A DNA stretch of 39,641 nt from an uncultured Acidobacteriota bacterium (GTDB lineage Bacteria > Acidobacteriota > Terriglobia > Acidiferrales > 2-02-FULL-67-57). This document shows positions 1-39,641 of this stretch, one piece after another (the stretch's first letter is position 1; the number at the start of each line of letters is the position of its first letter). The position numbers were made by a program, and so were the translations under genes. The stretch lies in assembly GCA_964441645.1 (NCBI GenBank), contig CAYTXK010000001.1:1-39641 (forward strand), given 5' to 3'. The notes under the pieces were generated by a model. The model was not told the origin of the DNA, did not search any database, and saw only the letters and a program-made list of their open reading frames with translations.

Positions 1-1680
1 GAGCTGCTCCAGGCGCGCGGGCATCTGGCGGCCCAGCGCCCCATCGAGCACTCCTATCCCCATTGCTGGCGGTGCCACAACCCGCTCATCTTTCGCGCCA
101 CCGAGCAATGGTTCATTTCGCTCGAGCACAAGGAACTGCGGAAGCAGGCGCTGGAGGCGGTTAAGCAGGTCAAGTGGTTTCCGCGCTGGGGGGAAGAGCG
201 CATCAGCAAGATGCTGGAAACGCGCCCCGACTGGTGCATCTCCCGCCAGCGCGTCTGGGGCGTCCCTATCCCCGTCTTCTACTGCGACTCCTGCGGGGAG
301 AAATTTCTCGACGTCCCCCTGCTGCGCACGGCCATTCAGTGGTTCAAGCGCGAGGGGGCGGACGCCTGGTACCGCTACGGCCCGGCCGACCTGCTGCCGC
401 AGGGCACGCGCTGCCAGAACTGCGGCCAAACGCGCTTCCGCCAGGAAACCGACATTCTCGACGTCTGGTTCGATGCCGGAACCAGCCATCTGGCGGTGCT
501 GGGCCATTCGCCCGAGCTGCCTTGGCCGGCCGACACCTACCTGGAAGGCAATGACCAATACCGCGGCTGGTTCCACAGCTCGCTGCTGGTGGCGCTGGGG
601 GTGAAAGGCGCCGCTCCCTATCGCAACGTGGTGACCAGCGGCTGGATGCTGGACGCCGAGGGGCGACCGATGTCGAAGTCGCTGGGGAATTTCATCCCCG
701 TGCGCGACATTTGCGAGAAGTACGGCGCGGAAGTTTTCCGGCTGGTCACCGCCTCGGTGGACCGCGAGACCGACATCCGCTTCGGGACGCACTTGCTCGA
801 CCAGGCGGCGGAGGCCTACCGCAAAATCCGCAACACCTTCCGCTTCTGCCTGTCCAATCTCTATGACTTCGATCCGGCCCGCGACGCCCTGCCCGCGGAG
901 AAACTTCAGGAGCTCGACCGCTGGATGCTGGGGCGGACGGCCGCGCTGGTGCGTCAGATGCGCGAGTCTTATGACCTGTACGAGTACCACAAGGTTTACC
1001 ACGCCCTCTACAATTTCTGCGTGATCGACCTGAGCGCGGTGTACTTCGACATTCTCAAAGACCGACTCTACACCGCCGGGGCGCGCTCGCCCGAGCGGCG
1101 CTCGGCGCAGACGGCGCTCTATCGCATCGCCCACAGCCTGGCGCGCCTGGTGGCCCCGCTGCTCTGCTACACCGCGGACGAAGTCTGGGAGCACCTGCCC
1201 GGCGCCCGGCAGGAAGCGGAGAGCGTGCACCTGGCCGAATTCCCCCGGCCCGAGGAACTCGACACCGGGCTGCCCGCCGAAAAAGCGGCGGCCTGGGAAA
1301 CGCTGGCGGCGGTGCGCCGCGAAGTGCTGAAAGCCCTGGAGCAGGTGCGCCAGGCCAAGAAGATCCGCAGCTCGCTCGAAGCCGGGGTCTATTTGCGCTT
1401 GACCAACAACTTGGCGCCGGTGCTGGAAGCTTATCGCGATCAACTGCGAGCTCTCTTCATTGTTTCTTCGGTGGGACTGGGCAGCGAGCCCCGCCCCGGC
1501 AGCTACGCAGCCGAGCTTCCCGGGCTTGAAATCAGCGTGGAACCGGCCGCGGGGAAAAAGTGCGAGCGCTGCTGGAACTACTCCGTACAGGTCGGCTCCT
1601 TCCCGAGTTTTCCCACGGTGTGCGAGCGCTGCTCGGCGGTGCTGGAGACTCTGGGGGCGGAAGCGGGGTCACCCGCATGA
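1..1680 (+). CDS. ileS: isoleucine--tRNA ligase, C-terminal ~559 aa (5' end lies outside the window)
   Basis: Frame 1 is open from base 1 (ELLQARGHLAAQRPIEHSYPHCWRCHNPLIFRATEQWFISLEH...) and runs into listed ORF 211..1680. It has a class-I KMSKS-type loop (RPMSKSLGN), the WCISRQRVWGVPIP segment and a C-terminal Zn-finger (CERCWNY...CERC). Confidence 0.95.
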   Translation, partial: ELLQARGHLAAQRPIEHSYPHCWRCHNPLIFRATEQWFISLEHKELRKQALEAVKQVKWFPRWGEERISKMLETRPDWCISRQRVWGVPIPVFYCDSCGEKFLDVPLLRTAIQWFKREGADAWYRYGPADLLPQGTRCQNCGQTRFRQETDILDVWFDAGTSHLAVLGHSPELPWPADTYLEGNDQYRGWFHSSLLVALGVKGAAPYRNVVTSGWMLDAEGRPMSKSLGNFIPVRDICEKYGAEVFRLVTASVDRETDIRFGTHLLDQAAEAYRKIRNTFRFCLSNLYDFDPARDALPAEKLQELDRWMLGRTAALVRQMRESYDLYEYHKVYHALYNFCVIDLSAVYFDILKDRLYTAGARSPERRSAQTALYRIAHSLARLVAPLLCYTADEVWEHLPGARQEAESVHLAEFPRPEELDTGLPAEKAAAWETLAAVRREVLKALEQVRQAKKIRSSLEAGVYLRLTNNLAPVLEAYRDQLRALFIVSSVGLGSEPRPGSYAAELPGLEISVEPAAGKKCERCWNYSVQVGSFPSFPTVCERCSAVLETLGAEAGSPA

Positions 1681-2180
1681 GCGCCCGCGGCCGACGCCAC
1701 CGCGTTTTTTCTCTTCTGCTGGCCGCCGGCGTTTTCCTGCTCGACCAGGCGAGTAAGTGGGCCGTGACCGAAACGCTCAGCCTGGGCGAGAGCCGCCGCG
1801 TGCTGCCCGGGGTTTTCAACCTCACCTACGTGCGCAACCGCGGCGCCGCCTTCGGATTGTTCGCCGACGTGGAGTCCCGGGTGGTGCTGCTTCTCCTGAT
1901 CGGGTTTGCGGTGGTGGCCCTGGTCCTGGTGTCCGGCTTGCTGTGGCGAGGCGCGACCACCGCGCTCACGGGCTGGGGGCTGGCTCTCATCCTGGGGGGC
2001 GCGCTGGGAAATCTTCTCGACCGGCTCCGTCACGGGAATGTGGTGGATTTTCTCGATTTTCATCTGGGCTCCTACCACTGGCCGGCGTTCAACGGGGCCG
2101 ACAGCGCCATCGTGGTGGGGGCAGCCGTGCTGATGATGGAAGTTCTCCGCGGCCGCCGCCCCGGTTCTACCGAGATCTAG
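1677..2180 (+). CDS. lspA: lipoprotein signal peptidase (signal peptidase II)
   Basis: ATG 1677 overlaps the ileS TGA (ATGA). The product starts MSARGRRHRVFSLLLAAGVFLLDQASKW and carries the motifs NRGAAFG, VVDFLDF and FNGADSAI plus several hydrophobic helices. The longer listed start (1560) would overlap ileS by ~120 nt and is not favoured. Confidence 0.9.
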   Translation: MSARGRRHRVFSLLLAAGVFLLDQASKWAVTETLSLGESRRVLPGVFNLTYVRNRGAAFGLFADVESRVVLLLLIGFAVVALVLVSGLLWRGATTALTGWGLALILGGALGNLLDRLRHGNVVDFLDFHLGSYHWPAFNGADSAIVVGAAVLMMEVLRGRRPGSTEI

Positions 2181-2984
2181 ATGTTTCCACGACTCTTCAC
2201 ACTCGACGGCTTCACCCTGCACTCCTACGGGCTGCTGGTGGCCACGGGTTTGCTGGTGGGGATTTACACCGCCAGCCGCTTCGCCGAGCGCGTGGGCGGA
2301 GGCGTGGACCGGGAAACAGTCTGGAATCTGGGCGTCTATATGTCGCTGGCGGGCTTGCTCGGCTCCAAGGTGTTCATGATTCTCTCGGAGTGGGGTTACT
2401 ACTGGCAGCATCCGGGGGAGATTTTTTCCTGGTCGGTCTTGAATGCCGGCGGCGTGTGGCACGGCGGTCTGCTGTTTGCCATTGCCACCGGGTACTGGTA
2501 CGTTCGCCACTACCACCTTCCCTTCTCCGGGCTTGACGACGCCTACGCGCCAGGCATCGCGGTCGGGTACGGCGTGGGGCGGCTGGGGTGCTTCATGGCC
2601 GGCTGCTGCTGGGGAAAACCGACCACCCTCTGGGGCGTTACTTTCACCGACCCCTACAGCGCGCGTATCGTGGGCACTCCGCTCGGCGTCCCGCTTCACC
2701 CCACGCAACTGTACGAAGCTCTGGCGGAATTTCTGATTTTCGCCTGGCTGCTCCTGCTGTGGCGGCGCCGGGCTTTTCCCGGCCAGGTTTTCGCCCACTA
2801 CTTGATGCTCTATGGGGTGACGCGCTTCTTCATCGAGTTCCTGCGCAATGACCCGCGCGGCCCTTTCCTGTTCGGGGGCACGCTCTCCCAGGCTCAAGTG
2901 ATCAGCGTGGCGCTGTTTGTGGTCGCGGGTCTCTATTGGCTCGTGCGGCGCCGCCAGCATCTCGCCGCTGCCCATGCCCGCTAG
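2181..2984 (+). CDS. lgt: prolipoprotein diacylglyceryl transferase
   Basis: The ATG directly abuts the lspA stop (TAGATG). It is a polytopic membrane protein with the Lgt signature GRLGCFMAGCCWGKPT and PTQLYEAL. Confidence 0.93.
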   Translation: MFPRLFTLDGFTLHSYGLLVATGLLVGIYTASRFAERVGGGVDRETVWNLGVYMSLAGLLGSKVFMILSEWGYYWQHPGEIFSWSVLNAGGVWHGGLLFAIATGYWYVRHYHLPFSGLDDAYAPGIAVGYGVGRLGCFMAGCCWGKPTTLWGVTFTDPYSARIVGTPLGVPLHPTQLYEALAEFLIFAWLLLLWRRRAFPGQVFAHYLMLYGVTRFFIEFLRNDPRGPFLFGGTLSQAQVISVALFVVAGLYWLVRRRQHLAAAHAR

Positions 2985-3930
2985 GGTGCTCGACCTGCGG
3001 GTTCCCGCCGAGGCCCGCCAGCAACGCCTGGATCAGTTTCTCTCGGCGCAACTGCCGGAGCTCAGCCGCTCGCGCATCCAGGAACTGATCCGCGAGGGCC
3101 GGGCGCGGCTGGATGGCGGCGTCGTGCGCCGGCCGGGGCTGCGCCTGCGGGGCCGCGAAACTCTTTGCCTGGAAGTAATCGAACACGCTCCCGTAGTGGC
3201 GGCGCCGGAAGCGATTCCTCTTACGATAGTTTATGAAGACGACGACCTGGCGGTGGTGAACAAGCCCGCGGGGATGGTGGTGCACGCCGGCGCCGGGCAC
3301 AGCCGCGGCACACTGGTCAATGCGCTGTTGCATCGCTTGGGCTCGCTCTCGAGCGTGGGCGGGCCGCTGCGCCCGGGCATTGTTCATCGTCTCCACAAAG
3401 GCACCTCCGGCCTGCTGGTGGTGGCGAAGACCGACGCGGTTCACCGCGAGTTGGCCTAGCAATTTCGCCGGCGCGCGGTGGAAAAGCGCTACCTGGCGCT
3501 GGTGCATGGCCGCTTGCCGCGCGGGCGCGATTCGATTGAGCTGCCTGTGGCGCGCGACCCGCGCCGGCCCACACGGATGACGACGCGCCGACCGCAGGGG
3601 CGCGCCGCGACGACCGAGTATCGCGTGCTGGAAACGACCGGCGGCTTCACTCTGCTGGAAGCCCTTCTGCGCACGGGCCGCACGCATCAAATCCGTGTGC
3701 ATCTTTCGGCGCTCGGACATCCGGTGGTGGGGGACACTCTCTATGGCGCGCCGCGGCAACTGCGCCTGGGCAGCGCGTCTCGTCCCACGATCAATCGCAA
3801 TTTTCTCCACGCGGCGCGTTTGCAATTCCGGCATCCGCGCACCGGGCAACCGGTGGAATTTCGTGCCGCCTTGCCCGACGAATTGCTCGACTTGCTGCGC
3901 GAGCTCGGCCTGAAAGCGCCGCCGGGTTGA
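2974..3930 (+). pseudogene. rluD: RluD/RluA-family 23S rRNA pseudouridine synthase, interrupted by one in-frame TAG (3457..3459) and lacking the catalytic Asp
   Basis: Listed ORFs 2917..3459 and 3478..3930 are in the same frame and are separated only by TAG 3457..3459 (..AVHRELA*QFRRRAVEKRYLALVHG..). The product has an S4 domain (QRLDQFLSAQLPELSRSRIQELI), motif II written GIVHRLHKGTSGLLVVAKT (family consensus HRLD) and motif III RTGRTHQIRVHL. The likely start, ATG 2974 (MPARVLDL), overlaps the lgt end by 11 nt. Confidence 0.8.
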
Positions 3931-3974
3931 AAGCTGCCCACGGGAGTTTCTATAATGCTTGCGGGGAGGAAGAA

Positions 3975-5012
3975 GTGAGCAGGGCCGGTCTGATTCTGCG
4001 GAGTTTAGCGCTGGTAACGTGCACGCTCGCTCTAGCTGCGCAGAGCCCGCCCGCGCCCCCGCCGCCCTCCCAAAAGCCGCCTACGCAACCTCCCGAAGAA
4101 GCGCCGCCCATCCGGATTGAAGTGGAGCTGGTGAACGTGGTGTTCAACGTCACCGACGAGAAAAACCGGCTGGTCAGCGGGCTGGCGCCCGAAGACCTGA
4201 CCGTTTACGAAGACGGCGTGCCGCAGGAGATCCGCTACTTCACCAGCGAAACCAACATGCCGCTGCGCATCGGCTTGCTCATCGACACCAGCAACAGCGT
4301 GCGACCGCGCTTCGAGTTCGAGCAGGAGGCGGCGGTTGATTTTCTGCACACCGTTTTGCGGCCCAAGACCGACAAGGCTTTTGTCATCGGCTTCGACATC
4401 ACTCCGGTCGTGGTTCAAGACTACACCGACGATCCCCTGGACCTGGCGGACGCCATCCGCAGCCTGCGGGCCGGTGGCGTCACCGGCCTCTACGACGCCG
4501 TCTATTTGGCCTGCAAGATAAAGTTGTCCGAGGGGTCCGGCAACAACTTCCGCAAAATGATCATCCTGCTCAGCGACGGCAACGACACCTCCAGCACAGT
4601 GACGCGCGAGGAAACCTTAGAGATGTGCCGCCGCAACGATGTCACTCTCTTTACCGTTAGCACCAGCGCCCCGCCCATCAAATACACGCAGAAGGCGCAA
4701 CACCTCCAGAATCCCTGCGAAGTGATGGGCGAGGAAGGCGACAAAATCCTGCGCGGGCTGGCCGAATCCACGGGCGGGGCCGCTTACTGCCCCTTCGACA
4801 CCATTGACGTGGGCCGCTCCTTCGAAGAAATCGCCAACCAGTTGCGCACGCAGTACACACTGGCCTACCGGCCCAGCAATCGGATTCGCGACGGGACCTT
4901 CCGCTCCATCACCATCGAGACACGTCGCAAAGAACTGCGCGTGCACCACCGGCCGGGTTACTACGCTCGCCCGCTGCCGGGCGCGGCTGAAACGGGGTCA
5001 CACGGACACTAA
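3975..5012 (+). CDS. secreted von Willebrand factor A (VWA) domain protein, acidobacterial VWFA-related type
   Basis: GTG 3975 is preceded by GGAGGA. The signal peptide is VSRAGLILRSLALVTCTLALAAQ, followed by a Pro-rich linker. It has an N-terminal beta-rich module (IRIEVELVNVVFNVTDEKNRLVSGL), the MIDAS motif DTSNS and the segment LLSDGNDTSS. The listed TTG 3927 start is a less likely alternative. Confidence 0.85.
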   Translation: MSRAGLILRSLALVTCTLALAAQSPPAPPPPSQKPPTQPPEEAPPIRIEVELVNVVFNVTDEKNRLVSGLAPEDLTVYEDGVPQEIRYFTSETNMPLRIGLLIDTSNSVRPRFEFEQEAAVDFLHTVLRPKTDKAFVIGFDITPVVVQDYTDDPLDLADAIRSLRAGGVTGLYDAVYLACKIKLSEGSGNNFRKMIILLSDGNDTSSTVTREETLEMCRRNDVTLFTVSTSAPPIKYTQKAQHLQNPCEVMGEEGDKILRGLAESTGGAAYCPFDTIDVGRSFEEIANQLRTQYTLAYRPSNRIRDGTFRSITIETRRKELRVHHRPGYYARPLPGAAETGSHGH

Positions 5013-5020
5013 CGGCCAAG

Positions 5021-6010
5021 TTAGGAGCCGGGCGCGTAGTAGCCGCGGCGAGCCTGCACCCGCAAGCCGTTCCTCTTCACTTTGACCTGAAGGCGGCGAA
5101 AGCCACCATCGCGGGCGCGGTTGGTGGGTGTGTAGCCGAGACTGTACTGGCTGCGGAGCTCGGTGGTAATTTGGTCGAAGGCCTCCTGCAGTTTTTCCAC
5201 CCTGGAGGGAAAGTAGGCGCGGCCGCCCGTTTCTTGGGAAAGCTTCTTGAGCACGTCCCGGCCCCAGGCGATGTCGTAGGCCCCGGGGTCGCTGATGCCA
5301 ATGGCATAGATGATGGTGTCGCTGCGCTGGGCCACTTCGATGGCTTTTCCCTCTGCCTTGCTGCTGTTTTCTGCGATCTCACTGCCCGTATCCACGCCGT
5401 CGCTGATGAGTATGATGGCTTTGCGCCCCACTTCGCCCGCCAGCTTCTCCTGCGCTACCAGGTAGACAGCGTCGAAGAGGCGTGTCCCGCCCTTACTGGT
5501 CGGAAACGGCCCCATCGCCACGGGGGCATTGATGCGGGCCCGTGCCAGGGCGCGCTCGATGCGCTCCACTTCCTGGGTGAAGTCCTGCAGAAGGTCAACA
5601 TTAACGTCGAAGGTGGTCAGCAAAACCAGATCCACCGGGCGCAGCACCTGCCGGAGAAACTGCCCCACGGCCTCTTTCTCCACGGGCAGCACCGTGGTCT
5701 GGCTGCCGCTGGTATCAACCAGGAGGGCGAGCGTCAGAGGCCGGTCGGTCTCGCGGACAAAATAGCGCAGCTCCTGTTTTTGCCCGTCCTCATGAATCTC
5801 GAAATCGTCGGCGGTCAGGTCGGTGACCAGCCGGCCGTTCGACTCCTTGACCGTGCAGTAGATGTTTACTACATCCACTTCCACCCGCAGCGTATCGTCG
5901 GGCGGCGGAGGGGGCTGGGCCGCGACCAGCACAGCCCAGGCGAGGATCAGCAGAACACTCAAGGCCAGGCCGCGCCGCCAAGGCCCGCCGGCTGCGTTGT
6001 GGGGTCTCAT
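5021..6010 (-). CDS. secreted VWA domain protein, paralog of 3975..5012
   Basis: It has a signal peptide (RRGLALSVLLILAWAVLVAAQ) and the same architecture as its neighbour: LRVEVDVVNIYCTVKESNGRLVTDL, MIDAS DTSGS, ILISDGVDTGS and a C-terminal QYSLGYTP.. segment (neighbour: QYTLAYRP). Confidence 0.85.
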   Translation of the reverse strand: MRPHNAAGGPWRRGLALSVLLILAWAVLVAAQPPPPPDDTLRVEVDVVNIYCTVKESNGRLVTDLTADDFEIHEDGQKQELRYFVRETDRPLTLALLVDTSGSQTTVLPVEKEAVGQFLRQVLRPVDLVLLTTFDVNVDLLQDFTQEVERIERALARARINAPVAMGPFPTSKGGTRLFDAVYLVAQEKLAGEVGRKAIILISDGVDTGSEIAENSSKAEGKAIEVAQRSDTIIYAIGISDPGAYDIAWGRDVLKKLSQETGGRAYFPSRVEKLQEAFDQITTELRSQYSLGYTPTNRARDGGFRRLQVKVKRNGLRVQARRGYYAPGS

Positions 6011-6168
6011 CGCTAACAGTATAATCGCGCCGCTTGCGTCGCGCGAACTTCCTCTCCTTCCGACTACGATGCTGCGGACGGGGTCGAACGTGGCCCGAAA
6101 AGTTTAGAAAGCGTGGCGGGCGGTGTTTTCACTCCAAAAAACTTTCTCCTTCCAGCCGCGAATTTTTC

Positions 6169-6197
6169 TTGACATCAGTGCCGCGCGCCCGTATACA
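6169..6197 (+). promoter_or_regulatory. sigma70-like promoter candidate (TTGACA-17 nt-TATACA)
   Basis: TTGACA lies at 6169..6174, followed by a 17-nt spacer and TATACA at 6192..6197, in a region with no listed plus-strand gene. It sits upstream of the hairpin 6208..6256 and the micro-ORF at 6287. Confidence 0.4.
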
Positions 6198-6286
6198 TCA
6201 GCGTAGCGTTTGCCGCCGCTCGGTAGCGCGGATGATGTTCGAGCCCAGCGGCAAACAGCTTTGAGAAGAAAAAGGGGAAAGTAGAG

Positions 6287-6322
6287 ATGGCCAAGAAAAA
6301 GGCTAAGAAAAAGAAGAAGTAG
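6287..6322 (+). CDS. candidate 11-codon Lys-rich micro-ORF (MAKKKAKKKKK)
   Basis: The sequence is ATG GCC AAG AAA AAG GCT AAG AAA AAG AAG AAG TAG. It is preceded by a purine-rich SD-like AAAAAGGGGAAAG about 8 nt upstream. It lies downstream of the 6169 promoter and upstream of the 6356 hairpin terminator. It is too short for any statistical coding test. Confidence 0.3.
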   Translation: MAKKKAKKKKK

Positions 6323-6355
6323 CGCGGCCGAACTCAGGCCAATCAACGTTCGACG

Positions 6356-6387
6356 AAGGGGAGCCCTCCAGGCTCCCCTTTAGTTTT
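6356..6387. terminator. perfect 10-bp hairpin with flanking T-run; likely bidirectional intrinsic terminator
   Basis: AAGGGGAGCC (6356..6365), loop CTCCA, GGCTCCCCTT (6371..6380), then TAGTTTTCT on the plus strand. The hairpin overlaps the stop codon (6380..6382) of the minus-strand helicase gene. Confidence 0.55.
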
Positions 6388-9328
6388 CTGCGGCTTCCAC
6401 TGTGCTCTCCGGCTCTTCGGCAGGAGCGCCCAGCGACTGCTCGAAGGCCGGGCAGAGCAGCCGATAGTCACAATAGCGGCAGGGATAGCCCGGCTGGGGC
6501 GCGAAGGCGCCGGCGCGAATGCCCTCGGCAACCTCTCGCAGGCTTTCTCGAGCCCGCTCCAAGGTCTTTTCGGCCGGGGCAAAGCTATGCGCCTGATTGA
6601 GGGTGAAGTTGTACAAGGTCAGCCGCGCGGGCTCGAGCCCCAACTTGTAACGCGCGGCCAGCGCGTACAGGGCGAGTTGCACGCTTTTCTCTATCTTCTC
6701 AGGAGGCCGCGGTTGGCCGGTTTTGTACTCGACGATCTCGACCGCCCGCCCGCTGAGGCGGTTGATCTGGTCCATGCGGCCGGTGAGCACCATGTCCTCC
6801 CACTCCCAGCGAAAGGTTTTCTCCAGCTCGAGCACGGCCGATGGTTCGCTGCTCGCCTGTTGGCAGAATTCCTGAAGTTGTTGCAGGCCCGCCGTGCGGT
6901 AGAGCTCTCGCTGAAAGGTGTCGTGGAAGGGCCAGCCGGTTTCGCGCCACTGCTGTTCGTAAATGTGCTGAACCTCGTCAGCGGAAACTACGGGCAGGTG
7001 CTGGCGGGCTCGAAAGAACTCCACCACGCTGCGGTGCATGATCTGGCCGAACACCATGGCCGGGGTGCGCGCGCCGGGAAGCCCCCAGAGATGAGCAAAT
7101 TGGTACTTGAGCGGGCACTGCTGATACGTTTCCAACGCTGAATGGCTCAGGGTGAGCGGTTCCTTGATGAGGGAATCAACCGGCTGGCCGGCCCAGGCGG
7201 CGATGCGGGAGGAGAAAGTCGCCGCGGAAGGAAAGAGCGCCTGTTGCTCACTCTCTGGTGGAGGCGCGGAAGCGGGCGGGGGCGGGGCCGGACTCACCTG
7301 TTCGAGGTCGCGCGCCGAGTGCGGGTCGCGCAGGACGTCCTCCAGAAAAACCGAGAGTTGTTTGCGCGGAGCGTTGAGGGTGCTGAGAGCCAGCCGCTCG
7401 CGCGCCCGCGTCAAGGCCACGTAGCAGAGGCGGCGCTCCTCCTGAATGCGGAAGTCGCCCACCGGCAGCGCCTCTTTCATCAGCTCGGGAGGGAACTCGA
7501 ACAGAAGCGGGCGAGGCCGCGCCGGGAAGTCGCCTTGATTGAGGCGTAGGACAAAAACCGAATCAAACTCCAACCCCTTGGCGGCATGAACGGTCATCAA
7601 TTGAACCACATCGGGGTTGAGGGACCCTTCCGGGAGGTCGATCTGACCGCCGGCTTCCTGGAAGTAATCGAAGTACTGGATGAATTCGGACAGCTTTTGG
7701 GTGTCGCTCTTGTCGGTTTCCCAGGTGCGCAGGAAGCGGATGAAGGTGTCGAAGTAGGGGCGTTCGGGGTCGGAGGGCAATAACTGAATCCCGAGGCGCT
7801 CGAGAAGCGAGTCCAGAAGCTCGCTGAGGGGGAGCTCGGCCGCCGCGGCGCGAAAGTCGGCAAGGAGGCGGAGAAGGTCCCCCAGTCGGGTGTGCTGGTC
7901 GCGCACGCGCGGGGGGAGGTCTGCGATAGCTTTGGCCAGTGAGGGCTGCTCGCGAGTCAGGCGGCCGAGGAGGTCGAAAAACAGCTCGCGGGTGAAACTC
8001 CAGGCGGGGATGGCCAGCAGGCGCGCGCAGCTCACATTGTCGCGAGGATTCTCGATAGCGCGCAGATAGGCCAGTAGGTCGCGCACCAGCGGGCTGGTGA
8101 GAATGGAGAGGCCGCGAATCACAAAGGGGATGCGGGCCCGCAGGAGTTCTTGCACCAGCACGTCGCGGTGCGCGTGGGCGCGGTAGAGAATAGCGATGCC
8201 GGCATAGGCGCCCGTCTGCTGGCGGAGACGCTCGATGGCCGAGCGCACGTAGGCGGCTTCCGCGGCCGCACCGGACAGTTCGGCTAAGCGCACCTTTTCT
8301 CCGCCGGGCGCGCGCGGCAGGAGCCGCTTGTTGGGGTCGAAGCGCGCCGGTCCGTTCTGAGCAATCAGCGTGGTGGCCACCGAAAGGATGCGGGCCGTGG
8401 AGCGGTAGTTCTGGGCGAGGGTGATCTTGCGGCAATCGGGAAAGAGGTCCTGAAATTTCTTGAAGCTCGCATAGGAGGCGCCACGAAAACGATAGATGGC
8501 CTGATCGTCGTCGCCGACCGCGGTGAGGTTGCGATGGCGGCCCGCCAATAGGGCCAGCAGCTCGATTTGCGCGATGTTGGCGTCCTGGAATTCGTCCACG
8601 AGAATGTAGCGGTATTGCTCCTGATACTGAGCAAGGACATCGGGGCGGGAGCGAAGCAGCTCGACGGCGGAAAACTGCGAGCTGCCGAAGGTGGTGCGCT
8701 GGGCTTCCGCGAGCAACTGCTCGGCGGCGGCGTAGGCGCGGGCCAGCTCCTGCTGCCGGGCCAGCTCCTCGGCGCGCTTGCGCTTCTCGTCGTCCCCGAG
8801 CCAAATCTTTTCCTCTTCGAAGCGCGCCGCCAGTTTGTCCACATGCCGCGCGTAATCCTCCGGACTCACCAGCTCGTCCTGGCAGCGGGAGAAAAACTCC
8901 CGGAAGTCATTGAGAAAGCGGCCAGGCTCGGAGAGGCGCAGGAAGAGGTTGAGGCCGAGCCGGTCCAGGCGCCGGCGCAGGAAAATCCAATAGTCGTAGT
9001 TGTCGAGGATTTTCAGCGCTTGCTGATGGCGCTGCAGTAGGTCGTAGCAGAAAGCGTGATAGGTGTAGACCCCGACGCGCTCGGCGCGTTTGTCCCCGGC
9101 GCGGCGGATGCGCGCCTGCATTTCCGCGGCGGCTTTCTCGGTAAAGGTGATGGCGAGAAGGTTTTCCCCCTCGAGCTCCGGGATGGTTTCGAGTAAGTAG
9201 GTGACGCGCTCGGTGATGACGCGGGTCTTGCCGGTGCCGGCGCCGGCAATCACCAGCAGCGGCCCGTGGAGATGCTCCACGGCGGCGCGCTGCTGGGGGT
9301 TGAGATCCAAAACCGCCGGAGTCCTCAT
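6380..9328 (-). CDS. UvrD/Rep/PcrA-type SF1 helicase fused to a C-terminal PD-(D/E)XK nuclease with Cas4/AddB-like Cys cluster
   Basis: Walker A GAGTGKT, motif II VDEFQDAN, QNYRST, VHAAKGLEFDSVFV and YVALTRARERL are all present. The C-terminal domain has GRMDQIN...EIVEYKTG (D..E.K) plus one N-terminal Cys (YQQCPLKY) and CRYCDYRLLC (C-x2-C-x5-C). Confidence 0.9.
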   Translation of the reverse strand: MRTPAVLDLNPQQRAAVEHLHGPLLVIAGAGTGKTRVITERVTYLLETIPELEGENLLAITFTEKAAAEMQARIRRAGDKRAERVGVYTYHAFCYDLLQRHQQALKILDNYDYWIFLRRRLDRLGLNLFLRLSEPGRFLNDFREFFSRCQDELVSPEDYARHVDKLAARFEEEKIWLGDDEKRKRAEELARQQELARAYAAAEQLLAEAQRTTFGSSQFSAVELLRSRPDVLAQYQEQYRYILVDEFQDANIAQIELLALLAGRHRNLTAVGDDDQAIYRFRGASYASFKKFQDLFPDCRKITLAQNYRSTARILSVATTLIAQNGPARFDPNKRLLPRAPGGEKVRLAELSGAAAEAAYVRSAIERLRQQTGAYAGIAILYRAHAHRDVLVQELLRARIPFVIRGLSILTSPLVRDLLAYLRAIENPRDNVSCARLLAIPAWSFTRELFFDLLGRLTREQPSLAKAIADLPPRVRDQHTRLGDLLRLLADFRAAAAELPLSELLDSLLERLGIQLLPSDPERPYFDTFIRFLRTWETDKSDTQKLSEFIQYFDYFQEAGGQIDLPEGSLNPDVVQLMTVHAAKGLEFDSVFVLRLNQGDFPARPRPLLFEFPPELMKEALPVGDFRIQEERRLCYVALTRARERLALSTLNAPRKQLSVFLEDVLRDPHSARDLEQVSPAPPPPASAPPPESEQQALFPSAATFSSRIAAWAGQPVDSLIKEPLTLSHSALETYQQCPLKYQFAHLWGLPGARTPAMVFGQIMHRSVVEFFRARQHLPVVSADEVQHIYEQQWRETGWPFHDTFQRELYRTAGLQQLQEFCQQASSEPSAVLELEKTFRWEWEDMVLTGRMDQINRLSGRAVEIVEYKTGQPRPPEKIEKSVQLALYALAARYKLGLEPARLTLYNFTLNQAHSFAPAEKTLERARESLREVAEGIRAGAFAPQPGYPCRYCDYRLLCPAFEQSLGAPAEEPESTVEAAEN

Positions 9329-10017
9329 TGGGTCAGGAGATCGACAACATCGAGGGCATCGGCGGGGTGTGCGTGGCCGTTCTCGAAATGGGCAAAATCA
9401 ATCAAGAATACCGCGGCGAGTAGTAGGGCCTTCTTTACTACATCGAATTCAACCGGGAAGTCGACACCAAAGTTATCTGTGTCGGTAAAGACTTCTTTGA
9501 ACGTTCCGCTCCATTTCTTAACGATCTGCCCCATAGTCCCATTTCCCTGCTGAACTTGAAACGTCCACGGATGCCAGAAGGGGCCGATGATTCGAAAGAT
9601 CTCTTTGTCGGAGGAGTCCCAGACTGAATAGACTCTGCGCACGATTGAAAATCGGGCTTGGATCGTACCAAAGAATTTGTGACTCGCATTAAAGACGTTG
9701 AACCGATAGAAAAAGAATCGAAACGGCTTTTCGATCACGAGCAGCGGTTGCTGGTCGGGCGTCAGAATATGCATCGTAAAGGGACGGGCGCTCCCCAAGA
9801 ACAGGCGGGCAAGAAACGACCCGGCCACCTCCGCCGCCAAGAACAGTTCCTGTCCCTGCTGGTCGAACACCACATACCTGTTTCTGGTCTCGAAGCCGAG
9901 CAGAATCTCTGCCCACTCCTTTTTCTGCGAAACAATCAGCGAGTGAGCACTGCTCAGCGGTTCAAGCGTTGCTTTTCGACCGGGAGTTGTGGGGACAACA
10001 TCCATGCAGGCTCCCAT
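9325..10017 (-). CDS. phospholipid scramblase (PLSCR/Tubby-C-like fold) family protein
   Basis: The repeated-beta-strand sequence (ILLGFETRNRYVVFDQQGQELFLAAE..., FRIIGPFWHPWTFQVQ, GQIVKKWSG) matches the family. The C-terminal KKALLLAAVFLIDFAHFE closely matches the eukaryotic PLSCR C-terminal motif (..AVMIGACFLIDFMFFE). Its stop overlaps the helicase ATG (ATGA at 9325..9328). The second ATG at 10005 has the better SD spacing (GGGAGcctgcATG). Confidence 0.78.
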   Translation of the reverse strand: MGACMDVVPTTPGRKATLEPLSSAHSLIVSQKKEWAEILLGFETRNRYVVFDQQGQELFLAAEVAGSFLARLFLGSARPFTMHILTPDQQPLLVIEKPFRFFFYRFNVFNASHKFFGTIQARFSIVRRVYSVWDSSDKEIFRIIGPFWHPWTFQVQQGNGTMGQIVKKWSGTFKEVFTDTDNFGVDFPVEFDVVKKALLLAAVFLIDFAHFENGHAHPADALDVVDLLTQ

Positions 10018-10129
10018 TATGCCGGCGAAGCTGCTCCAAGTTTATCAGGAAGCCGCGTGTAAGGGGCAGGTGGGGTAGTAACAATACCCTCAACCGACTT
10101 ATAATCGTCTGGAAGAGAAGGAGAAGGCC

Positions 10130-11308
10130 ATGAGGCAAGCGGTCATCGTGAGCGCCGTGCGGACGGCGATTGGCAAATTCATGGGGACGCTGGCGCCGTT
10201 TTCGGCCCCCGCGCTGGGCGCCCAAGTGGTGGCGGAGGCGGTGAAGCGGGCGGGCGTGGAGCCGGAGAGTGTTAACGAGATCATTATGGGCAACGTGGTG
10301 TCGGCCGGGCTGGGGCAGAACCCGGCACGACAAGCCGGGCTGCGTGGCGGGTTGCGGCCGCAGGTGGCCGCCATGACCATCAACAAGGTTTGCGGCTCGG
10401 GCTTGAAGGCGGTGGCGCTAGCGGCGCAGGCCATCGCCACCGAAAACGCTGAGGTGGTGGTGGCAGGCGGGATGGAATCGATGAGCAACTGTCCCTACAT
10501 CCTGCCCAAGGCCCGCGAAGGCTTCCGCCTGGGCCATGCGCAGTTGCTCGACTCGATGATTACTGACGGGCTGTGGGACGTCTACGAAGATTTCCACATG
10601 GGAATCACGGCCGAGCTGGTGGCCGAAAAATACAAAATCAGCCGCGAGGAACAGGACCGCTTTGCGTTAGAAAGCCACCAGAAAGCCGTGGCGGCTGGCA
10701 AGGAGTGCCGATTCGAATCGCAAATTCTTCCGATCGAAATTCCGCAGAAGAAGGGCGAACCCCTGCGCTTTACCAAAGACGAGTCGCCCCGCGAAGACAC
10801 GACGCTCGAAAGGCTCGCCAGTTTGAAGCCGGCCTTCAAGAAAGACGGCACCGTAACGGCCGGGAACGCCCCGGGGACGAACGACGGCGCGGCGGCGCTG
10901 GTAGTGACGTCGGAAGAGTGGGCGGCGAAGAACGGCAAGACGCCGCTGGCGCGCATCGTCGGCCAGGCGGTGAGCGGGGTCGAGCCGCGCTGGGTGATGA
11001 TGGCGCCGGTAGATGCCATCAACAGCCTGCTGAAGAAAATCGGCTGGACCCGCGACCAAGTGGACCTCTACGAGCTCAACGAAGCCTTTGCCGTGCAGGC
11101 GCTGGCGGTGATGCGCGAGTTGCAGCTCGACCCCGCCCGGGTGAACGTCAACGGGGGCGCGGTGGCGCTGGGTCATCCCATCGGAGCCAGCGGCGCGCGC
11201 CTGCTGGTGACGCTCCTGCATGAGATGGCGCGGCGGAAGGTCAAGCGCGGCATCGCGGCGCTGTGCCTGGGCGGCGGCAACGCCGTAGCTCTGGCGGTCG
11301 AGCGCTAG
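10130..11308 (+). CDS. acetyl-CoA C-acetyltransferase (thiolase II)
   Basis: [14 protein letters not shown] precedes the ATG. The active-site Cys is in [10 protein letters not shown], and [16 protein letters not shown] and [10 protein letters not shown] are present. Confidence 0.95.
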
Positions 11309-11379
11309 TCCCGTTCCAACTCTCTGCTCACGCCGGTAGAGGCAACAGAGCAACAGTGCCTGTAGAGTTGGAACGGGAC
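11308..11379. repeat. perfect 16-bp inverted repeat (GTCCCGTTCCAACTCT / AGAGTTGGAACGGGAC) with 40-nt spacer
   Basis: Arm 1 is 11308..11323 and starts on the last base of the thiolase stop. Arm 2 is 11364..11379. The spacer contains a smaller AGGCA/TGCCT stem. No U-tract follows on either strand. Confidence 0.8.
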
Positions 11380-11392
11380 GAGGCAGGACACC

Positions 11393-11812
11393 TTGAGTCA
11401 TTGGCTACTGCTGGGGCTGGCGCTGGCCGGGGCGGGCATTTCGCTTTACTTCACCCTGGTTTACTACGGCCGGCTCCAGTCGCCTGAACTTCCCCCGGCG
11501 CTCTGCCGGCGCGAGGAACGCACCTGCTTGACCATCCTCGAAACCCCCTATGCGCGTCTGCTGGGTGTGCCCAACGCCCTGGTCGGGATTGGCTTCTACG
11601 CTCTGACGGGACTGGTGGCCAGCCTGTCGCTGGCGGGAACGCTGCCCCGCTGGCTCTGGCTCGCCAATTTTCTCGCGGCGGCCGGCACGGTCATCGTGGC
11701 ACCGTATCTCGTCTGGGCCCTGGTGGCGCGGCTCAAGGTCTGGTGCCGATTGTGACTGTTCAGCCACGTCGTGAACGTGGCCGTATTGCTTTTGTTGTGG
11801 GAATCGCGCTAG
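11393..11812 (+). CDS. vitamin K epoxide reductase (VKOR)-family membrane thiol oxidoreductase; the conventional ORF ends at TGA 11753..11755 and the read-through/Sec form ends at TAG 11810..11812
   Basis: Loop Cys pair in PPALCRREERTC; conserved TPYARLLGVPNALVGIGFY segment; three hydrophobic helices. The ORF stops as ..KVWCRL-TGA. In-frame continuation gives LFSHVVNVAVLLLLWESR, the expected last helix. The family assignment is firm. The extension past the TGA is a hypothesis. The TTG start at 11393 is uncertain. Confidence 0.6.
11763..11781 (+). other. hairpin 7 nt downstream of the in-frame TGA (candidate bacterial SECIS-like element)
   Basis: GCCACGT (11763..11769), loop CGTGA, ACGTGGC (11775..11781). 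The apical loop starts 17 nt from the U of UGA and contains GU. A mutually exclusive alternative GTTCA/TGAAC pairing also exists. Confidence 0.3.
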
Positions 11813-11831
11813 AAAGAAGCACCAGAACACC

Positions 11832-12095
11832 GTGGAAGCGGGCGAAAACACCGTGCGGGTGTGGGTGGGATTGAATCCCCTGCAGGCCAAACTGATGGAA
11901 CAGATCCTGCTCGACAACAAGGTAGAGTGCTTCTCGAGCCTGGACGCCGGGATGGTCTTGGCGGGCGGACGCTATGAGACCAGTCTGTGGGTGGCGCAGA
12001 AAGACGAGGCCCGCGCGCGCACCCTTCTCGAAACTGCGGAAGAGGAAATGAGCGCGGCCCTCGACCAAGAGCCGCCCCCGGACACCGAATCCTAG
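11832..12095 (+). CDS. small DUF2007-like protein (putative signal-transducing fold), hypothetical
   Basis: GTG start. The sequence [28 protein letters not shown]...[17 protein letters not shown] resembles the DUF2007 pattern. Third-position GC is coding-like. It lies immediately upstream of recA. Confidence 0.55.
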
Positions 12096-12108
12096 AGAGG
12101 ATGAAACA

Positions 12109-13161
12109 ATGACAGATGAGCGCAAACGCCAGTTAGACCTGGCGGTCACGCAGATCGAGAAGCAGTTCGGCAAGGGCTCCATCATGCGCCTGGGGACGAA
12201 AGACATACTGGTTCCCGTGGCGGTGATTCCCACCGGCACCCTCTCGCTCGACCTGGCGCTGGGCGTAGGCGGGATGCCGCGCGGACGCGTGGTGGAAATC
12301 TTCGGGCCCGAAGCGGGGGGCAAGACCACGCTTGCCCTGCAAGTGATTGCCAGCGCCCAGAAGATGGGCGGGGTGGCCGCCTTTATTGACGCCGAGCACG
12401 CTCTGGATGCCCGCTATGCGAGCGCGCTGGGCGTGGACGTTGACAACCTGCTGGTCTCGCAGCCGGACTACGGCGAGCAAGCCCTGGAGATTGCGGAAAC
12501 CCTGATCCGCTCGGCGGCGCTGGATGTGGTGGTGGTGGATTCGGTGGCGGCGCTGGTACCCAAAGCGGAGCTGGAAGGGGAGATGGGGGAGCCGCAGATG
12601 GGCCTGCAAGCCCGGCTGATGTCGCAAGCGCTGCGGAAGCTGAAGGCGATTGTGAACAAGTCGAAGACCTGTTTGATTTTTATCAACCAGCTGCGGATGA
12701 AAATTGGCATCCTGTTCGGCAACCCGGAGACCACCCCGGGCGGCCGGGCGCTCAAGTTCTACTCCGATATCCGCATTGACATCCGCCGCATCGCCGCCAT
12801 CAAATCCGCCGAGCAGGTGATCGGGAACCACACGCGCGCCAAAGTGGTGAAGAACAAGCTGGCGGCGCCCTTCCGGGAGGCCGAATTCGACTTGCTCTAC
12901 GGGGAAGGGATTTCGCGCGAGACCGACCTGATTGATCTCGGAACCACGCAGGGCCTGGTCGAGAAGAGCGGCGGCGCCTGGTTCACCTACGAGGGCGAGC
13001 GCATTGGCCAGGGGCGCGACAACGCCCGGCTCTTTCTGCGCGAGCACCCCGACGTGCGGGATAAGCTCGACGCCGCGCTGCGCCAGAAACTGGGCTTGCC
13101 CGCCGCGGCCGCGGTTCAACCCGAAGAGGCGGCGCCCATTCCCCGGCCGAAACCGCGGTGA
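12109..13161 (+). CDS. recA: recombinase RecA
   Basis: [29 protein letters not shown], Walker [24 protein letters not shown] and [10 protein letters not shown] are present. Confidence 0.97.
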
Positions 13162-13197
13162 GGAATCCCCGTCCGCTGCCGGTGGCGAAAAAAACTC

Positions 13198-13226
13198 TTG
13201 CATCCGGTGGGCCGCTTCCTTACAAT
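13198..13226 (+). promoter_or_regulatory. sigma70-like promoter candidate (TTGCAT-17 nt-TACAAT) for the PBP-like gene
   Basis: TTGCAT lies at 13198..13203 and TACAAT at 13221..13226, about 50 nt upstream of ATG 13279. Confidence 0.4.
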
Positions 13227-13278
13227 AACTCTCACCTCGCAGCGCCGTAGCAGTAACCAAAAGTTCTCAGGGGTAACG

Positions 13279-14355
13279 ATGAGAGTGAAATACCACGCGC
13301 GCTGGTGGATTCTCCTGCTGCTTCTCTCCTTGCTGTCCTGCGCCTTCTCCCTGTCTGCGGCAACCAAGAAGAAGACGCCGCGGCGCCGCGCCGCTCGCTA
13401 TGCGGTGCCGAGCTACGGCAATCCTTCTGCCAAGGACAACACCGGAGCCGAGAACCCGGAGGTGCGCGCGGTGGCGGTTCGCGCCCTGGGCCGGTTCAAT
13501 GGCAGCGTGGTGGTGGTGGAGGCCGACACCGGCCGGGTCCTGACCATCGTCAATCAGTCCCTGGCGCTTTCGGCCGGCTTCAAACCCTGCTCCACCATCA
13601 AGGTGGCCATCGCGCTGGGCGCGCTGGAAGAAGGTCTGATTACTGGAGACACGCTGCTGCGGGTTTCTCGGCAAAAATCCATCAATCTCACCGAAGCTCT
13701 GGCCTACTCCGACAACCGCTTCTTTGAAATGCTGGGCGGGCAGATGGGTTTTGAAAAAGTCACCGCCTACGCGCGCCTGCTGGGCTTCGGCGAGCTGGCC
13801 GGCTACCTCATCGATGGCGAATACCCCGGCGCTTTCCCCACCGATCCTCCCGCCAACGGCGGCGTGGCGCGGATGTCGAGTTACGGAGAAGAAATCAAGA
13901 CTACACCCCTGCAACTGGCGGCGCTGATGGCGGCCTTCGCCAATGGCGGCACCCTCTACTATCTCCAGTATTCGCGCACCGAGGAGGAACAACTGTCCTT
14001 CAAGCCGCGGGTCAAGCGCCAGCTTCCCATCCAGCGCTGGCTGCCCGAGCTGCGGGCTGGAATGGAAGCCGCGGTGCTCTACGGCACGGCGCGCTCCAGC
14101 GGCGATACCGAGGAGCACATCCTCGGCAAGACCGGAACCTGCAGCGAGGAACGCGCCCGCTTGGGCTGGTTTGCTTCCTACGGAGAGCTGACGTCGGGGA
14201 AGCGGCTGGCGGTGGTGGTGCTGTTGCGGGGAGGCTCGGTCTTTAACGGCGGCAAGGCCGCCCAGGTCGCCGCGCAGGTGTACCGCGGCCTGGGCGAGTC
14301 CTACATTCTGGCGCTCCATCCTGAGCCCGCGCTGCCGCTGGCGCCGGCGCAGTGA
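13279..14355 (+). CDS. penicillin-binding transpeptidase-domain protein (serine beta-lactamase/PBP fold), exported
   Basis: ATG 13279 gives MRVKYHARWWILLLLLSLLSCAFS, a signal peptide with a possible lipobox (LLSC). The active-site triad of motifs is present: S-x-x-K (CSTIKV), S-x-N (YSDN) and K-T-G (GKTGTC). Confidence 0.85.
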   Translation: MRVKYHARWWILLLLLSLLSCAFSLSAATKKKTPRRRAARYAVPSYGNPSAKDNTGAENPEVRAVAVRALGRFNGSVVVVEADTGRVLTIVNQSLALSAGFKPCSTIKVAIALGALEEGLITGDTLLRVSRQKSINLTEALAYSDNRFFEMLGGQMGFEKVTAYARLLGFGELAGYLIDGEYPGAFPTDPPANGGVARMSSYGEEIKTTPLQLAALMAAFANGGTLYYLQYSRTEEEQLSFKPRVKRQLPIQRWLPELRAGMEAAVLYGTARSSGDTEEHILGKTGTCSEERARLGWFASYGELTSGKRLAVVVLLRGGSVFNGGKAAQVAAQVYRGLGESYILALHPEPALPLAPAQ

Positions 14356-14434
14356 AGAGCGCCGCAGCGTAAGGATTCCGCCGCCCGCTGGCGCGGTATA
14401 ATCTTCCTTCGCAGAACGGAATCGCCTCCGACAA

Positions 14435-14674
14435 ATGACTTTTCTGGAAGTCAACTACCGCTACGCCGGACCACTCACCCCCGCGCAACTGAAGCGTCTG
14501 GGAGAGTTGCCCAGCCAGTACGGCATCCGCCGCCTGCGGCTCGACGAAGCCAACTCCATGGTCCGCATCGAGTACGACGCCTCGCGCCTCAAGGAAACGG
14601 AAGTTGTGCACGGGGTGCGCGGGGCCGGGATTCCGCTCACCGAGCGCGTCGCGCTCGATCGCCTCGTCGCCTGA
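14435..14674 (+). CDS. hypothetical 79-aa protein
   Basis: ATG-initiated ORF with a strong GC3 bias like neighbouring genes. TATAAT at 14397..14402 lies upstream. I recognise no motif. Confidence 0.5.
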   Translation: MTFLEVNYRYAGPLTPAQLKRLGELPSQYGIRRLRLDEANSMVRIEYDASRLKETEVVHGVRGAGIPLTERVALDRLVA

Positions 14675-14815
14675 GAGAGGCGGCCGCAGGCGCCAGCCTC
14701 GAGTAAAAACGAGGAAGGTGGCAGCTCGCACCGGAGGGGCTCAGGTCAGCTTGTGGCCGCCTGAGTTGGGGTTGGCGATGCAGTTCTCCGGGCCTGTGAG
14801 AGGACCACCGTGCGG

Positions 14816-14879
14816 AATAAAAACCAACAGCCTGGGGCCGGGTGCGAGGGTTGCGCTCGCCACGCCGGCCGCCAGGCTG
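14816..14879 (-). terminator. orphan intrinsic terminator oriented on the minus strand
   Basis: There is a ~21-bp interrupted GC-rich stem, CAGCCTGG-GGCCGG-GTGCGAG (14828..14848) pairing with CTCGCCAC-CCGGCC-g-CCAGGCTG (14856..14879), with loop GGTTGCG. On the minus strand it is followed by TTGGTTTTTATT (complement of 14816..14827). No minus-strand gene is annotated immediately upstream of it. Confidence 0.45.
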
Positions 14880-15093
14880 CTAGTTCCGCAGAGCGCGAGC
14901 CGCCACTCTTCAGCTTACCTATAGAGCAGGATGGCTGCCAAACTTGCACGTGTTTTTCTCCTGCTTTTTCAAAGGATTTTGGACGGGCGGCGAACAGGTG
15001 GGGCGCATTGGCTCCCACGATGGGAAGCCTTCGCCCCCTTTGGGAATCGCTCGGCTCGCTATAGGCGCAGCCGCTGAGGACCGGTGCGTTGCG

Positions 15094-15123
15094 TTGACAA
15101 CGCTCGCGGCCCGCCCCTAGAAT
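15094..15123 (+). promoter_or_regulatory. promoter candidate for tRNA-Arg (TTGACA-18 nt-TAGAAT)
   Basis: TTGACA lies at 15094..15099 and TAGAAT at 15118..15123. The tRNA 5' end is 15 nt downstream of the -10 element. Confidence 0.5.
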
Positions 15124-15137
15124 CGTTTCTATCCGGT

Positions 15138-15214
15138 GCGCCCGTAGCTCAGTTGGATAGAGCGTCTGGCTACGAACCAGAAGGTCGGGGGTTCGAATCC
15201 CTCCGGGCGCGCCA
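15138..15214 (+). tRNA. tRNA-Arg (anticodon ACG), CCA encoded
   Basis: Cloverleaf folded by hand. Acceptor GCGCCCG/CGGGCGC. D arm GCTC-AGTTGGATA-GAGC. Anticodon arm TCTGG-CTACGAA-CCAGA, giving anticodon ACG. Variable loop AGGTC. T arm GGGGG-TTCGAAT-CCCTC. Discriminator G followed by CCA. Confidence 0.93.
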
Positions 15215-15244
15215 GCTCTGCAATGCTCCGAACACTCTGTGTTT

Positions 15245-16126
15245 CTACGGCTGCTCTTGTGCCGCGGCAATCGGTCGCGTTTCGAGGGCTCTTGTGAATT
15301 TGTCCGAGTCGGAAACCCAGCCGAACGACTCTTGGATAACAAAGAGGGATGCTTCATGATTGCTTCTTGGCAAGTCGTGTCCGATCGGCTCGCCCATACA
15401 GTCCGCAAGCAACACACATGAATAATCTCTGAACGTCGCATCTCTGACTGTCGACTCCACGCATACACTCGTGGTACATCCAGTGACGATGAGGTATTTG
15501 ACCCCCAGCTGTTTGAGCGTTGCGTCTAAGTCGGTTTGATAGAAGCCGCTGAATCGATGCTTGTAGATGACACTATCTTCGGCTTGCGGCTTAAGTTCGG
15601 GTACAATATCTGTGCTCCATGTGTCGCGAATTAGATTTCGACTTTCCATACCGTTAGGGGCACGAACGGTTTCCCCGACGCCAAACCGCCGGTGCCGCGC
15701 CCGGTTCGCTGAGCCTTCAGAACCCAGATCTGAGAGATTGGGATGAAACCCCATCTTGAGATAAACAATCTTCATTCCCGCGTGGCGAGCTGAGGCCAGG
15801 ACTTTTGCTGTGGGGCCGACGACCCTTTGAATCATGGAAATATCTCTTCCAGCCCGGTCGAACATGCCACCCTTGGTGGCGAAGTCATTCTGCATGTCGA
15901 CGACGATCACCGCAGTCCTTGCGGTATCGATCGCGATTGACTCAGGCTTCGCCTCGAACCTGACAACCCGGCCTTTCGTGTCATCCATTGGAGCACCGGT
16001 CCTGGGAGCCGGACCTGCCGCCGCAGGCGCGACCGCGCCCGGACCCTGGCCGGCCGTGGCGAGCCTCGGGGCTATCAGTGCGGAACCCATCAGGAGAAAG
16101 TTGCGACGGGACACAGAAATGCGCAT
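15245..16126 (-). CDS. Tat-exported cysteine hydrolase / isochorismatase-family amidohydrolase
   Basis: ATG 16126 is preceded by GGAGG at 7 nt and gives the twin-arginine signal MRISVSRRNFLLMGSALIAP. Isochorismatase-family motifs are AVIVVDMQNDF and the catalytic-Cys segment VTGCTTSVCVESTVRDA. The 3' two-thirds of the gene is visibly AT-richer than its surroundings. Confidence 0.85.
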   Translation of the reverse strand: MRISVSRRNFLLMGSALIAPRLATAGQGPGAVAPAAAGPAPRTGAPMDDTKGRVVRFEAKPESIAIDTARTAVIVVDMQNDFATKGGMFDRAGRDISMIQRVVGPTAKVLASARHAGMKIVYLKMGFHPNLSDLGSEGSANRARHRRFGVGETVRAPNGMESRNLIRDTWSTDIVPELKPQAEDSVIYKHRFSGFYQTDLDATLKQLGVKYLIVTGCTTSVCVESTVRDATFRDYSCVLLADCMGEPIGHDLPRSNHEASLFVIQESFGWVSDSDKFTRALETRPIAAAQEQP

Positions 16127-16254
16127 TCTGGACCTCCATGAAGAAAACGGACCGTGTTCCATTAACCCTGATCAGTGCAAGCCAGACTCAATGGTCAGCA
16201 AAAAAAAGTCTGTAATATGAAGTTTGTACCACAGTCCGGCAGATTCCGAAAGTT

Positions 16255-16279
16255 CTAAAATCGTCCCCTAGGGCGCGCC
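16255..16279 (+). repeat. 25-nt direct repeat, copy 1 (CTAAAATCGTCCCCTAGGGCGCGCC)
   Basis: 21/25 identical to the copy at 16560..16584. It shares AATC...GGGCGCGCCA(.)CTCT with the T-loop/acceptor 3' end and first flanking bases of tRNA-Arg (15196..15219). Confidence 0.7.
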
Positions 16280-16367
16280 ACTCTATCCATGCTTCCCCTG
16301 TCTGGCGCAAAGCCTGAAGGCCGGGCGCTCACAGCCATGAGCGAAGCAAATTCTTTCCGAGGGTAGG

Positions 16368-16553
16368 TTGCGAAAGCCGATGCGGTGGCTGAAGGGAGTA
16401 GGGGCGGCGCTGGTCGTGCTCGCCGTGATGGGGTTTCTGACCGTAGCCGATGATTGGCGCCACACGGGGAAATTGCTGGGAGTCGGCAGCGTGCTGGTTG
16501 CGGGAGTTGCTTTGCTGCTGGTCGGGTTCCTGCGGGGCAAGAAACAACGCTAA
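16368..16553 (+). CDS. hypothetical small two-helix membrane protein (57-61 aa)
   Basis: There are two hydrophobic helices (GVGAALVVLAVMGFLTV and LLGVGSVLVAGVALLLVGFL) with a basic C-terminus. The start is TTG 16368 or ATG 16380. The ORF is bracketed by the two 25-nt repeats. Confidence 0.4.
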   Translation: MRKPMRWLKGVGAALVVLAVMGFLTVADDWRHTGKLLGVGSVLVAGVALLLVGFLRGKKQR

Positions 16554-16559
16554 AGAGTC

Positions 16560-16584
16560 CTACAATCGTCCCGCGGGGCGCGCC
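16560..16584 (+). repeat. 25-nt direct repeat, copy 2 (CTACAATCGTCCCGCGGGGCGCGCC)
   Basis: 21/25 identical to 16255..16279. It lies between the small membrane ORF and the 3' end of the amine oxidase gene. Confidence 0.7.
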
Positions 16585-16608
16585 TCCTTTTACATCCTGT
16601 AGCCCGTC

Positions 16609-18624
16609 TCAATGTCCGGAAGGGGGGAGGTCGAGGGCCGGGTTGCGCGCGAAGAAGTTGTAGGGCCTGAGCTCAAACTCGTGCCAACTGGTCGGCGTCA
16701 CCGGCCAGTCCTCCGCGCGCGGCACGTGGTGCAAGCCCACCGTGTACCAGACCACCAGGTCGGTGTTTTCAATGGGACGGTCGGCGCTCGTCCAAGCCGG
16801 CAAGCCGTCGCCGCCCTTGCTCTGCGTGATGTACTCGCCGGCCGCGTGCCGCTCGTCCGGCCGGTAGGGCGTGACCCACAACTGGTATTGGCTGAAGCCC
16901 GCGCGGCGCTGCGGGTAATCGTCAGCCGAGAGCAGCGTCATGGCGTTGTGTCCCGGCCTGATCTCGTAGCCCACCGGATAGCCGAGCGGATTCTTCACAT
17001 TCGGATTCACCACGCGCCACACCGCCGGCTTTTCCATGCTGATATGCAGCTTGGCCTGCTGCTCGGTGCGCAAAGTCTCCGGCGTGGCCACCCAGAGGCT
17101 TTTGCGGGGATGGCTGTCGGGCAGCCGCTCGGTGCGGAGCTGATCCTGGATGAAGCTGTTGGTAATCCCATCCACATCCAGGTCGAGACGAAAAGAAAAG
17201 AAGTGGTCGTGGTTTACCGCCACGGTGTTCTCAGCGATAAAGCGGCCGTAGGCCTGGGCGCGGCCGTCGTGATCTTCGGCGGCGGTTCGCACCGCGACCG
17301 CCTTAACGGCGTCAATCCCGGTCACCGCCACCACTACCTTGATGGTGCCGTCCTGCAGGAACACCCAGTCAAACAGGTAGTCGTAGTTGCCGAAAGTGGC
17401 GATGGTCCGCAGCACCAAGTCGCGCCGGCGGCGGCTCTCGACGATGTCGTCTTCGCCGCGGTGCCGCCAGGCCATATCACCAGCGTAGCGCTCGAACAGG
17501 CAAACGGCGCGGCGCACGCGGTGCGGGATGGCGCGCTCGTCGGCGTAGACATTGTCGAAGTAGACGGCGTTCTCCGGGCAGTCGCTAGCGGGCTCGAGCG
17601 GAGTGCCGAAGCCGAAGAAGGGAAACTCGCCGGCATCGAAGTACGTCCAGTGGTACCAGCCTTCGTTCGGGTCCATGTAGGGAACAAAAATTTCCGAGAG
17701 CGATCCCTGGTAGAGCACCGAGCGCGCCTGGTCGCCCTCGGCATAGCGCACGGTCGAGACTACGAGCCCAACCCGCGGGTCGAGGCGGAACTGAAAGCTC
17801 CACTTCTGCCAACTGACTTCGTGACCGCTGGCGCGAAAGCTCGGCCCCAGCGGTTGCTCGACCCGGAGCGGCGTGGGTATTTCGCGCAGCGGCCCGATCA
17901 ACTCGGGGGCGTAGTCCGCCGCCGTGCGCGGCACGGGCACGGGGCCGGTGTCAATGATGCGCAGGACCTTTTTCGCATCGGCATCCCAGAGCACGATGAG
18001 GCCTTCAATGGGCCGCGCATCCGGGTTCCAGGTGCCGCGACTGTCCGTGCAAACCACGCGTTGGAGTCGCCGCCCTTGCTCTTCTGGCGTGCCGAAGTAA
18101 CCCGGCGAGATGCCATAGCAGTGCACCGTCTCGAAATCCGTGATGCCGCGGCGGCGCATGGCCGCCTGCCAGTCCGAGTTCTCCTTCACGGCCTCGCCGG
18201 CGCCCCGGAGCTCCTCCATCGTCAGATTGGGCTGCACATCTTTGATTTCTCGCCAGAGAACCGTTTTGCGGGCGCTCAGATCCACGACCACTTCGTAGGT
18301 CTTGGTCTCTTGCCGGATTACCGCCAGGGCCTCGCGCGGGAACGCCTGCCCGGGCTTCCACCGCAGCACTTCCTCCTTGGGCGGCTCGTGCAGGGTGATC
18401 AGCGAGTAGCGCGTTTTCTCATCGGTGCGGCCCGAGGCTTTCATCACTTCAAATAGCGTCCAGAACTCCGGACCCGTCAGGCCATCCAAGGGGTGCTGGG
18501 GGGACTGCGCCGCGGCCGGAGCGGCGAACGCCGCGACCAGAACCAGCACGATCACGCCAGTCGGCAGGCGGTGCTTCCGCTGCGGCCGGTCACTGAACCA
18601 ACCGGGCAGGCTCGCTCTGTGCAT
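16609..18624 (-). CDS. copper-containing primary-amine oxidase (topaquinone cofactor)
   Basis: ATG 18624 is preceded by GGAGGA and gives a signal peptide (..VIVLVLVAAFAAPAAAQ). The TPQ consensus T-x-x-N-Y-D-Y is present (ATFGNYDYLF). His ligands lie in VGLHHVPRAEDWPV and NHDHFFSFRLD. Confidence 0.92.
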   Translation of the reverse strand: MHRASLPGWFSDRPQRKHRLPTGVIVLVLVAAFAAPAAAQSPQHPLDGLTGPEFWTLFEVMKASGRTDEKTRYSLITLHEPPKEEVLRWKPGQAFPREALAVIRQETKTYEVVVDLSARKTVLWREIKDVQPNLTMEELRGAGEAVKENSDWQAAMRRRGITDFETVHCYGISPGYFGTPEEQGRRLQRVVCTDSRGTWNPDARPIEGLIVLWDADAKKVLRIIDTGPVPVPRTAADYAPELIGPLREIPTPLRVEQPLGPSFRASGHEVSWQKWSFQFRLDPRVGLVVSTVRYAEGDQARSVLYQGSLSEIFVPYMDPNEGWYHWTYFDAGEFPFFGFGTPLEPASDCPENAVYFDNVYADERAIPHRVRRAVCLFERYAGDMAWRHRGEDDIVESRRRRDLVLRTIATFGNYDYLFDWVFLQDGTIKVVVAVTGIDAVKAVAVRTAAEDHDGRAQAYGRFIAENTVAVNHDHFFSFRLDLDVDGITNSFIQDQLRTERLPDSHPRKSLWVATPETLRTEQQAKLHISMEKPAVWRVVNPNVKNPLGYPVGYEIRPGHNAMTLLSADDYPQRRAGFSQYQLWVTPYRPDERHAAGEYITQSKGGDGLPAWTSADRPIENTDLVVWYTVGLHHVPRAEDWPVTPTSWHEFELRPYNFFARNPALDLPPSGH

Positions 18625-18768
18625 GATTCCTCCTCGCGGGGCGAAGATTCCGTTAAAAGGGATGCGGCGCATCTTGCCCCTGCCCTTCGCCCAAGTCAAG
18701 CACGTACGGCTTCTTAGAAAGGAGTAGGATAAGCCGCTCTCTCCGGTGCTCGCGAGGAGGTGGCCTCG

Positions 18769-20079
18769 ATGCGAGTTTCCCTTCGTTGGCTTTCCATCGG
18801 GCTATGCGTTTTTTGGTTCGCGGCTTCCGCTTCGGCCCAGGCACCGCCGGCCGCCGCCGGTGGCAACGCCGCGCCGGCGCAGCCCGCCTTCGATGTCAAG
18901 GCAGCCACGGACGCGTACCTGGCAAAAGTCCCGCCCGACAAGAAGGCTCGCTCCGACGCCTACTTCGAAGGGGGTTACTGGCTGATGCTCTGGGATTTTC
19001 TCTATGGCGCGGCGGTGATGCTGCTGTTGCTGTTCACCCGGTTGTCGGCGCGGATGCGCGACCAGGCGGAACGGCTCACCCCACGGCGGCCGCTCCAAAC
19101 CATGCTCTACTTTGGGCAATTCTTTGTTCTGGTCGCGATTCTCAACTTTCCCCTGAACGTCTATGAGGGCTACTTTCGCGAACACCAGTACGGCCTGGCT
19201 ACGCAGAATTTCGGCGGCTGGATGCGCGACCAGCTTGTCGGATCGGCCGTCGGCCTCGTGCTGGGGAGTGTTCTCGTGACCGCGCTGTTTGGAATTGTTC
19301 GGCGTCTGGGCCGCACCTGGTGGGTGTGGGGCGCAGTGGTGACCATTCTCTTTCTGGCCTTCACGGTGATGATCGGGCCGGTGTACATCCGTCCGCTGTT
19401 CAACACCTATAAGAAGCTCGAGGATCCCAGGATCAAAGACCCCATCCTGAGCCTGGCACGCGCCAACGGCATTCCCGCCACCGACGTCTACGAAATGGAC
19501 GCCTCGCGCCAGACCACGCGCATCAGCGCCAACGTCAGCGGATTTCTGGGCACCGAGCGCATCACGCTGAACGACAACCTGCTCAAGCGCTGCTCGCCCG
19601 AGGAAATACAGGCGGTGATGGGCCACGAAATGGGGCACTACGTCCTCAACCATGGCTACAAACTATTGTTGTTTTTCGGCGTGATTCTGGTGATTGCCTT
19701 CGCCTGCGTGAACGGGGGCCTGAACTGGACACTGGCGCGTTGGGGCGAGCGCTGGGGTATCCGCGACCTCACTGACGTGGCCGTGCTGCCGCTGGCCATG
19801 CTGCTACTGTCTATGTTCTTCTTCGTGTTGACGCCGGTGGGAAACTCTTTTGTTCGCACTGTCGAGTACGAGGCCGACATCTTTGGACTCAACGCCGCCC
19901 AGCAGCCGGACGGCTTTGCCGAAGCGTCGTTGAAGCTGGCCGACTACCGCAAGCTCGACCCCGGCCCGCTCGAAGAGTTCATCTTTTACGACCACCCCAG
20001 CGGTCGCGTGCGCATCACCTCGGCCATGCGTTGGAAGGCTGAACACCTGCCCGCCGCGGCCGCCATTCCGCAGCCGTAG
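18769..20079 (+). CDS. M48-family (Ste24/HtpX-like) membrane zinc metallopeptidase
   Basis: A GAGGAGG SD lies 8 nt before ATG 18769. There is a signal/TM segment and multiple TM helices. It has HEMGHYVLNH (HExxH) and a downstream EYEADIFG. Confidence 0.88.
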   Translation: MRVSLRWLSIGLCVFWFAASASAQAPPAAAGGNAAPAQPAFDVKAATDAYLAKVPPDKKARSDAYFEGGYWLMLWDFLYGAAVMLLLLFTRLSARMRDQAERLTPRRPLQTMLYFGQFFVLVAILNFPLNVYEGYFREHQYGLATQNFGGWMRDQLVGSAVGLVLGSVLVTALFGIVRRLGRTWWVWGAVVTILFLAFTVMIGPVYIRPLFNTYKKLEDPRIKDPILSLARANGIPATDVYEMDASRQTTRISANVSGFLGTERITLNDNLLKRCSPEEIQAVMGHEMGHYVLNHGYKLLLFFGVILVIAFACVNGGLNWTLARWGERWGIRDLTDVAVLPLAMLLLSMFFFVLTPVGNSFVRTVEYEADIFGLNAAQQPDGFAEASLKLADYRKLDPGPLEEFIFYDHPSGRVRITSAMRWKAEHLPAAAAIPQP

Positions 20080-20186
20080 AGAACATCCGGCGCCGTCGAA
20101 ATTCTCCGCGCCACTCGGCTTGAGAGCTGTGGGCAGCTAGCATATCATTCGGGCGAAGGAAAATTCGGCTCGCGAGCGGGCCACCT

Positions 20187-20798
20187 GTGTACACACGTTT
20201 GATCGGTCAGGGCAGCCGCTGGCTGCTGGAGAAGATTGTCGCCGGTCTGGCGGCCACCGGCATCCATCCCAACCTGCTGACCCTGCTGGGTCTGGCGGTG
20301 AATACCGTGGCCGCGGTTTTCTTCGCCCGCGGTGATTTTCGCTGGGGCGCGGCGGTAATCTTCCTGGCGGGTTTCCTCGATATCGCCGATGGTCAGGTGG
20401 CGCGCAAGCAGGGACGGGTAACGGCCTTCGGCGCCTTTTTTGATTCCACGCTCGATCGCTACTCCGACATGATGCTCTATCTGGGTTTGTTGATCTATTA
20501 CGCCAAAATCGGCCGCTTCCTTTACGTGGTGCTGGCCATCGTCGCCATGGTGAGCTCCTTCATGGTGAGCTACTCGCGCGCCCGCGCCGAATCCATCATT
20601 CCCACCTGCAAGGTCGGCTTCATGGAGCGCCCCGAACGCGTGGTTCTGCTGATTTTGGGCGGCCTCTTCAACCGCATGGCGCCGGTGCTGTGGACGATTG
20701 CCGTGCTCGCGACGCTGACCGTGACTCATCGCATCGCCTATACCTGGCGCGAAACCCAGGCCGGCCGTGTGCTTCCCGGCTTGCGTCTTCCTGCCTAA
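20187..20798 (+). CDS. CDP-alcohol phosphatidyltransferase family protein
   Basis: The family signature D-x2-D-G-x2-A-R-x8-G-x3-D-x3-D is written DIADGQVARKQGRVTAFGAFFDSTLDRYSD. It is a polytopic membrane protein. Its stop is 11 nt from the stop of the convergent acyltransferase gene. Confidence 0.88.
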   Translation: MYTRLIGQGSRWLLEKIVAGLAATGIHPNLLTLLGLAVNTVAAVFFARGDFRWGAAVIFLAGFLDIADGQVARKQGRVTAFGAFFDSTLDRYSDMMLYLGLLIYYAKIGRFLYVVLAIVAMVSSFMVSYSRARAESIIPTCKVGFMERPERVVLLILGGLFNRMAPVLWTIAVLATLTVTHRIAYTWRETQAGRVLPGLRLPA

Positions 20799-20809
20799 CT
20801 CTTCTCGGC

Positions 20810-21559
20810 TCACTCACCGTCCCGGCGGCGCTCCAGGGCCTCGTGAACCGGTTGGGCCACAGTTTCATGGACCCGCTGCTGGAAGGCTTCGACCTCGTCG
20901 CGTGCCATCCCCCGGGTTTCGAGAGTGTCGTGGAGGTAGACGGTTATCGTGGCGGGGTGGAGCATCCAGTCGCCGGTGCGGAACCACTCGAAGGCGCCGA
21001 CGATGCTCATCGGCACCACCGGGTACTGGAGATGAGGCAGCATGCGAAAGACACCTTCCGCAAACGGGCCCATGCGCCCGTCCCGCGTGCGCGACCCCTC
21101 CGGAAACACAATCACGCTGATGCCGGCATCAAGGGCTGTCCGCGTCCGCCGCAGCAATTCCTTGAAGGTTGCCAGGCTGGCGGTGTTCTCCGGCACCGGA
21201 ATGTTGCCGAACTTTCCCATCATCCAGCCGTAGGCGGGAATGGTGAAATGCGTCTCCAGCTCCCAGCCGCGCACGAACTGCGGAATCGCGGAATAAATAA
21301 CGAAGGCATCGAAAAGGTTCACGTGGTTGCAGATGAACATACTCGTACGCTCGGGGTCAAAGCCGGGCGCGCGCCGCACTTCCAGCCGCGCCCCCGCCAG
21401 ACGGAGGATGTTGCGGAAGAAGACGCGCTGCGGCCAGTCATTCTTGCGGGGATCAATCACCAGCCCCAGCAGCACTAAAAACGTGCAGACCGGGAAAAAA
21501 TGCAGCGCGCTGATGACCCACAAGAACAGACAGCGAACCACGAAGTAGGCTTTTCTCAT
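20810..21559 (-). CDS. lysophospholipid / 1-acyl-sn-glycerol-3-phosphate acyltransferase (PlsC/AGPAT family)
   Basis: N-terminal TM helix. H-x4-D motif (CNHVNLFD). FPEGSRTRDG motif. Confidence 0.88.
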   Translation of the reverse strand: MRKAYFVVRCLFLWVISALHFFPVCTFLVLLGLVIDPRKNDWPQRVFFRNILRLAGARLEVRRAPGFDPERTSMFICNHVNLFDAFVIYSAIPQFVRGWELETHFTIPAYGWMMGKFGNIPVPENTASLATFKELLRRTRTALDAGISVIVFPEGSRTRDGRMGPFAEGVFRMLPHLQYPVVPMSIVGAFEWFRTGDWMLHPATITVYLHDTLETRGMARDEVEAFQQRVHETVAQPVHEALERRRDGE

Positions 21560-21590
21560 GCTCCTGAGGGGCGCGGCCGGAGGGACTCGC

Positions 21591-23300
21591 TCACAAGCCC
21601 ACCACGGCGCTGCGGTCGAGGCGTTTCCGAATTTCCTCGGCCAGCTCGCGGCGCTTAATCTTGAGAGAAGCGGTCCGAGGGAAGTCTCGCTCCCAGAGCA
21701 CCGTGCCGCGGATGCGCTTGAAGTCCGGCAGGCGGCGATTGCGGAGGATCAAGTCGTTGCGCAGGGCGTCGCTGACCGACTGCCCGGGCTCCAGATGCCA
21801 CACCAACACGAGCTGCTCTCCGCCCAGCCCGTGCTGCGGCCACAAGTAGTTGGCCGCAAAGAGGCAAAACTCCTTGACGGGCAGGCCCTCGAAAACCGTC
21901 TCGATGTCCTCGGGATAGATATTCTTGCCGCCTTCAGTGACGATCATGTTCTGCTTCCGGCCGAAGAGTTGCAGGTGGCCGCTGGCGTCCAACCGCCCGA
22001 GGTCGCCGGTCATGAGCCAGCCGTCCACAATCGTTTCCGCGGTCAACTCCGGATCGTCGAGATAGTGCGACATCACCGTCTTGCTACGCACGGCGGCTTC
22101 GCCGATCCCTTCCGAATCCGGATTGACAATCTTAACTTCCATCCCCGGCAGTGGTTTGCCCACCGTATCGGGGCGAAAGGGATTGAAATCATTCAAGGTC
22201 ACCGCTGTCCCGGCTTCCGTCAGCCCGTAGCCGTTGGCCACAGGAATCCCCAGGTCGTAGAAGAATTGCAGCGTGGAGGCCTCGGTAAAGGCTCCGCCCA
22301 CGAACAACGCTCGCAACTCGCCGCCAAAAGCCCGGTGGATGTCGCCGAGCAGCCACCGGCTCAGCTTCAGGTGGGGCCGCTTGCGGGTCAGCAGCCGGTT
22401 CAACCCAACCAGGGCGTCAAGAATAAATCGCTTGTGAGACGGGAGCGCAGCGAATCTTTCCTTCAGGCCGCGTTCCAGGTTCTTGAGCACCAGAGGAACC
22501 AGGCTCATGTAAGTAATCTTGTAGCGCGGAAAAGCCTCGCGCACGTACTCGGGCCGCAGGGTGCGCAGATGGACTACCGCTGCGCCACAAACAAAAGGCC
22601 CGATGAAACCCACCATGAAGTCAATGGCGTGGTTGGTGGGCAGGATGCTCAGGTAGCGCACCCCGGGCCAGAAGGGATAGAGCGCCGTGAGGGCGATGCA
22701 CTGCTCGAGATAATTCTCGTGCGTCATCACGCAGCCCTTGGGCCGCCCCCCGGTGCCGGAGGAATAGACGATGGAGGCCCAGTCTCCCCGGCCACGCCGC
22801 ACGATGAGAGGGTTCCCTTTGCCTTTGGCTTCCTCCCAGCGAAACGCTCCCGCCAGATCAGCTCCCGGCGGTGCCTCGGTGACCCATACGGTCTCAAGGC
22901 TCGTGCCCTCGACGCCTCCGGCCGCCACCAGCGCGCGCCAGAGATAATGCTCGATGATGAGCACGCTCGCCTTCGAGTGCGCCAGCAGCGCCCGGTGCTC
23001 CTGCGGGGTCAGCTTGAAGTCGAGCGGCACCAGCACCCCGCCCCGGTAGAAAATCGCGCAGGCTGAAATCAGCCACTTGGACTGATTGCTCATCAGGGTG
23101 GCTGCGCGATGGTCGGGACCGAAGCCCCGCTCTTCTAACGCCCCGGCCAGCGGCAGGGCGGCCTCTTTGAACTGTCGGTAAGTGAGCCGGGTGTTCTCCC
23201 GCTCGCGGTCGGCTTCGATCAGGCAGACTTCGTCGGCCCAGCGCTCCAGCGCCTCCCGCAGCGCCTCCCCCAGCGACTCATATTTGCTCAAGTCCAGCAT
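21591..23300 (-). CDS. long-chain acyl-CoA/acyl-AMP ligase (ANL superfamily)
   Basis: AMP-binding motif [30 protein letters not shown] and C-terminal [10 protein letters not shown] are present. Confidence 0.9.
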
Positions 23301-23315
23301 TGAATAACGGAGTGA

Positions 23316-23321
23316 ATTATA
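23316..23321 (-). promoter_or_regulatory. -10-like TATAAT, 15 nt upstream of the ligase ATG (possible internal promoter, short leader)
   Basis: The minus strand reads ..cactcTATAATtcactccgttattcaATG. I see no good -35 element and no SD. Confidence 0.25.
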
Positions 23322-23386
23322 GAGTGCCTGTCATTCCGAGCGGAGCGAGGAACCTGCTTTTCCTCTGTGTCTCTGCGCCTCAGTGG

Positions 23387-23629
23387 CTAAAGGCGGGCTT
23401 GAATCCGCTCGGCGAGAGTGCGGAAGTCCGTCACCCCTTGCAGCTCGTAATCAGGCAGCTCGATGCCGAAATGACTCTCGATCCGCGTCAACAGCTCCAG
23501 GGCCTGCAAACTGTTGATCCCCAGCTTTTCGAAGAAGTCGTCGTCCGGCGAGAGACTCTCGCGGGGCACGGTGAAATGCTGGGCCGTCAAATCGAGGATT
23601 TCTCCCAAGGTCTGCGGCAAGGTTCGCAT
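23387..23629 (-). CDS. acyl carrier protein
   Basis: 80 aa. The phosphopantetheine attachment context is FFEKLGINSLQALELLTRIE, followed by a helix-rich acidic tail. Confidence 0.8.
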   Translation of the reverse strand: MRTLPQTLGEILDLTAQHFTVPRESLSPDDDFFEKLGINSLQALELLTRIESHFGIELPDYELQGVTDFRTLAERIQARL

Positions 23630-23649
23630 CTCAGTTCATCCTCATCGTG

Positions 23650-24453
23650 TCATGGTAAATAAGGCAAGGGGTCTTTGCTTTCCACGAACTTGCGCAGGCC
23701 GGCCTCGACGGCCGGCCGCGTGAACAGGTCGCAGAAAATCTCAATCTCGCGCCGCATCTCTTCGTAGGGGATGGGCTTGAGAAACTGTTTGGCGGTGGCG
23801 CTGGTCAGCGGGTCGAGCTTCCTGAGCTGCGCGGCCGCGGCGCGAGCCACGCGCAACGCTTCTCCCTCGGCGGCCACCTGGCTCACCAGGCCGACCGAAA
23901 GAGCCTTGCTGGCATTGAGGCTGCGCCCCGTCAGCAACAGGTCGCGCACCACCGCGTTCCCCAGGTCGCGCTTCAGCCGCGGAATGCCGCCAAAGCCGGG
24001 AATCAAACCCAGGCGAAGCTCGGGAAAGCAAAAGCGGGTCATCTTGTCGGCAATAATCAAATCGCAAGCTAGCGCCAGCTCAAATCCTCCCCCGAAGGTC
24101 ACGCCGTGAACGGCCGCAATCGTCGTCAGCGGAGAGGAATCGATGAAGTTCAGCACGCGGTGGATTCGCTGGAGAAAATCGCGCACGCCCGCCACCCGCG
24201 CCTCCGGGGAGGCTTCCTGCGAGCGGGTGTAGAGCTCCCGGAGGTCCGCCCCGGCGCAGAACCCCGCCGCCAGGGTGCTGTGGACGATCAACACCCGCGT
24301 CCTGGCCGGCACGGAGGCCAGTACGTCCACAAACTGCTCAAGCTCCGCCAGCGTGGCCGAGCCCAGTTCGTTGCAGGGAGGCCGGTGGAGCGCCAGCTCC
24401 AGCACGGCGTCCACCACACCCCAGGACAGCGTTTTGCCGGTGAATTGAGTCAT
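23650..24453 (-). CDS. enoyl-CoA hydratase/isomerase (crotonase) family protein
   Basis: GFCAGADLRELY, AAVHGVTFGGGFELALACDLIIA and PELRLGLIPGFGG are present. Confidence 0.9.
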   Translation of the reverse strand: MTQFTGKTLSWGVVDAVLELALHRPPCNELGSATLAELEQFVDVLASVPARTRVLIVHSTLAAGFCAGADLRELYTRSQEASPEARVAGVRDFLQRIHRVLNFIDSSPLTTIAAVHGVTFGGGFELALACDLIIADKMTRFCFPELRLGLIPGFGGIPRLKRDLGNAVVRDLLLTGRSLNASKALSVGLVSQVAAEGEALRVARAAAAQLRKLDPLTSATAKQFLKPIPYEEMRREIEIFCDLFTRPAVEAGLRKFVESKDPLPYLP

Positions 24454-24467
24454 TGAGCGGACGGCCT

Positions 24468-24497
24468 ATTCTAATGAGGAGTAGGAGGAGTAGGCAA
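24468..24497 (-). promoter_or_regulatory. possible internal promoter (TTGCCT-18 nt-TAGAAT) upstream of the crotonase gene
   Basis: On the minus strand TTGCCT is at 24497..24492 and TAGAAT at 24473..24468, 14 nt before ATG 24453. The spacer is made of the tandem 9-mer at 24477..24494. Confidence 0.3.
24477..24494. repeat. tandem 9-nt repeat AGGAGTAGG x2
   Basis: It reads directly as AGGAGTAGGAGGAGTAGG in the 76-nt gap between the ligase and crotonase genes. Confidence 0.7.
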
Positions 24498-24529
24498 CGT
24501 TCTCCCGCCACTCCACGGTCTAGCCATCT

Positions 24530-26191
24530 TCAGCGACGGTACAGCTCCTCCACCTCCGCCTGATAGCGCGCCACGATGGCATCCCGCTTCAGCTTGCCGT
24601 TGGCGGTCAGGAGCCCGTTTTCGATGCTGAAGGGTTCGGTAAGGACTCGGAAGGCGTGGACTTGTTTGTAGTGCGGCAGGCTTGTGTTCAAAGCGCCCAA
24701 CGCCGGCTCCACCTCCCCGTGGCTCACCGAGCCCGTGACCAGCGCCGCCAGGTGCCTCCGGCCGTTCCCCACCAGCATCACGTGTTGCGCTCCCGTGAGC
24801 AACTGTCCCAGCATCTCCTCCAGCGGCTCCGGAGCAATGTTGTGACCCGAACTGAGAATGAGAAGATTTTTCACGCGCCCGATGATGCGCCAGTTGCCCG
24901 CGGCGTCCCTCTCCCCCTGGTCGCCGGTGTGGAACCAGCCGTCGCGCAGAACCCTCGCCGTCTCCTCCGGCCGCTTCCAATAGCCGGGAAAAATGTGCGG
25001 GCCGCGAACCAGAATTTCGCCGCTCTCGCCGAGCTTCATTTCCGTTCCCGAAATCCCGTACCCCACCCAGCCGGGCTTGATTCGACCGGGAATGTCCATA
25101 GTGCAGATGGCAGTCGTCTCGGTCAAGCCATAGACCTGCAGGACCGGCAGGCCCAACATAAGAAAAAATAGTTGGGTCTCCTCGACCAAGGGCGCCGAGC
25201 CGCAGATGAGGGCTTTCAGGTTGGGGCCTAACTTTTTCCGAATAGCCGGAAAAATCGCGGCGCGAGCTAAGAAAAGCCAGAGGGAGTCGAGAAAGCGTAC
25301 TTCGCCGGACTGCTGCTTGAAAAAGGCATGTTTTGCCTTTGTGAAAAGCGCCTTCGCAAAACCTCCGCGCTTCTCAAGCTGGTCTTCGACGCTCTTTCGC
25401 ACTCTCTCCAGCAAGGCCGGGACATTGAGGAAGTACTGTGGCGCGGCTAGGGCCATTTCTTCAGGCAATTTGGTCAGATCCGTTGAGAGCGTGATGGTAC
25501 TGTGGCGGGACAGGCAGGAAAGCAAGAGAATCCATGAGCCGGCAAAGCAAAAGGGCAGGTAATGGAAGACCTGCTCCGGGGCGGACTGCGTTCCCATCAG
25601 TTGATCGAGCCGCTCGGAGGTGCAGCGCAGCATGTGGTTGAGGTTGCCAGCGGTCAGAACCACTCCCTTGGCCTCGCCTGACGTCCCAGAGGTATAAATA
25701 ATCGTCACCGGGTCAGAGTCGGCTAGCGCGCCGGGGGTTTCGCTCATCTCCTTCGCCGGCCGGGCGGAAGAGAACACCTCGTCGAAAAGAAGAAGAGGAG
25801 GCGCCTGGGGCCAGAGCGATTGAATACTCTTCCGCAGCGATTCATCGCCGCAGCACACCAGAGCCGGGGCGCTGTCTTTCAGCATGGCGACCAGCTCCGC
25901 CGGCGCCTGCCGGGCGTAGAGCGGCACCACCACTCCGCCTTCGGCCATAATCGCCAAATCCAGCGCGGCCCAGCCAATGCTGTTGTGGGCCAGCAAAGCG
26001 CCGCGGTTGCCTTTCTGAAAGCTCTTTTCCGCCAAGAAGGCGCGCGCGCGGCCAATCAAAGCCAGCAACTCTCCGCCGGTCGCGGAGACAATGCGACCCT
26101 CGCGCACCTCTTGGAGAACAGGCCGCGCCGCGGATTCACGCAGGCGGCTGAAGATGTGCTCAAGAAAGTTCACGGCAGCCGATCCTTCCAC
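24530..26191 (-). CDS. long-chain acyl-CoA/acyl-AMP ligase (ANL superfamily), second copy
   Basis: IIYTSGTSGEAKGVVLTAGN, VYGLTETT, HTGDQGE and C-terminal ANGKLKRDAI are present. Confidence 0.9.
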   Translation of the reverse strand: MEGSAAVNFLEHIFSRLRESAARPVLQEVREGRIVSATGGELLALIGRARAFLAEKSFQKGNRGALLAHNSIGWAALDLAIMAEGGVVVPLYARQAPAELVAMLKDSAPALVCCGDESLRKSIQSLWPQAPPLLLFDEVFSSARPAKEMSETPGALADSDPVTIIYTSGTSGEAKGVVLTAGNLNHMLRCTSERLDQLMGTQSAPEQVFHYLPFCFAGSWILLLSCLSRHSTITLSTDLTKLPEEMALAAPQYFLNVPALLERVRKSVEDQLEKRGGFAKALFTKAKHAFFKQQSGEVRFLDSLWLFLARAAIFPAIRKKLGPNLKALICGSAPLVEETQLFFLMLGLPVLQVYGLTETTAICTMDIPGRIKPGWVGYGISGTEMKLGESGEILVRGPHIFPGYWKRPEETARVLRDGWFHTGDQGERDAAGNWRIIGRVKNLLILSSGHNIAPEPLEEMLGQLLTGAQHVMLVGNGRRHLAALVTGSVSHGEVEPALGALNTSLPHYKQVHAFRVLTEPFSIENGLLTANGKLKRDAIVARYQAEVEELYRR

Positions 26192-26206
26192 CGTCGCGAC
26201 AGCGAC

Positions 26207-27613
26207 TCAGTCGTAGGTCTCAACCAATCGGCGCAGGGTCGGGCTGAGCGGCGGCAAGTAGTCCTCCCAGCCCGCCACCCCGCGCCGGACGGGAAACTCC
26301 GGGTATTGCCGCTGCACTTGTTGCTCGAAGTAAACCCCCATCCGCGCCATAGCCTTGAGATTTTTGACGACGGTGCGGCCCATGGCCTCGCGGATATCGT
26401 CGCGCTCGCGCTCGAGCCTGTCCAACGCCGCCAGCAACTTCGCTTCCAGCTCCGGGTCACTCACATCCAGCAGAAGATGCGCCTGGCCGAGCTCGTGCAT
26501 CAAGTTCCGGATGCGCTCGTCCATGCTGACCCCGACTGCCGGCACCAGCGCCGGCATGGATGTGACGATGCCGTGGTAACGCGAAGAAACCATCAACGCC
26601 CCGCAGCGCAACAGGCTGACCAACTGGTACATGTCGTAGTCTTCCGAAGTAAACACCGGCGCCCGCAGCCGCTCCCCGAGCCAGGCGCACGCTCGTTTGT
26701 CGAGCCGTTCCGTTCCCACCACAATCGGAAAAACCGACCGGTCGCGCCGGAACCGCTCCGCGGCGTTCCCCCAGGCTGCCAGGTACCGCTCGAACGCCGC
26801 CTTCTGCTTCGCCCCCCAGGTGTGAAAATAAATCGTCCGGTACTGGCTCTCCTTGTAGGCGCCGGTGAGCGTGCGTGCCGCCAGCTTCAGCAGCGACGGC
26901 CGCACCGGCCAGAAAAACGGATTGATGGGGCAAAGCACCAGCACAGGCTTCTTTTCATCCCAGCCTGCTTCCCGCAGAACCCGCCGGCCGTAGTCGGGCC
27001 CCTGCGGCTCGAAGGTCCAAGCGGTGTCCGTGCCCCATTCTGTGGGCACGCCCAGTTCGCGCAGGACACCGCGAGACTCCTCGTTGCGGGTAATCACCAG
27101 AGAGTTTCCGCAGTACCGCCGCACCATTTTGCGCAGCGCGCCGTCCATTTCGCCTGCCTCCGCGCCGTAGCCCACCGAAAGCTTGTTCTGGGCGGCGGCG
27201 ATGCCGAGCGAGCCGATCATCATGGTCGTCAAGGCGTTGGCGAATTTGCTTTTGAACATCGAGCCTTCGCAGGCCACCACCCCGTGGTGCTTCGGCACCT
27301 CGCGGTAGAGAAACGGCGGGAAAACGTCGGGCAGCCTGACCTGCGTGGCCCCGGCAAAGTAACCCCGCGTCCGCTCGAAGTTTTGCGTCATCACCGTCAA
27401 CTCGACGTTCTCGCGCCCTAGCAGGCACGCCACCTGCCGCAGCATCTCTTCCACCCGCACGTCCGAGCCGGTGTTGCGCGTGCCGTTGTAGCCCGCGAAC
27501 AGGAGCTTGAGCTTGGTTCCCGGGGTCCACGGCTGCCCGAACCCCAGAATCCAGGTGAGCTTGGAGGTCTCAATCAGCAAGCTGACCCAGGCCTCCAGCA
27601 CCAGGTCCATCAT
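26207..27613 (-). CDS. polysaccharide pyruvyl transferase-like (PS_pyruv_trans / GT-B-like) protein
   Basis: ATG 27613 overlaps the upstream TGA (ATGA). It has an N-terminal [20 protein letters not shown] (family pattern G-x-x-G-x-x-N-x-GD) and a C-terminal [26 protein letters not shown] (family pattern S-x-R-x-H-x-x-I..G-x-P..). The assignment is by eye only. Confidence 0.6.
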
Positions 27614-28746
27614 CCGGCGGCTTCTCCGGCGGCGCTCGGCCATTCGCGGTAGTGGTAGGTGAAATGGTTCTGCTGGCTGAACCGCAGCAAGGGGTAGGCG
27701 TATTCGGAAAAGGGCTTGGGAGCGCGGCCGAGTTCCGTCACCACGCGCGTATTATCAAAAACCGTGTTCCACACCAGGTAGGGAAAAAAGACCCGCAACA
27801 GGGAAGCGCCATAGCCGACGGGCGTCCCGCGCCAATGGGAAAGCCCGTTTACGAGCCAGCGAAACGGCGCCTCCAGGCCGGACCAGAACACGGGTCCGGG
27901 TTTCCCCCGCGCCGCCGCCAGCGCCCCGGTCAACTCCCGGTAGGTCTGGGAGCTTCGCCCCGAGGCGAGGTGGTAGGTGTCGTAGGCGGGCTTTTCTTTC
28001 TGGGGCAGGGCGACCACGGATTCGGCCACAAAATCCACGGGAACAATATCGACCCGGTCGATGGCCCGGAAAGGCAGCACCGGCAAGCCGGCCAGAAACA
28101 CGAAAGCCCGCACCATATCGAACTGGGTGGTTTGGGGGCGGCGACTGTCCCCGAGCACGATGCTGGGCCGGAAGATGGTACGCGGCACGTCGGGCAGCAA
28201 CTCGCGAATCATGTGCTCGCAGAACTTTTTGGTTCGGGCATAGGGGTCGTAATCGGAGCGCTCCCAGTCAATCGCCTTGTCCTCTTCGACCACCTCATTC
28301 TGGCGGTGGCCGGCCACGGCCACGGTGCTCACATGGCTGAAGCGGCGCAGCCCGTGGTGGTCGCGCGCGCCCGCCGCCAGCTTGATCACCTCCAGCGTGC
28401 CGCGCAGGTTGACGTTGAGGCAGCTTTTTTCCGACTTGCGGTTCAGCGAGGCCGCGCAATGAATCACCGACTCGGTCGACTCCGCCAGGCGCCGGTAGGC
28501 GTCCCCCGCGCACCCGAACCCCAGTTCGGTGATGTCGCCGCGGACGATGGTTATCCGCGAGCGCAGGTGCTCATAAAAGCGGGGGAAGTCCAGATGCAGC
28601 TGCAAGGAGCGCCAGAGCCGCTGTTCGGCCTCGCGGTTGTCCCGGGCGCGCACCAGCAGATTGAGCCGCGTCGTGTGCCGCTCCAGCAACTCGGCCACGA
28701 TGTGCGCGCCGATATAGCCTGTGGAGCCGGTTACGAAGATGGCCAT
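27610..28746 (-). CDS. thioester-reductase-type SDR (NAD_binding_4 / 'male sterility' family) acyl reductase
   Basis: Rossmann motif [14 protein letters not shown], then [21 protein letters not shown] and catalytic Y-x3-K (YARTKKF). It overlaps the upstream gene by 16 nt. Confidence 0.85.
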
Positions 28747-31127
28747 GTGGCTTCAGGAACTAGGGGTGAGCGGGCGCGCCCCGCCTCTCCGGACGAGGCC
28801 GGGCCGGGAGACGCGGCGGGCCACTGGAAGCTGCGGGGAGGTCGGCTCTCGAGCGGGCGCCCTTCCATCAGCGGATAGCACCAGCGCCGCAGCGCCGGAA
28901 CATGAACGTTGATCCAATACTCCCACCAGTCAATCGCGCCGGGGTCGTAGCCAAAGGCTTCCCGCTCTTCCGTCGGAAGGGCGGCGGCCAGGAGCTCGAC
29001 GTTGTCCGCCTCGAAGACGTGCTCGTTGTAAAGGATAAAGGGCTCGTAGAGCTCGATGAGCTTTTCAATGCGCTCCAGGTCGCGTTCCCGGCGGGCGAAG
29101 GGCGGGCGCCGCAGCAAAGGCCCCGTCAGGCGGTTGATGCGGTGCACAAAGGCCTTTTGCGCCGGGGCCGAGAGCGTGTCGTAGCGCTGCTTCGACACCG
29201 GAATGGTATCGAAGCGAGACCGCAGCCAGTGCTCCAGCCCTTGCTGGGCGCGATAATGCTTGCGGTGGGCCAGGCTGGTCAGCTCGATGGAGCGCCGCAT
29301 ATCGCAGGGGTTGATGTCGGAGGTAGCCAGCTGATAAAGCCGCTGCTGCCGGCGCTCCACCAAGGCCGCGGCAATCAGCATCATCCCCCGGCACACCAAA
29401 TCCACTGGGATCAAGTCCAGACATTTTCTCACGTTAGTCGGCAGTTGCCGGAAATACGTCCCCAGCAAATACGAAAGCGGCGCCGAGGTGTTGATGCCTT
29501 CGTTCCAGCCCGGAAGCGGCGGCCCCACCGAGGTCTCGACAATCGAGGGCCGCACAATGGCCACCGGCAAGTCCGCGCCGCGCTTCTCGATCAAGGATTC
29601 GGCCAGACTCTTGGTAAGAGTATAAGTGTTGGGCCAGCCGAGCTCCTGGGCGCGGCGCGTCCCCAGATCGGTCAAGCGCGTCCGCAGCCAGCGGCGACGG
29701 TAGCGCCGCACGTGCTCCTCGAGCGCGGCGCCGGCGAGCTTGCGGCTGGCGGTCTTTTCCAGCGCCAGCCGCTCAAGCTCCTGGCTGACTTCGGGGCTTT
29801 CGGCTTCGGCTTGCAGCTCCTTCACGCGCGCGTGCAGCGAATGCCACTCCTGCTCGGCGTCGAAATCGCGCAGCTCGGCGGGCGTGTAGTTGGGCTCGAC
29901 CTCCTCGCTCACTCTCCCGTCGCGGCTCCCCACCACGTAGCACGTCGAGAGGTGCAGCAGGGCGGCGTGGTCGCACTCGCGCAGAAAATCCAGCAGGTGG
30001 ACGACGGCGTCCACATTGGCGGCCAGGCCCAGGCGCAGCTCGGGGTTGAATTCCGTCAGGCCGGAGCTGTTCACAATCAAATCGAGGCTCCCGGCCAACC
30101 GGGCACGCGTCTCGGGCGCCAAGCCCAGGTCGGGCTGGCTCACGTCCCCCTCGACCACTTCAATCCGCTCAGCGAGAAACCGGCCCAGGTCGTCGCCGTA
30201 CCGCTCGTGGAAGGGGTCGAAGATGGGCGATTCCTCGACGATTTTCTCGAAGCGCCGCAGCGCCGTCGTCGAGCGCTGGCGGCGAATCAGCAGGTGGAGC
30301 CGCCCGATGGCGGGCAAGTCCGCCAGCGCCTTGGCCAGCCACACTTTTCCAATAAAACCGGTGACGCCGATGAGCAGAACGTGCTTCCCTGCCAGCGACT
30401 CGCGCACCGATAACCGCTCGACTCTTTTCTTGGCCTCGAACACCACCAGGACTCGCTTGCGGGGCGCCAGGCGACGCTCGGCGGGCTCGACCGCGGCCCG
30501 CACAATCTCCGCTCGGCCCGCAAAACCCAGATTCCGCGCCAGCTCCTCGAGCGCAATGCGCCCGTCGGGGCCGACCCGCAGCAGCCACGCCAGGCCGCCG
30601 CGGGGTCGAATGACCGGATCGAGAAGCCTGCCGGTGGCGCGCCCGTCGTGGAATTCCAGGCGGTTCGCCACCAGGCGCTTGACGCCGAGAAAATTCGCCA
30701 GCGGGCGCATCACATGGTCGAGTCCCTGGCTGACCAGGACTACGGAGTCATTTTCGGCCAGGACTTCGCGGAGTTTTTCGACCCCGGCCGGCTTGAGCTT
30801 GGGCTTCATAACGTACTGAAAATATTCTTCACCCAGAAGGTCGAGGCGGTCTCGGCTCACCCCGCGCAGCAAACCGTGCAGCACGCGCGTGGCAAATACG
30901 CGGTGGGCGGCGTAGAGAAAGGGGCGCACCACGGTCAGCGCCGCCAGGCCGCCGCGGCGCCCCCAGCGCTCGGCGAAGCTCTGGGCGTTCCAGGTGAAGA
31001 ACGCTACCGGACGCACGGCGCTCAGGTTCAGCAGGCTTCCTTCCACCCGCCAGAAGATTTCGCGGGTGGGCGGAACCTCTCGACCCGGAGCGGACTGATC
31101 GTGGTTAGAGAGACTCACGGCTCGCAC
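28731..31127 (-). CDS. fusion protein: degenerate HAD-IB-like N-domain + fatty acyl-CoA/ACP reductase (FAR; NAD_binding_4 + sterile-type C-domain)
   Basis: The N-terminal ~215 aa is HAD-IB-like ([43 protein letters not shown]), but motif I reads FWRVEGSLL. From aa ~248 the Rossmann motif [13 protein letters not shown] appears, followed by [20 protein letters not shown] and Y-x3-K (YTLTKSL). There is a long C-terminal domain. GTG start. Confidence 0.8.
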
Positions 31128-31187
31128 TTGATCCTGGCACTCGCAGTGATTCTCCCGCTGTCCCGGCGGCGGGATTCGCTGGCCGCC

Positions 31188-31217
31188 ATTCTACTAGAGG
31201 AGTGCGCCCCCTTCCAA
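31188..31217 (-). promoter_or_regulatory. promoter candidate for the lipid operon (TTGGAA-18 nt-TAGAAT)
   Basis: On the minus strand TTGGAA is at 31217..31212 and TAGAAT at 31193..31188, about 60 nt upstream of GTG 31127. It lies in the 164-nt divergent region shared with the amidase gene. Confidence 0.35.
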
Positions 31218-31291
31218 GCCGCCGGCAACTACGGCGGCCGGCAACGGGCCGCGTTTACGGTGCGTGATACACTCGTGGCCCCCAAGAGGCA

Positions 31292-32728
31292 ATGGGTATG
31301 GATTCTCCCACACGGCTCTCGGCCCGCGAGATGGCCCGGAAGATTCGCGAAAAGAAACTCTCCCCGGTCGAGCTGGTCGAGGCCCACCTTCGCCGCATCG
31401 AGCAACTGAATCCGCAACTAAACGCTTTCGTCAACCTCCGAACCGAGCAAGCCCGCGAAGAGGCTCGGGCGGCCGAAGCGGCGGTGGCCCGCGGCGAACC
31501 CCTCGGGCCGCTGCACGGCGTGCCGGTGAGCATCAAGAGTTGCATCGATGTCGCCGGCCTGCGCTGCGAAGCGGGCTCCCGGCTTCGGGCCGGTTACGTG
31601 GCGGCCACTGACGCCCCTCTGGTCCAACGCCTGCGCGCCGCCGGCGCCATCATCCTGGGCAACACCAACGTCCCCGACACCCTGATGGCCTATGAAACCG
31701 ACAATCTCCTCTACGGCAAAACCAACAGCCCCTGGGACTTGGCGCGCACCCCGGGCGGCTCGAGCGGCGGCGAAGCGGCGGCCATCGCCGCCTGCTGCTC
31801 CGCGGCCGGCGTGGGCAGCGACGGCGGCGGCTCCATCCGAGTGCCCGCGCACTTCAGCGGCATCTGCGGATTGAAGCCCACCCCCGGCCGCATCCCCGGC
31901 ACCGGCCACTTCCCCCCCAACACTGGCCCCTTCGCCTTCCTCGGCGTGGTCGGGCCGATGGCGCGCACCGTGGCCGACCTCGAGCTCCTGCTCGAGGTCA
32001 TGGCCGGGCCCGACAAGGGCGACACCTCCTCCGCCCCCGTTCCGTTTGTGCACGCGTTTGATGACGTTTGTAAGCGTTTACAAATCGGTTTTTTCGAGGA
32101 CGATGCCCGCACCCCCGTAACTCCGCAGACGCGGGCGGCGGTCCGGGCTGCTGCCGAGGCTCTCCAGCGCGCCGGCTTTCAAGTCTCATCTTTCCGCCCC
32201 ACCGTTCTCGAGCCGGCGCGGCAGACGTGGTGGAAACTTTTTGTTCTGGGCGGCGCTATGGTGTTAGGGCCGCTGGTGGCCGGGCGCGAAGCCGAGCTCC
32301 ACCCCGTGCTTCGGGAAGTCATGGCAATCGCAGCCGCTGAGCCTCCCCTCACGGCGGAAACTTTGATGAACGCCTGGATGGCGCGGGACGAGCTTCGTAT
32401 TCAGCTCCTGACCGAGATGGAACAGTTCCCCGTGCTGCTGTGCCCTGCGTGCGCCATTCCTGCCTTCAAACATGGCGAGCGCCGCTGGCAGGTAGATGGC
32501 CAAAGCGTCGCCTACCTCGATGCTATGAGCTACACGCAGTGGTTCAACCTTCTCGGAAACCCCGGAGCGGTCGTTCCGGTGGGTCGCTCGCCCGAGGGGT
32601 TGCCGATTGGCGTCCAGATTGTCGGCCGGCCGTTCGAAGAGGAAGTCGTCCTTCGCGTGGCGGCCTGGGTCGAGCGCGAGTGCGGCGGCTGGCAGGAACC
32701 GCCGCTCAGCCGGAGCCTGGCCAGCTAA
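31292..32728 (+). CDS. amidase-signature (AS) family amidase
   Basis: GVPVSIKSCIDVAG (the catalytic Lys context), the Gly/Ser-rich signature GGSSGGEAAAIAA and GSDGGGSIRVPA are present. Confidence 0.9.
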   Translation: MGMDSPTRLSAREMARKIREKKLSPVELVEAHLRRIEQLNPQLNAFVNLRTEQAREEARAAEAAVARGEPLGPLHGVPVSIKSCIDVAGLRCEAGSRLRAGYVAATDAPLVQRLRAAGAIILGNTNVPDTLMAYETDNLLYGKTNSPWDLARTPGGSSGGEAAAIAACCSAAGVGSDGGGSIRVPAHFSGICGLKPTPGRIPGTGHFPPNTGPFAFLGVVGPMARTVADLELLLEVMAGPDKGDTSSAPVPFVHAFDDVCKRLQIGFFEDDARTPVTPQTRAAVRAAAEALQRAGFQVSSFRPTVLEPARQTWWKLFVLGGAMVLGPLVAGREAELHPVLREVMAIAAAEPPLTAETLMNAWMARDELRIQLLTEMEQFPVLLCPACAIPAFKHGERRWQVDGQSVAYLDAMSYTQWFNLLGNPGAVVPVGRSPEGLPIGVQIVGRPFEEEVVLRVAAWVERECGGWQEPPLSRSLAS

Positions 32729-32761
32729 AAACGTCTTCTCGCTTCGTATATAATTACTGAC

Positions 32762-35605
32762 GTGGGTTTCCGGCTGATGAAAAGTTTGTCCACCCGTCTC
32801 GTCTTTTTGCTGGCTCTTTCAGGCGCGTATCTCTATGCCTTCCCCGCGGCCACTATTTCCTACGGATTGCTGGTTCTTTTCCATTTGGCCGCGGGAATGG
32901 GATTGGCAGTGATTCTTTTCCCCCGCTTGTGGCGACGCTTGCCCGCGGATTCTGCTCCCGCGCGTCTGGGCTGGCTGCTGCTAGCTGTCGGCGCCGCCAT
33001 CGGTTTGGCGCTCATCTACACGGGCACGCCCCGACCCTATCAAGGTTGGCTCTACGCGCACATCGCGGCCAGCATGAGCGGAGCAATCATCCTCCTGGCT
33101 GAGTGGGCGCTGGCGCGCGGCTGGTTCGCCTCCCGGCGGCTGGCAGCATACGTCGTTCTGCTCGTTACCTTCGTCGGGCTTTCGGCCGCCGCCTGGGCTT
33201 TTCGTGAAGTCCGTTGGCAGCGCCGCTATCCCATTCGGAACCCGGCCATCCCTCCCGTCAGTATGGACGGCGAAGGCGACGGCCCTGCCGGGCCTTTCTT
33301 CCCCAGCTCGGCGCAAACGCTGCACGGCGGGAAAATACCCGCCCGCTTCTTCCTGCAGTCGCAGGCCTGTCAGCGCTGCCACCCGGCCATCTACGAGCAG
33401 TGGTCGAGCTCCGCCCACCGTTTTTCGTCCTTCAACAACCAGTGGTACCGCAAGAGTATCGAGTACATGCAGGACGTAGCCGGCGTGAAGGCGTCCAAGT
33501 GGTGCGGCGGCTGTCACGATCCCGCTGTGCTCTTCACCGGCATGATGGATACTCCCATCAAAGAAATCATTGACAGCGAGGAAGCCCACGCCGGGCTGGG
33601 CTGTGTGATGTGCCATTCCATCGTCGCCGTCAAGAGCACGATGGGCCAGGGCGACTACGTGCTGGAATACCCGGCCCTGCACGAGCTGGCAACGAGCGAG
33701 AATCCCTTTCTGCGCACCCTGCACGACTTTCTGACCAAGGTCAACCCTGAACCCCACCGCCGCACTTTCCTGAAGCCTTTTGTGCGCAACCAGACCGCGG
33801 ATTTCTGCTCCGCCTGCCATAAAGTCCATCTCGATGTTCCCGTGAACCACTACCGCTGGATTCGCGGCTTCAACGAATACGACAACTGGCAGGCCAGCGG
33901 CGTCTCCGGACAAGGCGCGCGCTCTTTTTACTATCCGGCGCGCCCCCAGAAATGCGCTGACTGCCACATGCCGCTTGTGCCGGCCAACGACCTAGGAAAC
34001 ATCAAAGGCATGGTTCACTCGCACCGCTTCCCGGCTGCCAACACCGCCCTGCCCATCGCTAACCAGGACTCGACACAGTTCGACGTCACCGAAAAATTCC
34101 TCCGCGACAATATCGTCAGCGTTGACATCTTCGCCCTCTCCCCGGCTTTGGCCCCCGCGACCTCCGCCGAGCTGCGGCCTCACGAACTGTCCACTACCTT
34201 CGCGGTCGGCGAAGAAGCCGAGAGTCTGGCCGCCCCCGCACCCGCCCGGGAAGCGGTTCCCGTCACCGCTCCGCTCGACCGTGCGCAACCTCTGGTCCGC
34301 CGCGGCGACACCCTCCGTGTGGACGTCGTGGTGCGCACCCGCAAAGTCGGACACTTCTTCCCCGGGGGAACCGTAGACGCTTTCGATGTGTGGCTGGAGC
34401 TGAAGGCCACGGATGAAAAAGGGCAAGTGCTCTTCTGGAGCGGACGGCTAGAGGACGACGGCAAAGGGCCAGTGGAAAAAGGAGCCCACTTCTACCGCTC
34501 CTTGCTGGTCGACGCTCATGGCAACCCCATCAACAAGCGCAACGCCTGGGCGGCCCGCGCTGTGGTGTACGTGCGCCTGATCCCGCCGGGCGCGGCTGAC
34601 ACGGTGCACTACCGCCTCGCCATCCCTGACAAAGCCGGCGAGCGCATCAAACTCCAAGCGCAGTTGCACTATCGAAAATTCAGTTGGTGGAACACGCACT
34701 TTTCCTTCGCCGGCACGCGCGACCCCGGCCATCTCAACCCAGACGTCACCCCCGATTACGATGACGGCCGCTGGGTGTTCACGGGCGATACCTCGAAAGT
34801 TTCGGGCAAACTCAAGCAGATTCCCGACTTGCCCATCGTTACCCTCGCCCAGGATGAGGTCGAGCTGCGCGTGGCCTCGCGCGGGGCCAAGGCTCCCGAG
34901 CCGCGGCCGGTGCTGGAGGCCGACGATTGGCAGCGTTGGAATGACTACGGCATCGGCCTTTTCCTGCAAGGCGACCTGCGCGGCGCCGAGGCGGCCTTCC
35001 TCAAGGCCACCGAAGCCGACCCTAAGAACCCCGATGGCTGGGTCAACGTCGGCCGCGTCCGCGTCCAGGAAGGAAATTTGGCCGGGGCGCGCGAAGTGCT
35101 GGAGCGCGCGCTCTCGCTCGGCCCGCGCCTGGCCCGCGCTCACTTCTTCTACGCCAAAGTCTTGCGCGGCGAAGGCCGCTACGAGGAAGCCCTCGAACAC
35201 CTGCGGCAAGTGGCCGAGCAGTATCCGCGCGACCGCGTGGTGCGCAACGAAATCGGTCGCATCCTTTTCCTCGACCGGCGCTACCCTGAGGCCGTGGAAG
35301 AATTCCAGCGCGTGTTAGCCATCGATCCCGAAGACTTGCAGGCGCACTATAACCTCATGCTCTGCTACAGCGGCCTGGGCCAGGAAGATCTGGCGCGCCA
35401 GCACGAGAAACGCTATTTGCGCTTCAAGGCCGACGAGGCAGCTCAGACGATTACCGGCCCTTACCGGCGTCTCAACCCCGAAGACAACAACGAGCGCCAG
35501 GCCATCCACGAACACGTCTCCGTTCCTCTCGACAAACTGAACCCCAAGCGCCCGCCCTACCGCGTTTCTGCGGGCGCGCGAAAACCCTCCGCACCAACCG
35601 ATTGA
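32762..35605 (+). CDS. membrane-anchored pentaheme c-type cytochrome domain fused to C-terminal TPR repeats
   Basis: There are about 5 N-terminal TM helices. Five CXXCH motifs lie between 33368 and 33967: CQRCH, CGGCH, CVMCH, CSACH and CADCH, the first followed by W..SSAH as in the cytochrome c554/multiheme family. The C-terminal TPR repeats include AEAAFLKATEADPKNPDGWVNVGRV... The start is GTG 32762 or ATG 32777. Confidence 0.85.
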   Translation: MGFRLMKSLSTRLVFLLALSGAYLYAFPAATISYGLLVLFHLAAGMGLAVILFPRLWRRLPADSAPARLGWLLLAVGAAIGLALIYTGTPRPYQGWLYAHIAASMSGAIILLAEWALARGWFASRRLAAYVVLLVTFVGLSAAAWAFREVRWQRRYPIRNPAIPPVSMDGEGDGPAGPFFPSSAQTLHGGKIPARFFLQSQACQRCHPAIYEQWSSSAHRFSSFNNQWYRKSIEYMQDVAGVKASKWCGGCHDPAVLFTGMMDTPIKEIIDSEEAHAGLGCVMCHSIVAVKSTMGQGDYVLEYPALHELATSENPFLRTLHDFLTKVNPEPHRRTFLKPFVRNQTADFCSACHKVHLDVPVNHYRWIRGFNEYDNWQASGVSGQGARSFYYPARPQKCADCHMPLVPANDLGNIKGMVHSHRFPAANTALPIANQDSTQFDVTEKFLRDNIVSVDIFALSPALAPATSAELRPHELSTTFAVGEEAESLAAPAPAREAVPVTAPLDRAQPLVRRGDTLRVDVVVRTRKVGHFFPGGTVDAFDVWLELKATDEKGQVLFWSGRLEDDGKGPVEKGAHFYRSLLVDAHGNPINKRNAWAARAVVYVRLIPPGAADTVHYRLAIPDKAGERIKLQAQLHYRKFSWWNTHFSFAGTRDPGHLNPDVTPDYDDGRWVFTGDTSKVSGKLKQIPDLPIVTLAQDEVELRVASRGAKAPEPRPVLEADDWQRWNDYGIGLFLQGDLRGAEAAFLKATEADPKNPDGWVNVGRVRVQEGNLAGAREVLERALSLGPRLARAHFFYAKVLRGEGRYEEALEHLRQVAEQYPRDRVVRNEIGRILFLDRRYPEAVEEFQRVLAIDPEDLQAHYNLMLCYSGLGQEDLARQHEKRYLRFKADEAAQTITGPYRRLNPEDNNERQAIHEHVSVPLDKLNPKRPPYRVSAGARKPSAPTD

Positions 35606-37293
35606 TGCGCGCGCTCGCCACGGGACTCTCTCTCCTCTGCCTTCTCGCCCTGGGTCTGCTCAGTTCCAGCGCGCAGACGCCCCCTGCGGCCATCCAGTTC
35701 CGCGACGTCACAAAAGCAGCGGGCCTGCGCTTTGTCCACACCAACGGAGCCTTCGGGCGGAAGTATTTGCCGGAGACGATGGGATCCGGCTGCGCTTGGG
35801 TGGATTTTGACAACGATGGCTGGCAGGACATCGTCCTGGTGAACGGCAAGGACTGGCCCGGCCATCGCCGGCGCCGTTCGACGCTGGCGCTCTATCGCAA
35901 CAACCACAACGGAACCTTCACGGATGTGACCCGCCAGGCCGGCTTGAACGTCGAGCTCTACGGCATGGGTGCCGCGGTCGCCGACTACGACAACGACGGC
36001 TTTGATGACCTCTTCATCACCGCGCTCGGCCAGAGCCGCCTCTTCCGCAATACCGGCCAGGGCGCCTTTAGGGACGTCACCAAGCCCGCCGGCCTCTGGG
36101 GCCCGAATGAGTTCAGCACCAGCGCTGCCTGGGTGGATTACGACCGCGACGGCCGCCTGGATCTTTTTGTCGCCAACTACGTGCAGTGGTCGCTGGAAAA
36201 GGACATTCGCTGCACCCTGGACGGCACCAACAAATCCTACTGCACGCCGGAGTCCTACCCGGGCGCCTCGGCGCGCCTGTGGCGCAACCGCGGCGATGGC
36301 ACATTTGAAGACGTCACCAAGCCCGCCGGCCTTCTCGACCCCACTTCGAAGGGCCTGGGCGTGGCCGTGCTCGATTACAACCAGGACGGCTGGCCCGACC
36401 TCTTTCTGGCCAACGACACCGAACCCGACAAGCTCTATCACAACAACGGCAACGGCACCTTCACGGAGAAGGGCATCTCGACCGGCGTGGCCTTCAGCGA
36501 GCAAGGGGTGGCGCGGGCCGGCATGGGCGTGGATGCGGCCGATTACGACCGCTCCGGCTATCCGAGTATCATCATCAGTCATTTTTCCAATGAGATGATG
36601 GGGCTGTATCACAACGAAGGCACCGGCCTGTTCGTGGACGACGCGCCGCGCTCCGAGGTGGGCCGCGCCACTCTTCTGACCCTGGGCTTCGGCTGCTTTT
36701 TCTTCGACTACGATCTCGACGGCTGGCTCGATATCTTCGTCGCCAATGGCCACATCGAAAACGAGATTGAGCGTGTGCAGACCCGCGTGCGCTACGCCCA
36801 GCCGCCGCATCTCTTCCGCAACCGGGGTGGGAAATTCCAGGAAGTAACCACGTCGCTCGGCCCCGACTTTGCCGCGGCCCGCGTGGCGCGCGGAGCCGCC
36901 TATGGGGACATTGACAACGACGGTGACCTGGACCTGCTCGTCACTACCAACGGCGGCCCGGCGGTTCTCTTCCGCAACGACGGCGGCACCAACCACAGCC
37001 TGCGTGTGCGCTTAGTTGGGACTCGCTCGAACCGCGATGGACTGGGAGCCGTGGTGACTGTCGTTGCCGGCGGGGAAAAACAGTGGCAACTGCTGCGCAG
37101 CGGCTCGAGCTACCTGTCTCAAAACGAGCTGGTGCTCACCTTCGGCCTCGGGGCGCGTACCCAGGCCGACAGCGTGGAAGTGCGCTGGCCGAGCGGGCAG
37201 GTCGACCGGCTTCGCGATGTAGCCGCCGGACAAGCGATGCGTATTGAGGAAGGCCGGGGCGTGGTCGCTCACCAGCCGTTTGAGAAGAAGTAA
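35605..37293 (+). CDS. CRTAC1-like secreted protein (FG-GAP/VCBS repeats + ASPIC/UnbV C-domain)
   Basis: ATG 35605 overlaps the upstream TGA (TGATG). The signal peptide is MRALATGLSLLCLLALGLLSSSAQ. Repeated D-x-D-x-DG-x-x-D segments occur (DFDNDGWQDIVL, DYDNDGFDDLFI, DYDRDGRLDLFV, DIDNDGDLDLLV). The ASPIC/UnbV-type tail is GTRSNRDGLGAVVTV...RSGSSYLSQNELVLTFGLG. Confidence 0.88.
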   Translation: MRALATGLSLLCLLALGLLSSSAQTPPAAIQFRDVTKAAGLRFVHTNGAFGRKYLPETMGSGCAWVDFDNDGWQDIVLVNGKDWPGHRRRRSTLALYRNNHNGTFTDVTRQAGLNVELYGMGAAVADYDNDGFDDLFITALGQSRLFRNTGQGAFRDVTKPAGLWGPNEFSTSAAWVDYDRDGRLDLFVANYVQWSLEKDIRCTLDGTNKSYCTPESYPGASARLWRNRGDGTFEDVTKPAGLLDPTSKGLGVAVLDYNQDGWPDLFLANDTEPDKLYHNNGNGTFTEKGISTGVAFSEQGVARAGMGVDAADYDRSGYPSIIISHFSNEMMGLYHNEGTGLFVDDAPRSEVGRATLLTLGFGCFFFDYDLDGWLDIFVANGHIENEIERVQTRVRYAQPPHLFRNRGGKFQEVTTSLGPDFAAARVARGAAYGDIDNDGDLDLLVTTNGGPAVLFRNDGGTNHSLRVRLVGTRSNRDGLGAVVTVVAGGEKQWQLLRSGSSYLSQNELVLTFGLGARTQADSVEVRWPSGQVDRLRDVAAGQAMRIEEGRGVVAHQPFEKK

Positions 37294-37309
37294 GCAGGAG
37301 GAGAGAGTC

Positions 37310-39641
<2,332 letters not shown>

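Follow-up and report, generated by a model that had tools for sequence, protein, structure and literature searches.

The VKOR homologue of Synechococcus (PDB 3KP9/4NV2/4NV5/4NV6) and human VKORC1 (6WV3 and related entries) belong to the same Pfam family, PF07884, and have in common a pair of Cys residues in a loop and a CXXC motif at the start of the fourth transmembrane helix (TM4). In the human enzyme, the second Cys of the CXXC motif, Cys135, transfers electrons directly to the substrate by attacking vitamin K epoxide, and the resulting covalent adduct is resolved by Cys132 (PMC7895805). Cys44 of DsbB, again the second Cys of a CXXC motif, is the quinone-contacting equivalent of Cys135 of VKORC1 (PMC4555120). 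DsbB is likewise a four-helix membrane protein that generates disulfides linked to quinone, even though it belongs to a different Pfam family. A phylogenetic analysis of 327 VKOR homologues called the CXXC motif invariant and did not mention selenocysteine (PMC4555120). On the other hand, the replacement of a redox Cys in a CXXC-type motif by selenocysteine (Sec) has been described for bacterial CxxU, UxxC, and UxxU selenoproteins, such as the SelW-like, AhpD-like, GrdA, and Prx-like proteins and the membrane protein named "putative mercuric transport protein" with a C/SxxU motif, in which a stem-loop follows UGA inside the coding region and for which Cys homologues are found in other taxa (PMC13188914). 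The same 2026 catalogue comprises 119 prokaryotic selenoprotein families and subfamilies, and VKOR (PF07884) is missing from it (PMC13188914). The BSepDB and deep-Sep papers do not mention a Sec-VKOR in their main texts, a search of literature full texts for a Sec-VKOR matched ferroptosis reviews instead, and NCBIfam (June 2026) holds no VKOR selenoprotein model and gave only sub-threshold matches to generic VKOR models. The recoding mechanism and the VKOR family are each well known, and it is their combination that appears to be unreported.

We analyzed a gene in the window, i.e. the whole 39.6-kb stretch of DNA (39,641 nucleotides), for which such a combination had been proposed in an initial annotation. 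An open reading frame on the forward strand (11393..11755) starts with TTG, comprises 120 codons, and terminates with ..KVW-C(11744-46)-R-L-TGA(11753-55). An ORF check and the alignment with Synechococcus VKOR bore out that this TGA falls on the second Cys of the CXXC motif. The features of the gene are as follows.

11393..11812, forward strand: proposed Sec-containing VKOR homologue, full coding sequence of 139 codons including UGA as Sec121, then TAG
11504..11527, forward strand: loop Cys pair C38 (11504-06) and C45 (11525-27) in LCRREERTC, aligned with C50/C56 of Synechococcus VKOR
11744..11755, forward strand: proposed active-site motif C118-R-L-U121 (TGC CGA TTG TGA), aligned with C130-x-x-C133 of Synechococcus VKOR
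11756..11809, forward strand: 18-codon extension LFSHVVNVAVLLLLWESR, the predicted body of transmembrane helix 4 by homology to C-x-x-C-xxx-H-xx-N-x5-LL of Cys-type VKORs
11763..11781, forward strand: candidate bacterial SECIS hairpin with a 7-bp stem GCCACGU/ACGUGGC and the loop CGUGA, invariant in 27 unique orthologues
11810..11812, forward strand: proposed true stop TAG, at position +19 in 27 of 27 unique orthologues

The Pfam profile PF07884 assigns the gene product to the VKOR family with E = 3.9e-26 and a score of 92 bits, the cutoff being 27.5. The match covers positions 1-133 of the 134 profile positions when TGA is read through and 1-116 for the truncated form. The loop Cys pair and the conserved segment TPYARLLGVPNALVG that follows it, both noticed before, are present in the ORF. 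The latter contains the conserved TPYAR, which corresponds to the S/T-x-x-A-R segment of VKORs. In the alignment of homologues, C45 does not vary and C38 hardly does, and the two correspond to the loop Cys pair through which VKORs shuttle electrons. C118 is present where TM4 starts, and the PDB sequence search placed TGA in the column of C133 of 3KP9. The CXXC motif is therefore complete only if UGA is decoded as Sec, the functional equivalent of Cys, at the position where the Synechococcus and human enzymes have Cys. In-frame read-through, which we confirmed, adds LFSHVVNVAVLLLLWESR before TAG at 11810-12, with VWCRLU-LFSHVVNVAVLLLLW as the predicted junction peptide. We consider it very probable, from comparison of the sequences, that 11393-11812 encodes a full-length membrane thiol oxidoreductase of the VKOR family, a stand-alone protein of 139 residues with four helices, in which UGA-121 is selenocysteine and C118-x-x-U121 is the active site. 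Unlike the bacterial VKOR homologues used for comparison, this protein has no fused thioredoxin-like domain and consists of these 139 residues only. Genetic-code reassignment as the cause of the in-frame TGA was excluded: the window uses the standard genetic code, and TGA is the ordinary stop of 13 of the 26 other predicted genes.

An in-frame stop codon is by default expected to be a fresh nonsense mutation, a sign of a pseudogene, or a sequencing error, as the initial annotation had also considered. The same window indeed contains one such case: an RluD-like gene has an in-frame TAG (3457-59) where the six orthologues examined have GAG or GAA. Judged from these alignments, this is what a recent nonsense change or a sequencing error looks like, and the TGA in the VKOR gene behaves in the opposite manner. 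In the Acidiferrales/Terriglobia MAGs and metagenomes, the active-site codon of every one of the 34 orthologous loci, which come from different samples and assemblies, is TGA, whereas it is TGC or TGT at the same column in 105 homologues of sister lineages. Among the 141 loci fetched as DNA, we counted 33 TGA, 75 TGC, and 30 TGT codons; one locus that the pattern filter missed (L067) likewise has TGA and brings the total to 34. The records of the TGA loci are labelled as Candidatus Acidiferrales, Terriglobia, or Acidobacteriota MAGs, and the gene order thiolase-VKOR-DUF2007-recA-transpeptidase is common to them. These loci contain 27 unique TGA genes with amino-acid identities of 56-92%, and every one of them continues in frame beyond TGA with the same extension. 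The orthologues thus do not end at this codon, and a nonsense mutation or sequencing error confined to this genome, which we regard as scarcely credible, is ruled out by the independent loci and the shared extension.

The corresponding protein search returned about 76 clusters with 54-92% identity, all of 107-145 residues (the longest owing to an N-terminal extension), and the clusters inspected share one terminus, W-C-x-L. More distant homologues of 131-173 residues run on instead as CPLC or CVLC followed by xxxHxxNxxxxxLL. The neighbor-joining tree sets the TGA genes apart by one split, recovered in 200/200 bootstrap replicates; identity is as low as 56% within this clade and does not exceed 49% to any Cys form. 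Since the split is monophyletic and the identity has decayed to 56%, the tree points to a single old change from Cys to TGA that has been retained since, and such an age also speaks against a fresh mutation.

We next consider the possibility that TGA is a genuine stop, which would leave a 120-residue, three-helix remnant of VKOR, with the hairpin serving as an intrinsic terminator or another regulatory element in front of DUF2007-recA. The gene callers and NCBI annotate the 120-residue product, and public records generally give a truncated product of 109-120 residues as "vitamin K epoxide reductase family protein". However, the 54 nucleotides after TGA keep their frame, length, stop position, and homology to TM4. 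The frame after TGA is exactly 18 codons long in all 27 unique genes, and it is closed by TAG in 26 of them, by TAA in one, and never by TGA. By sequence, the extension corresponds to TM4 of Cys-type VKORs, with the HxxN motif included, in agreement with the earlier suggestion that the hydrophobic helix expected after CXXC follows here. Outside the hairpin, the extension has a dN/dS ratio of 0.43 (0.17 over codons +9..+15), and the gene body has a ratio of 0.45. Two to four synonymous codons are in use for each of the conserved residues A+9, L+11, L+13, and L+14, and nucleotide conservation 3' of the hairpin has a period of 3. Because of the fixed length and stop, the homology to TM4, the low dN/dS, and the synonymous variation at conserved residues, the extension is, by its pattern of substitution, evolving as coding sequence; the codon-level conservation downstream of TGA on which the selenoprotein proposal depended is thus present.

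To see what a stop at this position would remove, we used an AlphaFold2 model of a Cys-type relative (P0078, ~46% identical) as a proxy for the window protein (pLDDT 87, pTM 0.81). The model has helices at residues 2-23, 61-78, 83-111, and 116-136, and the last of these is TM4, starting at the CxxC motif. Comparison of the model with the PDB gave VKOR entries for all of the 13 best matches, with TM-scores of 0.68-0.77. According to this model, termination at the second Cys would cost the protein the whole of TM4 as well as the reactive residue. Such a truncation would be lethal to function, and a product lacking both elements would have no VKOR active site.

The initial annotation had also described a 7-bp hairpin that begins 7 nucleotides after UGA and whose loop begins 17 nucleotides from the U of UGA. 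Both distances are correct, and the 19-nucleotide hairpin (11763-11781) is the minimum free energy (MFE) structure of the region. The stability of the single sequence is ordinary (z = -1.2 to -1.8; 13-26 of 200 shuffled sequences fold as well), and the claim that the hairpin is not a product of chance therefore rests on comparative analysis and not on the window alone. Codons +4..+8 (CAC GTC GTG AAC GTG) have undergone no synonymous change in any of the 27 genes, while each of the other 21 conserved columns with degenerate codons uses more than one codon (Fisher p ~1.5e-5). The invariant block across the 27 unique genes is exactly 11763-11781. The positions flanking the stem vary freely, namely the first base of codon +3 (A/G, giving Ser/Gly) and the third base of codon +9. 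There is no base-pair covariation in this clade, the hairpin being invariant; complete suppression of synonymous change takes its place. Two unpaired loop bases at third codon positions, C11770 and G11773, are invariant as well, which suggests that the loop sequence itself may be recognized.

A terminator scan with a lax consensus flags 11763-11781 with its tail as terminator-like, and the same lax criterion is passed by 21 of the 27 orthologues, as would suit a genuine stop followed by a transcription terminator. The remaining six fail even this test, and the T residues after the stem recur with a period of 3 that corresponds to the second codon positions of Val, Ile, and Leu. The T runs do not exceed four and start at least 6 nucleotides after the stem. 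An intrinsic (Rho-independent) terminator, in which a GC stem is immediately followed by a U tract, is not found across the orthologues and was rejected. Taken with the coding evolution of the extension, we judge a genuine stop at TGA to be very improbable.

Selenocysteine insertion, the reading we favor, requires the hairpin to act as a bacterial SECIS. The published bSECIS model has a loop of 3-9 nucleotides, an upper stem of 4-16 bp, a spacing of 16-37 nucleotides, an MFE of -7.5 kcal/mol or lower, and a G within the first two loop positions, after which G or U is usual (PMC13188914). The hairpin in the window has a loop of 5 nucleotides with G-U at loop positions 2-3, a stem of 7 bp, and an energy of -10.1 kcal/mol (-11.1 kcal/mol for 40 nucleotides). 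A hairpin within the limits for loop, stem, G position, and energy was found in 27 of 27 TGA genes compared with 1 of 89 Cys genes. The first loop base is 17 nucleotides away from the U of UGA, and 14 nucleotides separate the codon from the loop. Depending on the way of counting, the spacing is at the lower limit of the range or slightly short of it, and it is inside the range only when counted from the U of UGA. Rfam scans, with both gathering and E-value thresholds, assigned no SECIS or other family to the site. With the E. coli fdhF-type SECIS and the bSECISearch consensus, the hairpin shares its location just 3' of UGA and a small apical loop whose first two positions include G, followed by U; in contrast to the fdhF SECIS, its loop is CGUGA and it has no bulged U, and it is a candidate by sequence. 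The loop is about 4 nucleotides closer to UGA than G23-U24 of fdhF. UGA, the 18-codon continuation, and the hairpin are conserved together in a monophyletic Acidiferrales/Terriglobia clade, and the relatives outside it have Cys and lack the hairpin. The conservation of UGA against Cys, the coding conservation downstream, and the restriction of the hairpin to the TGA forms all support the CXXU selenoprotein form of VKOR that had been put forward.

We also looked for the machinery of Sec decoding. None of selA, selB, selD, or tRNA-Sec was found in the 39.6-kb window or in any TGA-clade locus examined; specifically, a Pfam scan of 20 window genes detected no sel genes, and ARAGORN found no tRNA-Sec in the window, in the TGA-clade loci, or in any of the 152 sequences analyzed (1.59 Mb). 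With E. coli SelA, SelB, and SelD as tblastn queries (approximate sequences), only selD was detected, and only in Cys-type Terriglobia loci. The selD genes of the Terriglobia loci L026/L112, L142, and L143 have TGA at the active site (..KAAG-TGA-AAK..), followed by a hairpin, and L026/L112 carry a Cys-type VKOR as well. Most of the best 120 SelD relatives are N-terminally cut (318-330 residues), as expected from such sequences if they derive from Sec-SelD genes, and none among the best 120 matches to Terriglobia SelD was tied to a TGA-clade MAG. In L142, the gene adjoining selD is a glycosyl hydrolase and not selB. The acidobacterium Occallatibacter riparius is represented by three selenoprotein genes in a published test set (PMC12013277). 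Judging by these genes, Sec decoding exists in the class Terriglobia.

An alternative that also produces the full-length protein is read-through of UGA without selenocysteine, by a near-cognate tRNA-Trp or tRNA-Cys or by a suppressor tRNA, with the hairpin as a generic stimulator of read-through and position 121 occupied by Trp, Cys, or some other residue. In its favor are the clear translation of the extension, as judged from its coding evolution, the absence of the Sec machinery from the window and the TGA-clade loci examined, and the UGA-to-loop spacing at the short edge of the SECIS model. However, the codon replaces the catalytic Cys of CXXC, a classic site of Sec/Cys exchange, where the enzyme would be inactivated by Trp or another residue. 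A Cys residue could simply have its own codon, as in the 105 relatives, and read-through without selenocysteine would be odd at such a site. The invariant loop bases, including G-U as in SelB-binding loops, and the presence of Sec decoding in the class Terriglobia also argue against this explanation, which we therefore consider improbable.

If UGA-121 is decoded as selenocysteine, the hairpin would recruit SelB·GTP·Sec-tRNASec to the ribosome paused at UGA, and translation would then continue through TM4 to TAG at 11810. U121, at the second CXXC position (human Cys135), would attack the quinone or epoxide substrate, and the first Cys would resolve the adduct. Because U121 occupies the position of the attacking Cys and C118 that of the resolving Cys, the cycle would pass through a selenenylsulfide, C118-S-Se-U121, in place of the disulfide. 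Electrons would presumably flow from a periplasmic Trx- or DsbA-like partner via C38/C45 to the membrane quinone. The Sec residue would thus be located within a membrane helix bundle at a quinone-reactive site, in contrast to most catalogued selenoprotein families with a thioredoxin-like fold, although Sec in place of the redox Cys of a CXXC-type motif is what they have in common.

The Acidiferrales clade is not the only VKOR lineage with TGA at this codon. An exhaustive search of cluster representatives for proteins ending at or just before CxxC, followed by inspection of the DNA, identified six other deep lineages with TGA at the same codon, three of the CxxU and three of the UxxU form.

L144: CxxU, GC 71%, CPL-TGA-IAGHALHAAVAALL..
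L145/146: CxxU, GC 69%, CPL-TGA-MLAHALNAVVTVLL..
L147/148: CxxU, GC 57%, CPL-TGA-MMGHSLNAAVAAV..
L149: UxxU, GC 62%, TGA-AL-TGA-LGGHALNAVVTAVLL..
L150/151: UxxU, GC 43-44%, TGA-LL-TGA-LVAQAINAAVAAL..
L152: UxxU, GC 58%, TGA-RL-TGA-LAANGINVAVAALL..

Identity among the six lineages, and between them and the window protein, is only 28-53%, and the sequences that follow TGA in frame are homologous. Each of the six has a hairpin whose GGUC loop lies at a distance of exactly 29 nucleotides, counted from the U of the last UGA. Pairing in the stem of this hairpin amounts to 97%, with compensatory changes at two pairs (C-G to U-A and G-C to A-U); the covariation score was reached by 1 of 500 shuffles, for a sample of six sequences. 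GGUC is also the apical loop sequence of the E. coli fdhF SECIS. The hairpin of the window clade differs from the GGUC hairpin and sits closer to UGA. The recurrence of the same TGA paired with a GGUC-loop hairpin in other VKOR lineages further disfavors read-through without selenocysteine. We think that VKOR is probably an uncatalogued, recurrent bacterial selenoprotein family, with at least seven deep lineages having Sec at the CXXC motif (four CxxU including the Acidiferrales clade, and three UxxU as putative diselenides), with two SECIS architectures (a CGUGA loop at 17 nucleotides and a GGUC loop at 29 nucleotides from UGA), and with selenium in the residue on which the covalent or charge-transfer intermediate involving the membrane quinone forms.

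If this is correct, VKOR (PF07884) would join the prokaryotic selenoprotein families, and dozens of public entries, cut to about 120 residues and seemingly without an active site, would need correction. There would be natural selenol and diselenide versions of the enzyme class that is the target of warfarin, and the CxxU and UxxU forms could serve as ready-made probes of the attack step of the Cys135 type. Selenium use in Acidobacteriota MAGs would be tied to oxidative protein folding or quinone redox chemistry, and VKORs with one or two Sec residues would bear on the question of why some lineages accept the expense of Sec in an enzyme that generates disulfides coupled to quinone. Two SECIS solutions in one family would amount to a small natural experiment in SECIS replacement.

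The window was also searched for further conserved in-frame TGA codons by comparison with syntenic loci. Although the output was swamped by off-frame shadows of real genes, the sole clean match to multiple loci was the VKOR site, with 17 subjects. Groundwater, rock fractures, and related environmental samples are among the sources mentioned in the record names of the TGA loci.

In-frame TGA at the CXXC active-site motif was also found in six further deep VKOR lineages, which share 28-53% identity with one another and with the window protein. Three of them carry CxxU and three UxxU, with TGA in place of both cysteines, at the following sites in the DNA loci of the homologues:

L144:1531-1600, CxxU lineage
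L145:5373-5440, CxxU lineage
L147:5349-5420, CxxU lineage
L149:521-610, UxxU lineage
L150:1891-1990, UxxU lineage
L152:1277-1360, UxxU lineage

The homologous TM4 extension continues in frame in all six lineages, each of which has a covarying GGUC-loop hairpin 29 nt from the last UGA. The terminal stop of the extension in the window gene (11810-11812) and its 26 orthologues is TAG in 26 cases, TAA in one and TGA in none, unlike some Cys-type VKOR genes, which terminate with TGA. Among the predicted genes of the window, TGA is the most frequent stop (14/27).

The conserved TGA of the window VKOR contrasts with a second in-frame stop in the same window:

2974-3930, (+), RluD-like pseudouridine synthase gene, in-frame TAG at 3457-3459

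This gene reads ..AVHRELA-TAG-QFRRRAVEKRYLALVHG.., and GAG or GAA (Glu) occupies the TAG position in six orthologous loci. The TAG stems either from one G-to-T nonsense mutation or from an error in sequencing.

Terriglobia MAGs likewise contain selD genes whose active-site codon is an in-frame TGA (..VKAAG-TGA-AAKLSP..):

L026:5007-6060, (-), selD
L112:2786-3840, (-), selD
L142:9920-10960, selD
L143:5760-6801, selD

The TGA is followed by the hairpin GAGUCCAAG-UAU-CUUGGACUC on its 3' side. Most of the best 120 database relatives of the Terriglobia SelD are truncated at the N terminus, as expected for Sec-SelD genes. A Cys-type VKOR gene lies 4-5 kb from selD in L026 and L112.

Two atypical cases were observed within the TGA clade. 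One is a duplication at the end of contig CDHKTA010000092, in which both VKOR copies bear the TGA and which is probably an assembly artefact:

L004:9104-10351, both strands, inverted duplication of a thiolase C-terminal fragment and VKOR

The other is the database protein P0072 (JGI contig, 15 kb), which is probably encoded by a degraded gene copy. At the protein level it has lost CxxU, through an in-frame deletion of about 39 internal codons, and the gene call therefore runs through to ..VNVAVLLLLWKGV, which shows a case where a gene caller reads the extension frame as protein.

Other genes of the window include:

9325-10017, (-), scramblase-family gene (PF03803, E = 1e-49)
20810-31127, (-), co-oriented lipid-type gene cluster
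32762-39641, (+), three consecutive large genes

The scramblase-family gene, flanked by UvrD-like helicase and thiolase genes, has a clearly lower GC3 than its neighbours (0.63 versus ~0.8) and occupies a position without any gene in loci L001 and L005; it may have been inserted or acquired recently. The cluster encodes an acyltransferase, two AMP-binding enzymes, an acyl carrier protein, an enoyl-CoA hydratase, a pyruvyl-transferase-like protein and two fatty-acyl-reductase-like proteins (NAD_binding_4), one with added HAD and Sterile domains. In the product of the first large gene (947 aa), TPR repeats accompany a multihaem-cytochrome-like segment (Cytochrome_C554). The second and third genes encode FG-GAP/ASPIC-UnbV repeat proteins, the third extending beyond the window end.

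Follow-up and report, generated by a model that had tools for sequence, protein, structure and literature searches.

The window is a stretch of 39,641 nucleotides from an uncultured Acidobacteriota bacterium. Recomputed open reading frames place eight co-directional genes in a single tightly packed minus-strand unit, running from 31127 to 20810, with the stop of a convergent gene 11 nt from the end of the operon. The features are listed here in operon order, with fatty acyl reductase abbreviated FAR.

28731..31127, minus strand: HAD-like::FAR fusion, 798 aa; Pfam HAD, NAD_binding_4 and Sterile
27610..28746, minus strand: stand-alone thioester reductase of the NRPS/PKS terminal-reductase type, 378 aa; Pfam NAD_binding_4, 165 bits
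26207..27613, minus strand: pyruvyl-transferase-family protein, predicted GT-B fold, 468 aa; PS_pyruv_trans (PF04230), 34.6 bits
24530..26191, minus strand: ANL ligase 1 (ANL1), 553 aa; Pfam AMP-binding and AMP-binding_C_3
23650..24453, minus strand: crotonase-fold enoyl-thioester hydratase, 267 aa; Pfam ECH_1, 138 bits
23387..23629, minus strand: stand-alone acyl carrier protein (ACP), 80 aa; Pfam PP-binding, 52 bits
21591..23300, minus strand: ANL ligase 2 (ANL2), 569 aa; Pfam AMP-binding, 221 bits
21560..21590, minus strand: ANL2-PlsC junction of 31 nt, in place of the lipid-kinase gene of relatives
20810..21559, minus strand: PlsC/AGPAT-family acyltransferase, 249 aa; Acyltransferase (PF01553), 61 bits
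20187..20798, plus strand: CDP-alcohol phosphatidyltransferase, convergent, 203 aa; CDP-OH_P_transf (PF01066)

Successive junctions, when recomputed, are a 16-nt overlap, an ATGA overlap and gaps of 15, 76, 20, 86 and 31 nt, which bears out the eight-gene operon described in the original prediction. The ATGA junction requires a start of the third gene at 27613 (region GGATGATGG). An alternative reading frame for this gene spans 26207-27643 (478 aa), and a 468-aa database protein 100% identical to its product begins at the 27613 ATG. Pfam assignments agree with the domain labels given earlier for all nine genes, and the Pfam search likewise found no ketosynthase, acyltransferase-loading enzyme or dehydratase in the operon, as had been claimed. 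The earlier supposition of an acidobacterial host is also correct. A promoter-like match proposed at 31217-31188 proved no better than chance, with 3 such sites in the region against 1.3 expected.

We retrieved 80 related loci, all from metagenome-assembled genomes (MAGs). Among the 68 related Acidobacteriota loci with enough flank, a seven-gene core (HAD::FAR, thioester reductase, pyruvyl-transferase-like protein, ANL1, crotonase, ACP, ANL2) is colinear in 60, at 52-80% amino-acid identity, so the unit is not a product of chance. On groundwater contigs with independent gene calls the core order is identical, and stops overlap starts there too. Matches came from at least 336 GTDB species, many Terriglobales-type MAGs carry the operon, and the HAD::FAR and pyruvyl-transferase-like families comprise more than 5572 and more than 7687 protein clusters, respectively. 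These observations confirm that the operon is real and conserved in hundreds of species of soil Acidobacteria; the copy in the window is the local form of a putative lipid operon that is widespread among them.

Beyond the core, the window departs from its relatives. Of the related loci, 61 extend at least 1 kb past ANL2, and every one of them has a DAGK/YegS-type lipid-kinase gene (~300 aa, DAGK_cat and YegS_C) there. The window is the lone exception: a tblastn search found no lipid kinase anywhere in it, and this copy of the operon may therefore rely on a kinase encoded elsewhere or end at a different product. Of the unit as first described, the seven-gene core is kept in most relatives; the kinase gene that accompanies it there is absent here. 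PlsC, also described as a member, is present and co-directional in the window but lies outside the conserved core (orthologues in 14/60 related loci); by its distribution it is an accessory gene and a lineage-specific add-on. It keeps both the HX4D motif (NHVNLFD) and FPEGSR. The convergent CDP-alcohol transferase keeps the full CDP-alcohol motif and resembles a phosphatidylinositol-phosphate (PIP) synthase. Among solved structures it is closest to PIP and PI synthases (82-84 bits), and its best NCBIfam scores are 158 bits for archaetidylinositol-phosphate synthase (cut-off 180) and 135 for PIP synthase (cut-off 170). An orthologue lies after PlsC in 8 related loci, a pattern by which the two genes appear as linked add-ons of one sub-lineage.

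The first gene of the operon points to the myxobacterial elb system. C-terminal to its HAD-like domain, the product carries a FAR region of the alcohol-forming type (NAD_binding_4 plus Sterile), in which the motifs GVTGFIG and YTLTK are both kept. Residues 239-756 match the best solved FAR, 7eoz, at 166 bits, whereas the N-termini of ElbD-type proteins match at 34-38% identity and 292-375 bits. Between the HAD-like domain (residues 25-173) and ElbB, identity is 34-36% (E 1e-21 to 1e-25) and the score 84-94 bits; the best solved HAD reaches 31 bits. Motif I of the window's domain is FWRVEGSL, invariant in 120 orthologues, where ElbB has FYDVDGTL. With motif IV missing and the catalytic aspartates lost (RVEGS for DVDGT), this domain looks like a pseudo-phosphatase derived from the ElbB type.

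The second ligase shows the same pattern. ANL2 aligns over its full length with ElbD-like adenylation domains (30-33% identity, 233-269 bits; the best solved ligases score about 120 bits), and ANL1 reaches 111-166 bits with such domains; judged by these scores, ANL2 corresponds to the adenylation (ACS) domain of ElbD and ANL1 is less ElbD-like. For FAR, ANL2 and the HAD-like domain alike, Elb proteins score higher than any solved structure does, and the homology of these three modules to Elb goes well past what membership of a common family would give.

The elb system is the ether-lipid operon of Myxococcus xanthus (elbA-E, MXAN_1531-1527, MIBiG BGC0000871). As references we used the Haliangium ochraceum ElbD homologue Hoch_3248 and two Myxococcales MAG clusters, which gave the canonical elb context of HAD, Lar_N, ElbD and SDR; ElbC was identified as the Lar_N protein. 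Like elb, the window operon is one co-directional cluster containing the FAR, ANL2 and HAD-fold modules, a carrier protein and a PlsC-family acyltransferase, the last optional among the window's relatives. The original prediction held that the operon carries the four functions of ElbD as separate proteins. This picture depends on the patchily distributed PlsC, whose match to the ElbD AGPAT domain is weak (35-57 bits), and is weakened to that extent. The differences are also considerable. ElbD of M. xanthus is one protein of about 1500 aa, whereas the window's modules are separate genes, and the ElbB-like module, fused to FAR and lacking its catalytic aspartates, is unlike that of elb. As for whether the accessory genes match elbA-C/E, the HAD-like domain answers to elbB, but no ElbC (Lar_N) counterpart occurs in the window or any of the 80 related loci, and the window operon has no clear ElbE. 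ElbE is of the epimerase type, whereas the nearest SDR here, at about 25% identity, is an NAD_binding_4 thioester reductase, and its 25-26% identity to ElbE is the general SDR level. The sequence and synteny comparison thus found homology for three modules and no elb counterpart for four core enzymes: the pyruvyl-transferase-like protein, crotonase, ANL1 (a second ligase) and thioester reductase. In relatives the lipid kinase is a further extra. In a crude neighbour-joining tree without support values, the window's FAR domain clusters with stand-alone FARs, adjoining the ElbD clade but outside it. The best reading of these sequences is that the operon shares ancestry with parts of elb yet represents a distinct pathway. 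In M. xanthus, deletion or disruption of elbD blocks ether-lipid formation (PMC9131029, PMC13012113). Because the chemistry of the elb pathway is itself unsettled, however, likeness to elb does not fix the product. Judging from the genes, the likeliest class of product is a glycerolipid that derives from a fatty alcohol and may carry an ether linkage.

The remaining core enzymes bear on other possible products. The thioester reductase keeps the motifs GSTGYIG and YARTK, scores 137 bits with TIGR01746 (Thioester-redct) and has the myxalamid reductase MxaA as its best solved match (96 bits). The ACP, 69-80% identical to its orthologues, has its attachment serine within GINSL. A ligase, a carrier protein and an MxaA-type terminal reductase are what a dissociated NRPS-like system would use to make a specialised non-membrane metabolite (a lipid aldehyde, a lipid alcohol signal or another small natural product), the usual antiSMASH-type reading, and PMC9426513 places related elb-like clusters among the NRPS-like biosynthetic gene clusters. 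Nevertheless, gene order kept at 52-80% identity in at least 60 species, within a family of thousands, is unusual for accessory natural-product clusters. The constant lipid kinase of the relatives, the phospholipid enzymes of one lineage and the housekeeping neighbours of the operon (RecA, Lgt, IleRS and a penicillin-binding protein) also speak against this reading, and we regard such a metabolite as quite unlikely.

The third gene is publicly annotated as 'polysaccharide pyruvyl transferase family protein'. Its product found no PDB match, by single sequence or by a profile of 25 orthologues. Its AF2 model (pLDDT 89.8) retrieved GT-B enzymes in Foldseek at TM 0.45-0.64, so a GT-B fold is predicted at the general level only. 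That name, the occurrence of the GT-B fold in sugar-nucleotide enzymes too and the fact that the operon's reductases match epimerase and dehydratase models as well as their own in Pfam would suit an envelope modification in which no lipid is made: a polysaccharide or an LPS sugar would be the substrate of the pyruvyl-transferase-family and SDR-type enzymes, and the ligase with its carrier would supply an acyl substituent in the manner of Dlt-type systems. We find this very improbable. NAD_binding_4 plus Sterile argues for lipid substrates, given that the match to a solved fatty acyl-CoA reductase is full-length, the constant partner in relatives is a lipid kinase, and neither the window nor the recurrent flank families of relatives contain a glycosyltransferase, flippase, polymerase or export gene.

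The same protein could instead act on a lipid. The crotonase would hydrate an enoyl thioester, which the thioester reductase and FAR would reduce to a 1,3-diol with a long chain or simply to a fatty alcohol. On the diol, the pyruvyl-transferase-like enzyme would then form a pyruvate ketal, much as its relatives do with a sugar 4,6-diol; ANL1 would next activate the new carboxylate, and the kinase would phosphorylate a leftover hydroxyl. The result would be a ketal lipid or one lacking glycerol, and not an ether glycerolipid. Both catalytic glutamates of the crotonase are intact (motifs GGGFELAL and FPELRLG; best solved matches, short-chain hydratases), the operon has two different thioester reductases, and most lineages dispense with PlsC. 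The best solved matches of ANL1, malonyl-CoA synthetase MatB and carboxylic acid reductase adenylation domains, use small carboxylates; its best NCBIfam models, FadD11 and malonyl-CoA synthase, fall far under their cut-offs. The third gene exceeds the PF04230 gathering threshold (34.6 bits, cut-off 25.3), but this match is weak and its 60 bits with the CsaB model are far under the cut-off of 213. Foldseek gives only the general fold, the operon has no acyl-CoA dehydrogenase to supply an enoyl substrate, and the literature examined held no report of such a lipid in Acidobacteria. A ketal product is therefore unlikely, and the fatty-alcohol-derived glycerolipid is preferred.

How an ether bond might arise can be compared with known routes. 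The animal FAR/GNPAT/AGPS route and M. xanthus MXAN_1676-1674 share with the window a fatty acyl reductase accompanied by a PlsC-superfamily acyltransferase and an SDR. Neither the window nor the related loci encode alkylglycerone-phosphate synthase (AGPS), so an ether bond, if made at all, must arise differently from that route. Ger/PlsAR, ester-to-ether reductases of the anaerobic bacterial route, are, like the operon, candidates for acidobacterial ether-bond formation, but their protein families are unrelated to those of the operon, which encodes no Ger- or PlsAR-like protein. Acidobacterial ether bonds have been attributed in part to Ger/PlsA homologues (PMC13159169, PMC13023045), including those of E. 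aggregans and S. usitatus, and published surveys place elb clusters only in some subdivision-4 strains (both PMC13159169, PMC10087280, PMC13023045). Set beside the operon's occurrence in many Terriglobales-type MAGs, these findings count against the elb-related reading.

Closer parallels come from the elb-like 'NRPS-like' families of sponge-associated Acidobacteriota and Poribacteria, which include split-elbD variants (PMC9426513; preprint 10.64898/2026.06.23.733905). The acidobacterial members, from the window's own phylum, share its elbD and elbB homology. Their neighbours include genes for an acyltransferase, a DAG kinase and a CDP-alcohol transferase (preprint 10.64898/2026.06.23.733905), to which the window's operon family is likewise tied, and the reductase can be split from the adenylation part, as in the window. 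The variants described there keep a multidomain ElbD or divide it over at most two ORFs, whereas the window has separate genes, and the text examined names no pyruvyl-transferase-like gene, crotonase or HAD::FAR fusion. The two are set apart by text descriptions, and the window operon may overlap with their 'clade 1'.

From the observed gene content, intact catalytic motifs, Elb-module homology and conserved gene order, we give a probability of about 0.5 to an elb-related but distinct candidate pathway to a reduced-acyl, possibly ether, lipid that feeds phospholipid synthesis. ANL2 would adenylate a long-chain fatty acid and load it onto CoA or the stand-alone ACP. The FAR domain would take the acyl thioester to a fatty alcohol, and the ElbB-derived N-terminal domain, devoid of phosphatase residues, would have a binding or docking role and no catalytic one. 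A putative second branch of activation, hydration and reduction would consist of ANL1, the crotonase with its two glutamates and the thioester reductase that resembles MxaA; with the GT-B pyruvyl-transferase-like enzyme, it may build or modify the second part of the lipid, perhaps a three-carbon backbone, or a diol or ketal. In almost all relatives the DAGK/YegS-type kinase would then phosphorylate the neutral product; in the window's lineage PlsC would acylate it, and an inositol-phosphate head group could come from the neighbouring PIP-synthase-like enzyme. If this reading is true, the operon is a candidate source of fatty-alcohol-derived, possibly ether, membrane lipids in soil Acidobacteria.

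The ORF list bore out the layout that had been read from the sequence. Eight co-directional minus-strand ORFs run from 31127 to 20810, and a convergent plus-strand ORF (20187-20798) has its stop 11 nt from the operon end. The first junction is a 16-nt overlap and the second an ATGA overlap, followed by gaps of 15, 76, 20, 86 and 31 nt. The ATGA overlap holds given a third-gene start at 27613, where the surrounding sequence is GGATGATGG; a recorded 468-aa protein, 100% identical to the third gene, begins at this ATG. Searches with Pfam and NCBIfam confirmed every domain label of the original prediction.

Domains (Pfam/NCBIfam) of the operon, minus strand, 31127-20810 in gene order, and of its convergent neighbor
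Gene 1, minus strand, 798 aa: HAD-like domain fused to a fatty acyl reductase (FAR); HAD, NAD_binding_4 and Sterile
Gene 2, minus strand, 378 aa: thioester reductase; NAD_binding_4
Gene 3, minus strand, 478 or 468 aa: pyruvyl-transferase-like protein; PS_pyruv_trans, weak yet above threshold
Gene 4, minus strand, 553 aa: first ANL ligase (ANL1); AMP-binding
Gene 5, minus strand, 267 aa: crotonase; ECH_1
Gene 6, minus strand, 80 aa: ACP; PP-binding
Gene 7, minus strand, 569 aa: second ANL ligase (ANL2); AMP-binding
Gene 8, minus strand, 249 aa: PlsC-type acyltransferase; Acyltransferase
20187-20798, plus strand: CDP-alcohol transferase; CDP-OH_P_transf

Ketosynthase, acyltransferase-loading (AT) and dehydratase domains are all absent, as had been noted, and we rejected a FAS or PKS reading for that reason. 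Beta-oxidation was rejected because the operon lacks dehydrogenases and thiolase; a thiolase gene at 10130-11308 lies 10 kb off and is not linked to the operon in relatives. We also rejected an AGPS-type ether route, there being no AGPS homologue. A promoter-like match at 31217-31188 is at chance level. Another sigma-70-like match (24468-24497, minus strand; TTGCCT, 18 nt, TAGAAT) lies inside the 76-nt gap ahead of the crotonase gene. If it acted as an internal promoter, the operon would consist of two transcription units, though statistically this match too is at chance level.

The operon is strongly conserved, beyond chance. A homology search with its 798-aa fusion protein returned a 100% identical record, where an exact-sequence look-up gave none, and more than 5500 relatives sharing 64-75% identity; almost every one of these comes from an Acidobacteriota MAG or a soil metagenome. 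Among GTDB species, each represented by one genome, a scan detected relatives in 336. We compared the loci of the best 80 of these 336 hits, all of them MAGs and all labelled Acidobacteriota except for a few labels that look wrong. The window proteins were searched against these 80 loci by tblastn. Of the 68 loci whose flanks are long enough, 60 have the entire seven-gene core (the fusion gene through ANL2) in colinear order; median identities were 61-74%. In the remaining eight, insertions shift genes beyond the retrieved sequence, or a single gene goes unrecognised. Genes called independently on groundwater contigs stand in the identical order, with stops and starts overlapping. Under the labels Dormiibacterota, Heliobacteriaceae, Clostridia and Candidatus Xenobia, the operon occurs at 63-71% identity on several contigs (L015, L030, L034, L040; P0069 and P0484); non-acidobacterial labels on such contigs probably reflect mis-binning or mislabelling, with horizontal transfer as the alternative.

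Downstream of the core, the window departs from its relatives. In all 61 relatives that have at least 1 kb beyond ANL2, this gene is followed by one of about 300 aa with DAGK_cat and YegS_C domains, which mark its product as a predicted soluble lipid kinase. No such gene is present anywhere in the window, where only 31 nt (21560-21590) occupy its usual place, so the window copy has lost an otherwise constant gene. It is the sole kinase-less locus among the 62 that were comparable (judged against the 80 related loci and three further contigs, L163-L165), and the excision looks clean, with the 31 nt remaining. Of 60 related loci, by comparison, no more than 14 have an orthologue of PlsC and eight one of the convergent CDP-alcohol transferase; both genes are confined to one sub-lineage, in which they are placed after the kinase. 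Because the kinase is constant and the other two genes are lineage-specific, we take the conserved unit to be the seven-gene core plus the kinase. The window's PlsC itself carries the HX4D and FPEGSR motifs.

About 45 loci of Terriglobales-type relatives show another arrangement: the kinase gene is followed on its strand by genes for a conserved 141-aa protein that matches no Pfam family, for a VKOR-family protein and, in many cases, for an esterase. This stretch may be an alternative downstream extension of the same operon. Examples of the 141-aa/VKOR extension are:
L044, 20476-21383, same strand as the kinase
L074, 20494-21377, same strand as the kinase
L023, 20618-21325, same strand as the kinase

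The operon had been likened to the ether-lipid operon of Myxococcus xanthus, which encodes five proteins: ElbA and ElbE are of NAD-epimerase type, ElbB is HAD-like, ElbC has no function assigned in the literature, and ElbD carries, in order, FAR, ACS, ACP and AGPAT domains (PMC9131029; PMC13012113). Searched exhaustively against 1.84 billion representatives, the 798-aa protein yielded two kinds of next-nearest relatives: stand-alone FARs at 37-45% identity, and 31 proteins of 1200-1640 aa with the exact ElbD architecture by Pfam, among them Hoch_3248 of the myxobacterium Haliangium ochraceum. Through homologues of Hoch_3248 we obtained canonical elb contexts. In Haliangium, ElbD is followed by an SDR; in two Myxococcales MAGs the order is HAD (230 aa), Lar_N (536 aa), ElbD and SDR (324-337 aa). 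A metagenome scan with generic peptide patterns from the ElbD alignment returned mostly ordinary ligases, with ElbD-like proteins only on contigs L082-L085; two of these, L083 and L084, have an ElbE-like SDR and a Lar_N protein, and ElbB was not found on them.

By BLAST, the FAR part of the fusion matches the ElbD N-terminus at 34-38% identity (292-375 bits), and ANL2 matches the ElbD adenylation domain at 30-33% (233-269 bits); ANL1 matches the same domain at lower identity (111-166 bits). The HAD-like domain (fusion residues 25-173) matches ElbB at 34-36% identity (E 1e-21 to 1e-25). FAR, ANL2 and the HAD-like domain score two to three times as high against these proteins as against their best solved homologues, so their relation to Elb proteins is specific and goes beyond superfamily membership. 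ACP and PlsC matched the ElbD ACP and AGPAT domains weakly (PlsC at 35-57 bits). In a FAR-domain tree, to be taken with caution as a crude neighbor-joining tree without support values, the window protein groups with N-extended and stand-alone FARs, beside the ElbD clade and outside it.

The arrangement differs from elb in several respects. What elb places on one multidomain ElbD is spread in the window over four separate genes, and, unlike in the ElbD order, four other genes are interposed between FAR and ANL2. The claim that the operon carries the same four functions as ElbD stands for FAR and ANL2, which are homologous to ElbD modules, but its argument leaned on PlsC, an optional add-on. As for the accessory genes, whose match to elbA-C/E had been left as a question, an ElbB homologue is present within the fusion, but ElbC has no tblastn match in the window or the 80 related loci. 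The sole ElbE candidate, the thioester reductase, is only 25-26% identical to ElbE (57-59 bits); it is a NAD_binding_4, MxaA-type SDR, whereas ElbE is an epimerase/3-beta-HSD-type SDR encoded directly after elbD. We identified ElbC as a member of PF09861, Lar_N (the lactate-racemase N-terminal family), in three elb contexts:
L161 (comparison contig), 5076-6686, Lar_N ElbC
L162 (comparison contig), 5357-6967, Lar_N ElbC
L083 (contig with an ElbD-like protein), 7727-9328, Lar_N ElbC
This identity is a hint that some elb chemistry takes place on a substrate of the alpha-hydroxy-acid type.

Motif I of the HAD-like domain reads FWRVEGSL and is invariant in 120 orthologues, where ElbB has FYDVDGTL, and the domain stops short of ElbB motif IV (DSFSD). 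It is therefore not a conventional HAD phosphatase, as the DxDxT nucleophile is altered and the acidic residues of motif IV are missing; its high conservation makes a role in binding or docking probable. The FAR domain has the Rossmann motif GVTGFIG and the YxxxK motif (YTLTK), aligns along its full length with the solved FAR 7eoz and scores above cut-off for Sterile (39 bits), and by motifs and domains (PF07993 and PF03015) we classify it as a predicted alcohol-forming-type reductase. The thioester reductase likewise retains the Rossmann and YxxxK motifs. Both catalytic glutamates of the crotonase are kept (GGGFELAL, FPELRLG; ECH_1 138 bits), making it a true hydratase type, and its nearest solved relatives are short-chain hydratases. 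The nearest solved relatives of ANL1 are malonyl-CoA synthetase and the adenylation domains of carboxylic acid reductases; its top NCBIfam model is the long-chain ligase FadD11.

The pyruvyl-transferase-like protein scores 34.6 bits for PF04230 (cut-off 25.3) and 60 bits for the CsaB equivalog (cut-off 213). Its family has more than 7687 members, annotated solely as 'polysaccharide pyruvyl transferase family protein', and neither the single sequence nor a profile matched any PDB entry. Foldseek placed its AF2 model (pLDDT 89.8, 56 homologues used) among GT-B enzymes, namely UDP-GlcNAc 2-epimerases and GT-B glycosyltransferases, with TM 0.45-0.64 and 10-15% identity; none of the 50 matches listed was a pyruvyl transferase. 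The modelled GT-B fold fits the pyruvyl-transferase family assignment, without revealing the substrate. In the CDP-alcohol transferase, the motif D-x2-DG-x2-AR-x8-G-x3-D-x3-D is intact. Its top models fall below their cut-offs (AIP synthase 158 against 180, PIP synthase 135 against 170), its nearest solved matches are PIP and PI synthases, and an inositol-phosphate synthase gene was not found in the window.

The neighbors of the operon are unrelated housekeeping or miscellaneous genes, including those for M48 peptidase, copper amine oxidase, amidase, TPR/cytochrome protein, FG-GAP/ASPIC protein, RecA, penicillin-binding protein, Lgt, IleRS, thiolase and scramblase. We noted the following features among them:
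6380-9328, UvrD/PD-(D/E)XK helicase-nuclease gene, upstream of the scramblase gene and translationally coupled to it
9325-10017, minus strand, bacterial homologue of the eukaryote-type phospholipid scramblase family (PF03803, 169 bits)
16612-18456 and 35557-36996, examples of long ORFs antisense to real genes, most likely high-G+C artefacts
32762-37293, plus strand, 947-aa protein with multihaem-cytochrome-like motifs and TPR repeats, overlapping the start of the FG-GAP/ASPIC (UnbV) protein
37331-37966 and 38039-39637, both minus strand, ORFs of 211 and 532 aa at the window end, no Pfam match
Pairs of multihaem-cytochrome/TPR and FG-GAP/ASPIC proteins are common in soil bacteria, and the pair here is unrelated to the operon.

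Our main reading, to which we give a probability of about 0.5, is that the operon encodes a pathway related to elb, leading to a membrane lipid that derives from a fatty alcohol and is possibly ether-linked. What the analysis establishes is the gene set, its intact motifs, the homologies and the linkage; the steps that follow are proposed. ANL2 would activate a long-chain fatty acid and load it on CoA or ACP, and FAR would reduce an acyl thioester to a fatty alcohol. ANL1, the crotonase and the carrier-type thioester reductase could form a second branch that activates, hydrates and reduces, and the GT-B enzyme may join or decorate the two parts. The lipid kinase would then phosphorylate a neutral lipid product; its constant presence argues that the core product is a non-phosphorylated lipid alcohol, for example an alkylglycerol or a diol. 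In the window's sub-lineage, PlsC and then the PIP-synthase-like enzyme would route the product into phospholipid.

A more specific scheme, at which we arrive purely by inference and which we consider highly improbable, is that the core uses a fatty alcohol and phosphoenolpyruvate (PEP) to assemble an alkyl-glycerol-type lipid de novo, without AGPS, Ger or preformed glycerol phosphate. Here FAR would supply the fatty alcohol, and the pyruvyl-transferase-like GT-B enzyme would put an enolpyruvyl group on it, creating the ether bond of a 2-alkoxyacrylate. ANL1, as a small-acid-ligase-like enzyme, would thioesterify this product, the two-glutamate crotonase would hydrate the acrylyl double bond, and the MxaA-like thioester reductase would reduce the thioester group to an alcohol; the resulting O-alkylglycerol would be phosphorylated by the constantly linked lipid kinase for phospholipid synthesis. 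The scheme is attractive in that each core enzyme is used exactly once, but it would yield a 2-O-alkyl product, whereas Halamka et al. list 1-O-alkyl monoethers (PMC10087280).

The ether part of our main reading also has to be weighed against published surveys. Canonical elb is placed only in some subdivision-4 strains (PMC13159169, PMC11868695, PMC10087280), S. usitatus is without ElbD (PMC10087280, PMC11868695), and brGDGT formation has been attributed to Tes together with Ger/PlsA homologues (PMC13023045); the operon is common in Terriglobales-type MAGs. Ger homologues are missing in most ether-producing acidobacterial strains (PMC13159169, PMC11868695). PMC9426513 and a preprint (10.64898/2026.06.23.733905) already describe elb-like clusters of Acidobacteriota, some of them split between a reductase and an adenylation part and some adjoining acyltransferase, DAG-kinase and CDP-alcohol transferase genes. 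In the literature searched, there is no fully dissociated elb-like arrangement, no fusion of FAR to a HAD-like domain that has lost its catalytic residues, and no elb-like cluster with a pyruvyl-transferase-like enzyme, a crotonase, a second ligase or a stand-alone thioester reductase. We likewise found no characterisation of the core operon with its kinase in the literature searched.

These findings touch on the question of how ether bonds are formed in aerobic Acidobacteria. Acidobacteria are among the most abundant soil bacteria, and the brGDGTs that serve as palaeoclimate proxies are suspected to come from them. One cultured strain, Ca. Koribacter versatilis, is reported to form tetraesters alone. 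The compact and very widespread core of seven genes and a constantly linked kinase, partly homologous to elb, is a well-defined object for pairing expression or deletion with lipidomics. As a naturally dissected ElbD, its single-function proteins could help decipher elb chemistry. The PEP route, if true, would be a new oxygen-tolerant way to bacterial ether lipids; should the product be something else, the operon nonetheless marks a major lipid class of soil Acidobacteria that is as yet unknown. The operon also gives a testable entry point to an unsettled question of lipid biogeochemistry.
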